The notes under the pieces: generated by a model
The model's input: the letters and a program-made list of their open reading frames with translations, nothing else
The model's database searches: none
What the model was told of the DNA's origin: nothing
Part shown: in pieces, positions 1 through 64,000 of the stretch
Numbering within the stretch: the first letter of the stretch is position 1
Layout of the letters: every line of letters starts with the position of its first letter
Made by a program: the position numbers and the translations under genes
Source of the DNA: an uncultured delta proteobacterium
GTDB lineage: Bacteria > Desulfobacterota > Binatia > Binatales > Binataceae
DNA: 64,000 nt
Direction of reading: 5' to 3'
NCBI GenBank assembly: GCA_963842085.1
Contig: CAWJET010000001.1
Span: 1,504,001-1,568,000, forward strand

Positions 1-1458
1 GAAATACGCGCGCGCGGGCGCCGGCTCGCCGCATACCAGGCACTTGCCCGCGACGCCGTCACTCGCGAGTGGAATCACGCGGCAAGTCGCCTTGGTCTCC
101 TCGCGGATTCGCGTCTCGCACACCGGATTCCCGCACCAATAGACGTAGGCGAAGCCACCGCCGCCCTCGCCCTCCATGTGCTTGCGAAACGCCGCATAGT
201 CGTCGAACTTTCGCGTATTCGCGATCATCGAGGCCTTCGCCTGCGCGTAGAGATTTTTCTGAATCTCGGCGAGCAGCGCGCCGACGCTCTCCGCGATCGT
301 CGCGAGCGACGCCTTGCTCTTCGATTCCGGCCCCGACTTGTCGCGCCGCGCGAGCACCGCTTCACCCGAGGCGACGTCGCGCGGTCCGATCTCGATTCGC
401 GCCGGCACGCCGCGCATTTCCCAATCGTTGAACTTGAACCCCGGCGTCATGCCCTCGCGTTCGTCGATGCGCGCACGAATGCCAGCCTGCGTCAGCAACT
501 CGAGCGCGGCGCGCGCCGCGGCGAGCACGGTCGCGCCCTCCTCGGGTTTGCGGAAAATCGGCACGACGACCGCTTGCGTCGCCGCGACCGTCGGCGGCAG
601 CCGCAACCCCTGGTCATCGCCGTGCGCCATCACGATCGCGCCGAGCAGCCGCGTCGATACACCCCAACTCGTCTGCCACACGAACTGCATCTGATTTTGA
701 TCGTCGAGGTAGCGGATCTCGAACGGCTTGGCAAAGTTCTGGCCGAGAAAATGCGAGGTGCCGCATTGCAGTGCGCGCCCGTCGCCCATCAGACCCTCGA
801 TCGCGTAGGTCTCGACGGCGCCCGGGAACCGCTCGGCCGCGCTCTTGCGCCCTATTATCAGCGGAATTGCCAGGAACTCCTCAACGAACGCGCGGTACAC
901 TTCAAGCATTCCGAGCGTCTCGGCTTCCGCTTCCTCGCGCGAGGCGTGCGCCGTGTGCCCTTCCTGCCAGAGGAACTCAGTGGTGCGCAGGAACAAGCGC
1001 GTGCGCATCTCCCATCGCACGACGTTGCACCATTGATTGAGCATCATCGGCAAGTCGCGATGCGACCTGATCCACTGCGCGAACATGTGGTTGATGATCG
1101 TCTCGGACGTGGGACGCACAATTAGGGGCTCCTCGAGTTCCTTGCCGCCGCCGTGCGTGACGACCGCGAGCTCGGGCGCGAACCCCTCGACGTGTTGCGC
1201 CTCCTTTTGCAGGAAGCTCTGCGGGATGAACAACGGGAAGTACGCGTTGCGCGCGCCGGTCTTCTTGATGCGCCGGTCGAGCTCGTCGCGGATCGCCTCC
1301 CAAATCGCAAAACCGTCGGGACGAAACACGATGCATCCGCGTACCGGCGAGTAATCCGCCAACTCCGCGCGGAGGCATATGTCGTTGTACCACGCGGCGA
1401 AATCCTCGCTGCGTGGAGTTACCTTCTTGTCATTTGGCTTTGCTTGCTTTTCCGCCAT
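1..1458 (-). CDS. proS: Proline--tRNA ligase, archaeal/eukaryote-like type (3' end runs off the window; absent from the ORF track)
   Basis: Manual translation from ATG at 1458: MAEKQAKPNDKKVTPRSEDFAAWYND...YFPLFIPQSFLQKEAQHVEGFAPELAVVTHGGGKELEEPLIVRPTSETII...NQWCNVVRWEMRTRLFLRTTEFLWQEGHTAH, with a C-terminal GKCLVCG Zn motif. Confidence 0.97.
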   Translation of the reverse strand, partial: MAEKQAKPNDKKVTPRSEDFAAWYNDICLRAELADYSPVRGCIVFRPDGFAIWEAIRDELDRRIKKTGARNAYFPLFIPQSFLQKEAQHVEGFAPELAVVTHGGGKELEEPLIVRPTSETIINHMFAQWIRSHRDLPMMLNQWCNVVRWEMRTRLFLRTTEFLWQEGHTAHASREEAEAETLGMLEVYRAFVEEFLAIPLIIGRKSAAERFPGAVETYAIEGLMGDGRALQCGTSHFLGQNFAKPFEIRYLDDQNQMQFVWQTSWGVSTRLLGAIVMAHGDDQGLRLPPTVAATQAVVVPIFRKPEEGATVLAAARAALELLTQAGIRARIDEREGMTPGFKFNDWEMRGVPARIEIGPRDVASGEAVLARRDKSGPESKSKASLATIAESVGALLAEIQKNLYAQAKASMIANTRKFDDYAAFRKHMEGEGGGGFAYVYWCGNPVCETRIREETKATCRVIPLASDGVAGKCLVCGEPAPARAYF

Positions 1459-1557
1459 TCGTCTTGCGCGAGGATTGTGATTATCGTCAATTGGTACAGT
1501 CTCCGGATAATATCAGCCCAAATCAACCAAGTCCGGAGCGCGCCTGAGGTGAAAGTC

Positions 1558-2277
1558 ATGAGCCTGAGACTCCGGGCAGCCGTCGTCAGCCTCGCGATTA
1601 CTTTGCCGGTCGTTGCGTCACTGGCGTCGGCACAAACCAGCGCCAATCCTTTCGCCGTGCGGACGATCGAGGTTGACGGCAGCGGCGAGACCCGCACATC
1701 TCCCGACACCGCGGATTTGGATGTCGCGATCGATACTGAAGCGAAGACCGCCGAGGAAGCCGCCAGCAGTAACGCCGCGCTGGCCGCGAAGGTGATCGAC
1801 GCCCTCAAGTCCAAGCTCGGCGACAAGGGCAAGATTACCACCGGCGGATATTCGCTGAATCCTGAGTACAGCCAGCGGCCCAGCGAGAATCCCACGATCG
1901 TCGGCTACAACGCGCAGAATAGCGTCACGGTGCATACCGGCGCACTGGACCTCGTTGGCGCACTCATCGATTCTGCGATTGCGGCCGGCGCAAATCGCGT
2001 CAACTCGCTTAACTTCAGCGTCAAGGACGACACCAAGGCGCGCACCGAAGCGATCGCGATCGCAACTCGCGACGCCCGCGCGCAGGCCGACGCGCTCGCG
2101 TCTGCGCTGGGCGTGAAACTCGGCAAGGTGCTCAAGGCCACGACAGTGTCGGAACAGCGGCCGATTCCGATACGGATGGGAAGGGCAATGGCGATGTCGG
2201 CCAATGTCGCAACGCCGGTCGAGCCGGGCGAGGTCACCGTGCCGGCGACGGTTTCTCTGACCTTCGAGATTGAGTAG
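1558..2277 (+). CDS. SIMPL (DUF541/YggE-like) periplasmic protein
   Basis: Signal peptide; TIEVDGSGETRTSPD, GYNAQNSVTV, AGANRVNSLNF, ARAQADALASALGVKLG, PGEVTVPATVSLTFEIE. Confidence 0.92.
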   Translation: MSLRLRAAVVSLAITLPVVASLASAQTSANPFAVRTIEVDGSGETRTSPDTADLDVAIDTEAKTAEEAASSNAALAAKVIDALKSKLGDKGKITTGGYSLNPEYSQRPSENPTIVGYNAQNSVTVHTGALDLVGALIDSAIAAGANRVNSLNFSVKDDTKARTEAIAIATRDARAQADALASALGVKLGKVLKATTVSEQRPIPIRMGRAMAMSANVATPVEPGEVTVPATVSLTFEIE

Positions 2278-2321
2278 GTTCTGCTTTTGCGCTGCCTGCC
2301 GAGCGCGCACATGAGGCCGCG

Positions 2322-2849
2322 ATGCTGAAGCCAGGAGATCTCGCTCCGCCGTTCGATCTCGAATGCGCCCTTAACGGTCGTATCGCACGCTGCAGTCTCG
2401 CGAAAATTTCCACCGAACTGGTTTTGATCTTTTTCTATCCGCGCGATTTTTCCTTCATCTGCCCGACCGAAGTCACCGGCTTCAACAACGCGCTGAAGGA
2501 TTTTACCGCTGAGCAGACGACCATCGTCGGTGTCAGCATCGACAACGTGGACAGCCATCTGCGATGGGCGCGCGAGCTCGGCGGAATCGGTTACCCGCTG
2601 CTCGCCGACCCCGACGGCAGTCTCGCTCGCGCCTATGGCGTTTTCGACGAGGATGAAAAGGTAGCGCTGCGTGCGACGTTCATCCTCGATCGCAAACGCA
2701 AGGTTGCGTTCTCCGCGTCATGCCCGCTGAACGTCGGGCGCAGCGTGATCGAGACGCTTCGAATCGTACGCGCGCTCCGAACCGGCCAGCTCTGCCCCGC
2801 CGATTGGACTCCGGGTGTCCAGTTCGGTCCAACCGATCGCGACTTCTAG
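2322..2849 (+). CDS. 2-Cys peroxiredoxin, AhpC/TSA family
   Basis: FFYPRDFSFICPTE peroxidatic motif; LRATFILD; GRSVIETLR; LCPADW resolving Cys. Confidence 0.93.
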   Translation: MLKPGDLAPPFDLECALNGRIARCSLAKISTELVLIFFYPRDFSFICPTEVTGFNNALKDFTAEQTTIVGVSIDNVDSHLRWARELGGIGYPLLADPDGSLARAYGVFDEDEKVALRATFILDRKRKVAFSASCPLNVGRSVIETLRIVRALRTGQLCPADWTPGVQFGPTDRDF

Positions 2850-3585
2850 GTCGAGCTTGGCCGCAGTAGTCGATCCCGCCGAAAAAAGGCAGCTCTTCGA
2901 GCGGCTCTCGAGCGTCCGCGAAATCGTGTTCGGCGTGCAGGACGGCGTGCTGACGACCGCGGGCGTGCTGTGCGGGCTGAGCGGCGCCGTCTCGCAGCAT
3001 TCGCAGGTGGCGCTTGCCGCGCTCGCTTCCACCGCGGCTGGTGCGCTCTCGATGGCTGCAGGAGCCTATCTGGGCGCGTGCGCGGAAACAGAAGTGCTGC
3101 GCGCCGAGCTCGAACTCGTGCGCGCCGACGCTACCGCAAAGCCCTATACCGTCCAGGAAGGATTGCTCGACGAGCTGTGCAAGGAAGGCCTCAGCCGCGA
3201 GACCGCTTATCGCGTCGTGCGCCTGCTCAGCGCCTCCCCCCGTGCTCTCGCATCGACCGCCGAGGCAAAGATGTTCGGGCTCGGCGGCTCGATGCTCGGT
3301 AATCCGGCGTTGGATGGAGTCGTGATGGGAATCGCCTTCCTCGTCGGTGCGCTGGTGCCGCTGTTGCCGTACATGCTGATTGCGATTCAGCGCTACGACC
3401 TCGCCGGCGCGCTCGCCGCCACCGCGCTCACCCTGTTCGGCGTGGGATACTTCGAGGGATGGCTCGCGCATCGCCGTGATCGGTGGCGACCGGGCGTGCG
3501 CTTTCTTGCGATCGCAATGAGTGCTGCCGCCGCCGGCTACCTGATCGGGCTCGCGATCTCGCCACTCGGTGCGACCGCAGGCTAA
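2815..3585 (+). CDS. VIT1/CCC1 family Fe/Mn transporter (start uncertain)
   Basis: REIVFGVQDGVLTT, AGALSMAAGAYL, FLVGALVPLLPY motifs. Confidence 0.9.
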   Translation: MSSSVQPIATSRSSLAAVVDPAEKRQLFERLSSVREIVFGVQDGVLTTAGVLCGLSGAVSQHSQVALAALASTAAGALSMAAGAYLGACAETEVLRAELELVRADATAKPYTVQEGLLDELCKEGLSRETAYRVVRLLSASPRALASTAEAKMFGLGGSMLGNPALDGVVMGIAFLVGALVPLLPYMLIAIQRYDLAGALAATALTLFGVGYFEGWLAHRRDRWRPGVRFLAIAMSAAAAGYLIGLAISPLGATAG

Positions 3586-3595
3586 CCTTGTTCGC

Positions 3596-3847
3596 GTGAA
3601 AATTCCTGCGTACTCATCGCTGGCCGCATTCCTGGCGCACTACCGCGCGCTCAAATCAGACGTTTCCCGCGGCGCTGATGACGATCAGCTATTCGCCGAA
3701 ATGTCGGCGGTGATCGCAAGCCTCGCGCCCGAAACCCGCGCAGACCTCGATTCCACCGAAGACAGTGCCGGCGCCAGACGCCATCGCGAACGCGCTGAAC
3801 TACAGCTCCGCCGCGAGCTCTCCGCACGCGGGATTGTTGCGGGCTGA
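3596..3847 (+). CDS. Hypothetical protein
   Basis: Fills the gap between VIT1 and the ABC permease in the same orientation; stop lies 3 nt before the next start. Confidence 0.55.
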   Translation: MKIPAYSSLAAFLAHYRALKSDVSRGADDDQLFAEMSAVIASLAPETRADLDSTEDSAGARRHRERAELQLRRELSARGIVAG

Positions 3848-3850
3848 ACG

Positions 3851-4780
3851 ATGCTCGCTTACCTCGTCCGGCGAATCGTTTTCGGCGCTGCGGTCCTTAT
3901 CGGCACGTCGATCATCACGTTCGCAATCGCTTTCATCGTCCCCGCCGATCCCGCGGTCGCGATGGCCGGGGCGAAGGCCGACCCGCAAACCCTCGCCTCG
4001 ATCCGGGCCGAGTTGGCCCTCGACCAGCCGGTCTACGTCCAGTACGCGCGCTATCTCGATCGCGCGATTCACGGCGACCTCGGCCGCTCGTATATCCGGC
4101 GTGAGAGCGTGACCCGGCTGATAGCCGATCGCTTTCCCGCAACCGCCGTGCTGGCAGGCGCGGCGATGGCGTTGTCGTTGATTCTCGGAATCGCGATGGG
4201 CGCGATCGCTGCCGCGTATCGCGGCCGCGCCGCCGACAACCTATTGCTCGTCATATCGCTGGCGCTCGTGTCGATCCCGGTGTTCTGGCTGGGCACGATG
4301 CTGCTGATCGCGGTCGCCGCTAACATTCGCTCGTTTCCCCTTGGCGGTTACAGCGGCGCCACCAGCTTGATTTTGCCGACGCTGACGCTCGCGCTCGGCT
4401 CGGCCGGCTACTATTCGCGCGTCCTGCACACCAGCCTGTGCGACGCGTTCGATCAGGATTACGTGCGCACCGCGCGTGGCAAGGGTCTCTCGCGCGCCCG
4501 CGTGATGCTCAAACATGCGATGGCAAACGCGCTGCTGCCGCTGGTCACTCTCGCCGGGCTCGACCTGGCTGGCCTGCTCTCGGGCGTCGTTCTGACCGAG
4601 ACGGTCTTCAACTGGCCGGGCATCGGGCGGCTGGCGGCCGACGCGATCTTCAACCTCGACATCCCGGTGATCATGGGCACCGTGCTGTTCTCCGCGTTCC
4701 TGATTGTCGTCGCCAACCTGGTCGTCGACCTGCTTTACGCGTGGCTCGACCCGCGCATTCGCCTGGCGGAGACGCGATGA
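3851..4780 (+). CDS. Peptide/nickel ABC transporter permease (DppB/OppB-like)
   Basis: GDLGRSY, QDYVRTARGKG EAA loop, ETVFNWPGIG, DLLYAWLDPRIR. Confidence 0.95.
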   Translation: MLAYLVRRIVFGAAVLIGTSIITFAIAFIVPADPAVAMAGAKADPQTLASIRAELALDQPVYVQYARYLDRAIHGDLGRSYIRRESVTRLIADRFPATAVLAGAAMALSLILGIAMGAIAAAYRGRAADNLLLVISLALVSIPVFWLGTMLLIAVAANIRSFPLGGYSGATSLILPTLTLALGSAGYYSRVLHTSLCDAFDQDYVRTARGKGLSRARVMLKHAMANALLPLVTLAGLDLAGLLSGVVLTETVFNWPGIGRLAADAIFNLDIPVIMGTVLFSAFLIVVANLVVDLLYAWLDPRIRLAETR

Positions 4781-5589
4781 GTCTGCGCCGCTTCGTCACG
4801 CTCGAAACCGTTGGCGCTGCGATGGTCACCGTGCTCGTGATCGTCGCAGTATTCGCACCGATGCTCGCGCCGCACGATCCGACGATCGTCGTCGCGCCGA
4901 CCTTCGGCGATCCCGGCGCGCCCTCGCTCAAATTTCCGATGGGCACCGACGAACTCGGGCGCGACGTGCTCTCGCGCATCATCTTCGGCGCCCGAATATC
5001 GCTCACCGTCGGCGTCGCCGCGATGGCGGTCACGATGACCATCGGCATCGCCATCGGCCTGTGCTCGGGATTCTTCTGCGGCGCGGTCGATTTCCTGCTG
5101 ATGCGCTTCACGGACCTGATGCTGTCCCTGCCGCCGTTGTTGCTCGCGATGGCTCTGGTGGCGGTGCTGGGTCCCAGCTTGCGCACGATCTTCATCGTCA
5201 TCGGTCTCGTTTCATGGACCTCGATCGCGCGCGTGGTGCGTGCGGAAACGCTCACGATGACCCGGCGCGATTTCGTGCTCGGCGCTGAGGCGCTGGGCGC
5301 GCCCTCGCGCCGGTTGATCGCCCTGCACATTCTGCCCAACGTCTTGCCGATAATTGTAGTGATGGCCGCGCTCAGAACCTCCGACACCCTGCTGCTCGAC
5401 GCGGCCCTCAGCTTCCTCGGCCTCGGCGTGCCGCCGCCAACGCCGAGCTGGGGCCGAATGATCGAAGAGGCGACGATTTACTTCCGCACAGCGCCGTGGC
5501 TGGCGACTTTTCCGGGTCTCGCGATCTTCTACGCGGTGCTGAGCTTCAATCTTCTCGGCTACGGATTTCTGCGCAGGCGCTCGCAATGA
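4777..5589 (+). CDS. Peptide/nickel ABC transporter permease (DppC/OppC-like)
   Basis: GTDELGRDVLSRIIFGARISL, HILPN, LSFLGLGVPPPTPSWG; ATGA overlap with the previous gene. Confidence 0.95.
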   Translation: MSLRRFVTLETVGAAMVTVLVIVAVFAPMLAPHDPTIVVAPTFGDPGAPSLKFPMGTDELGRDVLSRIIFGARISLTVGVAAMAVTMTIGIAIGLCSGFFCGAVDFLLMRFTDLMLSLPPLLLAMALVAVLGPSLRTIFIVIGLVSWTSIARVVRAETLTMTRRDFVLGAEALGAPSRRLIALHILPNVLPIIVVMAALRTSDTLLLDAALSFLGLGVPPPTPSWGRMIEEATIYFRTAPWLATFPGLAIFYAVLSFNLLGYGFLRRRSQ

Positions 5590-7181
5590 CGCATCGAAGA
5601 TTCATCCCAGCTGTCATCGCGTTCGCACTCACCGCCGGATGCGGCGGAGGACCGCCTCCGCTCAACCTGCCGCCGCACGCGATGGTTTTGCGCCTCGCGG
5701 ACGCCGACGACGTCCCGACACTCGACCCAGCCGCCGGCTACGACACTGTTTCGTGGACATTCGAGCAGGCAATTTTCGACACCCTGGTGCGCTACGGCGA
5801 CGGCAATATCGAGCTCGAACCCGATATCGCAACCGCGTGGGAAAGCTCGCCCGACGCGACGACTTTCACATTTCATCTGCGCTCCGATGCCCGCTTTTCC
5901 GACGGCCGAACCGTGACCAGCGGCGACTTCCGCTATGGAATCGAACGCGTGCTGAATCCCGGCACGCGGTCGAGAGGGATGGAGTACTACCGCGGTATCG
6001 AGGGCGCGGCCGACTTCGCCGCGCATCGCGCCGCGCACGTCAGCGGAATCGACACGCCTGACAATTCGACGATCATTTTCCATTTGAGTGCGCCCGATCC
6101 GATCTTCGCGCACAAGCTTGCGATGCCGTTTGCGTCGGCCATCCCGCGCGACGTGGCGGAGAAGTGGGGCGACGACTTTTCGCGCCACGTCGTCGGCAGC
6201 GGCGCTTTCATGCTGCGCGACTGGATCGGTGGGCAGCGCATCGTACTGGTGAAGAACCCCTGTTACTTCGCCAGGCCATTGCCTCATCTGGACGCGATCG
6301 TCGAGTCGGTGGGCGTAAACCAGGAGCTGCAGTGGCTGCGCTTCGACGCGGGCCAGATCGACGCGGTGGTCGATATTCCGCCGGCCGAGTTCCCCTACGT
6401 CATGAAAACGCCGGCGCTGCGCGCACTGACCGTGGCGAAAACCACCGTCACGACCCGCTACCTCGGCATGAACTGCCAGATGTGGCCGTTCACCGACGTT
6501 CGCGTGCGACGCGCGCTCAGTTACGCGATCGACCGTCACAAGCTCATCGCCATATTGAACGGACGCGGCGTCGTCGCGCGAGGCGTCATGCCGCCGAACC
6601 TGCCCGGCTACGATCCCGACCTCAAGGGCTACGATTACGACCCGGCGAAAGCGCGCGCGCTGCTCGAAGAAGCTCATCTCGCCCGCGGCTTCGACTTTGA
6701 AATCTGGATGCGCGCCGACCAGACCATCCTGATGCTCGCGCAATCGGTACAGCAGGATCTCGCGCCGCTCGGCATCCACGCCAAACTGAAGCCGGTCGCG
6801 TGGGGGCCGTTTCTTGAAGCGATTCGCCAGCCGAAAACGGTGCAATCGTTCATGCAGGGATGGGAGGCCGACTTTCCCGACCCCGAAAATTTCCTCGGCG
6901 CGCTGCTTTCGCGCGCTCAGTGGGGCGCCAACAACGACAGTTTCTATTCCAATCCCGAGGTCGAGCGGTTGCTTCGCGAAGCCGAGCCGGTCGCCGACAT
7001 GAATAAGCGCTACGCGCTCTACGACCAGGCCGAGAAAATCGTCGTAGCCGACGCGCCGTGGGTTTTCCTCTACTACCCGGTGACCTACATAATCCGCCAG
7101 CCGTGGGTGCACGATTACGTGATCAACCCGATGCGCCCAACCCGCTTCGAGCACGTCTGGCTCTCTCCCCACCCGTCGTAG
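5586..7181 (+). CDS. ABC transporter substrate-binding lipoprotein, family 5
   Basis: Lipobox LTAGC; TLDPA, PDIATAWE, FHLRSDARFSDG, DVRVRRALSYAIDR. Confidence 0.95.
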   Translation: MTHRRFIPAVIAFALTAGCGGGPPPLNLPPHAMVLRLADADDVPTLDPAAGYDTVSWTFEQAIFDTLVRYGDGNIELEPDIATAWESSPDATTFTFHLRSDARFSDGRTVTSGDFRYGIERVLNPGTRSRGMEYYRGIEGAADFAAHRAAHVSGIDTPDNSTIIFHLSAPDPIFAHKLAMPFASAIPRDVAEKWGDDFSRHVVGSGAFMLRDWIGGQRIVLVKNPCYFARPLPHLDAIVESVGVNQELQWLRFDAGQIDAVVDIPPAEFPYVMKTPALRALTVAKTTVTTRYLGMNCQMWPFTDVRVRRALSYAIDRHKLIAILNGRGVVARGVMPPNLPGYDPDLKGYDYDPAKARALLEEAHLARGFDFEIWMRADQTILMLAQSVQQDLAPLGIHAKLKPVAWGPFLEAIRQPKTVQSFMQGWEADFPDPENFLGALLSRAQWGANNDSFYSNPEVERLLREAEPVADMNKRYALYDQAEKIVVADAPWVFLYYPVTYIIRQPWVHDYVINPMRPTRFEHVWLSPHPS

Positions 7182-7224
7182 CTCCATAGTCAGATAGCGC
7201 CAACTTGGCTATGATTAAAGGATC

Positions 7225-7536
7225 ATGAAAAAAGCCAAAATCGCGGAACTACGTAATCGCCTCTCGCGATATCTGGATCACGTCCGCGCGGGAGGCTCGG
7301 TCGTTGTGTACGACCGTGATACGCCAATCGCCGAGATCGTACCTCTCACGCACAGCAAAACCCGGAGCAAGAAGGACCGTGACGAGGAGCGGCTGGCGCG
7401 ACTCGAGCGCAAGGGCGCGATTACACGCGGCACCGGCGATATGGCCGCATGGCTCAAGACTCACAAGCCCATCAAAATTCCTGGAGGCGCGGGCGTCCTT
7501 CAGGCATTGTTGGAAGAGCGGGAGAGTGGCTGGTGA
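7225..7536 (+). CDS. Phd/YefM family antitoxin
   Basis: KIAELRNRLSRYLDHVRAGGSVVVYDRDTPIAEIVP; overlaps the toxin start. Confidence 0.9.
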   Translation: MKKAKIAELRNRLSRYLDHVRAGGSVVVYDRDTPIAEIVPLTHSKTRSKKDRDEERLARLERKGAITRGTGDMAAWLKTHKPIKIPGGAGVLQALLEERESGW

Positions 7537-7961
7537 GATTCTGGGACGCCTCGGCGCTGGTCCCAATATTCATCGAAGAAGCAGCGACTCCAGAAGTTGA
7601 GAGCTGGCTAGCCACCGATCACGGCATCGCAACCTGGATGATGACGCGTGTCGAAGTAATTTCAGCGATCGCGCGAAGGAAACGTGAGCGGCCGGAGATG
7701 GTGGCTCTATGGAGCCGCGCAATCCGCGACGTGAACGAAATGGCTTCAAGATGGACTGAGATCTGGGACGCCGACGCCACTCGCCTTCACGCTGAGCGCA
7801 TCGTCATGGACCATCCGTTGCGAGCCGCCGACGCCCTCCAGCTCGGCGCCGCGCTGGTTGCGGCCGACGGCGATCCGCAATCTCTGGAACTCGTCACTCT
7901 TGATCGCAGACTTGCCGAAGCGGCTCAGCGCGAGGGCTTCCCCGTGCTCGGTGTGCGATAG
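7533..7961 (+). CDS. vapC: VapC/PIN-domain toxin
   Basis: FWDASALVP, EVISA, LRAADALQLGAA, LVTLDRRLAEAAQREGF; GTGA overlap. Confidence 0.9.
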   Translation: MRFWDASALVPIFIEEAATPEVESWLATDHGIATWMMTRVEVISAIARRKRERPEMVALWSRAIRDVNEMASRWTEIWDADATRLHAERIVMDHPLRAADALQLGAALVAADGDPQSLELVTLDRRLAEAAQREGFPVLGVR

Positions 7962-7964
7962 ATC

Positions 7965-8999
7965 CTACGCCGTTGCTGCACTCCTTGCCGGTTCCGCGCG
8001 GAGTGCGGTCAGTTCGCGGCTGGCGCGCGGCAGGAACACCACTCCGATCAGTGCGTTGCACAGCATGAACGTCAGTTGTGCCGCCAGACTGTAGGCGACG
8101 ATCTTCGCCGCCGACGCGTTGCTCGAGAAGAACAGCAGCCACGCCGCCTGACTGGTCCCCAGATGAGCCACCGCAATCGGCAGCGCGGCGGCCAGGAATA
8201 CCAGCGGCAGAAACAGCATCAGCTTTGCGAACGGGATCGCGATTCCGTACAGCGCCAGCGCGTAGTATTGCGCGACGACCGACGCGAGGAACGTCGGCGC
8301 CTTGATCGCCAGCACTGCCAGGTAGTCGAGCGGACGCGCCTGGATGAACGTCGCCAGCAATGCGCCCGCCCTTCCCGTCTCGACCCAGTTGCGAATCGCC
8401 GCGCTGCGCCGCGCAATCGCGAAGAAAATCATGATTCCGGCGAGCAATGCCCATGCCGCGATATACACGATGCGAAGTATTGCAACGATTTTTATCTGCG
8501 CGTCGCCAACCGGCGTGTAGAAGATTACCCCGAGCGTCGAGAACAGAAAGAGTTGGTAAATCTCGAGCAGCGCGATGAACAGCACCGAGCTGAGCGCGCT
8601 CAGGAAGCTGACTCCGGCCTTGCGATGCAGATAATACGCTACGCCGCCCTGCGCGAGGCTCGTGTTGATCAGCGCCAGCACGTACATGCTCGCGCGTATC
8701 GGTAATATGTCGCCGTACCGCATCCGCGCGTTGAAGCGCCGCACCACCCAGGTCAGACACGCCGAATCGATCGCGCAGTAAAACAGGGAGTACGGCATGA
8801 ACACCGCCAGGAACTCGAGCACCGGCACTTGCGACAGCGCTTGCTCGACTTTGCGGATCGGGATGCGCCAGAAGATCAGCGCGAATATAGCGATGGTCCC
8901 GAGATACGGAATCGCCTTGCGCCACAGCGGCGTCGCGCGCGGTGCCGGAACTGCATCGCCTGTCGCGGCGCTCGAGTCGGGGCTCGGCCCGGCGCTCAT
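7965..8999 (-). CDS. Lysylphosphatidylglycerol-synthase-like TM domain (flippase-like) membrane protein
   Basis: Many hydrophobic segments; LPIAVAHLGTSQAAW motif typical of YbhN/UPF0104-like proteins. Confidence 0.75.
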   Translation of the reverse strand: MSAGPSPDSSAATGDAVPAPRATPLWRKAIPYLGTIAIFALIFWRIPIRKVEQALSQVPVLEFLAVFMPYSLFYCAIDSACLTWVVRRFNARMRYGDILPIRASMYVLALINTSLAQGGVAYYLHRKAGVSFLSALSSVLFIALLEIYQLFLFSTLGVIFYTPVGDAQIKIVAILRIVYIAAWALLAGIMIFFAIARRSAAIRNWVETGRAGALLATFIQARPLDYLAVLAIKAPTFLASVVAQYYALALYGIAIPFAKLMLFLPLVFLAAALPIAVAHLGTSQAAWLLFFSSNASAAKIVAYSLAAQLTFMLCNALIGVVFLPRASRELTALRAEPARSAATA

Positions 9000-9427
9000 G
9001 CGTCGCCAAGCCGGATCGCGGCGGTTCCGATCAGCACCTGTTCGCCGCGTTGATTGTCGACGTGGATCTGCAACTCGGCGCGATCCGCATCGACCGAGAC
9101 GATCTTCGCGTGCGAGGTCAAAGTGTCGCCGTAGAGCACCGGCCTGGTAAGCGACACTTCGATACGTCCGCCGCGGACGAAGCGCATGCCGAAGTTGTCG
9201 GCGAGGAATTGCGCGATTACCGCGATAGTCTGCTCGCCGCCGGCGATCGGCGCGACGAAGCCCGCCTTGCGCGCCGCGTCCTTGTCGTCGTGGATGTTTC
9301 CGCGCGGACGGCGCCGCGGCGGCTGCTCGATGCCTTCGTAGTAGGCTTTCGCCGCGGCCTCATCGAGCAGGTACGGCCCCGAAACCAGCTCCGCGCCGCT
9401 TCGAATCTCACCGCGCCAAGCACTCAT
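8996..9427 (-). CDS. MaoC-like hotdog-fold dehydratase
   Basis: NIHDDKDAARKAGFVAPIAGG, RPVLYGDTL. Confidence 0.85.
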   Translation of the reverse strand: MSAWRGEIRSGAELVSGPYLLDEAAAKAYYEGIEQPPRRRPRGNIHDDKDAARKAGFVAPIAGGEQTIAVIAQFLADNFGMRFVRGGRIEVSLTRPVLYGDTLTSHAKIVSVDADRAELQIHVDNQRGEQVLIGTAAIRLGDA

Positions 9428-9873
9428 CGCATCTCCCCTTTGTCGTTCAGCAGCACCGACGTGATCGCCTGCCGCACCAGCAGCTTGTCCGTCACCGCGT
9501 CGCGCGATTCATATTCGAGCGTGAAATAAAACTTGCCGCGCTTGCGATACGTCGCGGTGATTTTGCCTTCGGTCTTGATCGCCTGGCCCACGCGCATCGG
9601 CTCGTGAAACTCGCACCAATGCTTGGCGTGCACTCCCCCCTTGCCGCCTTTCAGATGACCGGCGATGAGGAGCGCGTAGTCCTGCAAGCGCATCGTCGGC
9701 GACACGAGCGCCTCGGGATTCTGCGCGTCGGGAATGAAGTCGGGATTCGTGGCCTTGACCGCATCCGAAAATGCACGCGCCTGCTCCGGCGTAACGACGC
9801 AATAGATCGGCCCGAGACGCATCCCCTCGTGGAGGTTCTCGGGACTCATCACGAGTCTGGTGTCTTCGCTCAT
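9424..9873 (-). CDS. MaoC-like hotdog-fold protein (probable partner subunit)
   Basis: GGVHAKHWCEFHEPMRVGQ, YRKRGKFY; ATGA overlap with the next gene. Confidence 0.75.
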   Translation of the reverse strand: MSEDTRLVMSPENLHEGMRLGPIYCVVTPEQARAFSDAVKATNPDFIPDAQNPEALVSPTMRLQDYALLIAGHLKGGKGGVHAKHWCEFHEPMRVGQAIKTEGKITATYRKRGKFYFTLEYESRDAVTDKLLVRQAITSVLLNDKGEMR

Positions 9874-9934
9874 CGTACCGATTGAACGACTTTAGCAGGC
9901 GTGCAAGATTCGGCGAACCGTGGTTTCGAGGGCG

Positions 9935-10615
9935 ATGCCGACCAACAGAGTCCCATACGCGCGCAAGGCGCGAACGCATCTTAGCAAGGCCGACCCGGTC
10001 CTCGCACGGATTATTGCCGAGGTCGGTCCGCTTGGAATCCAGCCGCGGCGCGAGCGCTTCCAGGCCCTTGCGCGCGCGATAATTTTCCAGCAGCTCGCGG
10101 GCGCCGCCGCCAACGCCATCTACGGCCGCTTCGTCGCGCTGTTCCCGGGCGTGGAATTCCCTTCGCCGGCACAAGTGCTCGCCAGGACCGACGCCGAACT
10201 GCGCGCCGTGGGCCTCTCGGAAAAGAAGGCGCTCTACATAAAGGACCTCGCCGCGCACATCCGGGACGGCAAGCTCGACTTCCATCGGTTCCATCGAATG
10301 ACTGACGACGAGATCGTCGACCACCTCACGCAGGTCAAGGGCATCGGCAAGTGGACCGCCGAAATATTTCTGATGTTCAACCTGGGCCGGCCCGATGTGA
10401 TGCCGGCCGACGACCTCGGCGTCCAAAACGCAGTCAAGCGACACTACCGGATGCGCCAACGGCCCAATCGCAAGCGCCTGCTCAAGCACGCCGAGCGCTG
10501 GCGTCCGTACCGAACCGCAGCAGCGTGGTATCTCTGGCGCAGCCTCGACATCGTGCTACCCGACGGCGGGACAAAACCGCGCGCGAAGAAGCTCCCCAAA
10601 CTCAAGAAGAGATGA
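9935..10615 (+). CDS. DNA-3-methyladenine glycosylase II (AlkA family, HhH-GPD)
   Basis: IIFQQLAGAAANAI, VKGIGKWTAE HhH motif, PADDLGV, WRPYRTAAAWYLW. Confidence 0.93.
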   Translation: MPTNRVPYARKARTHLSKADPVLARIIAEVGPLGIQPRRERFQALARAIIFQQLAGAAANAIYGRFVALFPGVEFPSPAQVLARTDAELRAVGLSEKKALYIKDLAAHIRDGKLDFHRFHRMTDDEIVDHLTQVKGIGKWTAEIFLMFNLGRPDVMPADDLGVQNAVKRHYRMRQRPNRKRLLKHAERWRPYRTAAAWYLWRSLDIVLPDGGTKPRAKKLPKLKKR

Positions 10616-10639
10616 GATTCATCCCCGGGGTTTGTACCG

Positions 10640-11056
10640 TCACTTGTTGGGTAGCTTCGAGGATTTGGGCAGGGCTGGGTTCATGTAGTCCCATGGTTGG
10701 GCACTCGCAGTGTAGATCTCCTGACTGGGACGAAAGGTGCTGGGATCGTCCAGGCTGCCGGCTCGAATCGTCACGATGTCAGGGCTGATGCCGGGTAGGC
10801 CGAAGAGAGTCGATCCGCACTGGGCGCAGAAGGCTCGCCGGGTCGTATGCCCACTGTCAGCCGTGAGTTCGAAGTACTTGGGGCTCCCTTGGATTACCCT
10901 GAAGGTTGCACTGCGAACCGCAAGTACTGGCGCATAGGCGCTTCCGGTCTCACGTTGACAATCGCGACAGTGACAATTCATGGAGAAGAGTGGTTCTCCT
11001 TCAGCTCTGTAACGAACGGCGCCACAGGCGCAACCGCCAAAAAATTCACCGCGCAT
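10640..11056 (-). CDS. GFA (glutathione-dependent formaldehyde-activating) family Zn protein
   Basis: GGCACGAVRY, CHCRDCQ, FCAQCGS. Confidence 0.92.
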   Translation of the reverse strand: MRGEFFGGCACGAVRYRAEGEPLFSMNCHCRDCQRETGSAYAPVLAVRSATFRVIQGSPKYFELTADSGHTTRRAFCAQCGSTLFGLPGISPDIVTIRAGSLDDPSTFRPSQEIYTASAQPWDYMNPALPKSSKLPNK

Positions 11057-11100
11057 CTCGATCCTCCTCTACCGGTTTCATCGATGTTGGGCGTCCCAGC

Positions 11101-11808
11101 TTACTCCGCGAGCATTGGATTTGGTTTCGAGAAGCCGAGGTTCGTCAGGGACGCGTCCAAAGCTCTGATGTCGTCAGACGGAGTCGGTGCGCGCTCCGCT
11201 AGAGCTTCCAGGCGCCGGCGCATTTCCTTGAGTTCCTTGTAGAGACTGCCGGACAGGCGCGCGATTACGATGAAACAGATCCACGGAACCGCTACCAGCG
11301 CCACAATCGTGATCGCGATCATGACGCGGGCCTGCGATTCGGCGCTGTTCGCGACCGCGATCAGCGCCGCGTCGTCGAGGCTCATCAGATCCGCCACCGT
11401 GCCTTCAAGATCACGCAGCCGCGGCTCGAGGCTGTCATCTCCCGGCGTCGCCGTGCGTAGCGCGTCGAACAGCGGGCGCGCGTCGTTGGCGATTTTCTCG
11501 ATGCGCTCGGCCTGCTCGCGGCTTCCGATGTGCGCTCGCGCGACCTCGATTTCAGAAATAAATCCGCGCTGCTGATCCATCACGATTTGCGACGCGTCGG
11601 GCTGCGTGCGTCCCCAGTCCATCTTGTAGAGCGCGTTCTCCATCCCCTGAGCCGCACGCGCCGCCGTATACTCGTTCTCGTAGATTTCCTGCGGCGCCGT
11701 GCCGAACATGCGAAACGCGCCTGCGATCACCGCGGCTGCGAGCAACAGAATCGCCGGCGCGATTGCGGCCACAAACCGGAGCTTGGTGACAATAGTCAGG
11801 TTATTCAT
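11101..11808 (-). CDS. Two-TM membrane protein with a four-helix-bundle-like extracytoplasmic region and no output domain
   Basis: TM near the N-terminus, helical region EIYENEYTAARAAQGMENAL, second TM, short coiled tail. Confidence 0.6.
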   Translation of the reverse strand: MNNLTIVTKLRFVAAIAPAILLLAAAVIAGAFRMFGTAPQEIYENEYTAARAAQGMENALYKMDWGRTQPDASQIVMDQQRGFISEIEVARAHIGSREQAERIEKIANDARPLFDALRTATPGDDSLEPRLRDLEGTVADLMSLDDAALIAVANSAESQARVMIAITIVALVAVPWICFIVIARLSGSLYKELKEMRRRLEALAERAPTPSDDIRALDASLTNLGFSKPNPMLAE

Positions 11809-11909
11809 GCCGTTTTTTTCCCGTCGTTGTCTCAAAGGATGCCCGCGACGGATGCGAAAACGCAACGCCCGATGTGACCGGCCGGCCGCGCTATGCAATA
11901 ATGCCCGCG

Positions 11910-12794
11910 ATGAACTTTGCCGATCGCCTTGCACATGCGTCGCGTTCCAAGGACAGCGTCGTCGTGCTCGGTATCGATCCCCAGCTCGACGCGCCGGGCG
12001 CTCCGGGAATCCCACCCGGCTACACCTTGGCGCGCTTCTGTTGCGAAATCGTCGAGTCGTGTGCGCGTTCCGCGATCGCGGTCAAGCCGCAGCTTGCGTT
12101 TTACGAAGCGCGCGGGCTGGAGGGGATGCGCTCGTTTTGCGAGGTCGTCAAGCTCGCTCGAAAACTCGGCTTGATCACGATCGCGGATGCCAAGCGCGGC
12201 GATATCGGCACGACGTCGGCCGCCTACGCGGAGGCCTTTCTCGGCGATGGCGACTTCGCCTGCGACGCCGTGACCGTCAACCCGTACCAGGGCAGCGACG
12301 CGCTGATGCCGTTTATCGCGAAGGTGAAAAACGGCCGCGGCGTATTTGTGCTCGTGAAGACCTCGAATCCGTCGTCAGGAGAATTTCAGGATCGCAACGC
12401 ACCCAACCGCCCGATATGGGAGTCGGTGGCGGAGCGCGTCAACGGATGGGGCGGCGATTTCGTAGGTGCGAGCGGACTCAGCCCCGTCGGCGCGGTGGTC
12501 GGCGCGACCTATCCCGTGCAGGCGCGGCGGGCGCGCGAGTTGATGCCGGCGGCAACGATCCTCGTGCCGGGTTATGGCGCGCAAGGAGGATCGGCGGCGG
12601 ACGCGATCGCGTCGGCGCGCGCGGACGGCACCGGATTCATCGTCAATGCGAGCCGCAGCCTGATGTACGCATATCGCAAAAAGGACGGCGCCAAGCCCGT
12701 CGAAGCCGCCGCCGAATACGCTGAAGCGATGCGCCTGGAATTGAACGCCGCCCTCGCAGCGCGCCGCACGGATGCGGTGGCGCGCACCGCGTAA
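11910..12794 (+). CDS. pyrF: Orotidine-5'-phosphate decarboxylase
   Basis: AVKPQLAFYE, DAKRGDIGTT (DxKxxD), LVKTSNP, LVPGYGAQGG, VNASRS. Confidence 0.95.
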   Translation: MNFADRLAHASRSKDSVVVLGIDPQLDAPGAPGIPPGYTLARFCCEIVESCARSAIAVKPQLAFYEARGLEGMRSFCEVVKLARKLGLITIADAKRGDIGTTSAAYAEAFLGDGDFACDAVTVNPYQGSDALMPFIAKVKNGRGVFVLVKTSNPSSGEFQDRNAPNRPIWESVAERVNGWGGDFVGASGLSPVGAVVGATYPVQARRARELMPAATILVPGYGAQGGSAADAIASARADGTGFIVNASRSLMYAYRKKDGAKPVEAAAEYAEAMRLELNAALAARRTDAVARTA

Positions 12795-12849
12795 TCTCGC
12801 TCGGCAATGATTAGTGTTAAGTACCCGCTTAGCCGGGCCCGACCCGCGA

Positions 12850-13410
12850 CTACGCGCGCATCAGTTCGGCTTCGTCGGCGGCGATGGTGGCGTAAACCTC
12901 GCGATCGATCTTGCGGTAGCGCTCGAGCGACTTCTCGGCCTGCTCTTCGTGGCCCTGCGCTTTGGCGATTTCGTGCATCTCTTTCTCGATCCACGACAGA
13001 TGCCACGATTCGTCCTTGGTGACGGCCTTCAGGACTTCCATCGTTTCCGGATCGACGTTGGGCAGCGCCATGTGCGCGTTGTAGCGGCTCTGGGCGCGCT
13101 CCTCGACCACGACCGTCAATGCGAGCAGGTCGATGATGGTTTTCGGCACTCCGGTGCGCAGTCCGAGCCGTCGCTGGTAGCCGTCGTCGATCAGGATCGG
13201 AGCGCCGCCGAGGTCCGAGATTCGCTTGGTCCAGAGGAAGGCGTGGCGGGTTTCGTCCGCCAGATGAGCCGTCATCTTGAGCTGCGCCTCGCCGTCCTTC
13301 ATATGGCCCAGCAAATTGAACAGCAGCCGCGCGCCTCTCAGTTCGGCGTCGCGATAGAAGCTGAAGACGAGAATCTGCTTCTGCGCCGCGGACATTCCGG
13401 TGAAATTCAT
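12850..13410 (-). CDS. Ferritin-like di-iron domain protein
   Basis: E...DETRH and EERA...DESWH di-iron carboxylate motifs. Confidence 0.8.
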   Translation of the reverse strand: MNFTGMSAAQKQILVFSFYRDAELRGARLLFNLLGHMKDGEAQLKMTAHLADETRHAFLWTKRISDLGGAPILIDDGYQRRLGLRTGVPKTIIDLLALTVVVEERAQSRYNAHMALPNVDPETMEVLKAVTKDESWHLSWIEKEMHEIAKAQGHEEQAEKSLERYRKIDREVYATIAADEAELMRA

Positions 13411-13675
13411 CGTTCCCAGTGATGAGCTCAATACCAATCCTCCGTCAGACGTCAAGAGACGACGGTTAATGGCTAATATTAGCAGAGAAGACGGTTGCGC
13501 GTAACTTATGCGATCCCCCACGCATGGTCAAGAAAACTCGCGCCCGCGGACCCTCCCGAGAATACGATGAGGTTGCGAATCTTCGGCGTTGAGAACAACT
13601 TAGTTATATCACGGCGCCGGCGATTGCCGGAGTGACCGAAGGGAATCTTCGGCGATTTGTCGCGGGTGGTGCGCG

Positions 13676-14866
13676 ATGCCCTCACCAGACGTTTATTGGC
13701 TCGCATTGAGACGTGCGCGCGGAGTCGGTCCGCGAACCTGCAAACTGCTGATCGAGAAGTTCGGCGCGCCCGAAAAAATATTCCAGCTTGGTGCCGACGA
13801 GATCGCTGCCGCCGGCGTGCCGCGCAATACCGCGCGCAGCATCGCGGAGTTTCGCGACTTCGAACCGCTCGAGAAAGAACTGTGCGAGCTGCCCAACATC
13901 GGCGCGCGCCTGGTCAAATGGACTGACGCCGACTACCCGCCAAATCTGCGCCAAATCGCCGACCCGCCGCCGTACCTGTTCGTGCGCGGCACCGCCACAT
14001 TGACCGATACCACCTGTATCGCGATCGTCGGCGCCCGCGCGGCCAGCGACATCGGGCGGCGGATGGCGCAACGCCTCGGCCTCGAGCTCGCCGCCAAGGG
14101 CTTCACCGTCGTGAGCGGGCTAGCGCGGGGAATCGACGGCGATGCGCATCGGGGAGCGCTCGATGCGCACGGCAAAACGATCGCGGTCCTAGGATGCGGC
14201 GTCGACGTCATCTACCCCGCCGAGCATCGCAAGTTGGCCGAAGAGATTATCGCAAGCGGCGGCGCGCTCATCAGCGAGCTGCCGATTGGAATGCAGCCGC
14301 TGGCCGAGAACTTCCCGACTCGCAATCGCATCCTCTCGGGTTTGTGCCTTGGCGTCGTGATCGTCGAGGCGGCCGAGAAGAGCGGCTCGCTGATTACGGC
14401 GCGGATGGCGCTCGAGCAGGATCGCCAGGTGTTCGCCGTCCCCGGCAGCCCGCTCAGCGGCAAGACGCGTGGCAGCAATCGCCTGCTGAAGGACGGTGCG
14501 AAGCTGGTCGAATGCGTCGAGGACGTGATCGAGGAGCTCGCGCCTCAGATGGCCGGACCGCGGGTTGCGCCCAGCCGGCCAGAAGCTCCTGCGGAGCCGG
14601 TGATGGTCTGGGTCACGTCTAATGCGAGTGCGGAACCTGAGACCCCACCGTCCCCCGAGTCGGTGAAGGGCGCCAAGACCATCGAAGCAGTGACAGATAG
14701 CGCTACAACCATCTTAAATAATCTAAAAGACTCTGATAGACTCCATGTTGACTCCATAATCGAGTCCTCCGGGCTCAATGCTCAAACAGTGCTTAGGTTA
14801 CTTCTGGAACTGGAACTTGAGGGTCGCGTCACCCAGCACCCGGGCAAGCTTTTCTCGCTTGCATAA
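13676..14866 (+). CDS. dprA: DNA-processing protein DprA
   Basis: AIVGAR, VVSGLARGID, FPTRNRILSG, EAAEKSGSLITA, C-terminal LLELELEG. Confidence 0.97.
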   Translation: MPSPDVYWLALRRARGVGPRTCKLLIEKFGAPEKIFQLGADEIAAAGVPRNTARSIAEFRDFEPLEKELCELPNIGARLVKWTDADYPPNLRQIADPPPYLFVRGTATLTDTTCIAIVGARAASDIGRRMAQRLGLELAAKGFTVVSGLARGIDGDAHRGALDAHGKTIAVLGCGVDVIYPAEHRKLAEEIIASGGALISELPIGMQPLAENFPTRNRILSGLCLGVVIVEAAEKSGSLITARMALEQDRQVFAVPGSPLSGKTRGSNRLLKDGAKLVECVEDVIEELAPQMAGPRVAPSRPEAPAEPVMVWVTSNASAEPETPPSPESVKGAKTIEAVTDSATTILNNLKDSDRLHVDSIIESSGLNAQTVLRLLLELELEGRVTQHPGKLFSLA

Positions 14867-14956
14867 CTCTGGCAGGGTGTATGCCTTGCAGGATCCGGTT
14901 GCACCTCGCATGAAACCTGCATTGCTGGGAAGGGGCGCGCTGGAGGCGTGTAGTCA

Positions 14957-17278
14957 GTGGCAAAAAATCTCGTGATTGTCGAATCGCCGGCAAAGGCGAA
15001 AACGATCAAGCGTTACCTCGGCGGCGATTACCAGGTCATGCCCTCGGTCGGGCACGTGGTGGACCTTCCCAAGAGCAAGCTGGGTGTCGATATAGAGCAC
15101 GATTTCACCCCGGATTTCGTCGTAATCAAGGGCAAAGAGAAGATCATCGGCGAGATCAAGAACGCCGCCAAGGGTAAGGATAACATCTTCCTGGCCAGCG
15201 ACCCCGACCGTGAAGGCGAGGCTATCGCGTGGCATATCGCCGACCATCTCGGCAAGACCAAGTCCAAGGTCAGCCGCGTGCTGCTGCATGAAATCACTGC
15301 GGCCGCCGTCAAGGAGGCGGTCGCCAATCCCTCGAAGCTCGATCACCACCTGTTCGACGCCTACCAGGCGCGCCGGGTGCTCGACCGGTTGGTTGGGTAC
15401 AAGCTCAGCCCGTTGCTGTGGGACAAGGTCAAGCGCGGGATCAGCGCGGGGCGCGTGCAGTCGGTCGCGCTCAGGATAATCGTCGACCGCGAGCGCGAGC
15501 GCGAGGCATTCCGCGCCGAAGAATACTGGACGCTCGACGCCCGCCTTTCGGGCAAAAATCCGCCGCCCTTCAAGGCGCGGCTCTACAGCTACAAAGACGA
15601 CCGCATCGACAACAAAGCGTACAAACTGCCTGAGGCGCGCGCGCGTGAGATCATCGCGGCCGTCGAGGCGGCGCCGTTCAAAGTCAAAAGCATCGAGCGC
15701 AAGGAAGTCCGCCGCAGTCCGACGCCCCCGTTCATCACTTCGCGCCTCCAGCAGGAGGCCTCGCGCAAGCTGTACTTCCAGCCGCGGCGCACGATGCAAA
15801 TAGCGCAGAAGCTGTACGAGGGCGTCGAGCTTGGCGAACAGGGCGCCGTCGGACTCATCACTTATATGCGCACCGACTCGCCGCACGTTTCGGACCAGGC
15901 GCTCGAGTCCGTCCGCAACCATATCGGCGCGCGCTACGGCAAGGAGTACATTCCCGACCAGCCGAACTTCTACAAATCCGGCAAGCAGGCGCAGGGCGCG
16001 CACGAGGCGATTCGCCCGACCGCCGTCGAGCGCGACCCCGAGTCGCTCGCGCGCTACCTCGACAAGGATGCGCTCGCGCTCTACACGCTGATTTACAATC
16101 GCTTCGTTTCGAGCCAGATGACACCGGCGGTGTACGACCGCACGACCGTGGACATCGAATCGGCCGACGCGATTTTCCGCGCGACCGGACAAGTGATGAA
16201 GTTCGACGGCTTCATGCGCGTGTATATCGAAGGCCAGGACGAACCCGGCGAAGACGAAGAAGGCACGCTGCCGCTCCTCACCGAAGGCGAGGTGCTCAAA
16301 CTGCTGGGCCTCGAGCCGGAGCAGCATTTCACACAGCCGCCCCCACGCTACACGCAGGCCACGCTCATCAAGGTGCTCGAAGAGCAGGGAATAGGCCGGC
16401 CCTCGACCTACGCCGCAATCATGACGAGCATCCTGAAGGTCGAGTACGTCGAAGAGGACGAGAGCAAGCGGATGCGTCCGACGTCGCTCGGACGGGTCGT
16501 CAACGACATGCTCGTCAAGGCGTTTCCCGACATCCTGGAATCCAGCTTCACCGCCCAGTTCGAAGAAGACCTCGACAAAGTCGCGGAGGGCACCGAGAAC
16601 TGGGTCAAGACGATGAAGCGCTTTTACGGCCCGTTCGCGAAGGACCTGGCCGACGCCAAGAAGAAAATGCCCGAGGTCAAGCGCAAGGGCCTGCCCACCG
16701 GGCTCAAGTGCGAGCTCGACGGCGGCGAAATGGTGATCAAGTGGGGGCGCAACGGCGAATTCCTCGCTTGCTCGAACTACCCCAAATGCACCAATACCGG
16801 CGAACTCGCGCGCGACGAGCAGGGGATTATCACCCTCAAGGCGCCGTCGGCGCCCGTGCCCACCGACGAAGTCTGCGAGAAATGCGGCAAGCCGATGGTC
16901 AAGCGCCGCTCGCGCTTCGGCGAATTCCTTGGATGCTCCGGGTATCCGGACTGCGACGGAATCAAGCGCCTCCAATCCGAACCGGTCAAGACCGGAGTGG
17001 CGTGCCCGGAATGCAAAGAGGGCGAAATCCTCGAACGTCGCAGCCGCCGCGGAAAAATCTTCTACGGATGCGGCCGCTATCCGAAATGCAAGTTCGCGGC
17101 GTGGAACAAGGTCGTCCCGCATCCATGCCCGTCCTGCGGCGCGAGCTACATGGTCGAGAAAGACTTGAAGCGCACCGGCATCACCTGGCAATGCGCCAAC
17201 AAGGAATGCGGCTACAAGGCTCCCGCGCCCATCGCAGCGCAGCCCGAGCCGGCGCCGGCCTCGACACCGCCTGCGTAG
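14957..17278 (+). CDS. topA: DNA topoisomerase I
   Basis: LVIVESPAKAKTI, ASDPDREGEAI, SAGRVQS, ITYMRTDS, AHEAIRPT, C-terminal Zn ribbons. Confidence 0.98.
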   Translation: MAKNLVIVESPAKAKTIKRYLGGDYQVMPSVGHVVDLPKSKLGVDIEHDFTPDFVVIKGKEKIIGEIKNAAKGKDNIFLASDPDREGEAIAWHIADHLGKTKSKVSRVLLHEITAAAVKEAVANPSKLDHHLFDAYQARRVLDRLVGYKLSPLLWDKVKRGISAGRVQSVALRIIVDREREREAFRAEEYWTLDARLSGKNPPPFKARLYSYKDDRIDNKAYKLPEARAREIIAAVEAAPFKVKSIERKEVRRSPTPPFITSRLQQEASRKLYFQPRRTMQIAQKLYEGVELGEQGAVGLITYMRTDSPHVSDQALESVRNHIGARYGKEYIPDQPNFYKSGKQAQGAHEAIRPTAVERDPESLARYLDKDALALYTLIYNRFVSSQMTPAVYDRTTVDIESADAIFRATGQVMKFDGFMRVYIEGQDEPGEDEEGTLPLLTEGEVLKLLGLEPEQHFTQPPPRYTQATLIKVLEEQGIGRPSTYAAIMTSILKVEYVEEDESKRMRPTSLGRVVNDMLVKAFPDILESSFTAQFEEDLDKVAEGTENWVKTMKRFYGPFAKDLADAKKKMPEVKRKGLPTGLKCELDGGEMVIKWGRNGEFLACSNYPKCTNTGELARDEQGIITLKAPSAPVPTDEVCEKCGKPMVKRRSRFGEFLGCSGYPDCDGIKRLQSEPVKTGVACPECKEGEILERRSRRGKIFYGCGRYPKCKFAAWNKVVPHPCPSCGASYMVEKDLKRTGITWQCANKECGYKAPAPIAAQPEPAPASTPPA

Positions 17279-17312
17279 CGCCTCCATTCCCTCGCGCGCT
17301 GCCCGGCGCGAA

Positions 17313-18569
17313 TCAAGACGCCCGCATCTTAGCCGACATCTCTGCGAGCCGCCGCCGCAAAAATCGCCGCTGCGGAGCGCTGCCCACTCGCGCCAGCGCC
17401 GCGCGGTACGACTCGGCCGCCTCGCTCCATCTCCTGAGCCGCCGCAGCAAGTCCGCGCGCGCCGACCACATCAGGTAATATTCGAGAAGTTCGCCGGTGG
17501 CCGCGATCGCATCGATCAATTCGAGACCGGCCGCTGGACCGTCGGCCATCGCGATCGCGACCGCGCGATTCAACTCGATCACCGGCGAGGGGCGGATTGC
17601 GCTGAGGCGTGCGTAGAGATTCGCGATCGCGCGCCAGTCCGTCCTGTCTGCGCGTTCAGCCCGCGAATGAACCGCCGCAATCGCCGATTGAATTGCATAC
17701 GGCCCGTGTGGGTTGGCGCTAATCGCAGCCTCCGAATGAGCCAGCCCTTCGGCGATTTGCGCGCGATCCCATTGCGCACGATCCTGCTCCTCGAGCAACA
17801 CCAGTTCGCCGCCAGCGTCGATTCGCGCGTCCCGCCGCGCGTCATGCAGCAGCATCATCGCCAGCAATCCGCGCGGCTCGGCTTCGGTCGGCATCAGCGC
17901 GACCAGCATCCGGCCCAGCCGAATCGCCTCCGCACAGAGATCGGTTCTCAGCAAGCGCTCGCCGGAGCTCGCCGCGTAACCCTCGTTGAAAACCAGGTAG
18001 ATTACCGCCATCACGGCGTCCAGTCGCTCCGCCAACAACTCCGGCGACGGCACCTCGTAAGGAATCCTCGCTGCGCGGATCTTGCGTTTGGCGCGCACCA
18101 GCCGCTGCGCCATTGTCGCCGGCGCCGTCAGGAACGCGCGCGCGATTTCCTCGGTCGTGAGCCCGCAGAGCGTGCGCAGCGACAGCGCCACGCGCGCATC
18201 GTCGGCCAGCGCCGGATGACAACACGTGAAGATGAGCCGGAGACGCTCGTCGGGCAACGCGCCTGCCCCATCGATCTCTCCGTCGTCGCCGCCGCTCTCT
18301 GCCATACGGATCAATTCCTCGCGGCGGTCGTTGAACCGGCCCTGCCTTCGCAATCGATCGATCGCCTTGTGGCGCGCGACGCCGGTGATCCACGCGCGCG
18401 GATTGTCGGGCAGTCCATCGCGAGGCCATTGCTCGACGGCGCTGGCAAAGGCATCCTGCGCCGCGTCTTCCGCCAGGTCGAAATCGCCACGCACGCGAAT
18501 GAGCGTGGCGAGTATTCGCCCGAACTCCTCGCGATAGAAACGCTCGATGCCGGCGGCGGTGTTGTCCAT
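17313..18569 (-). CDS. ECF sigma factor with C-terminal TPR-like extension (ECF42 group)
   Basis: [54 protein letters not shown]; adjacent to a DGPF/YciI gene. Confidence 0.92.
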
Positions 18570-18644
18570 CGGCAAATCTGCCCCGATGGCAGGCTAGCCG
18601 CCCGCCGCTCTTGCCGCTACCACGAAGCTTCTCGGGCGCGCAGG

Positions 18645-18998
18645 CTACATGTTGATCTTCATCACCGGGCGCACTTCGATCGATCCGTGCTTTGCACCGG
18701 GAATCCGCGCTGCGATCGAAATCGCCTCGTCGAGGTCTTTCGCCTCGACCAGGTAATATCCGCCGAGTTGCTCCTTGGTCTCCGCGAACGGCCCGTCCGT
18801 CACCGCGGTCTTGCCGTTGCGCACGCGAACTGTGGTGGCTGTCGCGCTAGGTTCGAGCGGGGCGCCGCCCTTGTTCTTCCCGCTCTTGGTCAAATCCTGC
18901 GTGAAGGTCATATACTCCTGGAAGAGCTGCTGGCCTTCCGCTTCCGACCGCTTCTTTCCCTCTGCCTCGCTGCCGTAGATCAGAAGCATGTATTCCAT
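18645..18998 (-). CDS. YciI/DGPF family protein
   Basis: VTDGPFAETKEQLGGYY, SIEVRPV. Confidence 0.95.
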   Translation of the reverse strand: MEYMLLIYGSEAEGKKRSEAEGQQLFQEYMTFTQDLTKSGKNKGGAPLEPSATATTVRVRNGKTAVTDGPFAETKEQLGGYYLVEAKDLDEAISIAARIPGAKHGSIEVRPVMKINM

Positions 18999-19038
18999 TG
19001 GTTTCCTCCTTGTTGCCCATTGGGGGGTCTTCGCTAAT

Positions 19039-19067
19039 TAGTCGAACGGCGATACGCAGGATCGACA
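19039..19067 (-). promoter_or_regulatory. Putative ECF42-dependent autoregulatory promoter
   Basis: Minus strand TGTCGAtcctgcgtatcgccgtTCGACTA upstream of yciI matches the described ECF42 -35 TGTCGA / -10 CGA-type consensus. Confidence 0.7.
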
Positions 19068-19124
19068 CCCCGGTTTACACGACCACCGAAAAACGCCACG
19101 ATCACGTTTCGCCGCATCTGCGCC

Positions 19125-20474
19125 ATGAATGAAAGCCAGGTAACCGTTGTCGGAGCGGGACTTGCGGGCAGCGAGGCTGCCTTCCAGCTCGCGCGGAGGG
19201 GTATTGCGGTGCGGCTGGTCGAGATGCGGCCGGCCAAGACGACCGCGGCGCATCGGACGGCGGATTTTGCGGAACTCGTGTGCTCCAATTCGCTGCGCAA
19301 CGATTCGATGGAGACCGCGGTCGGCGTGCTGAAAGAAGAGATGCGCCGGCTTGGCTCGCTCGTGATTGCGGCGGCGGATCGCGCGCGCGTGCCGGCCGGT
19401 TCCGCGCTCGCCGTCGATCGCAACGATTTCTCGCGCGCTATCACCGCGGCGCTCGAGGATCATCCGATGGTGGAGATTGCACGCACTGAGGCGTCGGAGA
19501 TACCGGCCGGGTTGACGATCCTCGCTACCGGTCCTCTCACCAGCCCGGACCTCGGCGACGCGCTGAATCGGCTGATCGGCCCGCGCAACCTGTATTTCTA
19601 CGACGCGATCGCGCCTATCGTCGCCGCCGATTCGATCGACATGAACGTGGCGTTCAAGGCCTCGCGCTATGGCAAAGGCGGCGACGATTACATCAACTGC
19701 CCGATGACCGAGGCTCAGTACGAGGCCTTCGTCGCTGCGGTCGTCGCGGCTGAGAAAATCGAGCTGCACCCATTCGAGAAGCCGGTTTATTTCGAAGGCT
19801 GCATGCCGATAGAGGAGATGGCGCGTCGCGGCCCGATGACGCTCGCATTTGGCCCGATGCGTCCGGTCGGGCTCTCAGAGCCACACAGCGGACGCCGTCC
19901 GTTTGCGGTCGTGCAGCTCAGGCAGGACGACGCCGCTGGCCGACTCTACAACATGGTCGGCTTCCAGACCAAGATGACGTATCCTGAGCAGCGCCGCGTG
20001 CTGCGAATGATCCCCGGACTGGAAAAGGCGCAGTTCGTGCGCCTCGGCTCGCTCCATCGCAACACGTTTGTCGATTCGCCGCGCCTGCTCCGTCCCACGC
20101 TCCAACTCAAGCTGCGCGACGATTTGTTTTTGGCCGGCCAGATGGTCGGAGTGGAAGGCTACGTCGAGTCTGCGGCCGCCGGATTGCTCGCCGGAATCAA
20201 CGCCGCGAACCTGGCGATGAATCGCGAATTGGTCGTTCCGCCGTCCGAGACCGCGCTCGGCTCGATCGTCGCGTACATTACCGATCCCGCGCGGCGCGAC
20301 TTTCAACCGATGAACGCGAACTACGGCCTGATGCCCGAACTGAAGATTCACGCGCGCGGCCGTCACAAGAAGATCGAGAGGGCTGCGCGTGCGCTGGCGG
20401 CGCTCGACGAGTGGATCGAGCGCAATCAAATCGAGCCTCCTCCGGCTATGGCAATGCGCGCAGTTCGGCTATAG
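19125..20474 (+). CDS. trmFO: Folate/FAD-dependent tRNA (uracil-5)-methyltransferase TrmFO
   Basis: GAGLAGSEAA, AELVCSNS, YFYDAIAP, FEGCMPIE, YNMVGFQT, GVEGYVESAA. Confidence 0.97.
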   Translation: MNESQVTVVGAGLAGSEAAFQLARRGIAVRLVEMRPAKTTAAHRTADFAELVCSNSLRNDSMETAVGVLKEEMRRLGSLVIAAADRARVPAGSALAVDRNDFSRAITAALEDHPMVEIARTEASEIPAGLTILATGPLTSPDLGDALNRLIGPRNLYFYDAIAPIVAADSIDMNVAFKASRYGKGGDDYINCPMTEAQYEAFVAAVVAAEKIELHPFEKPVYFEGCMPIEEMARRGPMTLAFGPMRPVGLSEPHSGRRPFAVVQLRQDDAAGRLYNMVGFQTKMTYPEQRRVLRMIPGLEKAQFVRLGSLHRNTFVDSPRLLRPTLQLKLRDDLFLAGQMVGVEGYVESAAAGLLAGINAANLAMNRELVVPPSETALGSIVAYITDPARRDFQPMNANYGLMPELKIHARGRHKKIERAARALAALDEWIERNQIEPPPAMAMRAVRL

Positions 20475-20497
20475 AAAATCGCTGGAGGTCCCCGTCG

Positions 20498-20767
20498 ATG
20501 ACCAAAGCGGAATTGATTGATACCATCGCCAAGTCCACCGATCAGCCCAAGAAGTTGGTCGCCACCACCCTGGACCTCGCCTTCGAACAAATTGCGCGCT
20601 CGATTCGCAAGGACAAGCGTTTCTGGGTGCCCGGCTTCGGCACTTTTTCCGTGCGCCGGCGCCGCGCCCGCGCCGGTTTCAATCCGCGCACCAACGCACC
20701 AATGACCATTCCGGCGGCCCGCACCGTGGGCTTTCGCCCGGCGCCGCAGCTAAGGAAGGGTCTCTGA
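20498..20767 (+). CDS. HU family DNA-binding protein
   Basis: MTKAELI, GFGTFSVRRRRARAGFNPRT; GGAGG RBS. Confidence 0.93.
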   Translation: MTKAELIDTIAKSTDQPKKLVATTLDLAFEQIARSIRKDKRFWVPGFGTFSVRRRRARAGFNPRTNAPMTIPAARTVGFRPAPQLRKGL

Positions 20768-20790
20768 CGACGACCGCCTCCAAAGCCGGC

Positions 20791-22233
20791 GTGCGCGATC
20801 AACCTCGCCATCGCCCGCCCGATCAAACGACTTCCCGCCCGATCATCTCGGCCCGTGCGCTGAGTTTCCTCCTGCTCATCGTCGCCTTGGTTGCGGGCGG
20901 CGCATTACGCTTCTCCGGTCTCGGCGCGCTCGAGATGTCGCCCGACGAGGGTGCGTCGTGGGCGGCAGCCTCGGCACCGACCGTCGCCCAAGTGATCGCA
21001 CGCCAACCGGCGCTCAATCCGGGCGAGTTGCCGATACACGACTTGATACTGCACGGCTGGATCGCGCTTTTCGGCTCGAGCATGGCTGCGATGCGCGCGC
21101 TGTCGGCTGCCTTCGGCGTCGCGTCGATACTGCTGGTCTATCTTGTCGTCCGCGAACTATTCGAGGAGTCCGCGCTGACCGGCGACGACGTCAGAACAGT
21201 CGCGGGGCTCAGCGCTCTGGTCTTCGCGGTGAACCTCGTCACGCTCAAGTACTCGCGCGAGGCGCGGATGTATCCGCTGATGCTCGCGGCGATTCTCGCG
21301 CAAGTGGCGATGTTTCTCCGCGCGCTTCGCGTCGGCGGCGTTGTCAACTACGCGGCGTTGGTAGTGCTTACAGCAATCGCCATTGCCTCGAACTTCGCGG
21401 CCGTGCTGATCCCCGCGACCGAGGGCCTGTGGCTGCTGTATCTGGTAGCGCGCGCGGGATGGCGACTGAACAATGCGAGGGCGCGGCGCGCGTGGGTGCT
21501 CGCGGCTGTCCTCGCGGCGGGAGGATTGATTCTCGTACCGAAACTTTTTTCGTCTCTGCACGCGGCTTCGGCTGGGACCGTAGGCGCATGGCGCAAGGCG
21601 CCCGCCTTTTACGCGCCCTTCGCGCTATTCAACAAGGCTACAGGCAGCTTCGCATTCCCGATCCTCGCGACGCTTGCGCTTTGGGGCGCGGTACGCGGAT
21701 GGCGCCGCGGCGCGCGCGACGCGATCGCCCTGGCGATCCTCCTGATGTGGGCGCCGCCGATTCTGATGCTGGCAGCGTCGTACGCGATTGCGCCGGTGTT
21801 CGTCGAGCGTTACGCGCTATGGTGCTTCGTTCCGTTTTTTATTCTCGTCGCGTTGGGAATATTCGAGTGCCCTGGCGATCTCGTCCGCGGCGCGACGCTG
21901 CTGCTCGTGCTATCATTCTCGGCCGGCCATATCGTCTCGTACGATCGCAAGCCGCACGACGCGCAGTATCGCGAAGCAATTGCGGCGGCTGATTCCGCGC
22001 TCAAGCCCGGTGAGGTCATGACTGTTGTTCCTTCGTATGCGATCGAAGTGCTGCGGTACTATCTTCCGGCCGATCAACAGGACAAAGCCGTTCGCTATGA
22101 CCCGTCCGCATCGACCGCAGCGGTGTTGATTCTTGGCGATCAGAACCTCGCGCCAGGCGCCGCCCAATCATATAGAAAGGAATATCCGAATGTGGTCGCG
22201 CGGCTGCGCGGCGTAACGGTGCGGCGAAGGTGA
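20791..22233 (+). CDS. GT39/PMT-like polytopic glycosyltransferase
   Basis: SPDEGASW, YSREARMY, many TM helices, C-terminal extracytoplasmic domain. Confidence 0.8.
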   Translation: MRDQPRHRPPDQTTSRPIISARALSFLLLIVALVAGGALRFSGLGALEMSPDEGASWAAASAPTVAQVIARQPALNPGELPIHDLILHGWIALFGSSMAAMRALSAAFGVASILLVYLVVRELFEESALTGDDVRTVAGLSALVFAVNLVTLKYSREARMYPLMLAAILAQVAMFLRALRVGGVVNYAALVVLTAIAIASNFAAVLIPATEGLWLLYLVARAGWRLNNARARRAWVLAAVLAAGGLILVPKLFSSLHAASAGTVGAWRKAPAFYAPFALFNKATGSFAFPILATLALWGAVRGWRRGARDAIALAILLMWAPPILMLAASYAIAPVFVERYALWCFVPFFILVALGIFECPGDLVRGATLLLVLSFSAGHIVSYDRKPHDAQYREAIAAADSALKPGEVMTVVPSYAIEVLRYYLPADQQDKAVRYDPSASTAAVLILGDQNLAPGAAQSYRKEYPNVVARLRGVTVRRR

Positions 22234-22240
22234 AACTGCG

Positions 22241-23095
22241 ATGAGCGATCAGACGCCTGACGATTTGAAAATGAAAAGCCAGCAGAAGGCGGCGTGGAAC
22301 GACACCGCCGAGGGATGGAAACGATGGTGGCCCACGTTCGAGCGCGCCGCGCAGATCGTCAACGATCGGCTGGTCGAGCTGGCGGGTGTGCGCGCCGGCA
22401 GTCGCGTCCTCGATATCGCGACCGGCAGCGGCGAGCCCGCTCTGACCGCGGCCCGCGCCGTCGGACAATCGGGACGAGTCGTCGCCGTGGACATGTCGCC
22501 GGAAATGCTCGCGATCGCGCGGGAGCGTATCGACGCGGCGGGCTTGCGCAATGTCGAGCTGGTCGAGTCGGATGCCGAGGCGCTCAAGCTCGACGCTAAT
22601 TCGTTTGATGCCGCGCTATGCCGATGGGGTCTCATGTTCATGCCTGACCTCGATGGCTTGGTGCGCGGACTGCATCGCGCTCTCAAGCCGGACGGACGCT
22701 TCGCTACAGCCGTCTGGTCGGTCGCGGACAAGGTGCCGATGTGCGGTCTCGCGCGCGACGCGATACGCCGGATTACCGGGATCGTGCCGCCGCCAAACGC
22801 GCCCGATCCGACCAGGCTCGCGGACCCCTCGATCCTCGAGCGCGCGCTGGCCGGAGCCGGCTTTCGCGATGTAACCATCGAACGCCTGATCGTAACGTTC
22901 GAATTTCCGTCGCCGGACGCATTCGCGGACTTCCGCGGCCAGATAGGCGGCACCCGCGCGACGCTCGCGAAAATGCCCGCCGACGTCGCCCGCCAGGTGC
23001 GCGACGCAGTCGTAACCGCGGCACGCGAATACGCAACGCCCGGCGGCGTCGTGCGGCTCAGCAACGAGACCATCTGCTTCGCCGCGCACGCATAA
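22241..23095 (+). CDS. Class I SAM-dependent methyltransferase (UbiE-like)
   Basis: VLDIATGSG motif I, VDMSPEML, FDAALCRWGLMF, LKPDGR. Confidence 0.9.
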   Translation: MSDQTPDDLKMKSQQKAAWNDTAEGWKRWWPTFERAAQIVNDRLVELAGVRAGSRVLDIATGSGEPALTAARAVGQSGRVVAVDMSPEMLAIARERIDAAGLRNVELVESDAEALKLDANSFDAALCRWGLMFMPDLDGLVRGLHRALKPDGRFATAVWSVADKVPMCGLARDAIRRITGIVPPPNAPDPTRLADPSILERALAGAGFRDVTIERLIVTFEFPSPDAFADFRGQIGGTRATLAKMPADVARQVRDAVVTAAREYATPGGVVRLSNETICFAAHA

Positions 23096-23268
23096 CGGGA
23101 TGCCACGATGACCGCCGGAATCCTGACGGTTTGAAAATGAAACCAGCAGGTGAGCTCGTGCTCCGCGGACTCTGCGAACCCTCTTTATTGAAAGCCCAGG
23201 GTCGGGCTAAGCTGAACCATCTCGTTAGGTCTCTTCGTTCGCTTGGGGGTGATGCCGGGTTGGTGAAG

Positions 23269-24569
23269 ATGAAGGCAGAGATCAACGACGCTCCTGCATC
23301 GGGTCTGGGCAGCCCCGGCCCGAACGGCTTTTCATCTCCAAACCGGCCCCGGGCGCGGGCTTTCGTCGACGCGTTCAGAGAGGCCCGTTGGATCAACCCG
23401 AGCGCGTCCGTGTCTACCCAAGGATGCTCTGCGCGTGCTACCTCGTGGTGTTCGTCATATGGCTGGTACTGAGACCGGGCGGAGTCATGGAGAAGTTTCA
23501 TCCGGTCGGTGGCGACTTTCCGCCGTTCTGGGCGGCTTCCTCCGTGGCGGTCCAGGGACGTCCTGCGGCGGTCTACGACCACGCGACGCTGGCGGCTGCC
23601 GAGATGGCGACGCTAGGCGACAAAGCTCCAGGGTACCAGCCTTTCGACTATCCACCCGTGTTCCTCGCAATCGTGCTCCCGCTCTCGCTGCTCCCCTATA
23701 ACGGCTCGCTGATCGTCTGGACGTTGGTCGGGCTGACGGCGTATCTGATCGTGATGTGGAAGATCGCGCCTCGGCGCGACGCGCTGTGGCTGGCTCTCGC
23801 ATTCCCCGCCACACTGCTAATGATTCTCGACGGACAGAACGGTCTGATAACCGTGGCACTGTTCGGCGGCGGATTGCTGCTGCTCGAACGCCGCCCCTGG
23901 ATCGCAGGCGCGCTGTTCGGACTCCTCTGTTACAAGCCGCAGTTCGGCATCCTGTTACCGCTGGTCTTCTTGGCGGCTCGCCAGTGGCGAGCTGCTGCCG
24001 GCGCGGCGCTGGCAGTTACCGCGTTCGCGGGACTCTCGGTCGCGCTGTTCGGAGTGCAGACCTGGCGAGGGTTCCTCGACAGCATCCCGGTAACGACCCA
24101 CAGCATGCTGGTGCAGGGTAACGTCGGCTTCGGCAAGATTCAGAGCATCTTCGGCGCGGCGCGACTGTGGGGCGCATCGGTCGCGGTGGCTTACGCGATG
24201 CAAGCGGCGGTCAGCTTGCTCACCGCGGGCGCGGTGCTGTGGATCTGGCTCAAACCCAGTGGATTTCCAGTCAAAGCCGCCGCGTTAGCCGTTGGAACAT
24301 TGCTGGTCACGCCGTACTTCGTCGACTACGACCTGGTACTGCTGGCGCTGCCGATCGCATGGCTGTCGTGGGACGCCATGCACTCGGTGTTCCTCCCATG
24401 GGAGAAATCGATCCTGTTTCTCGCGTGGTTGTTTCCACTGTTCGCGCGAGTGCTGAGCATGTTCGCGTCGCTGCCGCTGACGCCATTGGTCCTCGCGCTG
24501 CTGATGCTTGCCATCGGGCGGCGCGGTGCGATGCTGTCGAAGCTGCCCGCTGAAGTTGCCACACGATGA
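23269..24569 (+). CDS. GT87/DUF2029 glycosyltransferase with an apparent 1-nt frameshift near 23398
   Basis: GGDFPPFWAA, FDYPP, GQNGL, YKPQFG, PYFVDYDL; the N-terminus FVDAFREARWIN(P) and ERVRVYPRM are in different frames. Confidence 0.8.
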
Positions 24570-26119
24570 CTGCTCGTCGCGCTCGCGTCTCGCTGTGGCG
24601 CTTCTCGCCGGCGCTCGTCCTGTTCGCGATCGTGATCGCGGACTTCCGCCAGCTCAGCGATCCCGATCTATGGCTACACATTCTGTCCGGGCGAGCGCTG
24701 CTTGCTCACGGCTCGCTGCCTCTCGTCAATCCCTACTCGTACTCAGCGCCCGGCTTCCGCTGGCTCCATCATGAATGGTTGAGCGAAGTGCTGATGAGCG
24801 CAATCCTCGACCGGTTCGGGCCGTTCGGCCTGAAGCTGCTCAAGTTCATCTGCACGGCCGGCACTATTTCCTTTATCGTTCTTTCCGAGTCCGAAACCGC
24901 CGCGCCAGCAGCCGTGCAGGCGGTAATCCTGCTGATCGCGGCAATTATCCTGGTGCCGGCGATGCAGTTCCGGCCACAGATATTCGATTTCCTGTCGCTG
25001 TCGGCGATTGTCGCGATGCTTTGCCGCCACAACTGGCGCGGTTCGGCGCCGCTCTGGATTGCGATTCCGATCGTGGCGATTTGGTGCAATCTCCACGGTG
25101 GATTCTTCATCGGGCTTATTGCGATGGGCGTTTATGGAGCAACGGTCCTCCTGTCCGACGTCCTGGCGGGCCACGGTCCGCGTCGCGGCCTCGGCATTAT
25201 TGCGATCACGGCCGCCGCTGCCGCATCTACGCTCTGCACGTTTCTGATCCCGCCCGCGCGCGAGACCTGGTACACGCTGGTGGCCTCGATTCTTAACCCG
25301 ACGACGCACCGCAACATCGTCGATTGGAAGCCGCTGCTCACCTCGCTTGCGACCGCGCCGCAGGGAGGTCTCGAGCGGAAATATTGGGTGATGGTGCTTT
25401 CCTTTTTTGGCGCCGCAGTAGTGTCGGTGATTCTCAGGCCGAAAGGTGGCGACGCGCCGCTGGTCGCCGTCGCCGCCGTACTGCTCGCGGCAGCCTTCGC
25501 GGCCCAACGCAACGTCGCGATCGCGACGATTTCAATCACTCCCGTGTTCGCGAACCACCTGGGTCTGCTGCTACGTCCGCGGGAGGCTGCCGACGCCGCG
25601 AGCGCTCAAGCCGTACCGCACGCAGGCCGCTGGGTCATGGAACTTCTGATTGCGATCGTCGCCCTCGGGTTCGCACGCCACAGCGGTATTTTGAAGCCTG
25701 GGATAGACGCGTCCGGCAATCCTGCCGACGCCGTCAACTTCATGAACAGCCACGGCCTCGCAGGAAACGTTATAGCTGACTACGCGTGGGGTGGGTTCGT
25801 CATTTGGCATGGTGGGCCGGGCACGAAAGTCTTCATCGACAGCCGCTACGATCTCGGCTACCCGCCCTCGGTGATCTCGGACTTCCTGGAACTGGACCGC
25901 GGCGAGGCAGGCGCCGCGCATACTCTCGCCGCCTATCCGACTGATTTCGTTTTGACCCGGCCAAATCGGCCGGAGGCAAAGGTGATGGATTCCCAACCGG
26001 ACTGGCGGCTCATCTATAGCGACGACACCGCCCGGCTCTACGCGCGCGCGAACTCACCCGCCGCCCGGCTTGAAGGCGTCCCGTTCAAGGGCACCGCCAG
26101 GCCGGCGTTCTTCCCCTAG
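24566..26119 (+). CDS. GT-C-like polytopic membrane protein
   Basis: DPDLWLHILSG, PYSYS, HEWLSE, WCNLHGGF, YAWGGF, VFIDSRYD. Confidence 0.75.
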   Translation: MTARRARVSLWRFSPALVLFAIVIADFRQLSDPDLWLHILSGRALLAHGSLPLVNPYSYSAPGFRWLHHEWLSEVLMSAILDRFGPFGLKLLKFICTAGTISFIVLSESETAAPAAVQAVILLIAAIILVPAMQFRPQIFDFLSLSAIVAMLCRHNWRGSAPLWIAIPIVAIWCNLHGGFFIGLIAMGVYGATVLLSDVLAGHGPRRGLGIIAITAAAAASTLCTFLIPPARETWYTLVASILNPTTHRNIVDWKPLLTSLATAPQGGLERKYWVMVLSFFGAAVVSVILRPKGGDAPLVAVAAVLLAAAFAAQRNVAIATISITPVFANHLGLLLRPREAADAASAQAVPHAGRWVMELLIAIVALGFARHSGILKPGIDASGNPADAVNFMNSHGLAGNVIADYAWGGFVIWHGGPGTKVFIDSRYDLGYPPSVISDFLELDRGEAGAAHTLAAYPTDFVLTRPNRPEAKVMDSQPDWRLIYSDDTARLYARANSPAARLEGVPFKGTARPAFFP

Positions 26120-26340
26120 CAGCTTTGGAGTGAGCCTATCTCGTCGAACTTGGTAGGTCCCTTTGACATCCTTAGTGCCTCTTGAAACATTTACGCGATA
26201 CAGCTAGTTTAGTTGACCATCACGGGAACGCCAAATTAGGGGATTGATATAGTTGACACACAAGGCCCAGCTCCGATATGGTGGTCATCGATGACGCGGA
26301 TTCCTAGGCTTTCTGGCGAGGTTTGCGCTTCGCTCGTTCG

Positions 26341-27294
26341 TCAGCAAGAAGTTGTTTCACTTCGTCTTTGGGGACGGAGACGATGCGCCGGAGTGCCGTG
26401 CGCATCTTGGACAGTGGCAGTGATTTTTTCTTCATAGGGAGATTCCTTCAATGACAGACGATAATCAGAATGCTGGCAATACGGGTGGCGCAGCGCAGGG
26501 AAATCAACAAGGACAAAATCCCGCGCCGGTAACACCTCCCGTCCCAGTGCCTCCTGCGACCACCACCAACCCTCGACAGACACTGAATACTGTGCAAGAG
26601 GAGGTGAGTCCGCGCGATACGCTGAACACGTCACAGCACAACAATCAGTCAGAGGCGCGGCGCTCGTTGAATATAATTCAGAAGGGCGGGAAGTGATCGA
26701 CCGAACAAGCGTCATTGCGACGGCAGCCGCCAAAGTAATTGCCAAGAGCACGCCCGCGAGCGCGACTAGGATCTGAGCCATGATCATTTGATCAGCCTTG
26801 TGATTTGCGATCCGATGATTGTCCTGTAGAACTTGGTGCATGGCGCTTATGTAGAATCGCTTGAGTGAATCGGAGCCTTGTAATACTCGATCGCGCGGGA
26901 ACCATGTTCCCTCACTTAGTTGGCTCCAATTCTGTGCACCGTGAAGTGCCATTAGAGAAAAGAGACACGCACTTCCTGCGGCCAAAGCCACGATCACGAT
27001 TGCGATCAGCTCAAGCCACGAATGCGTCCAAGTAGCACCGCGCATTAACAGAAGCGCCAGTATCGCACTACTATATCCAACAAGTGTCGTGGCCTTAGAA
27101 TCTATGAGCCCGACACGCTCCTCGTTCGCCGTAAGCAACATCTGTCCGAAATCGAACAGTTCCGTTGTTACGTCTTCCGCCGAATATTTCGCGAGAAGTT
27201 CATCGACTTCGGCTCCGGGCAATTCTATTGTCTTTGTCTTGCCCAAAACGGAATTTCGTAACCAGCGGCGCAATTCAGAAAAGTAGTTCTTCAT
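26341..27294 (-). CDS. IS passenger: three-TM protein resembling Pycsar effector (PycTM/DUF5706-like) architecture
   Basis: IDSKATTLVG followed by two TM helices, then NHRIANHKADQM followed by a third TM; ATGA overlap with the transposase stop. The family assignment is inference. Confidence 0.6.
   Translation of the reverse strand: MKNYFSELRRWLRNSVLGKTKTIELPGAEVDELLAKYSAEDVTTELFDFGQMLLTANEERVGLIDSKATTLVGYSSAILALLLMRGATWTHSWLELIAIVIVALAAGSACLFSLMALHGAQNWSQLSEGTWFPRDRVLQGSDSLKRFYISAMHQVLQDNHRIANHKADQMIMAQILVALAGVLLAITLAAAVAMTLVRSITSRPSELYSTSAAPLTDCCAVTCSAYRADSPPLAQYSVSVEGWWWSQEALGREVLPARDFVLVDFPALRHPYCQHSDYRLSLKESPYEEKITATVQDAHGTPAHRLRPQRRSETTSC
26451..26696 (+). CDS. IS passenger: 81-aa N/Q/P-rich peptide with a triple internal repeat
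   Basis: RBS AGGGAGA 8 nt upstream; repeats PRQTLNTVQ, PRDTLNTSQ, ARRSLNIIQ. Confidence 0.55.
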   Translation: MTDDNQNAGNTGGAAQGNQQGQNPAPVTPPVPVPPATTTNPRQTLNTVQEEVSPRDTLNTSQHNNQSEARRSLNIIQKGGK

Positions 27295-28211
27295 TGGGTC
27301 AATTCCTTGTAAGTAAGTCTTCTGCCATCGGCTTGAGCGAGCGCCAACGCAAAGCGATCCCCATCCCCGATTTTCCGTTGGTTGAATCGAAACGTCGCGT
27401 CGTCAAGGTAGCGATCAAGCTGCCACGGCATCACGAAATGATGCGTCCCATAAACCGTGCGCTTGAAGTTTGCCCAGAAACTCTCGATCCCGTTCGTATG
27501 GACCGCGCCACGCACATACTCCTCAGAATGGTTAATGACTTCGTGCGCGTAGTCTGCGTCTAGTCCGCGAAAGGCCGCTGCCTCATCGGTATAGAGGATC
27601 GCGCCTGATTCGACGTTACGACGAATCACACGTTGGAGCGTTTCCGCCCGTTCGTTAGGTACGGATTTAGCACGGATCTGCCCGTGCCTTGCGAGCAATC
27701 CGAAGACCACGGCTTTGCCAACGTTGCCCGTTCCACGATGCAAGCGTTTGCTGCGATGTTTGTTCTTCTCCAGTCCGCCGATGCCTGTAGTATCGCCTTC
27801 AACCGGCCCAGACATAGGCGTCTCGAAGCTGCCCGCCCTCAACGCGAGCCGGATTCGATGGAGCATGAACCATGCGGTCTTTTGTGTGACGCCTAGGGCC
27901 TTTGCCAGCCGGTGGGAGCTATAGCCCTTTGTCGAGCAAGTGAGCAGCCAGACGGCGGGGAGCCACTTATCGAGCGTAATCGGCGAATCTTCGAAGATGC
28001 TACCGACCTTCACCGAAAACTGTTTGCTGCATGATTTGGATTTGCAGCGCCAGATCGCCCGCGTTTGGATGAACCATACGTCTCTCGATCCGCAACCCCT
28101 TCGCGGGCATCTTACGCCGGTCGGCCAACGGCATTCGGCCAAATAGTTACGACAGATTTCTGGGTCTGCAAAGTATCGAATCGCTTCAATCAGTGTCCGT
28201 GGCGTCTTCAT
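27291..28211 (-). CDS. IS1595-family transposase
   Basis: N-terminal Zn ribbon CPRRGC...CKSKSC, TQKTAWFMLHRIR HTH, VEGD, YTDE, HTNGIESFW, RYLDDATFRFN. Confidence 0.95.
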   Translation of the reverse strand: MKTPRTLIEAIRYFADPEICRNYLAECRWPTGVRCPRRGCGSRDVWFIQTRAIWRCKSKSCSKQFSVKVGSIFEDSPITLDKWLPAVWLLTCSTKGYSSHRLAKALGVTQKTAWFMLHRIRLALRAGSFETPMSGPVEGDTTGIGGLEKNKHRSKRLHRGTGNVGKAVVFGLLARHGQIRAKSVPNERAETLQRVIRRNVESGAILYTDEAAAFRGLDADYAHEVINHSEEYVRGAVHTNGIESFWANFKRTVYGTHHFVMPWQLDRYLDDATFRFNQRKIGDGDRFALALAQADGRRLTYKELTQ

Positions 28212-28281
28212 AAGCTAGATACTACACGCACAACGCTTGTGTGTCAAGTATATCAATCCCCAAATTAGGGGGGTGTTTCGG

Positions 28282-28704
28282 ATGACGGTCGAAGACGCAC
28301 TGCGAAAGATCGCACTGTTGCGCAGGATCAGCACCGATAAAGGAGCCTTGGCGGCAGAGAGAGCGACTGCGCACCGCTTACAGAAGGTACTCATCGAGCG
28401 CTACGCGATCAGGGCACAGGATATCCCCGACGCCCCACCGACGACGGTCTTTCGCTTAAGCTGGAGTTACTGGCAGGAACTGTTTGAAGAGTTCGACCTG
28501 CGCTTGAACCATTTTGGGAGTCGCGGCAGCGCCAACGTCGGGAACAACAGTATCGCCTACATCATGCTTGCTACCAACCAGTGGTGGATCGAAGAAAGGT
28601 CCCCGGGCGGCTGGCAAACCACGACTCGCGGCGGGGGTGTCGAATCGCTGCGCAAGTACCTTAAAGACCACGCGCCAAGAAGCTACTCCTTTCTCAAGCG
28701 CTGA
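28282..28704 (+). CDS. Hypothetical protein with a DUF2786-like N-terminus
   Basis: LRKIALLRRISTDKGALAAERATAHRLQKVLIERY resembles the DUF2786 helical hairpin. Confidence 0.55.
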   Translation: MTVEDALRKIALLRRISTDKGALAAERATAHRLQKVLIERYAIRAQDIPDAPPTTVFRLSWSYWQELFEEFDLRLNHFGSRGSANVGNNSIAYIMLATNQWWIEERSPGGWQTTTRGGGVESLRKYLKDHAPRSYSFLKR

Positions 28705-28944
28705 CCGCCGCGACCGTCCTCAACTCCTCGCGCGCGCCAGGTAGCACCAGTCGCTCAACTTTCGATAACCCGCGACTTTGCGGGTTCCAGTTTTATTTTC
28801 AACCTTGGCGCTCGCTGCGCGAATTCATGCACTGGAAATGCGCCATCAGTGTGGTAGTAAGGTAATCGTCAGGGCGCGCGCGCGGCGGATGAGCTTCCTT
28901 GCGCGGGCAGCCAAAATTATCGCCACACTCAAGGAGTACCCAGA

Positions 28945-30030
28945 ATGAAAGCCGCCGTTTTCCACGGGCCCAAGTTGCCCCTCAGTATCGAGGACGTCGA
29001 ACTCGACAAGCCGCAGGACCGCGAAGTCCTGATCAAAACCGTCGCCAGCGGCGTATGCCACAGCGACCTGCATTTCGTCGACGGATTCTACCCGTACCCT
29101 GCGCCCGCGGTGCTCGGCCACGAAGCCGCCGGCATCATCGAGGAAGTCGGCAAGCAGGTAACCTACGTGAAGCCGGGCGACCACGTGATCTGTTGCCTGT
29201 CGGTCTTTTGCGGCAACTGCGAGCAGTGCATGTCAGGGCATCCCAATCGATGCTCGAACAAGGCCGCCACCCAGCGCAACCCGCAGGACAAGCCGCGCAT
29301 CTCGCAGAAGGGCAAGCCCGTCTTCCAGTTCCTCGACATCTCGTCTTACTGCGAGAAGATGCTGCTGCATGAAAACGCGGTGGTGAAGATTCGCGAGGAC
29401 CTGCCGCTCGATCGCGCCGCGCTCATAGGATGCGGCGTCACCACCGGCGTCGGCGCGGTGCTCAATACCGCCAGGATCGAGCCCGGCTCGACGGTCGCGG
29501 TCTTCGGTGCGGGCGGCGTCGGACTCGCCGCAATCCAGGGCGCACGGATCGCGGGCGCGCGCAAAATAATCGCAGTCGATATGTTCGAGGGCAAGCTCGC
29601 GATGGCCAAGCGGCTCGGCGCGACCGACACCGTTGACGCGTCGAACAGCGACCCCGTCGATGAAATCCGCAAACTCACCGGCGGCGGCGTCGATTATTCA
29701 TTCGAAGCGATCGGCCTCAAGAAGGTCGCCGAGCAGGCGTTCAACTCGCTCAAGTCCGGCGGCACCGCGACCGTGATCGGCATGATCCCCATCGGCCAGA
29801 AGGTCGAAATCGACGGCTACATGTTCCTGACCGAGCGCAAACTGCAAGGTTCCAACATGGGCTCCAACCGCTTCCGCATCGACATGCCCCGTTACATCGA
29901 CTTCTACATGCAGGGCCGCCTCAACCTCGACGACATGATCAGCCAGCGCCGAAAACTCGAGGACGTCAACGACGCGTTCCGCGCTATGAAAGCCGGCGAA
30001 GTCGCACGCACTGTGTTGATGTTCAACTAG
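28945..30030 (+). CDS. Zn-dependent alcohol dehydrogenase (class III/formaldehyde dehydrogenase-like), copy 1
   Basis: GVCHSD, GHE, CGNCEQC...C structural Zn, GCGVTTG, GAGGVG. Confidence 0.95.
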   Translation: MKAAVFHGPKLPLSIEDVELDKPQDREVLIKTVASGVCHSDLHFVDGFYPYPAPAVLGHEAAGIIEEVGKQVTYVKPGDHVICCLSVFCGNCEQCMSGHPNRCSNKAATQRNPQDKPRISQKGKPVFQFLDISSYCEKMLLHENAVVKIREDLPLDRAALIGCGVTTGVGAVLNTARIEPGSTVAVFGAGGVGLAAIQGARIAGARKIIAVDMFEGKLAMAKRLGATDTVDASNSDPVDEIRKLTGGGVDYSFEAIGLKKVAEQAFNSLKSGGTATVIGMIPIGQKVEIDGYMFLTERKLQGSNMGSNRFRIDMPRYIDFYMQGRLNLDDMISQRRKLEDVNDAFRAMKAGEVARTVLMFN

Positions 30031-30065
30031 CGCGGATTCACTAAAAAGAGAGAGGAGCAATCCAG

Positions 30066-31151
30066 ATGAAAGCTGCTGTCTTTCACGGCCCCGGTCAGCC
30101 ACTCACCATCGAGCAGGTCGATATCGACGAACCCAGGGAGCGCGAAGTCGTCGTGCGCACGGTCGCCAGCGGCGTATGCCACAGCGATCTTCATTTCGTC
30201 GACGGCCTCTACATGTGGCCGACCCCCGCGATCCTCGGCCACGAGGCCGCCGGCGTCGTCGAGAAAGTCGGCTCGCAGGTCTCCTACCTCGAGCCCGGCA
30301 ATCACGTTATCGCGTGCCTCTCGGTCTTTTGCGGCTACTGCGAGGAGTGCATGTCCGGCCATCCCAACCTCTGCTCGAACAAGGCCGCCACGCAGCGCGG
30401 CGCCGGCGACAAGCCGCGCCTGTCGCAGAAGGGCAAGATGGTCAATCAGTTCGCCGACTTGTCGGGCTACGCCGAAAAAATGCTGCTGCATGAAAATGCG
30501 CTGGTGAAAATTTCCAACGACGTGCCGCTCGATCGCGCCGCGCTCATCGGATGCGGCGTCATGACCGGCGTCGGCGCCGCGCTTAACACCGCGAAGGTTG
30601 CGCCCGGCTCGACCGTCGCCGTGTTCGGCGCCGGCGGCGTCGGCCTCGCGATAATCCAGGGCGCGCGAATCGCGGGCGCGCGCATGATCGTCGCGGTCGA
30701 CAAGTTTCCATCCAAGCTCGAGCTCGCCAAAAAACTCGGCGCCACTCACGCCGTCGACGCGTCCAAGGGCGACGCGGTCGATCAGATTCGCTCCCTCACC
30801 GGCGGCGGCGTTGATTACTCGTTCGAAGCCATCGGGCTCAAGGTCGCAGCCGAGCAGGCTTACGAGTCAATCGTCGCCGGCGGCGTCGCCACGATCGTCG
30901 GGATGGTTCCGCTCGGGCAAAAGGTCGAAGTGGACGGCTTCTCGCTCCTGTTCGAGAAGCGCATCCAGGGATGCTTCATGGGCTCGAACCGCTTCCGCAT
31001 CGACATGCCGCGCATCATCGAGCTCTATCAGCAGGGACGGCTCGACCTTGACGACATGATCACGCGCCGCGGCAAACTCGAGGACGTCAACGAGGCCTTC
31101 CGCGCGATGAAGGCCGGCGAAGTCGCGCGCACAGTCCTGATGTTCGACTAG
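30066..31151 (+). CDS. Zn-dependent alcohol dehydrogenase, copy 2 (tandem paralog)
   Basis: Same motifs and the same 361-aa length as copy 1. Confidence 0.95.
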   Translation: MKAAVFHGPGQPLTIEQVDIDEPREREVVVRTVASGVCHSDLHFVDGLYMWPTPAILGHEAAGVVEKVGSQVSYLEPGNHVIACLSVFCGYCEECMSGHPNLCSNKAATQRGAGDKPRLSQKGKMVNQFADLSGYAEKMLLHENALVKISNDVPLDRAALIGCGVMTGVGAALNTAKVAPGSTVAVFGAGGVGLAIIQGARIAGARMIVAVDKFPSKLELAKKLGATHAVDASKGDAVDQIRSLTGGGVDYSFEAIGLKVAAEQAYESIVAGGVATIVGMVPLGQKVEVDGFSLLFEKRIQGCFMGSNRFRIDMPRIIELYQQGRLDLDDMITRRGKLEDVNEAFRAMKAGEVARTVLMFD

Positions 31152-31210
31152 AACACGTCCGGGTCACGCACAGAGGGCCGGTCGGATTTTCCCGATCGGC
31201 CCACTTAAAT

Positions 31211-31445
31211 CCGGTGCCCCCTTCGACCGGGAGAAGGCGGGTTGGGGCTTAGGTCGTCGCTCGCATCATCCGCGATGCCCGCGCCGTCACTTCTTGTCAT
31301 CCTGACAAAGTAAGCAACCGGTGGCCGCTTCGACCAGGAGAAGGCGGGTTGGGGTTAGGTCGTCGCTCGCATCATCCGCGACGCCCGCGCTGTCATTTCT
31401 TGTCATCCTGACAAAGCGAGCAACGCGAGCGGCAGGAAGGATCTC
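31211..31445. repeat. Tandem 107-bp imperfect direct repeat ending in a REP-like TGTCATCCTGA...GAAGGATCTC element
   Basis: 31211-31317 and 31318-31424 align throughout (GAGAAGGCGGGTTGGGG-TTAGGTCGTCGCTCGCATCATCCGCGA...TTCTTGTCATCCTGACAAAG). Confidence 0.9.
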
Positions 31446-31712
31446 GGACAGCTTCGCGAAGCGAAGCCGGTTCCGGTCTCTGAAATCGCGCAGCGCTCCT
31501 CGATTCAGGGGGATGAACTTTTCAGCCTGACCGCCCCACACCCGACATGCTATTCGAGTATGGAGAACAACTCATCGAGCGCATCGAAAGCCTTCCGAAA
31601 AAACCAAAATTTGACGGAACGAACCCACCGATGGTAGTACGCCGACCAGGAAACCACAACTAATGGTAGAATTCCCGCTTACGAGCCGCATCGCCCAGTC
31701 CAAAAGCGGACG

Positions 31713-32627
31713 CTACTCCTTCAGCAAATCCGCGATCCCTTCCTCGATCGACACGCGCGGACGCCATCCGAGCACCCGCTCCGCCTGCGTGCGATCCGCC
31801 AGCGTATCGCGCATGTCGCCGACGCGCGCCGGCTTTCTGATCGTCGAGCCACCGATCATCGCGGCGACCCGATTTACGCTGACGTTCTCGCCGCGCCCGA
31901 TGTTGAGCGCACGCCCGTCGGCAATCTCGCAATCCATCGCGAGCATATTCGCCGCCACCACGTCGCTGACGTGCGTGAAGTCCCGCGTCTGCTCGCCATC
32001 GCCGTGAATCTCGAGCGGACGCCCCTCGCGCCGCGCACGCAGGAACGCCGCGATTGCGAGCACGTACGATCCTTCCTGCGGCATCCGAGGACCGTACACG
32101 CCGAAGTAGCGCAGCGTGATCGTCTGCATCGCGAACAGCCGATGGAACATCCGCGCGTACTGCTCGCCGACATACTTCTGCAGCGCATACGGGTTGAGCG
32201 GATTCGGCGTCATCGTCTCGACCAGCGGCAGCCTCGCCTGCTCGCCGTACACCGACGACGATCCCGAATAGACAACGCGCCTGACTTTCCGATCGCGCGC
32301 CGCGATCAACACGTTCAGCGTCCCGACCACGTTGGTCATGTGCGTTTCGACCGGCTTCGCAATCGAAAGCGGAATTCGCGGCAGCGCCGCCACATGGAAC
32401 ACCGTATCCACCCCGTCGAATGCGTCAGCGATCGAGGACTCGCGGATATCCGCTTCGACCAGCTCGGCCGCTCGGTTCACATACTCGCGCCGGCCGGTGG
32501 CGAAGTTGTCGATCACCCGCACGCGCAAGCCCGCGGCGACGAGCGCATCCACCAGATGCGACCCGATAAAACCCGCGCCGCCCGTCACCAGCACGAGTCG
32601 TCCCGGAGTTTGCGAATCAGTGCTCAT
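31713..32627 (-). CDS. NAD-dependent epimerase/dehydratase (extended SDR)
   Basis: TGGAGFIG, SSSVYG, YALQK (YxxxK), GDGEQTRDFTHVSD. Confidence 0.93.
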   Translation of the reverse strand: MSTDSQTPGRLVLVTGGAGFIGSHLVDALVAAGLRVRVIDNFATGRREYVNRAAELVEADIRESSIADAFDGVDTVFHVAALPRIPLSIAKPVETHMTNVVGTLNVLIAARDRKVRRVVYSGSSSVYGEQARLPLVETMTPNPLNPYALQKYVGEQYARMFHRLFAMQTITLRYFGVYGPRMPQEGSYVLAIAAFLRARREGRPLEIHGDGEQTRDFTHVSDVVAANMLAMDCEIADGRALNIGRGENVSVNRVAAMIGGSTIRKPARVGDMRDTLADRTQAERVLGWRPRVSIEEGIADLLKE

Positions 32628-32722
32628 CGAGAGAACCGCACGCGAATCGATCAAAATTGCGCGGTTTGCATCGCTAGGATAACTTAGTTCGTTACCGCCC
32701 GCACCAGAACGGGCACCAAACA

Positions 32723-36250
<3,528 letters not shown>

Positions 36251-36273
36251 CCGCTGTTTGACTGCGCCCGGAA

Positions 36274-36876
36274 TTACTTGAGCTGAACGCGAGGATGCGC
36301 GACGCCGTTGCGCCCGTTGCCGCCGTCGACCGCACGCAGCTCCACTGCCGCGGCCTCTTCGTGCGGGTGATACGCCTCGCATCGGATCATCACCTGGCGT
36401 TCGCGCGGCCCGTCCAGCTCAACCAGGAAGACGCGCTGCCACCTGCCCAGCGCGAGCCGGCCATCGATCACAGGAATCGTCTCGCTGGTCGCAAGCAGCA
36501 GATGCATCAAGTGCGAATGCGCGTTGGGCCGCTCGTCAGGCGCGATCGGCGGTTTGCGGCGGTTCATGTCGTTATGATGGTAGCCGCGGTCCGACGGGCA
36601 CAGCTCGCGCAGCATCTCCTTGAAGTCCTCGAGCAGTAGCTGTTCCGCTTCGTTGATCTTGATCGCCGCCGTCGTGTGGCGAGAGAACACCCTCACCGCG
36701 CCGCTCTCGACGGCGTTCGCCGCCAGATGCTCGTTGATGTGATCCGTGAGGTCGATGAATTGGATCGGCTCGACTGTGGCGATATCCAAAATCGAATCCG
36801 AGAGCACGATCGAATGCCGCGAGCGCGGTAGTCTCGGACGAAATGTCGTCCGCACGGGATAGGCGTTTTCTGGCAT
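36274..36876 (-). CDS. YjbQ / secondary thiamine-phosphate synthase family (UPF0047)
   Basis: HTTAAIKINE, NAHSHL, LGRWQRVFLVELDGPRER. Confidence 0.92.
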   Translation of the reverse strand: MPENAYPVRTTFRPRLPRSRHSIVLSDSILDIATVEPIQFIDLTDHINEHLAANAVESGAVRVFSRHTTAAIKINEAEQLLLEDFKEMLRELCPSDRGYHHNDMNRRKPPIAPDERPNAHSHLMHLLLATSETIPVIDGRLALGRWQRVFLVELDGPRERQVMIRCEAYHPHEEAAAVELRAVDGGNGRNGVAHPRVQLK

Positions 36877-36973
36877 TTGGGTTTCCTTGGATGAGATGCA
36901 ATCGATGAGCGTCGAATTATCGATCATCCAGCCTAGGCACCACCGGCGCGAGGAGCAATTCACATGATGCGAT

Positions 36974-37008
36974 TTGACCGACTGACCACAAGGCGGTTAG
37001 TCGGTCAA
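36974..37008. promoter_or_regulatory. 14-bp inverted repeat (operator or gmd terminator)
   Basis: TTGACCGACTGACC-acaaggc-GGTTAGTCGGTCAA, 1 mismatch, between the gmd stop and the yjbQ-like start. Confidence 0.55.
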
Positions 37009-37029
37009 GTTATCTGCGAGGAGAATTTG

Positions 37030-38046
37030 TTAGTTCGCCTTGCCGCGTAGTTCGCGCTCGGCAAGCTCAAGGTCCGCCTCGATCATCAATTCGGCAAGCT
37101 GCTCGAACTTCACCTTGGGCGTCCAGCCGAGTTGGCGCCTGGCCTTCGCCGCGTCACCGACCAGCACATCGACTTCCGCGGGACGGAAGAATCGCTGATC
37201 GATCTCGAGGTGATCCTGCCATCTCAGCTTCAGGCGATCGAACACGACCTCCAGAAACTCCTGCACCGAATGGCTCTCGCCGGTCGCGATTACGAAGTCG
37301 TCGGGCTGCTCCTGTTGCAGCATCAGCCACATCGCCTCGACGTAGTCGCCGGCAAATCCCCAGTCGCGGCGCGCGTCCAGGTTTCCCAGTGCGAGCTTCT
37401 CCTGCATGCCCAGTTTGATTCGCGTGGCGCTGCGCGTGATCTTACGCGTCACGAAATTTTCACCGCGCCTTGGCGACTCGTGGTTGAAGAGAATTCCGTT
37501 GCACGCGAACAGCCCGTAGGCCTCGCGATAGTTGACCGTCTGCCAGTGCGCATAAACCTTGGCGCACGCGTAAGGACTGCGCGGATGAAATGGCGTGGTC
37601 TCGCGCTGCGGACTTTCCACCACCTTGCCGAACATCTCCGACGAGCCCGCCTGGTACAGCCGCGCCGCCCGCCCGCGGCGCTTGTTGTGATCGCGCAGCG
37701 CCTCCAGCAATCTGAGCGCCCCCAGCCCAACCACGTCGGCGGTGTATTCCGGCTGATCGAATGAGATGCGCACGTGCGATTGCGCGGCGAGATTGTAGAC
37801 CTCGTCGGGACGCACCTGCTCGATGATTCGCCTGAGCCCGGTGCCGTCGCCGAGATCCCCGTAATGCAGTTGCAGACCTTCGGAAGCGGGTCCGTAGCCC
37901 TTGCGCAGATGATCGATCCGTCCCGTGGCGAAACTCGAAGTGCGCCGCACCATCCCATGCACTTCGTAGCCCTTGTTCAGCAAAAGCTCGGCCAGGTAGG
38001 AACCATCCTGTCCGGTCACGCCGGTGATCAATGCTACCTTTGCCAT
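37030..38046 (-). CDS. gmd: GDP-mannose 4,6-dehydratase
   Basis: [56 protein letters not shown]. Confidence 0.97.
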
Positions 38047-38122
38047 CTAGACTCCGCGCCGCGCAGTGCCGAAGAAATATACCATGTCCTCCACAGTGCA
38101 AAAACCGCGCATCGGCGCAAAC

Positions 38123-38152
38123 AAAAAAGGCGCGGCGTATTCCGCCGCGCCT
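38123..38152 (-). terminator. Intrinsic terminator after the cupin gene
   Basis: Stem AGGCGCGGCG/CGCCGCGCCT followed on the minus strand by a T-run. Confidence 0.75.
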
Positions 38153-38182
38153 CCGCAGACACATTGCAACCGGTCGCGGGAT

Positions 38183-38545
38183 TCAGTCGCCGGGTACTAG
38201 CCGATGCGAGTCGCTGTCAAAGTGCTGGGTGGAAAATTCAAACAACTCGGCGTCCTCGATCGCTTCCATCTGATGCACCAGCCCGATCGGGACGTCCATG
38301 CATTCGCCCGCCGCCAATTCGAATTCCTCGATCGTGGTGCTTTCCGGCGATTCCTTGATTCGCACGATCAGCCTGCCGCTGCGCAGGTAAAACGATTCGG
38401 TCTTGAGCTTGTGGTAATGTAGCGAGCACTTCTTGCCCTTGCGAATTTCCAGAATTTTCCCGCAGTAGAGATCGCCGTTTGCGATCCAGACCTCGCGGCC
38501 CCATCCCTTGGGCACAACCCGGATCGGCTTTCGTGCTCGATTCAT
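38183..38545 (-). CDS. Cupin protein (mannose-6-phosphate isomerase-like)
   Basis: VPKGWGREVW, SLHYHKLKTESFY, LVHQM, EFSTQH. Confidence 0.85.
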   Translation of the reverse strand: MNRARKPIRVVPKGWGREVWIANGDLYCGKILEIRKGKKCSLHYHKLKTESFYLRSGRLIVRIKESPESTTIEEFELAAGECMDVPIGLVHQMEAIEDAELFEFSTQHFDSDSHRLVPGD

Positions 38546-38680
38546 TCTCTTGCCTGGCGCGACGCTGATCGAACCATAAACCCACTGCATGTATGGTAGT
38601 TGGGATCACCGCTGTAGAAAAGTATCCCGTAGCAAATTGTTGAGTGCAACGAGGAGATGAGAGACCTTTTAGACGTAGAG

Positions 38681-39766
38681 TGGAGTGAACCCCTAAAACT
38701 GGACAGCCGAGGAGCGTCGGATTGGACCGGGCGGTGGGCTTATCGGAGGATAGGCCATGGCACAGCATCGGAGTTTCAGCACGGAGTTCAAAGCTCGCGA
38801 AGGAGTTTCTCAACGGCCGCGCCGGCCTGCATGAGCTTGCGCGGCGCTACAGTCTGTCGTGCAATCTGATTCGGCTCTGGGTCCGCAAGTACGAGGCGGG
38901 CGAGTTCACCGACGAGATGGCCGAGAAAGTGCAGGTCGCCGAGTACGGGCGCGAGATCGCGGAGCTGGAACGCAAGGTCGGCCAGCTGACGATGGAGGTT
39001 GACCTCCTGAAAAAGGGGGGCGCAGTTGGGACCCCGGACCAGCGCCGGGAGCTACCTCCATCGTGAGCGGTCCAAAGCCGTCTCCGTTGCGCGGGGATGC
39101 CGAATCATGAAGCTGGCGCGCTCGACGTATTATTGCCGCGGCCGCCCGTCCAGTGCGCAAGTTCGTACGCACGACTGATAGTGATCACGACGGTCCGATC
39201 TTCCCCAATCTCGCCCGCGACCTGGTCCTGACCGGCCCCCATCAGTTGTGGGTCGGCGATATCCTATATCCGGATCGCCGCCGGCTTCGTCTATCTGGCC
39301 GTGATCCTCGACGCCTGGTCGCGTCGAGTGATCGGCTCGGACTCGGTCGGCAGATTGATACTCGGCTGACACTCGCTGCACTGCGGGCCGCGAGCGAGTC
39401 GCGCCGCCCGCCGCGGGGTTGCGTCCATCATTCCGACCGCGGTGCGCAGTACGTGAACCTTATCGCCGAAAACTTGTCGAGAACGGCCTGAGTTGGTTCG
39501 ATGAGTCGGCGCGGCAATCCTTACGACAACGGCAAGGCCGAGAGCTTCATGAAGACCCTCAAGTGCGAAGAGGTATATTTCAGCGACTACCGGACTTACG
39601 CCGACGTGATCGCGAGGCTTCCACACTTCATCGACGAGGTATACAACACCCGCAGACTGCACTCGGCTCTCGGCTGTCTCGCACCTATGCAGTTCGAGGA
39701 GCAACACGCCCGCGCCCTGGTCCAATCACCCACTTAACCACTGTCCAACCCGAGGGGTTCACTCCA
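38681..39766 (+). mobile_element. Degenerate IS3-family element
   Basis: TIRs TGGAGTGAACCCCT...TGGACAG and CTGTCCA...AGGGGTTCACTCCA; 3-bp TSD GAG; fragments of orfA (LERKVGQLTMEVDLLKKG) and orfB ([33 protein letters not shown]) broken by frameshifts and deletion. Confidence 0.92.
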
Positions 39767-40256
39767 GAGCCGGGCCGGATTTTTGCTCGAATTGCCCGCT
39801 GAAGAAACTCGAATTCACTTAGAAACTGAAATGGGTTCGTTTGGCAAAAGACGCAAAAACCATTCCTGGGCCGCCCTCATTGCGAGGCAAACAATGTTCT
39901 GTTCTTTACACCCACAAGCGGAACGTTCTTCAGCACGCTCATCCGTTTTGCAAGAAGACGAGCGCTTCGACTGCGCGAAATGAATCCGGTAAGTCGCGGG
40001 CCACCAAGGGACGGTTGCGCGCCACCAACAGCACCCAGCGGCGCCACGAGATCGCCAGCATCGGCAATGCCATTGCGACATAGCAGCTCGCCCAGCGGCA
40101 GCTACTACGAGCTCGTGTGGAACAATGTTGCTTACGCGCATGGTTTCGTCTCTGGAAGGGCACTGCAACCGGCTACTGCTGCGATAGCCCTCGGGGGCGG
40201 CACTGCAAAGAAGTTATCGCTACTCTGGGCACTTCGAACAATATCGTCGAAACCTA

Positions 40257-40561
40257 TGATTTCAATCATTCCGGAACTTGCGCATGAAGACCTGGCAGAA
40301 ATGACCGGCTGTTCGAGGACGATGGTCAGCCGCCTTCTCGCGGAAATGGCCGAAAATGAGCTTCTGATTCGCCGAGGAAAGCAGTACCTTTTGCTGAACA
40401 AATGGCAGTCCAGGGCAAGACAGGCTCTGCCGCAAGTTAAAACCGACATCAACGGCGATAATTCGAAAACGACGCGTTTGCCGCCAGTTTCACGGCTTGA
40501 GGCGCCGCGAACCGCTTACAACGGGCGTCTTCGGAGCGTACGCGGCGCGCTGCTCCAGTGA
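40257..40561 (+). pseudogene. C-terminal Crp/Fnr-type HTH fragment
   Basis: PELAHEDLAEMTGCSRTMVSRLLAEM...RRGKQYLL; no recognisable intact cNMP-binding domain upstream. Confidence 0.6.
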
Positions 40562-40995
40562 GGTCGCCGGGCTCTGACAAGTCAGGACGCGAATCGCGCC
40601 GCCGCCGCTTTCGGATACGCTGATCGCCGTGCTCGACACAATTGGAGACCGGTTCGCGCGCTTGCATTATTCGGCCAGATTTCGCAAAGCCTGGCCGGAC
40701 CCGTGGATCGCGCCTGCTGTGGAACCCAAGTCGAGCGGGAAGTCGGCTTTGCCGGGGCAAGACGCAGGTGCCGGACTGACGATTGCTCCCTCCGGCGGAC
40801 ATCGCGCCGAGCTGACTTGCGATCGCGCGGAAGGGCTCTGGGAGCGTAAAGTGTCTGCGGCCGTAAGATGCCACCCTCTGCCCATCTGCAACGCAACCGA
40901 CTTTCCGGCCCGGGTCCGGTTCGCGCGATTACGGGCGGAAGGAGCGGAAAGGGGCACGCCGCGATGGAAGATCAGCGGGCGGTTCCGTCGTAAGT

Positions 40996-42183
40996 CTAAC
41001 CTCTTAACCAATTCGGAACCTCGATCAGGGATGATGCAGAGGTGGCGCTGGCGAATATTCGATCGTTGTTGATCATTATGGAAGACGACAAGACATCGCG
41101 AACATGACGCGAGACGCTGAACTCGCCTTCGTTGCGATAACCCGCCAGCCCACAAGCTAGCAGCGCGCTCATAACAGTCGCGGTGGCCAATTCCGAAGCG
41201 CTCACCTTGAGCAAATTCATCGCGTTTTGAAAATCAAGCGATTCAAGGTCGTCGGCCTGGTCTGCCGCAGCTTCGAATCTCTGCAGCGCCGACGCTACCA
41301 GCGCTCTCAATGAACGCGGCGACATACCGGCGCGGGTGAGATGAGCCGCGCCGAGCGGCAGCTGACCGCTCGTGCAGCGAGCAGAGGTGCGGACAAACGA
41401 TCGCGCGCGCTCCGTAGCACCGGCGGCAAGTCCTGCCCACACCGCGCTCCAAGTCAGATGCGCAACCGGCATCATCGTATGCGCTTGAATTTTCTGGTAG
41501 GACTCCGGCAGCACATGCTCGACCTCCCCGTTGCCCTTGAGCATGAAGCCGGCGCTGCAGGTGCCGCGCATGCCCAGCACGTCCCAGTCTACGATCGGAT
41601 CGAGTTGACATTGGTCCTTAAGGAACACCACCAAGATTTGGTCGGAAGGTAGCGCGTCGGCAGAGCGCCGTGCAGTGGTTAGGATCGCGTCGGCCTGGGC
41701 GCCGTACGACACGACGGTTGCGCTTTTCGTGAGTGCTATGCGCGAACCGGTTTGCTCCAAGGCGCAGGCGCTCGTGCGCAGATCACCACCACCCTGGCCT
41801 TCGGTCGTGGACGACGCAAGCAGCAACTGCTCCGTGCAAAGCCGCCGGAGAAAGCGCCTGTGCCACGCACTGCTTCGAGCGTGGCGGACGAGGATCGCGG
41901 CCATAATTTGGTGCATAGCGAAAATCAAGCCGCTTGACGCGCAGGCCCGCCCGAGCAGATAGCAAACATCCGCCGCGTCCGAGACGCTTGCTCCTTCTCC
42001 GCCGAGCTCAGTCGGAACCAGGATGCCGAGCAGCCGCTGGGCCCGGGCCGCGGAGAAGGCCTCTTGCGGAAAACGCGCTTCGCGATCGACGCGGTCAGCA
42101 TTCTGGGCGGCGACTGCAGCTGTGGCTTCAGCCCTCACCTTCAGATCGCCGTCGATAACGCAATTCTGTAGCATCTTAGCCAT
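40996..42183 (-). CDS. Acyl-CoA/acyl-ACP dehydrogenase family protein
   Basis: VDREARFP, CASSGLIFAMHQ, ASSTTE, WDVLGMRGTCS, MNLLKVSASE, GLAGYRN, MINNDRI. Confidence 0.92.
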   Translation of the reverse strand: MAKMLQNCVIDGDLKVRAEATAAVAAQNADRVDREARFPQEAFSAARAQRLLGILVPTELGGEGASVSDAADVCYLLGRACASSGLIFAMHQIMAAILVRHARSSAWHRRFLRRLCTEQLLLASSTTEGQGGGDLRTSACALEQTGSRIALTKSATVVSYGAQADAILTTARRSADALPSDQILVVFLKDQCQLDPIVDWDVLGMRGTCSAGFMLKGNGEVEHVLPESYQKIQAHTMMPVAHLTWSAVWAGLAAGATERARSFVRTSARCTSGQLPLGAAHLTRAGMSPRSLRALVASALQRFEAAADQADDLESLDFQNAMNLLKVSASELATATVMSALLACGLAGYRNEGEFSVSRHVRDVLSSSIMINNDRIFASATSASSLIEVPNWLRG

Positions 42184-42533
42184 ATACGCTTTCAGTACTT
42201 GATAGAGAGATAAAGGCAGATGTCGTGCGCGGCCTCAGTAAGCAGCGCAAGGCTGAGCCCAGCGGCCCGGAAGGAGTGGGGCCAATCCCCTTTTGGGCCG
42301 ACGTGGTGATGTTTATCCGGAGGGGCTGAAAACATCATGAACCCTCAACTTCTATCGTGGGCCCTAGAACAATTCGGCAACAGTCCGGCGGCTGGCACGC
42401 TGCATGAGCTGGCATTCCACGCACTTTCGTGTCCTGGTTCCGAAAGTAGGTGGAACTGATCATATGGACGCGATAAATCAATAATCTGCTGGCTACTATG
42501 GCACAAATACGCTATGATTAGTATTGTTAGTTC

Positions 42534-42797
42534 ATGGATAATTTCGACGGCTCGCCGGAACAGAGGATTACCAGAGTAGCGCAGCGACTGTTCCAGGAGC
42601 GCTCCATCACGCAATCGCTGCGCTCCGACGACAACTTCGTTGACGTTGGATTGACCTCGCTGGATTTGGTCAAACTTGTCCTTCGCGTCGAAGAAGAGTT
42701 TGGCCTCGAGCTACCCACAAGCGACATCACCCCCGCGCACTTTCGTTCGATCGCCACCATAAGCCGATTGGTTACCAAATTGCTCAACAAGGCCTAG
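42534..42797 (+). CDS. Stand-alone carrier protein (aminoacyl carrier protein type)
   Basis: FVDVGLTSLDLVKLVLRVEEEFG with phosphopantetheine Ser in GLTS; ITPAHFRSI. Confidence 0.9.
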   Translation: MDNFDGSPEQRITRVAQRLFQERSITQSLRSDDNFVDVGLTSLDLVKLVLRVEEEFGLELPTSDITPAHFRSIATISRLVTKLLNKA

Positions 42798-42960
42798 AGG
42801 GTTGCTGGAGACGCAGGCGAACGACCTCGGCCAAGAGCATACAAAATATTTTCACCCTCGACGGCCGTGTGTTCGCACCAGCCACGCGCCCTGGCCAAGG
42901 GATCGGCCGGTTGTCGAATGTCGGCTGCCGGGACTTCACGCCGCTTGGCAAGTGTGGCCC

Positions 42961-44412
42961 TCATTTCATCGCTGCCTGCAAGACGTCCACCAACTTCGCG
43001 ACGTCGTCTGTCGTCGTCTCGCCGTGGGTTACACAGATCCGGATCACTTCGCTACCTTCGAACGCTGCCGCCCCAACCCATGCACGGCCAGACGCAAGGA
43101 CCTGGTCCACGATCGATCGAACCTCGTTAGATCCGGGCGGGGGCTGGACGCAGAGCACGGCCAATGGCGATTCGTTGACAATCGACCAGCGCCTCGTTGT
43201 GAGGTCGGCCCCGAGCAGTGCGCTCAGCTCGATCGAGCGCTCGACGTGTTGCCCGTAGCCCGTCCATCCAGCTGCCGCGAGCGACAGGAACAGGCGCAGG
43301 CCCAGGAATCGTCGCGACCACTGAACTGATGTCACGTAGGGGTCAGAGCTGGGAATGTTCGAGGGCATAAAGGTGGTCGAAACCTGAAACGCGGACGATA
43401 GCACGTGCGGGTGCAAGGTGATGAACATCCCGCAGCCCATGGTCGTCGCAAACCATTTGTGAGCGTCGATCGTAACGGAATCCGCCCGTTCGATACCAGC
43501 GAGAACGTGCCGCAGCCGGTCAGAGGCAATGAGCGCGCCGCCCCAGGCCGCGTCGACGTGGAACCAGAGGTTATTTGATCGGGCCAGTTCGGCGCATGCC
43601 TCTAGAGGGTCGATCATTCCCGCGTTAGTGGTCCCGGCCGTGGCTGCGATCATGACGGGCACGCATCCGCTCGCGCGGTCATCGATCACCGCGTCTTTGA
43701 GTGCGGTTTGGTCCATGCGTCCGAGTCCGTCGGTCGCGATCAGACGCACCGCCGAGCGGCCGATCCCCGCCTGGTGCGCGATTTTAAGCCAGGCAAGATG
43801 GCTCTCCTGCGAGACGTAGAACACGGGGGCGCCGTCAAAGGCACGGGCACCCTTCGTCGCAAATTCTGGAGTGGCCCTGGTCAAGGCGCAAAGTAGAGCC
43901 GTGTAGTTCGCTTCGGATCCGCCAGCCGTGAAATGGCCCGCAGCCTCAGGCGGGAATCCGGCGCGCCGGGCGACAGAACGGATGACGTGAGCCTCTATCT
44001 CAACTGCAACCGGGGAGGTCGTCGAGGTCGCCAGCTGAGGATTGAACGCACCGGCGATCCGATCTGCGCATTGAGCAGGGAAGGTGGGAGCCGGATTGAA
44101 CAACCCGAAGTAGCGCGGGTGCGTCACATGGACTAGACCGTGCTCCATCTTCTCGATCGTCCACGATAACAATTGGCCGAGCGGGCGCGGCGTTCGAAAA
44201 TCGAAATCGGCGAGTTCGCTCCTGAAGTCGGCGAGGTTCAGATCAGGTGTGACCGGGCCTGCGGCTACGCGCTCATTGGCGCGCAGCAACTTCAGTGTCA
44301 GGAGATCGTCCCAACGCACGCGGTTTGCGGGCGTTGGAAAGAGATTCGATGCGTGTCCGGATGGCTCACGATGTTCTACGAGCTGCGAAACCGGTTTTCT
44401 GTCGTACGACAT
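42961..44412 (-). CDS. Group II PLP-dependent decarboxylase
   Basis: HPRYFG, GGSEANYTAL, ATAGTTNAGMIDPL, FHVDAAWGG, DAHKW (PLP Lys), QWSRR. Confidence 0.93.
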   Translation of the reverse strand: MSYDRKPVSQLVEHREPSGHASNLFPTPANRVRWDDLLTLKLLRANERVAAGPVTPDLNLADFRSELADFDFRTPRPLGQLLSWTIEKMEHGLVHVTHPRYFGLFNPAPTFPAQCADRIAGAFNPQLATSTTSPVAVEIEAHVIRSVARRAGFPPEAAGHFTAGGSEANYTALLCALTRATPEFATKGARAFDGAPVFYVSQESHLAWLKIAHQAGIGRSAVRLIATDGLGRMDQTALKDAVIDDRASGCVPVMIAATAGTTNAGMIDPLEACAELARSNNLWFHVDAAWGGALIASDRLRHVLAGIERADSVTIDAHKWFATTMGCGMFITLHPHVLSSAFQVSTTFMPSNIPSSDPYVTSVQWSRRFLGLRLFLSLAAAGWTGYGQHVERSIELSALLGADLTTRRWSIVNESPLAVLCVQPPPGSNEVRSIVDQVLASGRAWVGAAAFEGSEVIRICVTHGETTTDDVAKLVDVLQAAMK

Positions 44413-44469
44413 CGTAGCAATGTGCCCAGAAAAGGCCTCAAGCAACCGATGCGGCAGCGTCCATCTGGC

Positions 44470-45492
44470 TCACGCAGCTTGCGACGCATTGGCGGAATGC
44501 GGCGCCCTGGAACGGTCGCCTGGATGACGGTGCTCCACCAAATAAGACAACCAATTCGTGTACAAACGCACCGCCGGCTCATGCCAGTCATGCGCCAACT
44601 TTCTCTCCGCTTGCGGAAAATTCAACGCAATGTCAGTGCGGTGGGTTCGCAGCGTTCGCCGCCGGAACTCGTCAAATTCAGCTGCGGTCTCATCATGGAA
44701 ATAGCCCCGCGGCATGTCAGGGTATCGATCTCTTTCGCCAGCGACGAATTCGCGGAAGTCTCTGCGATATTCACGGAACAACGCCTCTGGGTCGTATTCC
44801 GGATGGCCTTGAAGGTAAATCGAGAGACTCCTCCTCTGCTTGACGAACATATCGGCACCCGCCTCGGGCGATCTCGACACAATGCAATAGTCTTTGGAAA
44901 CGAGCTCCTGCTCGGATAGATCGTTGTATCTCGAATGCGGCATGCACCATTGCGGTGCACTACCGGATACGACCACGTGGTCCGCGACCTTCGCGCACTC
45001 GAACACACCCCAAAGTTTCTCGCGGAACGGCCGCCGCTGTATTCCGTCCAGATGAAGGACGGCGGCATGCGCGGCAAGACACGACCAAACTGTCGAGGTA
45101 GTGTGGTCTTCCGCCCAATCCACGACTTTGGTCATGGTGGGCCAATAGGGTTCGTCCGATAGCACCAGTGCGTGCGGCTCCGTGCCGGTGACGATCAGGC
45201 CGTCGAGACGGTCCGCAAACATCTCGCCGATGTCCTCGTAGTGTTGGCTGACATACGTCCGGCCCGCCTCCGAGCGCCGCAGCTGCGGTATCGAGAAAAA
45301 CCTCACTACGATCAAAAGATCTCGTGACGCTTCGGCCAGCAGATCGCAGAATTGACGCTCCGTGGCTTGCAGAGCGGCGTCGGGCATGTTGTTGACGAGC
45401 CCGATCACTATGGGCGCCATCTCGCGGAGGTTCAACCGGCGCGTGACATCCCCCAGCGAGGCCCTGACCGGCCCCGACCGTATCTTGATCAT
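44470..45492 (-). CDS. metA: Homoserine O-acyltransferase, MetA family (divergent)
   Basis: IGLVNNMPD..L.ATERQF, DGLIVTGTEP, WSCLAAHA (catalytic Cys), PHSRY, QGHPEYD. Confidence 0.85.
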   Translation of the reverse strand: MIKIRSGPVRASLGDVTRRLNLREMAPIVIGLVNNMPDAALQATERQFCDLLAEASRDLLIVVRFFSIPQLRRSEAGRTYVSQHYEDIGEMFADRLDGLIVTGTEPHALVLSDEPYWPTMTKVVDWAEDHTTSTVWSCLAAHAAVLHLDGIQRRPFREKLWGVFECAKVADHVVVSGSAPQWCMPHSRYNDLSEQELVSKDYCIVSRSPEAGADMFVKQRRSLSIYLQGHPEYDPEALFREYRRDFREFVAGERDRYPDMPRGYFHDETAAEFDEFRRRTLRTHRTDIALNFPQAERKLAHDWHEPAVRLYTNWLSYLVEHRHPGDRSRAPHSANASQAA

Positions 45493-45517
45493 GTTTTTGC
45501 CCTACTGACGCCTTGCG

Positions 45518-46804
45518 CTATTTCGCATTGTCCAGTGCCCGATCGAGATCGGCGGTGATGTCGTCCGCGTGCTCGATTCCAATACTGAGTCTGATCATTT
45601 CCGGGGTGACCCCCGCCTTGCGCTGCTCCTCGGCGGACATCTGCCGGTGTGTCGTCGAGGCCGGGTGACACGCCAGTGATTTTGCATCGCCCAGATTGAC
45701 CAACCGCTTGATCAGCTTCAGCGCGTTGTAAAATTCAGCCGCGGCTCTGTATCCGCCTCGAATTCCGAAGGTCATCAGGGAGCAAGCCCGGCCGCCAAGA
45801 TATTTCCGGGCAAGCGGGTTATATGGATTATCCTCGAAGCCGACGTAGTTGACCCACTCGACCCGCTCGTGGTCGCGCAGGAACTCAGCCACGCGCCGTC
45901 CATTTTCGACGTGGCGATCGATTCGCAGCGCGACGGTCTCGATTCCCTGGAGCAACAGAAAAGCGCTCAGCGGCGACAGAACGGAGCCCATGGTCCGCTG
46001 ATACACGGTTCGACAGCGCGCGATGTAAGCGGCCGAACCAAAATGGTCGGTATACACTAAACCTTGGTAGGACGCGTCCGGTAGGTTGAACATCGGGAAG
46101 CGACTGGCGTGCTTTTGCCACGGGAACTTGCCGCTGTCGACGATGATCCCGCCCATCGTCGTTCCGTGACCTCCCATGAATTTCGTCAGGGAGTGGATGA
46201 CGATATCGGCGCCGTAGTCGAACGGGCGTAGCAGAATGGGCGTGGCGACCGTGTTGTCGACGATCAATGGAAAACCATGCTTGTGAGCGACGTTTGCCAG
46301 CGCTTCGAGGTCACAAATGTTCCCGGCGGGGTTTCCTACGCTCTCGCAGAAGAACGCTCGGGTATCCTCATTTACCAGCTGCTCCATCGCGTCTGGATGA
46401 TCGCTCTCGGCAAAGCGAACGCTGATCCCCAGCTGGGGCAGGACGTGTGCAAAGAGGGTATGGGTCGTTCCGTAAAGTTGCGGAACAGAGACGATGTTTT
46501 TGCCGCTTCCCGTTACGTTCAGAACGGAATAGTGCAGGGCCGCCTGCCCGCTGCTTACGCTGAGCGCTCCAACTCCGCCTTCGAGTGCGGCGACCCGCCG
46601 CTCGAGCACGTCATTGGTGGGATTGCTGATTCGTGAGTAGCGGTGTCCTTCGACTTCGAGGTTGAACAGGGCCGCGCCGTGCTCGGCACTGTCGAAAGCG
46701 TACGCTACGGTCTGATAGATGGGCACGGCGACCGCCCGCGTGGTGGGATCGACTTCATATCCGCCGTGGATAGCTATGGTTTCGTTTCGCACCCTGGCCA
46801 GCAT
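45518..46804 (-). CDS. metY: O-acetylhomoserine aminocarboxypropyltransferase (sulfhydrylase)
   Basis: PIYQTVAY, YSRISNPT, VDNTVATP, HSLTKFMGGHG (PLP Lys), NLGDAKSLACHPASTTH, IRLSIGIEH. Confidence 0.93.
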   Translation of the reverse strand: MLARVRNETIAIHGGYEVDPTTRAVAVPIYQTVAYAFDSAEHGAALFNLEVEGHRYSRISNPTNDVLERRVAALEGGVGALSVSSGQAALHYSVLNVTGSGKNIVSVPQLYGTTHTLFAHVLPQLGISVRFAESDHPDAMEQLVNEDTRAFFCESVGNPAGNICDLEALANVAHKHGFPLIVDNTVATPILLRPFDYGADIVIHSLTKFMGGHGTTMGGIIVDSGKFPWQKHASRFPMFNLPDASYQGLVYTDHFGSAAYIARCRTVYQRTMGSVLSPLSAFLLLQGIETVALRIDRHVENGRRVAEFLRDHERVEWVNYVGFEDNPYNPLARKYLGGRACSLMTFGIRGGYRAAAEFYNALKLIKRLVNLGDAKSLACHPASTTHRQMSAEEQRKAGVTPEMIRLSIGIEHADDITADLDRALDNAK

Positions 46805-47048
46805 AGTGCCGCTTCAATCGTATCTCCATTGTCGGCCAGGAATTGGGCATGTTTCCGTCAAGAATATCGGTTCTTGCTGCGATGCAAACTAAATTGCACC
46901 CCGTGGCGGCGCTTTCACTTCTTGGCAGTAGGCGGATTTGATTTTCAAGGCATGAGCCGACTAAGCTCAAGAGTCGTGACGGTTCGGTTATTTCGTATAT
47001 CGATGTTTGGGACCTTCTTCATTTCTTCGCGTCGTGGAGTCTGAATCA

Positions 47049-47222
47049 TTGAAAATCTTTGGAATCATTCTTTTGGTGCTTGGAATTTTGGCCTGCCTTT
47101 TCGCTATTACCGTAGGAGCCCAGGCAGCCAAGGGTGATTACGTAGGCTTGGGAGCCATCGCAATTGCGATTGCGGCAGTTGGGATCGTCGGCGCAGCGGC
47201 GGCCATCATGAGAAATTCCTGA
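47049..47222 (+). CDS. Small two-TM membrane protein
   Basis: GGAG RBS, TTG start, two hydrophobic helices. Confidence 0.45.
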   Translation: MKIFGIILLVLGILACLFAITVGAQAAKGDYVGLGAIAIAIAAVGIVGAAAAIMRNS

Positions 47223-47905
47223 CTTCATTCAGAACCGCCCACCACCCACGTCTTGGGCGAGGGCAGGCTCGTAGAGGCACTCCAGCCGCGAAGCGGCTGG
47301 CACCCAGCGTTACCGCTACATCATAATATGTGTCCCGATATGTGTCCCGCCGGCCGGCCCGGACGGGTTCGTTCACCCTGAGCTGCAGCCCCGGCTCTAC
47401 GATCCGGCTTTGAGTGCAACGGGCTTTCCCATGGCCCCGAGCGATGTCGGAAGCGCCTGAAGGTCCGGGACCAATACAATAACGCGCGCAACCAGGCGGC
47501 GGGTTCCGTGGCCCGCCGCTTTCATTTTGACGATTACCTGGTCGTCGATGAATGTCTTCGAATTACTAGTCCGCGATGGGTCGCACGAGAGTGCCTTGGC
47601 AACTACATTCCAACCGGCATTTATAGCAACGTCGTCGAGCAGCCAGTCGGCCCTCGGCAAGACCATCCGGACCCGGCCGGAACCGTAAGGCCCGTGGCCA
47701 TCGGCGAACTCGCTCGTGAAAAAGGTTCGGCTCTATCGCGCCTGGTGCATACGCGAGTCAGCACGTAAGCCACCGCGCCGCAGAAAACCGCCCGGGAAGA
47801 ATCGCCTCGCTTTGCCTCGCGACCACTTGCTTTAAGATCGAACGGCGCAATAGATTTCCATCGGTCGCGTCACATATTTTTCTGGCGCGCGGAGGTTTTC
47901 TTTCC

Positions 47906-48193
47906 ATGGATCGCGACGTATGGAACAGCCACAGATGGTCCAGCGCTAAAGGGCGTCGCACAGAAATCGAGCCCGGCGAACCGCTCATTCAATATCACTG
48001 TTCCCGATGCAGGCGTGATTTCGTCGAAGACCAGCCGTCCGGCCAACGATACGCCGTCTACGTTTCGGAGTTCAGGTTTCGGAGACTTCCTGATCCGATA
48101 ACCAAACGGTGGCTCGAGGAGTTGTGCCCCGGCGCACCACTACCCTATGACATCGAAGTCCGAAGCAAGTTGATTGACAGTCGCATCAAATAA
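47906..48193 (+). CDS. Hypothetical protein, possible Zn-binding
   Basis: GGAGG RBS; HCSRCRRDF and a distal LCPG. Confidence 0.6.
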   Translation: MDRDVWNSHRWSSAKGRRTEIEPGEPLIQYHCSRCRRDFVEDQPSGQRYAVYVSEFRFRRLPDPITKRWLEELCPGAPLPYDIEVRSKLIDSRIK

Positions 48194-48506
48194 ATCGCGC
48201 CGATGAAGTCGCGCACATGAAGATCCGCGACGCCGCCGCGCTCGCGCTTATGGGCTGGCGGTCCGGGCGCCGTCGCAACATGATCAGGCCTCGACATTTG
48301 CAAAGTGACTTGGCCTGGACGAGATCGATCGTGATCGGCTAAACGCTCGCGGCAGCTGTCATGATGAGAACGAAGACACGCCGATGAAAAAGCGGTTGGG
48401 GATAAATCTGACAGCTATATTTGCATGGGTTGATAAGCAAGCCTATGGTTGAGCGTTCGCAGCCGGCGCGGGTCATTGGCCGATTGCGCCAAGGAGTGGA
48501 TGGGTG

Positions 48507-48977
48507 ATGGCGCTGCTCACGAGGGAACCGGAAAAGAATTCGAAAATTCAACTTGCCACGGCGACTCCCGGGCCTGCTCCGTCCGAGGCAAGCGCGTATC
48601 TCAATTACGGATCGAAAATCACCGGCAAAATCTCCTTCGCGGGTTCCGCACGGATCGACGGTGAGGTCGACGGCGAGATCAATGCGGAGGAAAGCCTCAC
48701 GATTGGCGAGTCCGCCGTGGTGACGGCCCAGATTCGCGCCGCTTCGGTGTGGGTCGCGGGCAAGGTCAGCGGCGACATCGTTGCGACCCGGCGAATCGAA
48801 ATCCTCCCGTCGGCGAAGGTTAGCGGGAGCGTCACGGCTCCCTTGCTTTCGGTCCGGGACGGCGCGCTGTTCGAGGGGCGATGCTCGACGAAGAAACCCG
48901 AGAGCATCCGCGAAGACCGCAAACTAATGGTATTAGCCACGGAGGACCGCTTGGCGCAGACCGCCGAAGGACAGTAG
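48507..48977 (+). CDS. Bactofilin (polymer-forming cytoskeletal protein)
   Basis: ARIDGEVDGEI, LTIGESAVV, GKVSGDI, GALFEGRC. Confidence 0.93.
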   Translation: MALLTREPEKNSKIQLATATPGPAPSEASAYLNYGSKITGKISFAGSARIDGEVDGEINAEESLTIGESAVVTAQIRAASVWVAGKVSGDIVATRRIEILPSAKVSGSVTAPLLSVRDGALFEGRCSTKKPESIREDRKLMVLATEDRLAQTAEGQ

Positions 48978-49103
48978 CAGGCCTGAATTGCCCAGGCAGG
49001 TTCAGATAGTCCGCGTGTTCCCCGTCAGCACAAGTTGGACAATTCGAGGCGATTGAGGAAGAGAGGGTTTTTGGCTCATCTTTAACCGCGGAAGGAGCGG
49101 TAG

Positions 49104-49478
49104 ATGAGATCGAAAATCGATGCGCAGTCGGATGGGGCGGAAAAGGCGGTACGCGACATAAGGCGGGCGACCCGCCGGCACTTCTCGGCTGAGGACAAGG
49201 TCCGGATCGTGATCGCCGGCCTGCGCGGCGAGGATAGCGTGGCCGAGTTGTGCCGCAAGGAAGGGATCAACCAGAACCTCTACTATCGCTGGTCCAAGGA
49301 CTTCCTGGAGGCGGGCAAGAGGCGGCTGGCCGGCGATACCGCGCGTGAAGCGACCAGCGATGAAGTCAAGGAGCTGCGGGCGGAGAGCCATCAGCTCAAG
49401 GAACTGCTGGCCGAACTGATGATGGAGAACCGCCTGCTCAAAAAAAGCGTGCTGGCGGATGGGGAGTCCGATATATGA
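49104..49478 (+). CDS. IS3-family transposase OrfA
   Basis: RRHFSAEDKVRIV, ELCRKEGI..NLYYRWSK HTH, ENRLLKKS. Confidence 0.93.
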   Translation: MRSKIDAQSDGAEKAVRDIRRATRRHFSAEDKVRIVIAGLRGEDSVAELCRKEGINQNLYYRWSKDFLEAGKRRLAGDTAREATSDEVKELRAESHQLKELLAELMMENRLLKKSVLADGESDI

Positions 49479-50488
49479 GGTACGCGGCCGCCGAGAAGCT
49501 GGAGATCATCCGGCTGGTCGAGCAGTCGTCGCTGCCGGTGCGGCGCACCCTGGAGCAGATCGGCATCCCACGGTCCACCTTCTATTGCTGGTACGATCGC
49601 TATCGAACTCGCGATGATGAAGGGCTGGAGGATCGCACGCCGGCGCCGCGGCGGGTGTGGAACAAGCTCCCAGCTGCAGTTACTCAGGCCGTGCTCGAGC
49701 TTGCGCTCAAAGAACCGCAGCTATCGCCGCGGGAGTTGGCGGTCTCGTTCGTCGACCAGCAGCAGTACTTCGTCTCGGAAGCCTCAGTTTATCGGCTGCT
49801 GAAGGCGCACGACCTGATCACCAGCCCGGCCTTCATCTTGATGAAGGCAGCCGACAGCTTCGCCCATCCAACCACCGCACCCAATCAACTCTGGCAGACC
49901 GACTTTACCTACCTGCGGGTGATCGGCTGGGGCTGGTTCTATCTGTCGACTGTCCTTGATGACTTCTCGCGCTATATCCTGGCCTGGAAGCTGTGTACCA
50001 CCATGACTGCCACCGATGTCTCCGACACCCTCGCGATGGCGCTGCGCAACTCCGGGTTGGAGCGCGTCCGCGTCCGGCACCGGCCGCGCCTGCTGAGCGA
50101 CAACGGACCGTCGTACGTGTCGGCCCAGCTTGGCTCCTGGCTCGCGGAGCATGGCATGATGCATACCCGCGGCAAGCCCTATCACCCGATGACCCAGGGT
50201 AAGATCGAACGTTACCATCGTTCGATGAAGAACCAGATCCTGCTCGAGAACTACTACCTGCCCGGTCAGCTCGAAGCGCGCCTGGCCGAGTTCGTCGACT
50301 ACTACAACTCGCGCCGCTACCACGAAAGTCTCAACAACCTGACCCCGGCCGACGTCTACTTCGGCCGAGGTCCCGCGATTCTGTCACGGAGGAAAAATGC
50401 CAAACTGAAAACCATCGAAGCCAGACGCCGGCTGCATCATTCGTTCGCAGCCAAAGGTTCAACTCAGATGGACCAGATCCTCTCTTAA
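49475..50488 (+). CDS. IS3-family transposase OrfB (rve DDE)
   Basis: WQTDFTY, LSDNG, GKIERYH, YNSRRYHESL. Confidence 0.95.
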   Translation: MRYAAAEKLEIIRLVEQSSLPVRRTLEQIGIPRSTFYCWYDRYRTRDDEGLEDRTPAPRRVWNKLPAAVTQAVLELALKEPQLSPRELAVSFVDQQQYFVSEASVYRLLKAHDLITSPAFILMKAADSFAHPTTAPNQLWQTDFTYLRVIGWGWFYLSTVLDDFSRYILAWKLCTTMTATDVSDTLAMALRNSGLERVRVRHRPRLLSDNGPSYVSAQLGSWLAEHGMMHTRGKPYHPMTQGKIERYHRSMKNQILLENYYLPGQLEARLAEFVDYYNSRRYHESLNNLTPADVYFGRGPAILSRRKNAKLKTIEARRRLHHSFAAKGSTQMDQILS

Positions 50489-50528
50489 TTCCTGTGCCAA
50501 CTTGTCCAATAGGTTCTGACGACGTACA

Positions 50529-50759
50529 CTTCTCGGCGAAAAAATTTTCTAGAGCGCCATGGGGATCCAAGCTGGCTAGTATACCAGCGCGAAAATGCTC
50601 AAAATCGGCGGGGTCCTCGCCCGGCAAAACCACGTCGAGCGCCGTAAACCCGTGTTTCGTTGCATTCATCGATACTCTTGTCTTTCCGGCAGGGGTGCGC
50701 GGGCCTGTGCTCCGTTGAGCATTGAGTCGGTTGGCTGCGACCTGGTGGTCACTGCTCAT
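50529..50759 (-). pseudogene. Conserved hypothetical gene (ANRxNAxxSTGPRT family) truncated by the IS
   Basis: MSSDHQVAANRLNAQRSTGPRTPAGK...NATKHG...LPGEDP; the frame runs into the IS end at 50528. Confidence 0.8.
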
Positions 50760-50799
50760 GTCTCATTCTCCCAAATGTTGGTCCTCGCTCTCGCAGCAG

Positions 50800-51057
50800 T
50801 CAGTCCTTGATGTTTTTTGCAGAACTCTCTTCGCGTTCGTAGGCTTCAAGCAGTTCACGCGCATATCGTATTGAGATTAGAGGATACGGATTGCCGCAGT
50901 CAGGGCAGGGCAGCGCCGGATCAGTCCAGCTCTGGTCTTGGCTACAGAGTCGCAGCTCTATTATCTTTGCCGCAGTTCGATTGCAGCCGTCACATTCCCC
51001 GTCATCAGTTCGCTGCTCAAGGCGTTCGATTCGCGATTCGAGTTTTTTCAACGACAT
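50800..51057 (-). CDS. Small Zn-finger protein, phage/satellite-like
   Basis: LESRIERLE coil, CDGC...CPDC; AAGGAG RBS. Confidence 0.65.
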   Translation of the reverse strand: MSLKKLESRIERLEQRTDDGECDGCNRTAAKIIELRLCSQDQSWTDPALPCPDCGNPYPLISIRYARELLEAYEREESSAKNIKD

Positions 51058-51122
51058 GTAGAAATCTCCTTCAATTGTGATCCTCTTTAGCCCAACGCGG
51101 GCAAATTGCCGTCTGCCTGTTC

Positions 51123-51347
51123 CTACCTGCGCCGCTCGAGCGCGCCAATTCGGCTCTCGAGATCGCTGATTTTTGCAGAAGTTGTTGCAAGGTTCACAAT
51201 GGCCAACGCAGCGCGGATCCTTGTCGAGTGGGGGCCTTCGAACAAGCCGGCGTGCAGAGTAGCAACCGCGTGGAGTGCAGCAGCCTGAAGCCTCGCCGCG
51301 ACCTCATCGAAATTCACGGAGTTGTGTCGTCGCCTTTGAATTCCCAT
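51123..51347 (-). CDS. Phage/satellite-like helical protein (possibly N-terminally degraded)
   Basis: RLQAAALHAVATL...STRIRAALAIV...DLESRIGALE pattern typical of integrated-element genes; start uncertain. Confidence 0.5.
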   Translation of the reverse strand: MGIQRRRHNSVNFDEVAARLQAAALHAVATLHAGLFEGPHSTRIRAALAIVNLATTSAKISDLESRIGALERRR

Positions 51348-51522
51348 TTCGTTGCGATCTTGCTCGCCGACGCGGTCGCCAATGCGTACCTTCTCGTCCG
51401 GATCTTCCGTTTCTCATCGATGGAAGAATCCGTGTAGTCATCGCGCTCAACTCCGCGGCTGCCACAACGAGACTATAAAAGACGTTGACCTTGGTCGTCA
51501 ACATAAGTAGGAATGAGTTGGA

Positions 51523-52356
51523 ATGATAGCAGCGCTAGACTTCAGAGGCCGTCTGCCCTTCGACTCCATCCAGGTGCCCTCGGTGCGCCGGAAAGGAGCC
51601 TATCTTTACTTCCGTCCACAGGGGCCGCTTCACCCTGCGACCGGACAGAAGGATCGACTGGTCTTCGATTTCGCAAATCTGGCCGATGCTTCGAACGACG
51701 CCTTCCTCGAATTTGCGCTTAAGTGGGGAGTGCTGGGAGTTTGTCGGCATAAACTTCCGGTGTCCCACCAAGTGCCGGCTTGCTTGCCGCGCTGCGTGGC
51801 CGGCGAATTCGTAGAGCCAATCGCCTACTGGCGTGGTCGAGCCCGTTACGTACGCGCGATCTTGAATGTTAAGGCGAGCCTCACGCAAGACGAGCTGGGA
51901 GCCCGTTCCGATTGGAGGATAATCTGGCCGGCTAACCCACCGGCCGATAGAACCGACGCGACCAGATCGCTCGCGATCGTAGCCAGCAATTTTCTGAGCC
52001 AGGTGAATGTTCAGTTGGGTCTCTTCGACATCGACAACCGGCTCACCATCCAATTCATAAGTGGCAACTTCTTCGATCTGCTCAAGGCGATGAGCGCAAA
52101 CGAAGATATCAGTTCTTGGCTGTCAACTTCGGGCAACCTCCTGGCCGAAATAGCCGTGGGCACCGCTCTCGCCCTTCAGGAAGGCCCTGGCTGGACCGTT
52201 TGCTCGGCACCCGAATGTAGACGTCTCTACCGGCCTAAGCGTCACACTCCCGAGGGTCGGCTGCATTTCTGCCCGGATTGCGGCAAGCGCGCCTCGTGGC
52301 GACTATCCAAGCGGCGCCAGGCCCGGGAGGCGAAAGGACCGCAGCCGACCGATTAG
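51523..52356 (+). CDS. Protein with a C-terminal CGNR-like Zn finger (putative DNA-binding regulator)
   Basis: CSAPECRRLY...FCPDCGKRASWRLSKRR; FALKWGVLG. Confidence 0.7.
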   Translation: MIAALDFRGRLPFDSIQVPSVRRKGAYLYFRPQGPLHPATGQKDRLVFDFANLADASNDAFLEFALKWGVLGVCRHKLPVSHQVPACLPRCVAGEFVEPIAYWRGRARYVRAILNVKASLTQDELGARSDWRIIWPANPPADRTDATRSLAIVASNFLSQVNVQLGLFDIDNRLTIQFISGNFFDLLKAMSANEDISSWLSTSGNLLAEIAVGTALALQEGPGWTVCSAPECRRLYRPKRHTPEGRLHFCPDCGKRASWRLSKRRQAREAKGPQPTD

Positions 52357-52899
52357 CGAGCCTAAATGGATTCGTGCTTTTGTCGACCGCCCCGCCGTCA
52401 ACCGGCGGACGAAACAAAAATCCTCCGCAATCAAGTTTCACGCAGCGTTGAAACCGATCGAAGATTTCAACTCGGCTGCATATCCGGCCGGCGATCCGAA
52501 TGGCCTTCCTCGAGTGCCGCTTCTGAGAAGGGGGCCTCGCGCCCGAGTGCTCGCGCCAAGGCCTCGGGGGCAGAACCGGGTCGACGCAAGAGAGTCCGCG
52601 AAACGTGGCTGACCGGACCCTGAAGACGCGGACCGATTTGCTACGCGTATAACGGATCAACGACTTCAACTCATCCTGATCTTGCGATCTTCGTCATCAT
52701 GAATCGTGGCTGGAAAACGCCTGCTTTCGACACAGGTCTCCTCCTTTTCGTCGCCGATGAACCGCCACCGCCACCAAGGCGGCCGCCAGCGAAAGTGCGC
52801 CATCTCGAGCAGGCCCATTCCGTTGGCCCAAGGAGCACCTGCGCGGTCGATTCACGATGACGCGCTCCAAGATCAGACCTTGCAAGCCCGCTTCGACTC

Positions 52900-53095
52900 A
52901 GGTTCGAAGGTCGCGTTAGCAGACCGTTTGGCCTTGATGGGAGTTTGAATCAGAATTCGAAATGTAAATTCCGGTCTAATCGAGACGCGCGACAAGCAAG
53001 AGGAGCGACATGGCTCGTATCCATGCAAACGGGATTGATATCGAGTACGAAGTATTTGGCCCGAAAACTGGCACGCCAGTCGTTTCTGATTATGG
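52900..53095 (+). repeat. Diverged direct repeat copy 1: upstream region plus 5' fragment of an alpha/beta hydrolase
   Basis: RBS plus ATG at 53010, MARIHANGIDIEYEVFGPKTGTPV; aligns with 54709-54920. Confidence 0.85.
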
Positions 53096-54520
53096 TAGTC
53101 GGCGCCGCTCTTCCAGCACGCCGAGTTCGCGCCACATCCAGCTGAAATCGTAGGGCGGCGTTCCGTCCTTCCTGGCGCGGCGGGCCTCGCCGTTCTCGAG
53201 TTGTTTGAGCCAGTCGATCACCTTCTGACGCCCCTCCGGAGTGCGAACCGCATCACGCGGCCGGAGGTTACCCAGCGTGGGGAGCGCTTCGTCGATTACC
53301 CGGCGGTAATGGCGATCGAGAAGCTCGCTCATGACACGCGCGACCTCCTCAGGTGGAAGTTTGGGCGCGGGCTGCGCAGCCGGCGGACGCTTGCGGGCGC
53401 GATGCTCTTCGAGCGCGCTCTGCACGCTCTGGGTCTCCGTTATCGGCGTTGCAACTAACCCGCCCAGAAGCTTCGTTGCCATCTGTTTGCCGCGTTCGGC
53501 CCGCGCGGCTGAATTAACTTCGAGTACCAGCCACTTGCCCCGCAGTTCCATATGGCCGAGGACTAGCGCGCCGGTCTCATCCCAAGTGGCAAGCGACATG
53601 CCGTCTTCCGGTCTTTTGCCGCCTTGTTTATTGTCCGGACGATGCCAACTCCAGTATTCGCTCTTCGATTTGCGCGCGAGTTCCGGCACCTGGTCGAGAA
53701 GCCGCGCCACCTCCGCCCGGTGTTCTTTGGCAACCGCGAACCTTACCTTCGTGAATACGACCTCCTCGCCGTCGAAGTTGGTCAGAGTCGGCAGGGGCGC
53801 CCTGAGTCGGCGAAGCGTGTGGTCAAGCCATATCAAAGTGAAGACCCGCGCACCGCCCTCCAGCGCGATGTCCCGATCGGCGAGCAACTCGTCGAGTTCG
53901 CGCATCTGTTTTTCGGTCAACGTCGGCAGGCGTTCAGCGATCGAGCGCTTCGCCCTTTCGGGGCTTACTTGAAAGATACGCAACACCGCATCAGCCGGTT
54001 CCTGCTCGAAGTCAAGGACGGCGCCGGAGAGATAGTGGCGACCGCCGATGGTAAGAACTCTCGCTGCGATCCGATCCCATATCGCCGCGCTCTGCGAGCC
54101 AAGCTGTTCGTCAACCTCAACCGGCTCTCCGCCGCGCACCAGGTCGCGCAGCACCAGGCCGCGCTCCGGCTTCACCTCGACCACCTCGTAGAGGCTCATC
54201 AGCGAGCCGCGCAATGCGCGCAGATAGTCGCGGGCTTGGAGCGATTCCTTCCAACCGCGCTGGTCGAGGTAGTCGTCGATAACGTTGTCCCGCTTCGAAG
54301 CAGCCGGGCGGGAACAAAAGTCCTCGAAGGCGCATGCCTCGACCATCTCGTAGTGGAACTCGCCGAGTGCCTCGGCGAGCTCGTCCTCGGTTATGCCGGC
54401 CTTGGCGCACACCGGCTCGAAGTGGGCGGCGATGGCTTGCATACACTCTTCCTTCCAGCGGCCCCGCGCCGCCCAGCGAGCCAGATGCTCCAGCGCTTCA
54501 TCCGTTCCCGGAATCCTCAT
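53090..54520 (-). CDS. Hypothetical protein with a C-terminal Xre/MbcA/ParS-like toxin-binding region
   Basis: 476-aa ORF; SLYEVVEV, LEVNSAARAERG, LPTLGNLRPRDAVRTPEGRQKVIDWLKQLEN, WMWRELG. Confidence 0.7.
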   Translation of the reverse strand: MRIPGTDEALEHLARWAARGRWKEECMQAIAAHFEPVCAKAGITEDELAEALGEFHYEMVEACAFEDFCSRPAASKRDNVIDDYLDQRGWKESLQARDYLRALRGSLMSLYEVVEVKPERGLVLRDLVRGGEPVEVDEQLGSQSAAIWDRIAARVLTIGGRHYLSGAVLDFEQEPADAVLRIFQVSPERAKRSIAERLPTLTEKQMRELDELLADRDIALEGGARVFTLIWLDHTLRRLRAPLPTLTNFDGEEVVFTKVRFAVAKEHRAEVARLLDQVPELARKSKSEYWSWHRPDNKQGGKRPEDGMSLATWDETGALVLGHMELRGKWLVLEVNSAARAERGKQMATKLLGGLVATPITETQSVQSALEEHRARKRPPAAQPAPKLPPEEVARVMSELLDRHYRRVIDEALPTLGNLRPRDAVRTPEGRQKVIDWLKQLENGEARRARKDGTPPYDFSWMWRELGVLEERRRLP

Positions 54521-54708
54521 CGGCCCACCTCCGAAACCAGCCTGGCTGTGATCTGCCGTACCACCTGTCTTCTATCTGGCTTGATAGTGATTCGCGATCG
54601 CCGACTCGGCAAGACTTCCTGACATGCCAAAGCTTCGGAAATACACAGGTCGAACGTCGCTCTGAAATCATTACCGCAGGCCGTCGTCTGCACGTTTCAC
54701 TCGTGACG

Positions 54709-54955
54709 GTTTCGAACGTCGCGTTTGCAAACCCTTTGGCGTTGGTGGTGGGAGTCTGAATGAGTATTCAAAATCAAAATTCCGGTTTGGTTGCGACGCA
54801 TCAACGAACCCCGCGACCAGCAGGGGAGAGCGACATGGCTCGCATCCACGCAAACGGGATTGATATCGACTACGAAGAGTTCGGCCCGAAGGCGGGCTCG
54901 CCCGTCCTTCTGATTATGGGACTGGGCGCGCAGCTGACGTGCTGGCCGCTGGAAA
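54709..54955 (+). repeat. Diverged direct repeat copy 2: upstream region plus 5' fragment of an alpha/beta hydrolase
   Basis: ATG at 54835, MARIHANGIDIDYEEFGPKAGSPVLLIMGLGAQLTCWP, after which the hydrolase similarity is lost. Confidence 0.85.
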
Positions 54956-55021
54956 AGTCGTGCTCGCGCGCGCGGAAGCTCTTGGAATCCGGCATTGGTA
55001 GCGGATTCATCATTCAGGCAC

Positions 55022-56599
55022 TTATGGCGTGAACGCATAGATCCGACCGTCGCCAGCGATGAAGAGATGTCCGTCGGTGGCCACAATGGTGACAAAGTGA
55101 CGCAGCCCCTCCATCGCATCGCTCGGACCTCCGCCTGTGAACACCGGCTCGCCGCTATCGCCCCGGAAGCCATGCAGGCGGCCGTCGCCTTCCGCCCCGA
55201 CCATCCAGACGATCGGATTTAGACCGTCGCCGGTCGTGGTCACGATTGGGGACCCGCGCCCGTAGACCGATCCGCACCATGCCGTGGAGATCATGGGCGA
55301 AGGATGGGTCCGGATCTTGAGCACGGTCAGACCAGGATTAGATAAACTCGATAACGAATCTCGCAGCCGCTCAAATATTCCGTTGGCGCAGCCGCTCCCC
55401 TGGCCCTCGAAGGCGACCAACGCGCTGCCATCGGAAGCGGTGTAGACGGCAGGGGCGGTGATGATCGGGCCACGAGCCACTTTCTCCACGGCGAGCGCAC
55501 CGCCGATACCACCGAGATTGTCGCGATTGAGGAGATAGGCCTTGCCGTCCTTGCCGAGAGCCAGCACCAGGCGTGCTCCGCCGCTGCCCTCTCGCACGTC
55601 GATCGGGAGAGGATTAGCGCCACCGAGATCCTCGTCGTAATCGTCGAGGGTCTTCCAGTCGGCGGGCGCGAAGAAATCACGGGGGCTCGTCGGACCCTTG
55701 AGATCGGGGCCGAGCCGGATGACGGCCTCACCATCGGCCCAGTCGTTGGCGTCCTTGGTGTTGCCGGTGGCGACGAACAGCGAGCTCCCGTCGTAACTGA
55801 TGCCGCCGGGCGCCCACACGCCACCGCCTGCGGCACGCGTGGTCCAAGCCGCGATCGTGCGGGGATCCTCGAGGCCTATCCCCACGACCCAGCCATGATA
55901 CGGCCCGCAGTCACCAAAGTGCCCGCCATACGGAATGAAGAGCATACGGTCGGCAATCGCCAGCGCACCGCGCTGGTTTTGCAAACGCGGCGTGAACGTG
56001 ATGCCGCGCGCCTTGAGGACTTGGGCGACGTTCACCGGGAAGCCGGGGAGGACCGAGCCATCGTCGACCGCCAGGCCGAACACCAGATGTTGCGGACCCG
56101 AACCGTCCTCTGCATCGGCCATCGCATCGAGGTAGATTGCGCCTTTGACGTCGTCGAGCACCGGCGTTCCAGTGACCCCGAGCGGGCTGATGTTGCCACA
56201 GGGCAGCGCCGACTGCGCAACGGGGCGCCCAAGTGATTTTCGCCACACCACCTTCCCGGAGCGCGCGTCCAGAGCGTAGACGACGTCGTCCTCGGTCGCG
56301 ACCAGCAGAAGCTGCCGATTGGTTTTCGGCGATTGCCAGAACAGCGGCTGGGCGTATACGTGTCCGTCAATGCGACCGTCGAAGGCAGGGTCGGAATGAA
56401 TTCCGCCCGCGCGCTCCCAGGTGAGACCAGGCATGACATAGGTTCCGCTCCGGCTCGGTGCGCCGTGATAGTTCACGACCGATTGAGCACGCGCATCGAG
56501 GCCGGGCAGGAGAGCCGTCCCAATCGCGAGAACGAGCCAGACAGCAAAGCGACACCACAAATGGCTTTGCTCTGTAAATTTCGGTCGTTCCGTCTTCAC
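55022..56599 (-). CDS. Secreted PQQ-like beta-propeller repeat protein
   Basis: Signal peptide; VYAQPL, VYALDARSGKVVW, GVTGTPV, GGVWAPGG, VATGN, GKDGKAYLL. Confidence 0.85.
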   Translation of the reverse strand: MKTERPKFTEQSHLWCRFAVWLVLAIGTALLPGLDARAQSVVNYHGAPSRSGTYVMPGLTWERAGGIHSDPAFDGRIDGHVYAQPLFWQSPKTNRQLLLVATEDDVVYALDARSGKVVWRKSLGRPVAQSALPCGNISPLGVTGTPVLDDVKGAIYLDAMADAEDGSGPQHLVFGLAVDDGSVLPGFPVNVAQVLKARGITFTPRLQNQRGALAIADRMLFIPYGGHFGDCGPYHGWVVGIGLEDPRTIAAWTTRAAGGGVWAPGGISYDGSSLFVATGNTKDANDWADGEAVIRLGPDLKGPTSPRDFFAPADWKTLDDYDEDLGGANPLPIDVREGSGGARLVLALGKDGKAYLLNRDNLGGIGGALAVEKVARGPIITAPAVYTASDGSALVAFEGQGSGCANGIFERLRDSLSSLSNPGLTVLKIRTHPSPMISTAWCGSVYGRGSPIVTTTGDGLNPIVWMVGAEGDGRLHGFRGDSGEPVFTGGGPSDAMEGLRHFVTIVATDGHLFIAGDGRIYAFTP

Positions 56600-56894
56600 A
56601 ACGGTCTCGCGCTGGTAGAGTCAAGACTCGATCGCGTCCAAGAACGCTCGCGGGCTCGAAATCCGTATCCGCTGGAACGAATTGCTTCGCAAGATCGGCT
56701 CCGCCCTGCGGTTTGCGGGGTGGCGCTCGTACAACTCGCCGGCCACCTTATCAATCGGAATGCCGGATGCGTGCGACACGTTTGGTGCATCCATCGGTGA
56801 TCTCCTTGGCGGTGGCTTTGGTCGCTTTGATTGACCTTAAGCGCACGTGGCGGAATTGAAGGTGGGGCAAACCCGCCACGAGGCTCTTTAGCAA

Positions 56895-57245
56895 TCAAAG
56901 ATCGCCGACGCGACGCAACTTTTCGCAAACCTCTCTCATCACCGTCTGAGGCAGCCGGCCGAGTGGCCTAAGCAACCGTCGGCGATCAATCGCGCGGGAC
57001 TGATCGACCATCACCTCGCAGACGCGAGCGTTGCCGGCCATCCTTGCCGGCAACTCGACGCGCAAGACGTTCTCTCCGGCGAGTCGGGTTGTGCAGGGAA
57101 GGACCCACGTGCTCGGACGGTCCGTCTCGTTCAGCAGGTCCGACTGGACCACGACGACCGGCCGAACCTCTCCCGGTTCGCTGCCTCGGCGAGGATTCAG
57201 GTCGGCCGACCAAAGCTCCCCGCGCCGCGGGGACCTGTCAGGCAT
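56895..57245 (-). CDS. PemK/MazF family toxin
   Basis: RGELWSADLNPRRGSEPGEVRPVVVVQ, LPCTT, DQSRAID. Confidence 0.92.
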   Translation of the reverse strand: MPDRSPRRGELWSADLNPRRGSEPGEVRPVVVVQSDLLNETDRPSTWVLPCTTRLAGENVLRVELPARMAGNARVCEVMVDQSRAIDRRRLLRPLGRLPQTVMREVCEKLRRVGDL

Positions 57246-57498
57246 CTTCGAGGCCCTCACCGACCAGCGGATCGAGCTCTTGCACCGTCCCGAGGGTCGA
57301 GGATCGCACTCGCACCGAGGCCTCCCGGAATTGCCGGCGAAGCTCCTCTCGAGAAACGGATTCCTCCAGTAGTCTAAGCGAGCGGCGAATAACTTCAGTG
57401 TTGGACCGCGCCTTGAGTAGCCGTCTCAATCGCCGGACTTGTGCGTGCTCCTTAGCTGCAAGGGTGAACGATGATTTTCCGATGGTATTGGATTTCAT
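57238..57498 (-). CDS. Cognate antitoxin (ribbon-helix-helix-like)
   Basis: Overlaps the toxin start; SNTEVIRRSLRLLE; acidic C-terminus. Confidence 0.75.
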   Translation of the reverse strand: MKSNTIGKSSFTLAAKEHAQVRRLRRLLKARSNTEVIRRSLRLLEESVSREELRRQFREASVRVRSSTLGTVQELDPLVGEGLEDA

Positions 57499-58062
57499 GC
57501 TTATCTCATACCTTGGATGCATCTTCAGCGCAAACGTTAGCCGGGCGACGGAACCGATCTCTCCTGCACAGTAAAGCGTGGTATCTATGGTTTCTGAGCT
57601 AGCGGATTCTCTAAAACCGATACCTCATGGAGATTCCTCCTTGACGGGCAAATGATGCGAGTTATGAACGATTGCGATGCCGGCGCTACAAAGGGATAAA
57701 GCGAGGGTGGCGCTTCCAGCGCTTCCAGCGCTTGCCGCTGTCCGGTGTTGTCTTGTTCGCTAGAACTGTATGAATTGTGGAGTGAGGATCGTTCCCACGC
57801 CGAGAGAACTATAGTGGTGGCCGGCTGCTGACTGAAGTCGTCGCCAGATCGCCGCGCGCCTAAAGATCAGCGCAGCACACGTCGCCTGCTTGGAAGTGTA
57901 AACAGTCCGCCAGCACGCGTTGGTTAAGCGTTATCGAAAACTCGAAAGTTCCGCCCGACACGCCTCCAAAAGAGAAGGCACGCGTTGGCGCCACCATGAG
58001 GGCGTGCGACCAAGCGTGCCTTCGGCTCGGAGGAGCGTTCGACCAATCTTTACAGCGGCTAG

Positions 58063-58503
58063 CTATTTTCCCACTGCGTGACGAACCGTGTTTAGAATAT
58101 AGATCAGATCGCGAGGCGACTGAACTTCTCCAAGAAGCGCCACCTGCGACAACATCTCCATCTCGGTGTTCGAGACGTTGTGGATACGTCGAAGTTGGTC
58201 GTTCTTTCGGAACTGGTCCCAGGCCGAAACTGAAGGTTCTGCCGTCTGCGGTTCTGCAGAGAGTAAAGCCTCCGTGTGCGGGTTGGCGAGAAAGAACAGT
58301 TCGCGCTTATCGAAGCCGAGAACTTCCGCCAGTCTCGTGACAATCTTGTCGGAGGGGTGGCGCTTGCCTGATTCCAAGTGTCCCACATATGGCGTCGAAG
58401 TCTTGATCCGCGAAGCGATTTCGTCCTGTGTGAGATCGAGCTCCCTTCGCCTTTTGCGTATCACGTCACCGAAATTCGGTTCCTTCGCACGAGCTTTTGA
58501 CAT
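58063..58503 (-). CDS. XRE-family transcriptional regulator
   Basis: IRKRRRELDLTQDEIA...YVGHLESGKRHPS; GGAG RBS. Confidence 0.92.
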   Translation of the reverse strand: MSKARAKEPNFGDVIRKRRRELDLTQDEIASRIKTSTPYVGHLESGKRHPSDKIVTRLAEVLGFDKRELFFLANPHTEALLSAEPQTAEPSVSAWDQFRKNDQLRRIHNVSNTEMEMLSQVALLGEVQSPRDLIYILNTVRHAVGK

Positions 58504-59056
58504 CTCCGATTTACCTTTCGCGGCGCATGGCGCAGCGGCTGCTGTTACTGAATTGCTTGCTTCCGACACGGTGTGGGTTAATATCAAAGGGCTAAACAGG
58601 AATAAATAGGAATTGGCTAGCAACTATAGAACTCGTCGCTTATAGAGATTCGTCAGCTTGTCGTTCATCTCTACAATATGTTGAATTTTCGGCAGTTTAG
58701 CCGGTTTGGAGATTAGCCATTCTTAACCAGCTTCTCTTTCGAATTCATCGATGAACATCTCTTTTGGATCGGCATCGAAATGGAATCTCGCCCCGCTAGT
58801 GCATTTGCATGGCCCAAACTGCGGGGCGAGAATCGTTCCTACGCCGAAAGAAGAAAAGCGCTGGCGGCCATACCTTGGTTTGAATCAGCGCGAGATTGCT
58901 GCACGGCTCAAAGTCAGCGCCGCAATGTCCGCTTATCTGGAAATGACCTTCCAGGGCAGGTACGCGTTGTTCCCGAAAATTAGCCGCCTTCGATGAAATC
59001 CGTTCCGTCGCCGATTTTGTTCGACCGCTTGACCGAAGTGTTAATGTGGTAGACGA

Positions 59057-61525
59057 ATGGCCCGGCGAAATTGCGCGACCTCTTCGAAGGCTATTGGCGA
59101 TGCTTGCGCCAGTGGCGGCTGGATCGTCATGATTTTAGCTGCGCTCGCGATTCTTTTCCCCGCCAAAGTTTGCATTGCAAGCGACGCCAGTAGCGCGGCC
59201 GTGCGCCGGCTCAAGCTGGGCGGCACAATCAAGGACGCGCTGGGAAGGCCAATCGTCGGCGCCGAAGTGCGCTTGGAAGAGGGCGGACGCGTGATTGCGC
59301 GCTCGCGCACCGACTCGGCGGGAGCATTTCAGTTTAAGCCGGTCGCACCGGGAACCTACGTCGTTATCGCGAACAAGCAGGGGTTCACGCGAACGCTTCA
59401 GACCGTCGTGTTGAGTTCCAGGAGAGCCAACCAGCTGCTGGTCGTGACGATGGAAGCGAAGGAGGCGCTGACGCTGCAGGTGATAACACAACGCCTCGAT
59501 CGCGCGCGCAACGATCTGTCCACCGAAATCGGCAGCACCGCCTATCGTTTCGATCAGCAGGCGATTCATCGGCTGCCCGAGGGACAGGACTCGACGCTCG
59601 CGCAGGTGCTGCAGCAGGCGCCGGGCGTGAGCCAGGACTCTTACGGGCAGGGACAGGGTCAGATTCACATACACGGGGAAAACGGCGGCGGCATCCAGTA
59701 CCGAATCAACGACGTGTTCCTGCCAGAGGCGGTGACCAGCTTCGGCGAGATCTTCAGCCCGCGCTTCGTGCGCAGCCTCACGCTGCTGACGGGAGTGCTG
59801 CCCGCGGAGATCGGATATCGCAACGAGGGCATCGTCGATATCCACTCGAAGGATGGATGCACCGACGGCGGTCCCGACAATGACAACGTCGAAATTTACG
59901 GCGGCCAGCGCGACACGGTCGAGCCGAGTTTCGAGATCGGCGGCTGCAAGGGGCGGTTCAGCTATTACGCAAGCGGCTTTTATTTGCGCGACAATCTCGG
60001 GCTGCAGGCGCCGGACGACAGCCCCGATCCAAACCATGACCATACTGAGCAGGGCCAGGGATTCGCATACCTGTCGTATCTTGTGAACTCCCAGACGCGG
60101 CTCTCGATGATGACGGGCGTGGCGGTGAACTCGTTCGAGGTTCCTCCCGCGCCGGGACTTGCGCAGCAGTTCACGCTCGCAGGCGTACCGACGTTTCCAT
60201 CCGCGGACGTCAAGGAAAACGAGCTGGAGCAGAATTACTATGGGATCCTCGCGTTGCAGGGCACGATTGGCGGGAACCTCAACTATCAGGTGGCGGGATT
60301 CAGCCGCTACTACGAGCTGAAGTTCAATCCCGATCCGATCGGCGACCTCATATACAACGGCGTCGCGGCAAGGATTCTCCACACAGGCTTCGTCAACGGA
60401 GTGCAGGAAGACACCAGCTACCGGCTCGATTCGCGTCACACGCTGCGCGCGGGATTCTACCTGAGTGGCGAGGCGATTGAGCTAGACGATCATGCGGAGA
60501 CGTTTCCCGCGATGGACGGAGTGCAGACCGGCACCACGCCGATTTCGATCGTCGACGACAACAATCAAATCGCGTGGCTGCTGGGAGTTTACGCGCAGGA
60601 CGAATGGCGGCCGCTCCCGGGCCTGACTGTTAATTTCGGCGTGCGCTGGGACTGGATGAGCGCGTTCGTGACGCAGAATCAGTGGAGCCCGCGGCTAGCA
60701 GTTGAATACGCAATGACGCGAGGGACCACGCTGCACGCGGGCTACGCGCGTTATTTCAAAGTGCCGCCGTTCGATCAGGTCGCGCTCGAGACGGTCGAGA
60801 AATTCGCCGACACCACCAACGCCGCGCCGGTCAACAGCGGCAACGACAAGATCGAGGCGGAAACCGACGACTACTTCGATGCCGGCATCCGGCAGCGCGT
60901 TGTAGATGGCCTCAACATCGGGGTGGACGGCTTTTACAAGTTTGGCCACGACCAGCTCGACCTCGCGCAACTTGCAGGCACGGTTGTGACCGCGCCGCTC
61001 AACTATCGCCAGAGCCGGGCGTGGGGGTCTGACTTCAGCCTGACCTTTGAGCGCAATGGGCTGTCCGCGTACTTGAATTTTTCCTACGCCGTGCTGCAAG
61101 CCAAATATATCAGCGCAGGTGCGTTCCTTGCCGACGACGCCGCGGAGATCGGTTACATCGCGAATCATTGGGTTACACTCGACGACAATCAGATGTTCGT
61201 CGGGTCGGGCGGAGCGTCGTACCAGCTATGGGGATTCCTGCTGACGGCCGACGGTATCTGCGGCAGCGGTTATCGGCGCGGTTTCGCGAACAGTGGCGAG
61301 CTGCCGCCGATACTGCAATTCAACGCGGCGATCGTGCGCAGCATGCGAATGCCGAAGCTCGGCGAGCTCGAGGGGCGGATCAGCATGATCAATGTCTTCG
61401 ATCACACGTATCAGATTCGCAATGGCAGCGGGATTGGCGTGTTTTCGCCGTCGTATGGCGCGCGCCGCGCTTTGTACGCCGGAATAAAAATTCCACTGGC
61501 GCCACTGGTCAAAGGATCGCCCTGA
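59057..61525 (+). CDS. TonB-dependent receptor with an N-terminal carboxypeptidase-regulatory-like domain
   Basis: GTIKDALGRPIVGAEV, plug QAPGVSQDSYGQ...QYRIN, YAQDEW, WSPRL, NVFDHTYQIRNGSGIGVF; start uncertain. Confidence 0.92.
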   Translation: MARRNCATSSKAIGDACASGGWIVMILAALAILFPAKVCIASDASSAAVRRLKLGGTIKDALGRPIVGAEVRLEEGGRVIARSRTDSAGAFQFKPVAPGTYVVIANKQGFTRTLQTVVLSSRRANQLLVVTMEAKEALTLQVITQRLDRARNDLSTEIGSTAYRFDQQAIHRLPEGQDSTLAQVLQQAPGVSQDSYGQGQGQIHIHGENGGGIQYRINDVFLPEAVTSFGEIFSPRFVRSLTLLTGVLPAEIGYRNEGIVDIHSKDGCTDGGPDNDNVEIYGGQRDTVEPSFEIGGCKGRFSYYASGFYLRDNLGLQAPDDSPDPNHDHTEQGQGFAYLSYLVNSQTRLSMMTGVAVNSFEVPPAPGLAQQFTLAGVPTFPSADVKENELEQNYYGILALQGTIGGNLNYQVAGFSRYYELKFNPDPIGDLIYNGVAARILHTGFVNGVQEDTSYRLDSRHTLRAGFYLSGEAIELDDHAETFPAMDGVQTGTTPISIVDDNNQIAWLLGVYAQDEWRPLPGLTVNFGVRWDWMSAFVTQNQWSPRLAVEYAMTRGTTLHAGYARYFKVPPFDQVALETVEKFADTTNAAPVNSGNDKIEAETDDYFDAGIRQRVVDGLNIGVDGFYKFGHDQLDLAQLAGTVVTAPLNYRQSRAWGSDFSLTFERNGLSAYLNFSYAVLQAKYISAGAFLADDAAEIGYIANHWVTLDDNQMFVGSGGASYQLWGFLLTADGICGSGYRRGFANSGELPPILQFNAAIVRSMRMPKLGELEGRISMINVFDHTYQIRNGSGIGVFSPSYGARRALYAGIKIPLAPLVKGSP

Positions 61526-61595
61526 CGTTGATGCACGTTGCCTCCGGTGAATACCATGGTGTACAAATTCTTGGGGGATTCGGAGGAGTTCAAAT

Positions 61596-61745
61596 ATGAG
61601 TGACTGGAAAAAGCCTGAGTTCGTCGAGATCCGGATGGACGCGGAAATCAACTGCTACAGTTCGGCCCTCGCTGACGATCCCAGGGTGCGAGTCCTGAAG
61701 CAGCCGTTGATTCGCGACAACTCGGAAACCAGCCAGGAATCCTAA
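61596..61745 (+). CDS. pqqA: PqqA-like coenzyme PQQ precursor peptide, 49 aa, absent from the ORF track
   Basis: GGAGGA RBS at 61582-61587; MSDWKKPEFVEIRMDAEINCYSSALADDPRVRVLKQPLIRDNSETSQES has the W-x-K-P leader and the ExxxY core (EINCY). Confidence 0.85.
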   Translation: MSDWKKPEFVEIRMDAEINCYSSALADDPRVRVLKQPLIRDNSETSQES

Positions 61746-62415
61746 GACCCGGCCGTCGTGCGGGTCCATATCCCAAGTCGAGACGATCGGATGCGGTCTC
61801 GGCTTCGAGGCATTTTTCGTCAGCGGCAAAGTGCCGAGCTACGTGAAAGCGCCGCCAGTCAATTACGACGGGGCTATTGCCAGTACAAACAGGGCTGCAA
61901 TTCACAAGAAATTCATATCGTACTGTTTTCTTTCTTCGCTGCGGACGCGTCCTCTTCTATGGCATATCACTAATCCTGATGAAAAGGCGTGCTTTTGGCA
62001 GCACTTGATTAAGGACATGCCGAGGCTCGCGGCGACCGCCTGCTTACGCTCGACGCCGACCAGTCCACGAACCCGATTTCATCGTAAAGATGTGGCAGGC
62101 CTAAACTGGCAGTGATATCGTGATCGCGTCTCGCAGCTTCGGGAGTTGGCTGCTGAATGTCGTGCCGCGGCAAATACTCTCGGTGCCGGTGCGCAAATAT
62201 GAATTCCGAGGTGCAGAACGAAATCCGGCTCAAAGCTTGCGCCAGCGGATTCATCATCGTCGACGTTCCGCTCACCTATTTCCGCGCGGCGCGGGCCGCT
62301 GCACGCGAGGCTCATCAGTTTCCGACTGAAAGTCCCGCGTTCTTCAGTACCCCCTTTGGAAAATCCGCGACTCGCTGGACTCCGCTGATTGTGAAGAACG
62401 CGGCTATTACCTGAG

Positions 62416-64000
62416 ATGCGTTTCGTGTCGTTCACGCGGTCAATCGCCGGGTTTAGTTTCGCATTGTTCCTGCTGTCCGCGTTTGCGCTGTTGATCTTGA
62501 TGGGCGGCGTCGTGACCGTCGCCTCTGCTCAAACCGGCGAAAGCTCAACGCCATCGGCGAAAGCCACCAAGAAAGCAAAAGCCCTTACGGTTTCGCCCAA
62601 GAAGCTTAACTTTGGTGAGCTTGCGCCCCTAAAGCCGAGCGCGCCCGCGACCGTAACGATTCACAATCCAAATTCAATTGCGATCGAGATCAGTTCGATA
62701 GATCCACAAGACCCGGAGTTCGTCCCCTCAGGCAACTGCGTGCGAAGCCTGGCAGCGGATGGCAACTGCGCCGTGTCGATCGTCTTCACGGCGTCATCCA
62801 ACGGCAAGAAATCGGCAAAGCTGACGATCGTCAACGGCGCCAGTAGCAAATCGCTCAGCGTTAGCATGACCGGCGAAGGCATCGGCACACCGATGCCGAG
62901 TCCAACCGCGACCGCCACGGCAACACCGACGGCGACCCCAACCGCGACAGCAAGTAGCGACCCGACCGCGACGGGCAGCGCGACACCGACCGCTACGGCG
63001 ACGCCAGTTTCCGGCGCGATCGTACTACCCATCGAAGTGATCGGTCCGCAGGGCGAGACGGGAACGCGAAGCTTCACGCTGACCTCGGCGCAAGCCAACA
63101 GCGCGGTGACGTTCTGGCTTCAGGGTAACCATCTGGGCTACGTACCCTCGCTGCAGAAGTTGCCGCCAGGTAAGGCCAGTATCTCGCTCAATGGCGGGCC
63201 GTGGCTGGCGCTCACGAACGAAACCGTGACGGTGCTGCCGCCAGGGGCAAATTACGAAGGTATCGATGGCGGCCTATTCGACACGGTCAAGGTCACCATC
63301 CCGATAAGCACGCTCGGATCGGTGGTTGCCGGCACGAACACGGTCAGCTTTAGGATGAACCAGACCGATGGTGTCACAACTGGCTTTCGAATTATCGCAT
63401 TCAACCTGCTTGCCTCGGACGGTTCGCAGATCATGCCGGCGGACCAGTTCGCCAATGACGACCCGAGTCTTTGGACGGCGCCGCTCAACGATTCCGCCGA
63501 CATCAGCGCGGGTCAAACGCTCTGGCATACCGCGACCCTCGCGCAATCGTCTTTGACGACCTCGACGATTAAGGCACACTGCGCCGATTGTCATGCCCAA
63601 GATGGGCGCGACCTGAAGTATTTCAATTACTCGAATTATTCAATTATTCAGCGCAGCCAATTCCACGGCCTGAGCCAGCTTCAGGGTGAGCAGATCGCGA
63701 GCTATATCCGCTCGGGCATCCCGAATGCGCCGGCGTTTTCCAGCTATGCACGGCCGTGGAACCCGCCCTATCAGCCTGGGCCGGGGTTGAACTCGCATTC
63801 GATCGCTGACTGGTCGGCTGGGGCTGGCATCCAATGGGTGCTGGACGATGATACACAAACACTCAACTATATATTCCCCAATGGGTATACCCCCGCGGCG
63901 ATACCAGCCACCGGCGCCATAGATAAGCGCGAAATTCCGGTGTTTCTGCCGATGCCAAGCTGGAATCAATGGCTGCCGACGGTCTCGCCGATGGATGCAT
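62416..64000 (+). CDS. Secreted modular protein: Ig-like (ASH/choice-of-anchor D) domain, PT/TA linker and c-type heme domain (runs off the window; absent from the ORF track)
   Basis: Manual translation: signal peptide MRFVSF...ASA; LTVSPKKLNFG...C..C.VSIVF; (PTAT)n linker; LPIEVIGP; CADCH at 63580-63594 followed by AQDGRDLKYFNYSN; RPWNPPYQPGPGL. Confidence 0.85.
   Translation, partial: MRFVSFTRSIAGFSFALFLLSAFALLILMGGVVTVASAQTGESSTPSAKATKKAKALTVSPKKLNFGELAPLKPSAPATVTIHNPNSIAIEISSIDPQDPEFVPSGNCVRSLAADGNCAVSIVFTASSNGKKSAKLTIVNGASSKSLSVSMTGEGIGTPMPSPTATATATPTATPTATASSDPTATGSATPTATATPVSGAIVLPIEVIGPQGETGTRSFTLTSAQANSAVTFWLQGNHLGYVPSLQKLPPGKASISLNGGPWLALTNETVTVLPPGANYEGIDGGLFDTVKVTIPISTLGSVVAGTNTVSFRMNQTDGVTTGFRIIAFNLLASDGSQIMPADQFANDDPSLWTAPLNDSADISAGQTLWHTATLAQSSLTTSTIKAHCADCHAQDGRDLKYFNYSNYSIIQRSQFHGLSQLQGEQIASYIRSGIPNAPAFSSYARPWNPPYQPGPGLNSHSIADWSAGAGIQWVLDDDTQTLNYIFPNGYTPAAIPATGAIDKREIPVFLPMPSWNQWLPTVSPMDA

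What the first reader, a model, noticed from the sequence alone, without database searches (positions are those of the whole stretch)
26240..28260. IS1595 transporter element carrying a PycTM-like membrane protein and an antisense repeat peptide
Seen: intact TIRs and TSD, so a recent insertion. A 3-TM passenger is translationally coupled to the transposase. A convergent 81-aa peptide with a good RBS is fully nested antisense in the passenger's 3' tail. Known: IS1595 derivatives carry passengers, and Pycsar effectors are DxKA-containing TM proteins activated by cyclic pyrimidines. No cyclase is present here. Inference: a minimal mobile two-part defence or toxin-antitoxin module in which the peptide or its antisense RNA controls a membrane effector.
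Basis: partly seen in the sequence, partly recalled or inferred. Interest (0 to 1): 0.7.

Follow-up and report, generated by a model that had tools for sequence, protein, structure and literature searches.

The report
Insertion sequence carrying membrane-toxin-like gene pair
This is an active jumping gene that carries, besides its transposase, a small membrane protein and a conserved short peptide encoded on the opposite strand; the pair travels together between mobile elements and looks like a toxin-and-antidote or phage-defence module, but its function is untested.

Summary
Window 26240-28260 is a 2021-bp IS1595-family transporter IS with 25-bp terminal repeats and an 8-bp target duplication. 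The genome holds three 100%-identical copies, each with its own duplication.

The element has four genes, not three:
- the transposase;
- a roughly 200-aa membrane protein (TM), whose start overlaps the transposase stop (ATGA);
- a convergent 81-aa Q/N/P-rich peptide (pep);

pep is a real protein-coding gene. All 10 related loci that encode TM also encode it. Its codon-position differences are 271/184/495 and its dN/dS is 0.06-0.27. It persists where TM stops before it. The 117-aa TM "tail" that contains pep is clade-specific read-through whose amino acids are not conserved.

TM and pep move together as a cassette between IS backbones and into a phage. k43 belongs to the backbone.

TM is only remotely PycTM-like. 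Pfam PF18967 is not met, PADLOC PycTM hits are weak, and no cyclase or nucleotide-binding domain is present. It is not a Pycsar system.

The likeliest function is a membrane toxin with a labile peptide or antisense antidote, acting as an addiction or abortive-infection module. That function is inferred, not shown.

The parts
26232..26239 (.). Left copy of the 8-bp target-site duplication (CAAATTAG)
   Evidence: Identical 8-mer at 28261-28268. The two other genomic copies have their own 8-bp duplications.
26240..26264 (.). Terminal inverted repeat at the cargo end. It contains TTGACA.
   Evidence: 24 of 25 bases match the other end. Conserved in 7 related elements.
26253..26282 (+). Inward-facing sigma-70-like promoter (TTGACA, 18 nt, TATGGT). 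Candidate promoter of the peptide gene; its transcript would be antisense to k43.
   Evidence: 10 of 12 consensus match. TTGAC[A/G]-N18-TATG[G/A]T is conserved at this end in L005, L006, L007, L009 and L010. This is a consensus match only; no transcript data exist.
26304..26435 (-). k43: a 43-aa lysine/arginine-rich protein belonging to the IS backbone
   Evidence: 74-83% identical in 8 of 10 related loci. Codon-position differences 99/61/252. dN/dS 0.04-0.25. A k43-like ORF follows the transposase directly in L061.
26436..26450 (.). 15-nt spacer between the divergent start codons of k43 and pep. It carries a Shine-Dalgarno-like motif on each strand (AAGGA for k43, GGGAG for pep).
   Evidence: The same head-to-head arrangement, with a 13-19 nt spacer, is found in all 8 distinct IS-borne elements examined.
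26451..26696 (+). pep: an 81-aa Q/N/G/P-rich peptide with no hydrophobic segment. It carries three R-x-(T/S)-L-N-x-x-Q repeats and ends in IIQKGGK. It is convergent with the TM gene.
   Evidence: Homologues in 10 of 10 TM-encoding loci, plus diverged forms in L049 and L050. Codon-position differences 271/184/495. dN/dS 0.06-0.27. 12 invariant residues in the C-terminal 28.
26686..27294 (-). Conserved core of the TM protein (residues 1-203): N-terminal helical region, invariant D65-x-K67-A68, and 2-3 transmembrane helices
   Evidence: Alignments A1 and A2. Four homologues end here at 197-214 aa. 474 representative clusters match the profile at E<=0.001. AF2 model is all-helical with pLDDT 74.4.
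26341..26685 (-). Read-through tail of the TM ORF (residues 204-317). It is antisense to the whole of pep and overlaps k43 by 95 nt in another frame.
   Evidence: Variable in sequence and length, and absent in the short forms. Its wobble position is the least variable codon position. The frame is nevertheless kept open more often than synonymous resampling predicts.
27291..28211 (-). IS1595-family DDE transposase, 306 aa. Its stop overlaps the TM start (ATGA).
   Evidence: Pfam DDE_Tnp_IS1595 1.5e-38 and Zn_ribbon_IS1595 2.5e-09. dN/dS 0.03-0.06.
28219..28247 (-). Inward-facing sigma-70-like promoter (TTGACA, 17 nt, TAGTAT) ending 7 nt before the transposase ATG
   Evidence: 10 of 12 consensus match. 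Conserved in all related elements. This is a consensus match only.
28236..28260 (.). Terminal inverted repeat at the transposase end
28261..28268 (.). Right copy of the target-site duplication (CAAATTAG)

Best explanation
Window 26240-28260 is one of three identical copies of an active IS1595-family transporter IS.

Backbone and cargo. The backbone consists of two 25-bp terminal repeats, the transposase, and a 43-aa basic protein (k43) at the far end. Between transposase and k43 sits a two-gene cargo cassette. The first gene encodes a roughly 200-aa membrane protein (TM) of an unnamed family remotely related to the PycTM/PF18967 pore-type effectors. The second is a convergent gene for a short, hydrophilic, probably disordered peptide (pep). 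The stop codon of pep abuts the natural end of TM.

Proposed mechanism (inferred). TM is a membrane-damaging toxin. pep is its labile antidote and acts as a protein. Its mRNA is also necessarily antisense to the transposase-TM-k43 transcript, so convergent transcription from promoters in the two terminal repeats adds RNA-level control. The cassette would then work as an addiction or abortive-infection module that pays for the element's upkeep in the host.

The tail. In this clade the TM stop codon is missing, so the ORF reads through the antisense of pep. The tail's amino acids are not selected. The open frame may serve to carry ribosomes to the k43 start.

Shown: the element's anatomy, its activity, that pep and k43 are coding genes, the TM-pep linkage, and the mosaic exchange of the cassette.
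Inferred: toxicity, the antidote role, promoter use, and translational coupling to k43.
For: Activity and family:
- Three identical copies, each with its own target duplication.
- IS1595 domains in the transposase.
- Complete copies with terminal repeats in 5 other distinct contigs, L005, L006, L007, L009 and L010. Four have a target duplication: exact in L006, L007 and L009, and 7 of 8 bases in L005.
- Two further elements, L049 and L050, have matching ends.
- The IS has 53.6% GC against 61.2% for the window.

pep is a gene:
- It is present in 10 of 10 TM-encoding loci.
- The ORF is intact, with lengths of 40-97 aa.
- Codon-position differences are 271/184/495 over 1075 codon comparisons.
- dN/dS is 0.06-0.27.
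- It is conserved in L007 and L013, where TM stops before it or within 4 nt of it.

Cassette behaviour:
- L006 versus L010 has synonymous difference (pS) of 0.345 for tnp and 0.473 for k43, but 0.089 for TM and 0.167 for pep.
- L007 versus the rest has pS of 0.50-0.60 for tnp, but 0.79-0.92 for TM and 0.74-0.86 for pep.
- L049 has a 90%-identical transposase but a 30%-identical TM, with its own convergent peptide ending IIKKGG.
- The pair also sits in an IMG/VR phage contig between an HNH gene and the small terminase, without transposase or k43.

Link to a membrane effector:
- D-x-K-A is invariant.
- PADLOC PycTM models hit 57 and 43 of 100 members at E<=0.01, with best E of 5.7e-7.
- hhalign to PF18967 proteins is colinear over 111 columns at E 0.0011.

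Regulation:
- Inward promoter-like sites lie in both terminal repeats and are conserved.
- The pep and k43 start codons are divergent and 13-19 nt apart in all 8 IS-borne elements.

Tail kept open:
- The probability that the frame stays open under synonymous resampling is 0.002-0.06 with IS codon usage and 0.08-0.24 with pep's own usage.
- Stop-creating codons occur at 2 of 50 at-risk sites against 85 of 253 elsewhere.
- The long ORF ends in ATGA with k43 in L005. In L006, L009 and L010 it ends 12-14 nt before the next ATG.
Against: - No experiment or expression data exist. No RNA run was listed.
- Nothing shows that TM is toxic. True PF18967 proteins of this class sit in housekeeping-looking contexts with no cyclase beside them, so the fold alone does not imply a suicide effector.
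- Pfam PF18967 is not matched by any of 112 member scans. The hhalign probability is only 20.6%.
- A convergent arrangement is unusual for protein antitoxins, which are normally co-transcribed with their toxin.
- The related loci share ancestry. The Fisher test and the resampling therefore overstate independence. Avoidance of stop-creating codons is also seen in L007 and L013, where TM does not read through (1 of 11 at-risk sites). This hints at a composition effect rather than selection for an open tail.
- In the window copy itself, the long ORF does not stop at the k43 start. It stops 94 nt inside k43.
- In the phage copy, pep has a TTG start and a different N-terminus.
Confidence: 0.45

Rival explanations
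1. The cargo serves the element itself rather than acting as a toxin-antidote pair. On this view TM, pep and k43 regulate transposition. One possibility is a switch in which the inward promoters of the two ends and the head-to-head pep and k43 starts decide between transposase-TM-k43 expression and pep expression, with TM not harmful.
For: - k43 is a backbone gene. It is conserved at 74-83% identity, it tracks the transposase rather than the cargo, and it follows the transposase directly in L061.
- Both terminal repeats carry conserved promoter-like sites.
- The 13-19 nt dual-RBS spacer is invariant in architecture.
Against: - TM and pep also occur without transposase or k43 in a phage contig and in L013.
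- Relatives of the IS appear to do without TM and pep (L061).
- The cassette is exchanged between backbones, as accessory cargo is.
Confidence: 0.15
2. TM is a non-toxic membrane protein with a host-beneficial or exclusion role, such as a channel, a stress protein, or a superinfection-exclusion or immunity factor. pep is a modulator or an unrelated small protein.
For: - PF18967 members over Pfam's cut-off lie beside permease, Usp, CHAD and UvrA genes, with no cyclase.
- The family has 474 representative clusters, mostly standalone proteins of 170-210 aa.
- The position in the phage is typical of accessory (moron) genes.
Against: - The strict pairing with a convergent peptide across TM alleles only 30-34% identical points to a need to control TM.
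- The distribution is sporadic and borne on mobile elements: 7 of 401 and 3 of 401 genomes in two phyla.
Confidence: 0.2
3. This is a Pycsar-type effector. TM would be opened by a cyclic pyrimidine made by a cyclase encoded elsewhere in the genome.
For: - Weak PADLOC PycTM hits.
- The D-x-K-A motif aligns with that of PF18967.
- The genome encodes 14 class III cyclase domains.
Against: - No cyclase lies in the element or in any related element.
- None of the 14 cyclase hits lies within about 180 kb of an IS copy.
- Pfam finds no nucleotide-binding domain in TM.
- An element that jumps between phyla cannot rely on a host cyclase.
- PF18967 itself is not met.
Confidence: 0.04
4. The 81-aa ORF is not a gene. 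The 317-aa protein with its C-terminal tail would be the real product, and the antisense ORF a by-product.
For: - The tail frame is open in 5 diverged IS-borne elements, more often than synonymous resampling predicts.
- Gene callers report the long form: homologues of 266-360 aa appear.
Against: - Variation peaks at pep's third codon position, which is the tail's second position, and is lowest at the tail's third position.
- pep has dN/dS of 0.06-0.27.
- The tail sequence is unalignable and full of indels.
- L007 and L013 keep pep while TM stops at 205 and 207 aa.
Confidence: 0.03

Closest known systems
Transporter IS (tIS) of the IS1595 family
   Same: - One DDE transposase with an N-terminal zinc ribbon, short terminal repeats, and an 8-bp target duplication.
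- Passenger genes lie inside the repeats.
- The TnCentral preprint (10.1101/2021.05.26.445724; passage read) defines a tIS as an IS-like element with passenger genes, found so far only in the IS1595 and IS66 families.
   Different: - The cargo here is a conserved convergent gene pair plus a backbone mini-gene.
- I found no description of this cargo in the searches.
- The ISfinder name and subgroup could not be checked. The ISNwi1 and ISNha5 subgroup names are recalled, not tested.
- The closest transposase in the plasmid collection is 44% identical.
Pycsar transmembrane effectors (PycTM; Pfam PF18967, PADLOC PycTM models)
   Same: - Small helical membrane proteins with a D-x-K-A-type motif just before the first membrane helix and a basic motif before the last helix. 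The alignment is colinear.
- About half of the family's members give weak hits to PADLOC PycTM models.
- PycTM is described as disrupting membrane integrity once activated (PMC11224242; introduction passage read).
   Different: - No cyclase partner.
- Pfam finds no nucleotide-binding domain.
- PF18967 is not matched at significance.
- The partner here is a peptide gene on the opposite strand.
Type I toxin-antitoxin loci with convergent, 3'-overlapping genes (for example txpA/RatA and bsrG/SR4 of Bacillus prophages; recalled, no call)
   Same: - A membrane-protein gene and an oppositely transcribed gene overlap at their 3' ends.
- The loci sit on mobile elements and prophages.
- If both genes are transcribed, an RNA duplex must form.
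   Different: - The toxin candidate is about 200 aa with 2-3 helices, not a peptide under 60 aa.
- The antisense partner encodes a peptide under purifying selection, not a non-coding RNA.
IS10 RNA-IN/RNA-OUT antisense control at an IS end (recalled, no call)
   Same: Face-to-face promoters near a terminal repeat would give overlapping opposite transcripts that could limit expression of IS genes.
   Different: Here the inward transcript would encode a conserved peptide. It would oppose k43 and the TM 3' region, not the transposase start. The promoters are consensus matches only.
Earlier finding e1-950485 of this scan (another genome): a 2.9-kb IS1595 element carrying a HEPN ribonuclease, a small peptide and a membrane protein
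   Same: An IS1595-family tIS whose cargo looks like a toxin or defence set and includes a small peptide and a membrane protein (AI note seen; unchecked).
   Different: A different cargo family (HEPN). I have no sequence comparison, and look-up by the TM sequence found no look-alike window.

Membership tests
IS1595 family insertion sequence / tIS | DDE transposase of the IS1595/ISXO2 type | tested here: met
   PF12762 at E 1.5e-38, 132.6 bits against a cut-off of 27.
IS1595 family insertion sequence / tIS | N-terminal zinc-ribbon domain of the transposase | tested here: met
   PF12760 at E 2.5e-09, 37.4 bits against a cut-off of 25.4, residues 19-64.
IS1595 family insertion sequence / tIS | Terminal inverted repeats and an 8-bp target-site duplication | tested here: met
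   25-bp repeats with 1 mismatch. 8-bp duplications at all 3 genomic copies. Duplications also at 4 of 5 related elements: exact in L006, L007 and L009, 7 of 8 bases in L005, none in L010.
IS1595 family insertion sequence / tIS | Passenger genes inside the repeats (the tIS definition) | tested here: met
   TM and pep lie between the transposase and the far repeat. Definition taken from 10.1101/2021.05.26.445724.
Pycsar effector PycTM (Pfam PF18967) | Match to PF18967 above Pfam's cut-off | tested here: not met
   No hit for the window protein at E<=1. 0 of 12 members at E<=0.01. 0 of 100 at E<=0.001. No PF18967 match in the own genome. Five of 11 homologues carry a precomputed PF18967.6 label of unknown strength.
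Pycsar effector PycTM (Pfam PF18967) | Remote homology to PycTM profiles | tested here: inconclusive
   PADLOC PDLC02364 gives E 0.02 for the window protein. 57 of 100 and 43 of 100 family members hit two PycTM models at E<=0.01, best 5.7e-7. hhalign against 7 PF18967 proteins gives E 0.0011, probability 20.6%, 111 colinear columns.
Pycsar effector PycTM (Pfam PF18967) | Adjacent pyrimidine cyclase (PycC) | tested here: not met
   No such ORF in the element or its relatives. The 14 PF00211 hits of the genome all lie far from the three copies.
Pycsar effector PycTM (Pfam PF18967) | Cyclic-nucleotide sensing by the effector | tested here: inconclusive
   Pfam finds no cNMP-binding domain in the 317-aa ORF. 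Whether all PycTM effectors have a recognisable one is recalled, not checked. Binding itself cannot be tested here.
Type I toxin-antitoxin system | Small (under about 60 aa) hydrophobic toxin and a non-coding antisense RNA antitoxin | tested here: not met
   The TM core is about 200 aa. The antisense partner is protein-coding under purifying selection. The family definition is recalled.
Type I toxin-antitoxin system | Overlapping opposite-strand transcription units | tested here: inconclusive
   The ORFs are convergent and overlap by 0-294 nt. Promoter-like sites are consensus matches only. No transcripts are available.
Type II toxin-antitoxin system | Protein antitoxin that binds and neutralises the toxin, usually co-transcribed with it | not testable with these tools
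   The gene order is convergent, not an operon. Binding cannot be established computationally here.

The most novel reading that the evidence does not exclude
This may be a previously undescribed kind of mobile toxin-antidote unit.

- A PycTM-like membrane toxin would be held in check by a partner that is both a conserved disordered peptide and, unavoidably, an antisense RNA.
- The toxin's reading frame would be deliberately kept open across the whole antidote gene. This would be true dual coding that carries ribosomes to the downstream backbone gene k43.
- Both transcripts would start at promoters inside the transposase-binding terminal repeats. Transposase occupancy of the ends would then set the toxin-to-antidote balance and tie host killing or defence to the state of the element.
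Probability: 0.15. Interest if true: 0.8.

Novelty: new variant of a known kind. Interest (0 to 1): 0.55.

Why it matters
Transporter ISs are the smallest vehicles known to move cargo genes, and what they carry is poorly charted.

This one carries a self-contained pair: a membrane protein and an opposite-strand peptide. The pair is exchanged between IS backbones and a phage. It occurs in metagenome-assembled genomes labelled as three different groups, with transposases 93-97% identical in protein sequence.

If the pair is a toxin-antidote or abortive-infection unit, it would add a 0.9-kb module to the defence and addiction repertoire. It would also give a function to a family of at least 474 protein clusters that has no Pfam or NCBIfam name. 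And it would show that insertion sequences, like plasmids and prophages, pay their way with such modules.

The locus is also a clean natural case of a small gene that gene callers miss because a longer read-through ORF lies on the other strand. Only 5 proteins like pep and 3 like k43 were found among 5.8 billion.

Tried and rejected
- RNA evidence: no RNA holder was listed for the element, so expression could not be examined.
- Complex prediction of the TM core with pep gave no support (score 0.01 against a mark of 0.32). This is not evidence either way.
- Fold searches of the TM model (pLDDT 74.4) were uninformative. Foldseek against the PDB gave nothing at E<=0.001. VIA-align wide gave only generic long-helix and BAR-type bundles at Z<=10.6, below the level that is meaningful for helical bundles.
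- Rfam found no family in 26000-28500 at E<=1.
- The ESM Atlas gave no usable hit for pep.
- Pfam and NCBIfam gave no family for TM, pep or k43. The extra cargo of L006 also had no Pfam match.
- tblastn with the TM core found no match in the phage or plasmid collections.
- The terminator scan found no terminator at the TM/pep junction. The 2 sites found anywhere compare with 2.5 expected.
- A search for the second terminal repeat of the apparently cargo-less relatives L061 and L055 failed, so their borders are undefined.
- Literature searches: "IS1595" with "passenger gene", PycTM, ISNwi1, "transporter IS" with tIS and IS1595, and DUF5706. None of the listed titles or abstracts, nor the passages read, mentions this cargo. 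Full texts were not read, supplements were closed, and the 2009 paper that defined the IS1595 family is not in the library.
- Rejected idea: that high transposase identity with low TM identity reflects only fast evolution of TM. Synonymous divergence differs between backbone and cargo in both directions, which requires recombination.
- Rejected idea: a holin or lysis role in the phage copy. No endolysin was seen beside it.
Full report
OBSERVATION

The element spans 26240-28260 (2021 bp). Its ends are 25-bp inverted repeats with one mismatch, flanked by the direct repeat CAAATTAG. A search of the window's own genome finds three full-length copies at 100% identity, plus one unrelated 70% partial hit. 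The three copies have different flanks and their own 8-bp duplications: CTAATTAG, CAAATTAG and CAAATTTG. The element has therefore moved recently and more than once. It has 53.6% GC against 61.2% for the window.

The 306-aa ORF at 27291-28211(-) carries the IS1595 DDE domain (E 1.5e-38) and the IS1595 zinc ribbon (E 2.5e-09). Its stop overlaps the start of the next ORF as ATGA. That next ORF is 26341-27294(-), 317 aa. The 81-aa ORF at 26451-26696(+) lies entirely antisense to codons 200-282 of the 317-aa ORF.

FOUR GENES, NOT THREE

A 43-aa lysine/arginine-rich ORF (k43, 26304-26435, - strand) lies between the peptide gene and the terminal repeat. It recurs at 74-83% identity in 8 of 10 related loci. 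Its codon-position differences are 99/61/252 over 615 codon comparisons, and its dN/dS is 0.04-0.25. It is a real gene.

Its ATG and the peptide's ATG point away from each other across a 15-nt spacer that carries a Shine-Dalgarno-like motif on each strand. This head-to-head arrangement, with a 13-19 nt spacer, is present in all 8 distinct IS-borne elements I examined: the window, L005, L006, L007, L009, L010, L049 and L050. In L006 the gene facing pep is an extra 62-aa ORF rather than k43.

RELATED ELEMENTS

Scans with the passenger alignment returned:
- 3 loci from species genomes, titled by the tool as MAGs of Candidatus Acidiferrales, Deltaproteobacteria and Candidatus Binatus;
- 7 loci from metagenomes;
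- 1 locus from IMG/VR.

After merging duplicates (L005=L008, L007=L014, L010=L011, L012=L046, L006=L035), seven distinct relatives remain. Five of them (L005, L006, L007, L009, L010) are complete elements with the same repeats. Four of those five have an 8-bp duplication: exact in L006, L007 and L009, and 7 of 8 bases in L005. L010 has none. In these five, identity to the window proteins is 93-95% for the transposase (97% over the partial duplicate L011), 51-82% for TM, 40-71% for pep and 74-83% for k43.

A transposase search of 401 genomes of the same class found matches at E<=1e-60 in 71. This tally includes four genomes flagged as unpublished, and no other claim rests on them. Two further variants came from that search.
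- L049 has a 90%-identical transposase. It carries a TM allele only 30% identical, a 40-aa proline-rich convergent peptide ending IIKKGG, and a k43-like gene.
- L050 has a 74%-identical transposase. It carries a TM allele 34% identical whose N-terminal part is in another frame, an 84-aa convergent peptide with the same N-terminus as pep, and a k43-like gene.

THE PEPTIDE IS A GENE; THE TAIL IS READ-THROUGH

All 10 loci that encode TM encode a pep homologue on the opposite strand, immediately downstream. The ORF is intact everywhere, with lengths of 40-97 aa.

The frame relation is informative: pep's third codon position lies opposite the second position of the TM tail. Among the six long forms, differences fall 271/184/495 on pep positions 1/2/3 over 1075 codon comparisons. 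That is the signature of selection on the pep frame, and the reverse of what a coding tail would show. pep has dN/dS of 0.06-0.27.

The C-terminal 28 residues hold 12 invariant positions (R55, T57, N59, S61, Q62, H63, A69, R70, N74, Q77, K78, G79). The middle is a proline/valine-rich stretch of variable length.

Four TM homologues end at 197-214 aa, just after the last membrane helix. In L007 and L013, TM stops 3 nt before the pep stop or overlaps it by 4 nt, and pep is still conserved. In L049 and L050 the overlap is 42 and 87 nt. The "3' tail" is therefore not part of the conserved protein. In the window's clade the TM stop codon is simply missing.

A RESIDUAL PUZZLE

The tail frame stays open in five diverged IS-borne elements.
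- Resampling pep's synonymous codons keeps it open in only 0.2-6% of trials with the codon usage of the IS genes, and in 8-24% with pep's own usage.
- Codons that would create an antisense stop occur at 2 of 50 at-risk sites against 85 of 253 elsewhere (Fisher p 4e-6).
- The loci are related, so these figures overstate the case.
- The avoidance also appears in the two short-form loci (1 of 11 at-risk sites), which hints at a composition effect.

The long ORF ends in ATGA with k43 in L005. In L006, L009 and L010 it ends 2-5 nt past the pep start codon, which is 12-14 nt before the next ATG. In the window it runs 94 nt into k43. I read this as a possible device for carrying ribosomes through the antisense region to the next gene. 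This is a suggestion, not a result.

BACKBONE AND CASSETTE

Synonymous divergence is discordant in both directions.
- Between L006 and L010 the proportion of synonymous differences (pS) is 0.345 for the transposase and 0.473 for k43, but 0.089 for TM and 0.167 for pep.
- Between L007 and the others it is 0.50-0.60 for the transposase, but 0.79-0.92 for TM and 0.74-0.86 for pep.

Together with L049 and L050, this shows that TM and pep are exchanged as one unit between backbones made of repeats, transposase and k43.

In L061, whose transposase is about 53% identical, a 52-aa k43-like ORF follows the transposase after 44 nt with no cargo between them. I could not define that element's far end.

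The cassette also occurs outside any IS. In a 29.7-kb IMG/VR contig (L046=L012), two tandem TM paralogues and pep lie between an HNH endonuclease gene and the small and large terminase genes. There pep has a TTG start and a different N-terminus.

L006 carries a second convergent pair of small ORFs (62 and 94 aa, no Pfam match) inserted at the pep/k43 junction.

WHAT TM IS

The conserved core is residues 1-203. It has an N-terminal helical region, the invariant D65-x-K67-A68, and then 2-3 membrane helices. The AlphaFold model is all-helical, with pLDDT 74.4 and pTM 0.56.

A profile search of 1.84 billion representative proteins finds 474 clusters at E<=0.001, 293 at E<=1e-10 and 25 at E<=1e-30. 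Most are standalone proteins of 170-210 aa.

None of 100 sampled members matches Pfam PF18967 or any NCBIfam family. 57 and 43 of the 100 match two PADLOC PycTM models at E<=0.01, with best E of 5.7e-7. The window protein's own PADLOC hit has E 0.02.

An hhalign comparison with seven PF18967 proteins taken from genomes of the same class aligns 111 columns colinearly. D-x-K-A falls on A-D-x-K-A, and the basic motif before the last helix is matched. The E-value is 0.0011 and the probability 20.6%. I take this as probable remote kinship, not membership.

Those PF18967 proteins sit beside permease, Usp, CHAD, phosphoketolase and UvrA genes, not cyclases. The fold by itself therefore does not prove a defence role.

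The family is rare and patchy. It was found in 7 of 401 genomes of the window's phylum, strongly only in the own genome and one congener. It was found in 3 of 401 genomes of the phylum of L005. It was not found in the cultured-phage or plasmid collections.

REGULATION (INFERRED)

Both terminal repeats contain TTGACA followed by a -10-like hexamer facing inward, and both are conserved in the related elements.
- The site at the transposase end finishes 7 nt before the transposase ATG.
- The site at the cargo end would launch a + strand transcript that is first antisense to k43 and then encodes pep.

k43 lies beyond pep, so any transposase-TM-k43 transcript must be fully complementary to the pep mRNA. 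If both promoters fire, RNA duplexes and transcriptional collision are unavoidable. No transcript data could be obtained.

MECHANISM AND ODDS

My best reading, at about 0.45, is a membrane toxin (TM) with a labile peptide antidote (pep), backed by antisense control. The pair would serve as an addiction or abortive-infection module. The grounds are:
- strict pairing across very divergent alleles;
- co-transfer as a cassette;
- residence only on mobile elements;
- a sporadic distribution;
- kinship with pore-type effectors;
- a hydrophilic, low-confidence-fold peptide of the kind typical of antitoxins.

The rivals are:
- a role in the element's own regulation (0.15);
- a non-toxic membrane or exclusion function (0.2);
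- a Pycsar-type effector fed by a distant cyclase (0.04);
- pep not being a gene (0.03).

COMPARISON AND NOVELTY

As a mobile element it is a new member of the known IS1595 transporter-IS kind (definition read). The cargo is what is new: a convergent gene pair of a membrane protein and a peptide, of no named family.

It works most like a type I/II hybrid toxin-antitoxin unit, but it fails the definitions of both. It resembles PycTM without the features that define Pycsar.

That suggests such cargo may be a wider habit of this IS family.

CAVEATS

- All functional statements are inference.
- Related loci are not independent.
- Several relatives come from metagenome bins.
- Supplements of papers were closed, and the founding IS1595 paper and ISfinder were not available. 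An existing name for this element cannot be excluded.

Noticed in passing
L006:3910-4486 (also L035): This relative carries about 500 bp of extra cargo at the pep/k43 junction. It is a second convergent pair of small ORFs (62 aa on the + strand, about 94 aa on the - strand). Each ORF faces its neighbour across a 13-17 nt spacer like the one between pep and k43. Neither has a Pfam match. In one database protein (P0005) the 62-aa ORF is fused to the TM read-through tail.
   Followed up: partly
L012:2579-3187 and L049:849-1478: A second, very divergent TM subfamily, 22-30% identical to the window protein. It occurs in tandem with the window-type TM in the phage contig, and as the sole TM allele in an IS whose transposase is 90% identical.
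   Followed up: partly
own genome G000:C1:1988622-1989539 (outside the window; L004): A second IS1595-family transposase, 51% identical in protein and 70% over 182 nt of DNA, lies elsewhere in the same genome. Its cargo and ends were not examined.
   Followed up: no
L087:1283-1456: Beside a standalone TM homologue (31% identical, no transposase nearby) lies a convergent 57-aa proline/aspartate-rich ORF that ends 12 nt from the TM stop. It could be an analogue of pep or a chance ORF in GC-rich DNA.
   Followed up: no
L016-L021: Proteins that pass Pfam's PycTM (PF18967) cut-off in this bacterial class are standalone proteins of 166-198 aa, counted from the first ATG. One is up to 267 aa if an upstream ATG is used. 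They lie next to housekeeping-type genes (permease, Usp, CHAD, phosphoketolase, UvrA) with no cyclase beside them. The Pfam family is therefore much broader than Pycsar.
   Followed up: partly
target sites of all copies (window 26232-26239; L001, L003, L005-L009, L049): The 8-bp duplications read CWAnnTWG: CTAATTAG, CAAATTAG, CAAATTTG, CAAGTTAG, CTAATTTG, CAAAATAG and CTAAATTG. This suggests a preferred, near-palindromic AT-rich target.
   Followed up: partly
L044 and L045 (plasmid records NZ_CP034087.1 and NZ_CP118183.1): The nearest plasmid-borne IS1595 transposases (44% and 41% identical) are followed on the same strand by unrelated hypothetical genes (141 and 95 aa) or by a roughly 600-aa AAA ATPase. 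These may be other cargo-bearing relatives. Their ends were not checked.
   Followed up: no

What the first reader, a model, noticed from the sequence alone, without database searches (positions are those of the whole stretch)
40996..46804. metY-metA-PLP decarboxylase operon joined to an aminoacyl carrier protein and acyl-CP dehydrogenase: cryptic amino-acid-derived pathway
Seen: co-oriented metY, a divergent metA and a group II decarboxylase, converging on a GLTS-type carrier protein that is divergent from an acyl-CoA dehydrogenase. Known: the carrier/dehydrogenase layout matches loci of SerRS-like amino acid:[carrier protein] ligases (Bradyrhizobium Bll0957/Bsr0959, Agrobacterium Atu2573/Atu2571), whose end product is unknown to me. 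MetA makes O-acylhomoserine and MetY transfers its aminocarboxypropyl group to a nucleophile. Inference: not plain Met synthesis but acylation, gamma-replacement and decarboxylation yielding an aminopropyl compound, coupled to carrier-tethered oxidation.
Basis: partly seen in the sequence, partly recalled or inferred. Interest (0 to 1): 0.75.

Follow-up and report, generated by a model that had tools for sequence, protein, structure and literature searches.

The report
Truncated homoserine-amine gene cluster fragment
The five genes are real, but here they are a cut-down, relocated piece of a much larger orphan gene cluster common in soil bacteria: its three homoserine-processing enzymes look fully functional, while the carrier-protein branch has lost the enzyme that loads it.

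Summary
All five genes are present exactly as described.

**The cluster elsewhere.** In eight other Candidatus Binatus genomes the same genes occur. In the six whose flanks I fetched, they sit in a 12-15 gene cluster. In that cluster the ACAD-fold gene is followed by a true amino acid:[carrier protein] ligase (NF005479, 415 bits).

**What this genome lacks.** It has no ligase anywhere. Synteny stops at the gene edges. The fragment lies between mobile-element DNA, next to metH, an adjacency seen in this genome only. Its carrier protein has evolved about 4.8 times faster than in sister lineages, while the trio evolves at normal rate.

**Evidence that metY-metA-decarboxylase is an accessory unit:**
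- It occurs in 9 of 47 genus genomes.
- It accompanies the decarboxylase in 62 of 80 loci from four phyla.
- It coexists with a separate MetX in 5 of 5 complete chromosomes tested.

This supports a dedicated homoserine-to-amine route rather than plain methionine synthesis. The nucleophile and the product are unknown.

This scan has met the same cassette before on other DNA (four earlier notes).

The parts
45518..46804 (-). MetY-type O-acylhomoserine aminocarboxypropyltransferase, first gene of the trio
   Evidence: PF01053 and TIGR01326 above cut-off. It is 85-90% identical in 8 other Binatus genomes. It differs at 0 of 55 family-invariant columns.
44470..45492 (-). MetA-type homoserine O-acyltransferase
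   Evidence: PF04204; NF003776 384 bits against a cut-off of 358. It is the only PF04204 gene in the genome, and the family occurs in 9 of 47 genus genomes.
42961..44445 (-). Group II PLP-dependent amino-acid decarboxylase, substrate unknown
   Evidence: PF00282. Below the cut-off of every named NCBIfam model; the best is DABA decarboxylase at 173.6 against 900. Orthologues at 59-82% identity in 80 fetched loci. More than 7,210 metagenome relatives, all with generic names.
42534..42797 (+). Small carrier protein (aminoacyl carrier type), probably orphaned
   Evidence: PF00550. NF005480 scores 43.5 bits against a cut-off of 72. The GLTSLD serine is kept. The window branch is 4.8 times the sister branch.
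40996..42183 (-). ACAD-fold flavoprotein; dehydrogenase or oxygenase not resolved
   Evidence: PF02771 and PF00441. It is about equally distant from true ACADs and from the DszC, DnmZ and nitrososynthase oxygenases. The window differs at 1 of 88 invariant columns, Q223H.
42184..42533 (.). Divergent intergenic region between the ACAD and carrier genes
   Evidence: Sequence read. The same divergent layout occurs in six Binatus loci.
38681..39767 (.). Remnant of a repeated element on the ACAD-side flank, beyond the conserved metH-GMD core, which ends near 38546
   Evidence: this stretch matches several unlinked places in other Binatus genomes at 79-86% identity. No ORF of 150 aa or more lies here.
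49006..50535 (+). IS element on the metY-side flank (rve-family transposase at 49475-50488)
   Evidence: Pfam rve. Five further 100%-identical copies in this genome.
32723..36250 (+). metH, B12-dependent methionine synthase; neighbour by rearrangement, not part of the cluster
   Evidence: All five MetH domains match. In the seven other cluster-bearing genomes compared, metH and the cluster lie on different contigs.

Best explanation
The stretch is a truncated, relocated fragment of a widespread accessory biosynthetic cluster.

**The working part is metY-metA-decarboxylase.** I read it as an autonomous three-enzyme unit that turns homoserine into an amine:
1. MetA O-acylates homoserine. The family assignment is shown; the reaction is inferred.
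2. MetY replaces the acyl group at the gamma carbon with a nucleophile (inferred; nucleophile unknown).
3. The group II decarboxylase removes the alpha-carboxylate, giving a 3-substituted propylamine (inferred, and so is the order of steps).

**In full-length relatives** this unit sits with two other modules. One is ACP, an adenylating enzyme, an SDR and a long-chain acyl-CoA synthetase. The other is a carrier protein, an ACAD-fold flavoprotein, an amino acid:[carrier protein] ligase and a SnoaL-like protein. The cluster often lies beside polysaccharide genes.

**In this genome** the ligase and every other accessory gene are gone. The carrier and ACAD genes are most likely orphaned leftovers, so the carrier-tethered step no longer runs.
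For: **Truncation**
- The six Binatus loci hold WecG, ACP2, AMP455, SDR, AMP603, (P450), MetY-MetA-DC, SnoaL, CP, ACAD, ligase and a thioesterase.
- Window similarity to them ends at 41010 and 46793.
- No trace of the other genes was found in the flanks or the genome.
- ACAD never occurs without the ligase: 32 of 32 loci.

**Relocation**
- The flanks are mobile-element DNA, and metH adjacency is unique to this genome.

**Relaxed carrier branch**
- Window-to-sister branch ratios are CP 4.82, ACAD 1.40, DC 1.16, MetA 0.93 and MetY 1.18.
- The window differs at 0 invariant columns in the trio proteins, against 1 each in ACAD and CP.

**The trio is accessory and dedicated**
- MetA occurs in 9 of 47 genus genomes, the same 9 that hold the 85-90% identical MetY.
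- 10 other genomes carry a separate metY-metX pair.
- A cystathionine gamma-synthase (CGS)-family PLP enzyme is conserved in 42 of 47.
- MetY and MetA flank the decarboxylase in 62 of 80 loci from Binatota, Pseudomonadota, Gemmatimonadota and Acidobacteriota.
- 5 of 5 complete chromosomes with the trio also hold a MetX elsewhere, and 3 of 5 a further MetY.
- The trio occurs without any other cluster gene in at least 3 loci with full flanks: L071, L106 and L109.

**Chemical precedent**
- Gamma-replacement by N-nucleophiles is reported for LolC and Mur24, and Mur24-type transfer is followed by decarboxylation to an aminopropyl group (passages read in PMC9533460 and PMC10491745).
Against: - No product, nucleophile or substrate is shown.
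- MetA and MetY pass the cut-offs of ordinary methionine-pathway models, and MetY is the most conserved gene of the set. They could therefore also, or only, make homocysteine.
- This genome has no second MetY. Its MetX-like gene is frameshifted in the assembly, although contigs of 2 of 4 runs carry the in-frame form.
- In Binatus, cluster-type MetY/MetA (9 genomes) and the housekeeping metY-metX pair (10 genomes) never co-occur. That pattern would also fit substitution of one route by the other.
- The decarboxylase could act first and supply the amine nucleophile.
- The carrier and ACAD genes are still intact ORFs, and the carrier keeps its serine. 'Orphaned' is an inference from rates on an 87-residue protein.
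Confidence: 0.6

Rival explanations
1. Plain methionine biosynthesis. MetA and MetY make homocysteine by direct sulfhydrylation for the nearby MetH. The decarboxylase and the carrier/ACAD genes are unrelated passengers.
For: - MetA (NF003776) and MetY (TIGR01326) score above their curated cut-offs.
- This is the only MetA and the only close MetY in the genome.
- metH lies 5 kb away.
- The MetX-like gene is frameshifted in the assembly.
- Cluster-type and housekeeping metY sets are mutually exclusive in the genus.
Against: - 28 of 47 genus genomes have neither set, while a CGS-family enzyme is present in 42 of 47.
- The decarboxylase is co-conserved with both genes in 62 of 80 loci across four phyla.
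- 5 of 5 complete chromosomes hold a separate MetX, and 3 of 5 a separate MetY.
- metH adjacency is unique to this genome.
- The MetX-like frameshift is a CCC/CC length difference, and contigs of 2 of 4 runs are in frame.
- No SAM or other riboswitch was found; this is weak evidence.
Confidence: 0.2
2. All five genes still work together. The carrier protein would be loaded in trans by another adenylating enzyme, and its cargo oxidised by the ACAD-fold enzyme.
For: - All five ORFs are intact.
- The carrier keeps the GLTSLD serine.
- The ACAD keeps 87 of 88 family-invariant residues.
- The genome holds other AMP-binding enzymes.
Against: - There is no NF005479-type ligase and no homologue of the relatives' ligase in the genome.
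- No examined locus pairs the ACAD with a different loader: 32 of 32 have the ligase.
- The carrier's branch is 4.8 times longer than its sisters'.
- The best AMP455 match in the genome is only 25% identical.
Confidence: 0.1
3. The whole fragment is decaying, non-functional DNA left by a rearrangement.
For: - Mobile-element flanks.
- Lower G+C than the window's upstream part.
- Loss of at least eight cluster genes.
Against: - No stop or frameshift in any of the five genes.
- The trio evolves at the sister rate and keeps every invariant column.
- Near-identical copies occur in contigs of 7 soil runs from 2 studies, some of them possible sources of this DNA.
Confidence: 0.07

Closest known systems
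Amino acid:[carrier protein] ligase system of Bradyrhizobium (Bll0957 ligase, Bll0958 'acd', Bsr0959 carrier protein; Mocibob et al. 2010 and 2013, known to me only through the review PMC9437257 and recall)
   Same: A small carrier gene diverges from an ACAD-fold gene. In Binatus relatives the ACAD gene is followed by a ligase that passes NF005479. The carrier's best NCBIfam model is NF005480; that this model represents the ligase's cognate carrier family is my inference from the adjacent model numbering.
   Different: This genome has no ligase. The carrier scores 43.5 bits against a cut-off of 72. In 27 of the 32 ligase-bearing loci the system lies beside the metY-metA-decarboxylase trio, a link I did not find described. 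The 2022 review says the biological role is unknown (passage read).
Direct-sulfhydrylation methionine pathway (MetA or MetX plus MetY)
   Same: The same two enzyme families, above the curated cut-offs.
   Different: Here they are an accessory, horizontally spread pair fused into an operon with a decarboxylase. They coexist with a separate MetX, and sometimes a separate MetY, in complete genomes.
Mur24/Mur23 (muraymycin aminopropyl installation) and LolC/LolD (loline)
   Same: The same chemical logic: a PLP enzyme transfers a 3-amino-3-carboxypropyl unit to a nucleophile, and decarboxylation follows (passages in PMC10491745 and PMC9533460).
   Different: Mur24 uses SAM and resembles ACC synthases. 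LolC is fungal. Here the donor would be O-acylhomoserine made by a dedicated MetA, and the decarboxylase is a group II enzyme. This is a likeness in mechanism only; membership was not tested or claimed.
dat-ddc (2,4-diaminobutyrate aminotransferase plus decarboxylase) route to 1,3-diaminopropane
   Same: The best named model for the decarboxylase is the RhbB-type DABA decarboxylase. A clade of 8 orthologues lies next to a class III aminotransferase instead of MetA/MetY.
   Different: The decarboxylase scores 173.6 bits against a cut-off of 900. The aminotransferase falls in the unnamed omega-transaminase subfamily PRK07481, not in a Dat or EctB model. A diaminobutyrate substrate is therefore only a lead.

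Membership tests
MetA homoserine O-acyltransferase (PF04204 / NF003776) | Whole-protein score above the curated cut-off | tested here: met
   PF04204 227.9 bits against 27. NF003776 384.1 against 358. TIGR01001 (succinyl) 162 against 495, and NF047918 (acetyl) 150 against 460.5, are not met, so the acyl donor is open.
MetY O-acetylhomoserine aminocarboxypropyltransferase (TIGR01326) | Whole-protein score above the curated cut-off | tested here: met
   604.8 bits against 495.1. The equivalog NF004757 scores 665 against 790 and is not met.
MetA/MetY as the housekeeping methionine route | Sole homoserine-activating and sulfhydrylating genes, conserved across the genus | tested here: not met
   MetA occurs in 9 of 47 genus genomes. 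A CGS-family enzyme occurs in 42 of 47. A MetX-like gene is present in this genome. A separate MetX is present in 5 of 5 complete trio-bearing chromosomes.
L-2,4-diaminobutyrate decarboxylase (NF052646) | Score above the curated cut-off | tested here: not met
   173.6 bits against 900. PanP scores 136.6 against 606. Only membership of group II, PF00282, is met.
Amino acid:[carrier protein] ligase system | Truncated class II SerRS-like ligase (NF005479) present | tested here: not met
   The five PF00587 matches in the genome lie in open frames of 441-650 aa, too long for the ~300-aa ligase; two were scanned and are HisRS and GlyRS. tblastn with the relatives' ligase finds nothing at E 1e-4 in the genome, or at E 5 in the flanks. 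The feature is met in relatives at 415 bits.
Amino acid:[carrier protein] ligase system | Cognate small carrier protein with a phosphopantetheine serine | tested here: inconclusive
   PF00550 is met and the serine is kept. NF005480 scores 43.5 against 72. Loading cannot be tested with these tools.
Amino acid:[carrier protein] ligase system | ACAD-fold gene adjacent to and divergent from the carrier gene | tested here: met
   Layout seen.
Acyl-CoA/ACP dehydrogenase (true dehydrogenase) | Catalytic glutamate base and all three ACAD domains | tested here: inconclusive
   The N- and C-terminal domains match, but no middle-domain match was listed. The stretch aligned to the usual C-terminal base region reads IMINND. 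Oxygenases of the same fold score as well as dehydrogenases.

The most novel reading that the evidence does not exclude
The metY-metA-decarboxylase trio would be a SAM-independent way of making or installing a 3-aminopropyl-type amine from homoserine: O-acylhomoserine, then gamma-replacement by an N or S nucleophile, then decarboxylation. In full-length clusters that amine would be joined to a carrier-bound amino acid and a fatty or hydroxy acid, and perhaps N-oxygenated by the ACAD-fold, P450 or heme-oxygenase-like partners. The product would decorate a surface polysaccharide or lipid. If so, this would give the first biological role for the amino acid:[carrier protein] ligases, which have lacked one since 2010.
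Probability: 0.3. Interest if true: 0.8.

Novelty: new variant of a known kind. Interest (0 to 1): 0.55.

Why it matters
All the enzyme families are known, but their combination is not described in the papers I could search. The decarboxylase family alone has more than 7,210 relatives in metagenomes, none with a specific name.

The trio is linked in many soil lineages to amino acid:[carrier protein] ligases, whose role a 2022 review still calls unknown.

This window offers a natural minimal version. The trio stands alone after the carrier branch lost its loader. That separates what the trio does by itself from what the full cluster does, and makes a three-gene expression experiment enough to find the amine.

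Tried and rejected
- **Rfam.** A scan of 30000-56000 at E up to 1 gave 0 matches, so there is no riboswitch evidence either way.
- **Promoters and terminators.** Scans were at chance level: 3 found against 3.4 expected, and 11 against 10.4.
- **Expression.** No RNA holder was listed among the sequencing runs, so expression was not addressed.
- **Decarboxylase substrate.** PDB sequence searches gave no close solved relative. The best hit scores 185 bits, and tryptophan, GADL1, DesA, DABA and GAD enzymes all score alike.
- **ACAD chemistry.** A profile search did not separate dehydrogenase from oxygenase.
- **Diaminobutyrate idea.** I considered that the aminotransferase-linked decarboxylase clade proves a diaminobutyrate substrate. 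I rejected this as proof because the aminotransferase is an unnamed omega-transaminase subfamily and its neighbours give no coherent context.
- **metH adjacency.** Considered as evidence for methionine synthesis and rejected, because it is unique to this genome.
- **Literature.**
  -, on the trio with a decarboxylase or gene cluster, gave one irrelevant paper each.
  -, on the ligase, gave only citing papers.
  - The 2010 PNAS paper is not held.
  - Supplementary files were not consulted.
- **Not run.** No structure prediction or complex prediction was run.


Full report
**Observation**

The five ORFs are at the stated coordinates.
- MetY (45518-46804, minus strand) passes TIGR01326 at 604.8 bits against a cut-off of 495.
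- MetA (44470-45492, minus) passes NF003776 at 384 against 358.
- The 494-aa protein at 42961-44445 (minus) is a group II PLP decarboxylase (PF00282, E 2e-59). It is below the cut-off of every named decarboxylase model.
- The 87-aa protein at 42534-42797 (plus) is a PP-binding carrier.
- The 395-aa protein at 40996-42183 (minus) has the ACAD N- and C-terminal domains.

The trio genes are 24-25 bp apart. The decarboxylase and carrier genes converge, and the carrier and ACAD genes diverge.

**What the relatives show**

The window lies in a 4.93 Mb, two-contig genome. Titles of close relatives place it in Candidatus Binatus.
- A genome search with the decarboxylase found orthologues at 74-81% identity in 6 of the 36 other genomes of the genus sampled. 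Everything else was 33% identical or less.
- All six fetched loci carry the five genes in the same order, inside a larger conserved set:
  - a WecG-type glycosyltransferase, a second ACP, a 455-aa adenylating enzyme and a FabG-like SDR;
  - a long-chain acyl-CoA synthetase (NF006134, 745 bits);
  - a P450 in four of the six;
  - MetY-MetA-decarboxylase;
  - a SnoaL-like protein, then the carrier protein;
  - the ACAD-fold protein, a 305-aa protein and a thioesterase.
- The 305-aa protein passes NF005479, amino acid--[acyl-carrier-protein] ligase (415 bits against 357).

**What this genome lacks**
- The five PF00587 matches in the genome lie in open frames of 441-650 aa, too long for a ligase of about 300 aa; the two I scanned are HisRS and GlyRS.
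- tblastn with the relatives' ligase, SnoaL and ACP2 finds nothing in the genome at E 1e-4. The best match for the 455-aa adenylating enzyme is 25% identical. The flanks hold nothing even at E 5.
- DNA similarity to the six loci stops at 41010 and 46793, the outer edges of the ACAD and metY genes.
- On the ACAD side, the genus-wide conserved core (metH, sometimes a UPF0047 gene, GDP-mannose dehydratase) ends near 38546. A stretch follows that matches scattered repeats in other genomes.
- On the metY side lies an IS element with five further identical copies in this genome.
- In seven other cluster-bearing genomes, metH and the cluster are on different contigs. The metH adjacency is therefore a local rearrangement, not a functional link.

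**State of the carrier branch**
- Across 80 loci holding decarboxylase orthologues, the ACAD-fold gene and the ligase were each found in 32, always together. The window is the only case seen of the ACAD without the ligase.
- A three-point branch comparison against two sisters and three outgroups gave these window-to-sister ratios: carrier 4.82, ACAD 1.40, decarboxylase 1.16, MetA 0.93, MetY 1.18.
- The window differs at no family-invariant column in the trio proteins (0 of 68, 55 and 18). It differs at one each in the ACAD (Q223H, of 88) and the carrier (L35F, of 10).
- Both genes are still open, and the carrier keeps its GLTSLD serine.
- I read the carrier branch as recently orphaned. This rests partly on a short protein.

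**Is the trio ordinary methionine synthesis?**

Within the genus (47 genomes, including two unpublished ones, G018 and G023, which lack the cluster):
- PF04204 occurs in 9 genomes. These are the same 9 that hold a MetY 85-90% identical to the window's.
- Ten other genomes hold a metY (48-50% identical) next to a strong MetX.
- 28 genomes have neither.
- A CGS-family PLP enzyme is present in 42 of 47, including this genome.

This genome also has a MetX-like gene. In the assembly it carries a one-base frameshift in a C run. Laid contigs of 2 of 4 soil runs lack that base, which restores the frame.

Outside the genus:
- 80 loci from Binatota, Pseudomonadota, Gemmatimonadota and Acidobacteriota were fetched with decarboxylases 59-82% identical.
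- MetY was within 10 kb in 69 loci, MetA in 64 and both in 62. These are lower bounds, because many contigs are short.
- In five complete chromosomes that carry the trio, MetA is present only as the cluster copy. A MetX lies elsewhere in 5 of 5, and a further MetY in 3 of 5, once next to MetX.

The trio behaves as a dedicated, mobile paralogue set.

Against this reading:
- Both enzymes look canonical.
- This genome has no second MetY.
- Cluster-type and housekeeping sets never co-occur in Binatus.

A contribution to homocysteine supply therefore cannot be excluded.

**Mechanism**

The family assignments are shown. The rest is inferred.
- The most economical reading is homoserine, then O-acylhomoserine (MetA), then a gamma-substituted 2-aminobutyrate (MetY), then a 3-substituted propylamine (decarboxylase).
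- Reviews I read in passages report gamma-replacement with N-nucleophiles for LolC and Mur24. They describe Mur24-type transfer followed by decarboxylation as the source of an aminopropyl linker. This is a likeness in logic, not membership.
- The order is not fixed. The decarboxylase could instead make the amine that MetY uses.

A lead on the substrate:
- In a tree of 73 decarboxylases, a clade of 8 (SH-aLRT 100) lies next to a class III aminotransferase instead of MetA/MetY. It is nested among trio-linked enzymes.
- One member (L084) reads MetY-aminotransferase-decarboxylase-carrier-ACAD-ligase.
- That pattern recalls dat-ddc and a diaminobutyrate substrate. However, the aminotransferase belongs to an unnamed omega-transaminase subfamily, and its surroundings are uninformative.

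The ACAD-fold protein is about as close to the DszC, DnmZ and nitrososynthase oxygenases as to true dehydrogenases. The stretch aligned to the usual catalytic-base region reads IMINND. 'Dehydrogenase' is therefore not established.

**Wider cluster**
- The ACP2, AMP455, SDR and AMP603 module accompanies the decarboxylase in about 50 of 80 loci.
- The carrier, ACAD, ligase and SnoaL module accompanies it in about 30, together with the first module in 18-25.
- In two betaproteobacterial loci the genes other than MetA (missing there) lie in one tight array, co-directional except the carrier gene.
- Glycosyltransferases and sugar transferases flank several loci.
- A roughly 220-aa family without a Pfam match lies beside the trio in 19 loci and is absent from this genome.
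- The trio stands with no other cluster gene in at least three loci with full flanks: L071, L106 and L109. This fits autonomy of the trio here.

**Known or new**
- A 2022 review states that the biological role of carrier-protein aminoacylation by these ligases is unknown (passage).
- My searches found no paper on a metY-metA-decarboxylase unit. The library lacks most subscription journals, and the 2010 paper on the ligases is not held.
- Earlier notes of this scan describe the same cassette in other genomes, inside polysaccharide loci. I confirmed parts of that independently.

**Verdict**

The trio is very likely a dedicated homoserine-derived pathway. In this genome it is uncoupled from the carrier branch, which has lost its ligase.

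I rate it a new variant of known kinds of chemistry. It is of moderate interest here and of higher interest for the full-length clusters.

Noticed in passing
window 49006-50535: A 1.5 kb IS element (rve-family transposase) has five further 100%-identical copies in this genome and copies at about 90% identity in other Binatus genomes. It is probably active.
   Followed up: partly
L032:2380 (G000:C1, near 1853570): The MetX-like gene has a one-base difference in a C run. The assembly and contigs of two runs are frameshifted, while contigs of two other runs are in frame. This is either a polymorphism or a homopolymer error.
   Followed up: yes
L073:6741-7403 and 18 other loci: A conserved family of about 220 aa with no Pfam match lies beside the trio in 19 of 80 loci.
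   Followed up: partly
L065, L072, L084, L091, L094, L095, L098: A clade of decarboxylase orthologues is paired with a PRK07481-type omega-aminotransferase instead of MetA/MetY.
   Followed up: partly
L030 (G032:C14), about 8273-9294: In one Binatus relative MetA is split into three pieces and the ligase is fragmentary. This is either a broken copy or assembly errors.
   Followed up: no
window 28945-31151: Two tandem 361-aa zinc alcohol dehydrogenase paralogues lie next to an IS1595 transposase at 27291-28211.
   Followed up: no
window 36274-36963: The UPF0047 gene between metH and GDP-mannose dehydratase is present in only some Binatus genomes. In many others the DNA match skips it.
   Followed up: no
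L004 (G000:C2) and window 631-1140: The genome has a HisRS on contig 2 and another PF00587 protein at the start of the window. It also has a dimeric-type GlyRS.
   Followed up: no

Follow-up and report, generated by a model that had tools for sequence, protein, structure and literature searches.

A TonB-dependent receptor gene followed by pqqA

The window analyzed here is a stretch of 64,000 nt (positions 1,504,001-1,568,000 of contig CAWJET010000001.1) from a Candidatus Binatus MAG (assembly GCA_963842085.1). It carries on the forward strand an intact gene for a TonB-dependent receptor of 822 aa (P0002; 59057-61525), with matches to PF13620, PF07715 and PF00593. The predicted layout of P0002 comprises a signal-like N-terminus, a CarboxypepD_reg domain, a plug and a barrel of the 22-strand type; the plug (PF07715, 26.3 bits) and the barrel (PF00593, TonB_dep_Rec_b-barrel, 89.9 bits) are both TonB-dependent receptor domains. 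Orthologues that are 76-86% identical occur in 8 other genomes of the genus, and exbB, exbD and a tonB-like gene lie behind a paralogue of the receptor (47%) at C1:1439052 in the same genome.

The receptor ORF stops 70 nt ahead of the ATG of a 49-aa ORF (61596-61745, forward strand), which does translate to MSDWKKPEF...EINCY..., as a first-pass annotation of this DNA had claimed; the strong ribosome binding site that it reported is likewise present, i.e., a Shine-Dalgarno-like GGAGGAG read directly at 61582-61588 (forward strand). The ORF was confirmed as PqqA by TIGR02107 (26.5 bits; cutoff, 20 bits), and its PF08042 score of 18.9 was slightly below the Pfam gathering score of 21.1. The leader W4-K-K-P7 (W-x-x-P) precedes E17-I-N-C-Y21 (Glu-x-x-x-Tyr), and both are unvarying in 26 aligned relatives, as is the whole core from D15 to S23; a tail of 28 aa follows. 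Among 22 sequences, the core had a pN/pS of 0.04, as compared to 0.38 in the tail. In PQQ biosynthesis, the Glu and Tyr of the PqqA ExxxY motif are cross-linked by PqqE/PqqD, and the peptide is then processed to PQQ. Judged from its sequence, this ORF is a true second pqqA gene, encoding a predicted ribosomal PQQ precursor.

A promoter-like block, TTGCCT-N-TGGTGTACAAA, is located at 61538-61567 (forward strand), 58 nt ahead of the pqqA ATG. With a pattern chosen post hoc, such a block was found in 23 of 30 pqqA upstream regions scanned, including 12 of the 15 regions without a receptor upstream; a conserved promoter-like block of its own thus seems to accompany pqqA both with and without a receptor upstream. 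Both this block and the ribosome binding site are intact in the window copy. No terminator-like site was found between the receptor gene and pqqA; a terminator-like hairpin at 61796-61811 lies inside a pqqB fragment and was discarded, as three such sites occurred against a shuffle mean of 4.0.

A complete pqq operon on the same contig

The first-pass annotation described this PqqA as an orphan and proposed a search of the genome for pqqBCDE and for other pqqA copies. This search found an intact pqqABCDE operon (order A-B-C-D-E by ORFs and Pfam) 301 kb away on the same 3.24-Mb contig (C1), headed by a near-identical pqqA at C1:1866743 whose product differs from that of the window copy at 2 residues, so that the window gene is not an orphan. 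The genes pqqB, pqqC, pqqD and pqqE are present as single intact copies (C1:1866896-1869923), with one PqqE in the genome (506 bits). Within the window, tblastn with PqqB-E found no intact pqqB-E, in agreement with the annotation, but pqqB is not wholly missing: remnants of it lie at 61758-61773 and 61774-61876, apart from which only chance matches, and no maturase, were detected. The window pqqA is therefore followed only by pqqB remnants, whereas its sister copy and the orthologues directly precede pqqB. The operon locus, in turn, holds three deletion-riddled remnants of a P0002-type receptor.

Reciprocal remnants and traces of duplication

Homology to the operon locus starts 21 nt ahead of the receptor start codon (left edge, 59036-59056, forward strand), where window positions 59036-59102 are 86.6% identical to L010 8187-8253 (blastn); near this edge, an upstream motif conserved in relatives is altered in the window. 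A receptor segment (60267-60543, forward strand) survives as an operon-locus remnant that is 97.1% identical and carries a 2-nt deletion. A shared repeat (61385-61773, forward strand) comprises the receptor 3' end, the intergenic region, pqqA and the first 16 nt of pqqB, with 97.7% identity (differences at 9 of 389 positions). The start remnant of pqqB (GTG plus 13 nt; 61758-61773, forward strand) aligns to the intact pqqB start at L010 8897-8912 and is joined, after a 411-nt deletion, to an internal pqqB fragment (61774-61876, forward strand; PqqB residues 143-176); positions 61775-61876 are 97.1% identical to the internal pqqB of the operon locus, and pqq homology stops at 61876. The shared repeat at 61385-61773 is only 81-86% identical to the closest relatives, and the duplicated segments overall only 81-90%; as the copies are closer to each other than to relatives, the duplication arose within this lineage. 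The identity of the 5' piece, 86.6%, is below the approx. 97% of the other shared segments and is not explained by one single recent copy event. Neither an empty site nor an IS element was found where the inserted segment begins and ends. On the right, the flank 61876-62299 is similar to an unannotated stretch beside a FecR-like gene (C2:1356681-1357111; 90.8%).

Short-read contigs from 4 runs in 2 studies contain the remnant joints 59099>60267 and 60543>61388; in contigs of the same runs, 61385 and 61876 are also spanned, with 0 differences relative to the window. Both arrangements, i.e., the remnant joints of the operon locus and the window form, are real. These contigs mix alleles of both pqqA copies. 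Window-type alleles were seen in contigs of 0 of 4 runs at 61711 and 61742 and of 1 of 4 runs at 61671; as contigs drop minor variants, unseen window-type alleles are not evidence of absence. The exact sequence of the window pqqA copy is supported by the assembly alone.

Gene order in related genomes

The operon locus is flanked upstream by 2OG-oxygenase and beta-lactamase-family genes and downstream by a CoA-transferase gene and a gene for a 294-aa protein, and these flanks are syntenic with the loci of three relatives (G003, G007 and G012); the window flanks matched none of the three. Of 23 pqqA loci of the genus, 7 have the receptor immediately ahead of pqqA; of 26 receptor loci of the Binataceae, 8 show a receptor-pqqABCDE block and 3 more have differently arranged pqq genes no farther than 4 kb away. 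Across the family, receptor and pqq genes adjoin in four different arrangements. Several of the related MAG loci carry frameshifts. Two pqqA matches in G001 were rejected as a second case of duplication: they lie at the ends of contigs that share a 141-nt overlap (100% identity) and were treated as a single locus. The linkage between receptor and pqqA that the first-pass annotation proposed to test across relatives is thus not unique to this genome, but the conserved unit is the receptor plus the whole operon, and the two-gene state of receptor and pqqA without pqqB was found, among the genomes searched, in this genome only. Overall, these comparisons show that the ancestral Candidatus Binatus layout was one block, receptor-pqqA-pqqB-pqqC-pqqD-pqqE, sited at the operon locus.

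Among 47 genomes of the genus searched for PqqE, 20 had a match; a receptor orthologue was present in 8 of these 20 as compared to 1 of the 27 pqqE-negative genomes. Of the 38 genomes that lack a strong match to the receptor, 12 nevertheless carry pqqE. In G013, approx. 100 kb separate the orthologous receptor from pqqABCDE, and no pqqA follows the receptor, which therefore does not need a neighboring pqqA. These data show that, in the uncultured soil phylum Binatota, a receptor gene stood first in the ancestral pqq locus but is dispensable.

The long tail and the product of the peptide

The annotation had also raised the possibility that the Cys beside the Tyr and the follower-like tail mark a RiPP precursor that resembles PqqA but gives rise to another product. 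The invariance of C20, the tail length of approx. 28 aa kept across the clade and the tail pN/pS, which indicates some constraint, are consistent with this idea. However, Cys and tail are shared by PqqA peptides directly ahead of pqqBCDE, including the one that heads the canonical operon of this genome; 21 long PqqA (48-50 aa) were read from loci of the genus, most of them ahead of pqqB, and in relatives the long form, ahead of pqqB, was the only pqqA found with TIGR02107. Long PqqA also form 118 database clusters, many of them named PqqA by JGI or NCBI. The tail sequence, moreover, is poorly conserved outside the genus, and the window lacks a maturase in the tblastn search described above. 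As the long tail is normal in the lineage and occurs ahead of pqqBCDE, a different RiPP product is not supported, and we consider it very improbable. By comparison of the predicted peptides, the Cys next to the Tyr and the long tail are lineage-standard PqqA traits; the peptide itself is ordinary, i.e., a lineage-typical PqqA of which this genome has two copies, as is also known from methylotrophs.

The receptor and the use of PQQ

The annotation had named PqqU as a TonB receptor that imports PQQ. With NF041535, the curated PqqU family model, P0002 gave no match at E ≤ 1, while E. coli PqqU, used as a control, scored 1311.7 bits and the best match in the whole genome was another gene (47.7 bits). 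P0002 and E. coli PqqU are 23% identical across 198 aa of generic barrel. An hhalign comparison aligned only columns 481-619 with PqqU 369-513 (128 columns; probability, 44.6%), and the PQQ-binding signature Y/F/W99, R304 and R365, as given in PMC12124388, lies outside the aligned part. Among the matches listed by phmmer against PDB sequences (E ≤ 10) were the enterobactin and colicin I receptors only, and no PqqU. An AlphaFold2 model from a 17-sequence alignment (mean pLDDT, 50.5; pTM, 0.39) was too poor for a fold search. The likeness detected between P0002 and PqqU is thus that of a generic barrel. From its genomic context, the receptor may import PQQ or a PQQ-metal complex, a reading to which we give slightly less than an even chance.

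The annotation further pointed to a PQQ-type propeller upstream of the receptor and to lanthanide uptake for XoxF-type enzymes; the propeller was no evidence of a PQQ context, and the lanthanide/XoxF idea found no support in this genome. The propeller (P0121, 525 aa; 55022-56599, reverse strand) showed PQQ-repeat/BamB-like matches below threshold (PF13360, 22.7 vs. 27.6 bits; TIGR03075, 12.8 vs. 480 bits) and was grouped by its features with "PQQ-binding-like beta-propeller repeat" clusters. It was rejected as a missing quinoprotein, as its orthologues do not follow pqq (present in the pqq-negative G009, in G013 and in G046; broken in G004). A second PQQ_2 propeller, on contig 2, occurs in 45 of 47 genomes of the genus and was set aside as a core gene not linked to pqq. 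No XoxF-type PQQ alcohol dehydrogenase was found in this genome (TIGR03075 best match, 22.5 bits; PF01011, none), and tblastn with ADH-like proteins of three relatives found nothing, though the neighboring gene is present; there was also no membrane-GDH-type match in this genome. Across the 47 genomes, alcohol-dehydrogenase-type matches were found in 3 and sGDH-type matches in 0, as compared to PqqE matches in 20. PQQ would thus be made in genomes where none of the known quinoprotein families searched for was seen, which raises the question of its purpose. A speculative and quite improbable answer is that PQQ in Candidatus Binatus is not primarily an enzyme cofactor but is secreted, to chelate metals or as a redox shuttle, and would be re-imported by the receptor as a PQQ-metal complex; if so, the duplicated receptor-pqqA pair would represent the two parts limiting such a PQQ cycle. 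Alternatively, an unrecognised quinoprotein family may exist in Binatota.

Origin and possible role of the second pqqA copy

The pqqB remnants behind the window copy and the receptor remnants before the operon copy indicate that the apparent orphan state is the leftover of a partial duplication. Very probably, the second pqqA copy arose by partial duplication of the receptor-pqqABCDE block, followed by complementary decay of the copies. A segment reaching from approx. 20 nt ahead of the receptor start to at least pqqB codon 176 would have been copied 301 kb away, to a site adjoining toxin-antitoxin and XRE-type genes. The original site would then have lost the receptor through deletions of approx. 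1.16 and 0.84 kb and the 2-nt deletion while keeping pqqABCDE; at the new site, the receptor would have been kept and pqqB destroyed, with pqqA retained at both. Expression of the window pqqA would depend either on its own promoter-like block or on transcriptional read-through out of the receptor gene. We think it probable that this copy is still expressed and provides additional precursor in trans for the one PqqB-E set of the genome, much like the multiple pqqA genes of methylotrophs.

This supply role has to be weighed against the possibility that the window pqqA is a neutral by-product of receptor relocation, intact because it is small and recent, and contributes nothing. At approx. 2-3% divergence between the copies (9 differences in 389 positions), chance alone would keep a 150-nt ORF open, and its intactness is thus no proof of selection; G013 has retained the receptor without any pqqA behind it, and pqqB immediately behind the window pqqA has decayed. 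On the other hand, the large deletions took pqqB from 13 nt past the pqqA stop and spared pqqA, its promoter-like block and its ribosome binding site, and the 3 differences within pqqA between the copies are all derived on the operon copy and none on the window copy, although these numbers are small. We regard a neutral passenger as somewhat unlikely, though credible.

A selected pair, i.e., receptor and pqqA kept and regulated together so as to couple uptake of PQQ or a metal to precursor supply, as the first-pass annotation envisaged, fits the recurrent receptor-pqq neighborhood in the Binataceae, the excess of receptor orthologues in pqqE-positive genomes and the lack of a terminator-like site between the two genes; PMC12124388 also reports four Burkholderiales genomes with PqqU-pqq synteny. 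Against such a designed module stand the partial-duplication origin, the conservation of the receptor with the whole operon rather than with pqqA, and the promoter-like block ahead of pqqA even where no receptor lies upstream; we judge it clearly unlikely. An assembly artefact or chimeric MAG, with the two loci derived from different strains or a mis-join, is hardly credible: the genome is metagenome-derived, related MAG loci show frameshifts and short-read contigs rarely showed the window-type pqqA alleles, but the remnant joints and the bridges of 61385 and 61876 occur in the same runs from two studies, and the two loci share one contig. The preferred reading remains partial duplication with probable supply of extra precursor.

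Comparison with known systems

That the two copies of a duplicated stretch may degenerate in complementary ways is a known concept. As in such cases, each copy of the duplicated block retained a different subset of genes; unlike them, the present case affects part of a bacterial operon and leaves one small gene, pqqA, in two copies. The locus thus represents a clean, datable case of operon-fragment copying with complementary decay.

Canonical PqqA peptides of pqqABCDE(F) operons are 23 aa long in Klebsiella pneumoniae and 29 aa in Methylobacterium extorquens, with 23-39 aa listed in PMC2294125. The window PqqA shares with them the W-x-x-P leader, the Glu-x-x-x-Tyr motif, a TIGR02107 score above cutoff, PqqB-E in the genome and a sister copy before pqqB, but differs in its 49 aa, its Cys before the Tyr, its hydrophilic 28-aa tail and its distance of 301 kb from pqqB-E. 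Orphan pqqA2 and pqqA3 in M. extorquens AM1 and five pqqA copies in Methylovorus sp. MP688 are described in PMC11317620, which also presents PqqA supply as rate-determining in methylotrophs with multiple pqqA copies. The window gene resembles these in being a further pqqA that lies apart from the biosynthetic genes and would supply the same PqqB-E. In contrast to these, its origin is visible in the pqqB and receptor remnants left by partial duplication of the operon. This explains how "orphan" pqqA genes can arise.

PqqU (YncD) is a TonB-dependent PQQ importer for which, according to PMC12124388, synteny with the pqq operon is rare and recapture of secreted PQQ is the proposed logic. Like PqqU, P0002 is a TonB-dependent outer-membrane protein tied by genome context to PQQ biosynthesis; unlike PqqU, it has an extra N-terminal CarboxypepD_reg domain and falls outside the curated PqqU model. 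As the ancestral first gene of the pqq locus, the Binatota receptor is a candidate member of a second family that would import PQQ or PQQ-metal complexes independently of PqqU.

A second pqqA in a genome with an intact operon

A 49-aa PqqA-like ORF with a ribosome-binding site, located directly behind a TonB-dependent receptor gene, was reported in the first-pass annotation, and all of its elements were verified: the ORF lies at 61596-61745 (+), 70 nt after the stop of the 822-aa receptor ORF (59057-61525, +), is preceded by GGAGGAG, and encodes the core E17-I-N-C-Y21 with 28 residues beyond. Residues 4-24 matched the NCBIfam PqqA model, TIGR02107, with 26.5 bits (cutoff 20), and the Pfam PqqA model gave 18.9 bits, slightly under its gathering score of 21.1. 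The window peptide is a true PqqA. The same annotation saw no pqqBCDE in the window, and tblastn with the genome's own PqqB-E as queries likewise found no intact pqqB-E within these 64 kb. The view of the gene as an orphan did not hold for the genome as a whole (4.93 Mb in 2 contigs, rated 100% complete), which carries a complete pqqABCDE. The window occupies C1:1504001-1568000; PqqE was matched with 506 bits at C1:1868838, and C1:1866743 marks another pqqA, whose TIGR02107 score equals that of the window copy. The operon locus has the order pqqA (49 aa), 12 nt, pqqB, pqqC, pqqD and pqqE, all with the expected Pfam domains, and pqqB-E are each single-copy by tblastn. The only differences between the two PqqA peptides are A26T and I39S, both in the tail.

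Partial duplication and reciprocal decay

The window pqqA owes its orphan state to the partial copying of a receptor-pqqABCDE block, after which the two copies decayed reciprocally, as mapped by a blastn comparison of the window with the genome. Three receptor pieces were found at the operon locus, corresponding to window positions 59036-59102 (receptor start region, 86.6% identity), 60267-60543 (97.1%, with a 2-nt deletion) and 61385-61773 (97.7%), the last of which extends across the intergenic region and pqqA into the first 16 nt of pqqB; the intervening deletions took out approx. 1.16 and 0.84 kb of receptor sequence, with short strings shared at the junctions. Conversely, the window holds two pieces of pqqB, i.e., its first 16 nt (61758-61773, within the third segment) and, after a 411-nt deletion, the stretch encoding PqqB residues 143-176 (61775-61876, 97.1%). 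As the segments shared by the two loci are only 81-90% identical to those of the closest relatives, the duplication dates from within this genome's own lineage.

The operon locus is flanked upstream by a 2OG-Fe(II) oxygenase and a beta-lactamase-family gene and downstream by a family III CoA-transferase and a 294-aa ORF, and both flanks share synteny with pqq loci in three relatives (G003, G012 and G007), whereas none of the ORFs flanking the window segment matched these loci. The order in G003 is oxygenase, beta-lactamase-family gene, receptor and pqqABCDE; G007 shows the same order minus the receptor. By this synteny, the operon locus is ancestral and the window copy is derived.

The landing site adjoins a MazF/PemK toxin-antitoxin pair and an XRE-type regulator, which are multi-copy in this genome. 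Just left of the receptor-pqqA segment are an ORF for a MazF/PemK-type toxin, preceded by a small ORF (56895-57522, -), and an XRE-type HTH gene (58063-58623, -), and 70-81% copies of both stretches occur elsewhere in the genome; the region to the left of the inserted segment looks like a variable region. Beyond 61876, the window is similar by blastn to an unrelated stretch of contig 2. Further downstream, a choice-of-anchor D domain protein (62416-63999, +; NF012200, 43.1 bits, slightly under the cutoff of 45) has two approx. 95% partial copies at C1:1575668 and C1:1583125, 8-16 kb past the window end.

State of the two copies

In independent support of both arrangements, contigs from four short-read soil runs (two studies) contained the operon-locus joints 59099>60267 and 60543>61388, and the same four runs yielded contigs bridging 61385 and 61876 with 0 differences from the window. 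Operon alleles were present in contigs of all four runs at 61711 and 61742 and of three runs at 61671; since such contigs drop minor variants and mix repeat alleles, the assembly is the sole source of the exact window pqqA alleles.

When the copies were polarised by relatives, 17 of the 20 differing columns outside the 5' piece were derived on the operon side, 2 on the window side and 1 was unresolved. This excess is expected for receptor remnants, but not obviously so for pqqA and pqqB; the derived operon-side changes (window 60267-61876 compared to the operon locus) include 3 in the functional pqqA and 2 in the functional pqqB. As all 3 pqqA differences are derived on the operon copy, the window pqqA appears free of decay, with a divergence too small to prove selection. 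A promoter-like block, TTGCCT-N-TGGTGTA(A/C)AAA, is intact in the window (61538-61567), and no terminator-like site was found there between the receptor gene and pqqA. Of 30 regions preceding pqqA (5 of which duplicate another genome in the set), 23 show this block at a distance of 52-60 nt from the ATG, namely 12/15 of those without and 11/15 of those with a receptor upstream; the pattern was set after viewing the alignment.

The 5' remnant (59036-59102; L010 8187-8253 at the operon locus) is 86.6% identical, as compared to 97% for the other pieces. Positions 59046-59049 hold a cluster of four window-derived changes, within a motif, GTTAATTCGCTAG, that relatives conserve ahead of the receptor start. 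The divergence may mark the loss of a regulatory site, or this remnant may be mosaic in origin.

Receptor and pqq genes among relatives

Among 47 genomes of the genus (this one included; one, G023, is unpublished), which are kin rather than independent, so that the counts describe the sample and test no hypothesis, pqqA exceeded the TIGR02107 cutoff in 20 (19/46 without G023), PqqE was found at E<=1e-60 in 20 (17 over the curated cutoff; 19/46 without G023), and both occurred together in 19. A receptor orthologue (E<=1e-250, 76-86% identity) was present in nine genomes, eight of which have PqqE; in the ninth, G004, the receptor is at a contig edge. Among the 38 genomes lacking a receptor orthologue at this level, 12 had PqqE. 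The linkage proposed in the first-pass annotation extends beyond this genome, as the receptor lies immediately upstream of pqqA in 7 of 23 pqqA loci of the genus (one split over two frames).

Across 26 Binataceae receptor loci (61-86% identity; several from genomes also in the genus sample, and 3 ending at or <=0.5 kb from the receptor), 11 had pqq genes within a 4-kb flank: eight as receptor-pqqABCDE, one with pqqA 3 kb downstream, one divergent and one convergent. In a twelfth, from G016, pqqA lies 4.2 kb downstream, with an aromatic-ring hydroxylase and a multicopper oxidase after the receptor. In G013 the receptor is approx. 100 kb from the operon and pqqA is absent behind it. Receptor and pqq genes at four loci (L071, L074, L076 and L077) are broken by frameshifts or stops; interruptions in these MAG loci may represent sequencing errors or pseudogenes, and broken genes in relatives (e.g., G054 with 1 TGA, G049 split) are to be read with care.

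Two long pqqA copies were seen only in the present genome among those searched. G001 was rejected as a second case, as its two matches are contig ends with a 141-nt overlap at 100% identity. In G051, a long copy is accompanied by a short PqqA of a different, 25-aa type (G051:C27:82134-85196), which is tail-less with an EINSY core and lies on a separate contig.

PQQ-using enzymes

The xoxF gene sought on the basis of the first-pass annotation did not emerge: no PQQ alcohol dehydrogenase (TIGR03075, PF01011), membrane glucose/quinate dehydrogenase (TIGR03074) or sGDH (PF07995) exceeded threshold in this genome, in searches representing a loose first pass over known families. No tblastn match was found here for ADH-like proteins taken from three relatives (one of them G023), although the gene neighbouring them is present at 91-95% identity. 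In the genus sample, screened with the same limits, ADH-like matches occurred in 3/47 genomes (0 over cutoff) and sGDH in 0/47, as compared to PqqE in 20/47. XoxF with PQQ synthesis is described for nine Binatota genomes, a set not covering the present ones, in PMC8262859. The missing PQQ user, despite an intact pqqABCDE, is thus of remaining interest.

Comparison with known PqqU and PqqA proteins

In the receptor, a CarboxypepD_reg domain at the N-terminus precedes the plug and the barrel. A 47%-identical paralogue, which most genomes of the genus have, directly precedes exbB, exbD and a tonB-like gene (G000:C1:1433000-1447500), so that the family is a working TonB-dependent one. The curated model of the PQQ importer PqqU (NF041535), on which E. 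coli PqqU scores 1311.7 bits, did not match the receptor. Compared to E. coli PqqU, the receptor is 23% identical over 198 aa of the barrel (BLASTP), and the hhalign alignment stops short of Y99, R304 and R365, defined as PQQ-binding positions in PMC12124388. Given its restriction to pqq-positive genomes and its varied adjacency to pqq genes, our best guess for the substrate would be PQQ or a PQQ-metal complex, and a non-PqqU receptor tied to pqq in Binataceae remains of interest.

The tail of about 28 aa reported in the first-pass annotation is present, but does not mark an unusual peptide, since the 21 long PqqA from genus loci are all 48-50 aa long and follow the pattern ...EINCYSSALADDPR(V)RVLKQP.IRD..SE..QES. 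A database search with the long PqqA gave 118 clusters (E<=0.01), and JGI or NCBI had already given many of them the name PqqA. In an alignment of the query with 25 of these, picked towards the distant end, D15-S23 was invariant, C20 included, and the tail kept its length but not its sequence; in 22 sequences from the genus (one belonging to G023), pN/pS came to 0.04 over codons 2-24, as compared to 0.38 over the tail. The tail is thus a loosely constrained, lineage-typical extension of a PqqA that feeds pqqBCDE. Our literature search, in the text accessible to it, found no paper describing the long PqqA form, or a receptor within the pqq loci of Binatota. Orphan copies of pqqA have been described elsewhere (PMC11317620), and the window PqqA, at 49 aa, is longer than the PqqA of 23, 24, 29 and 39 aa given in PMC2294125.
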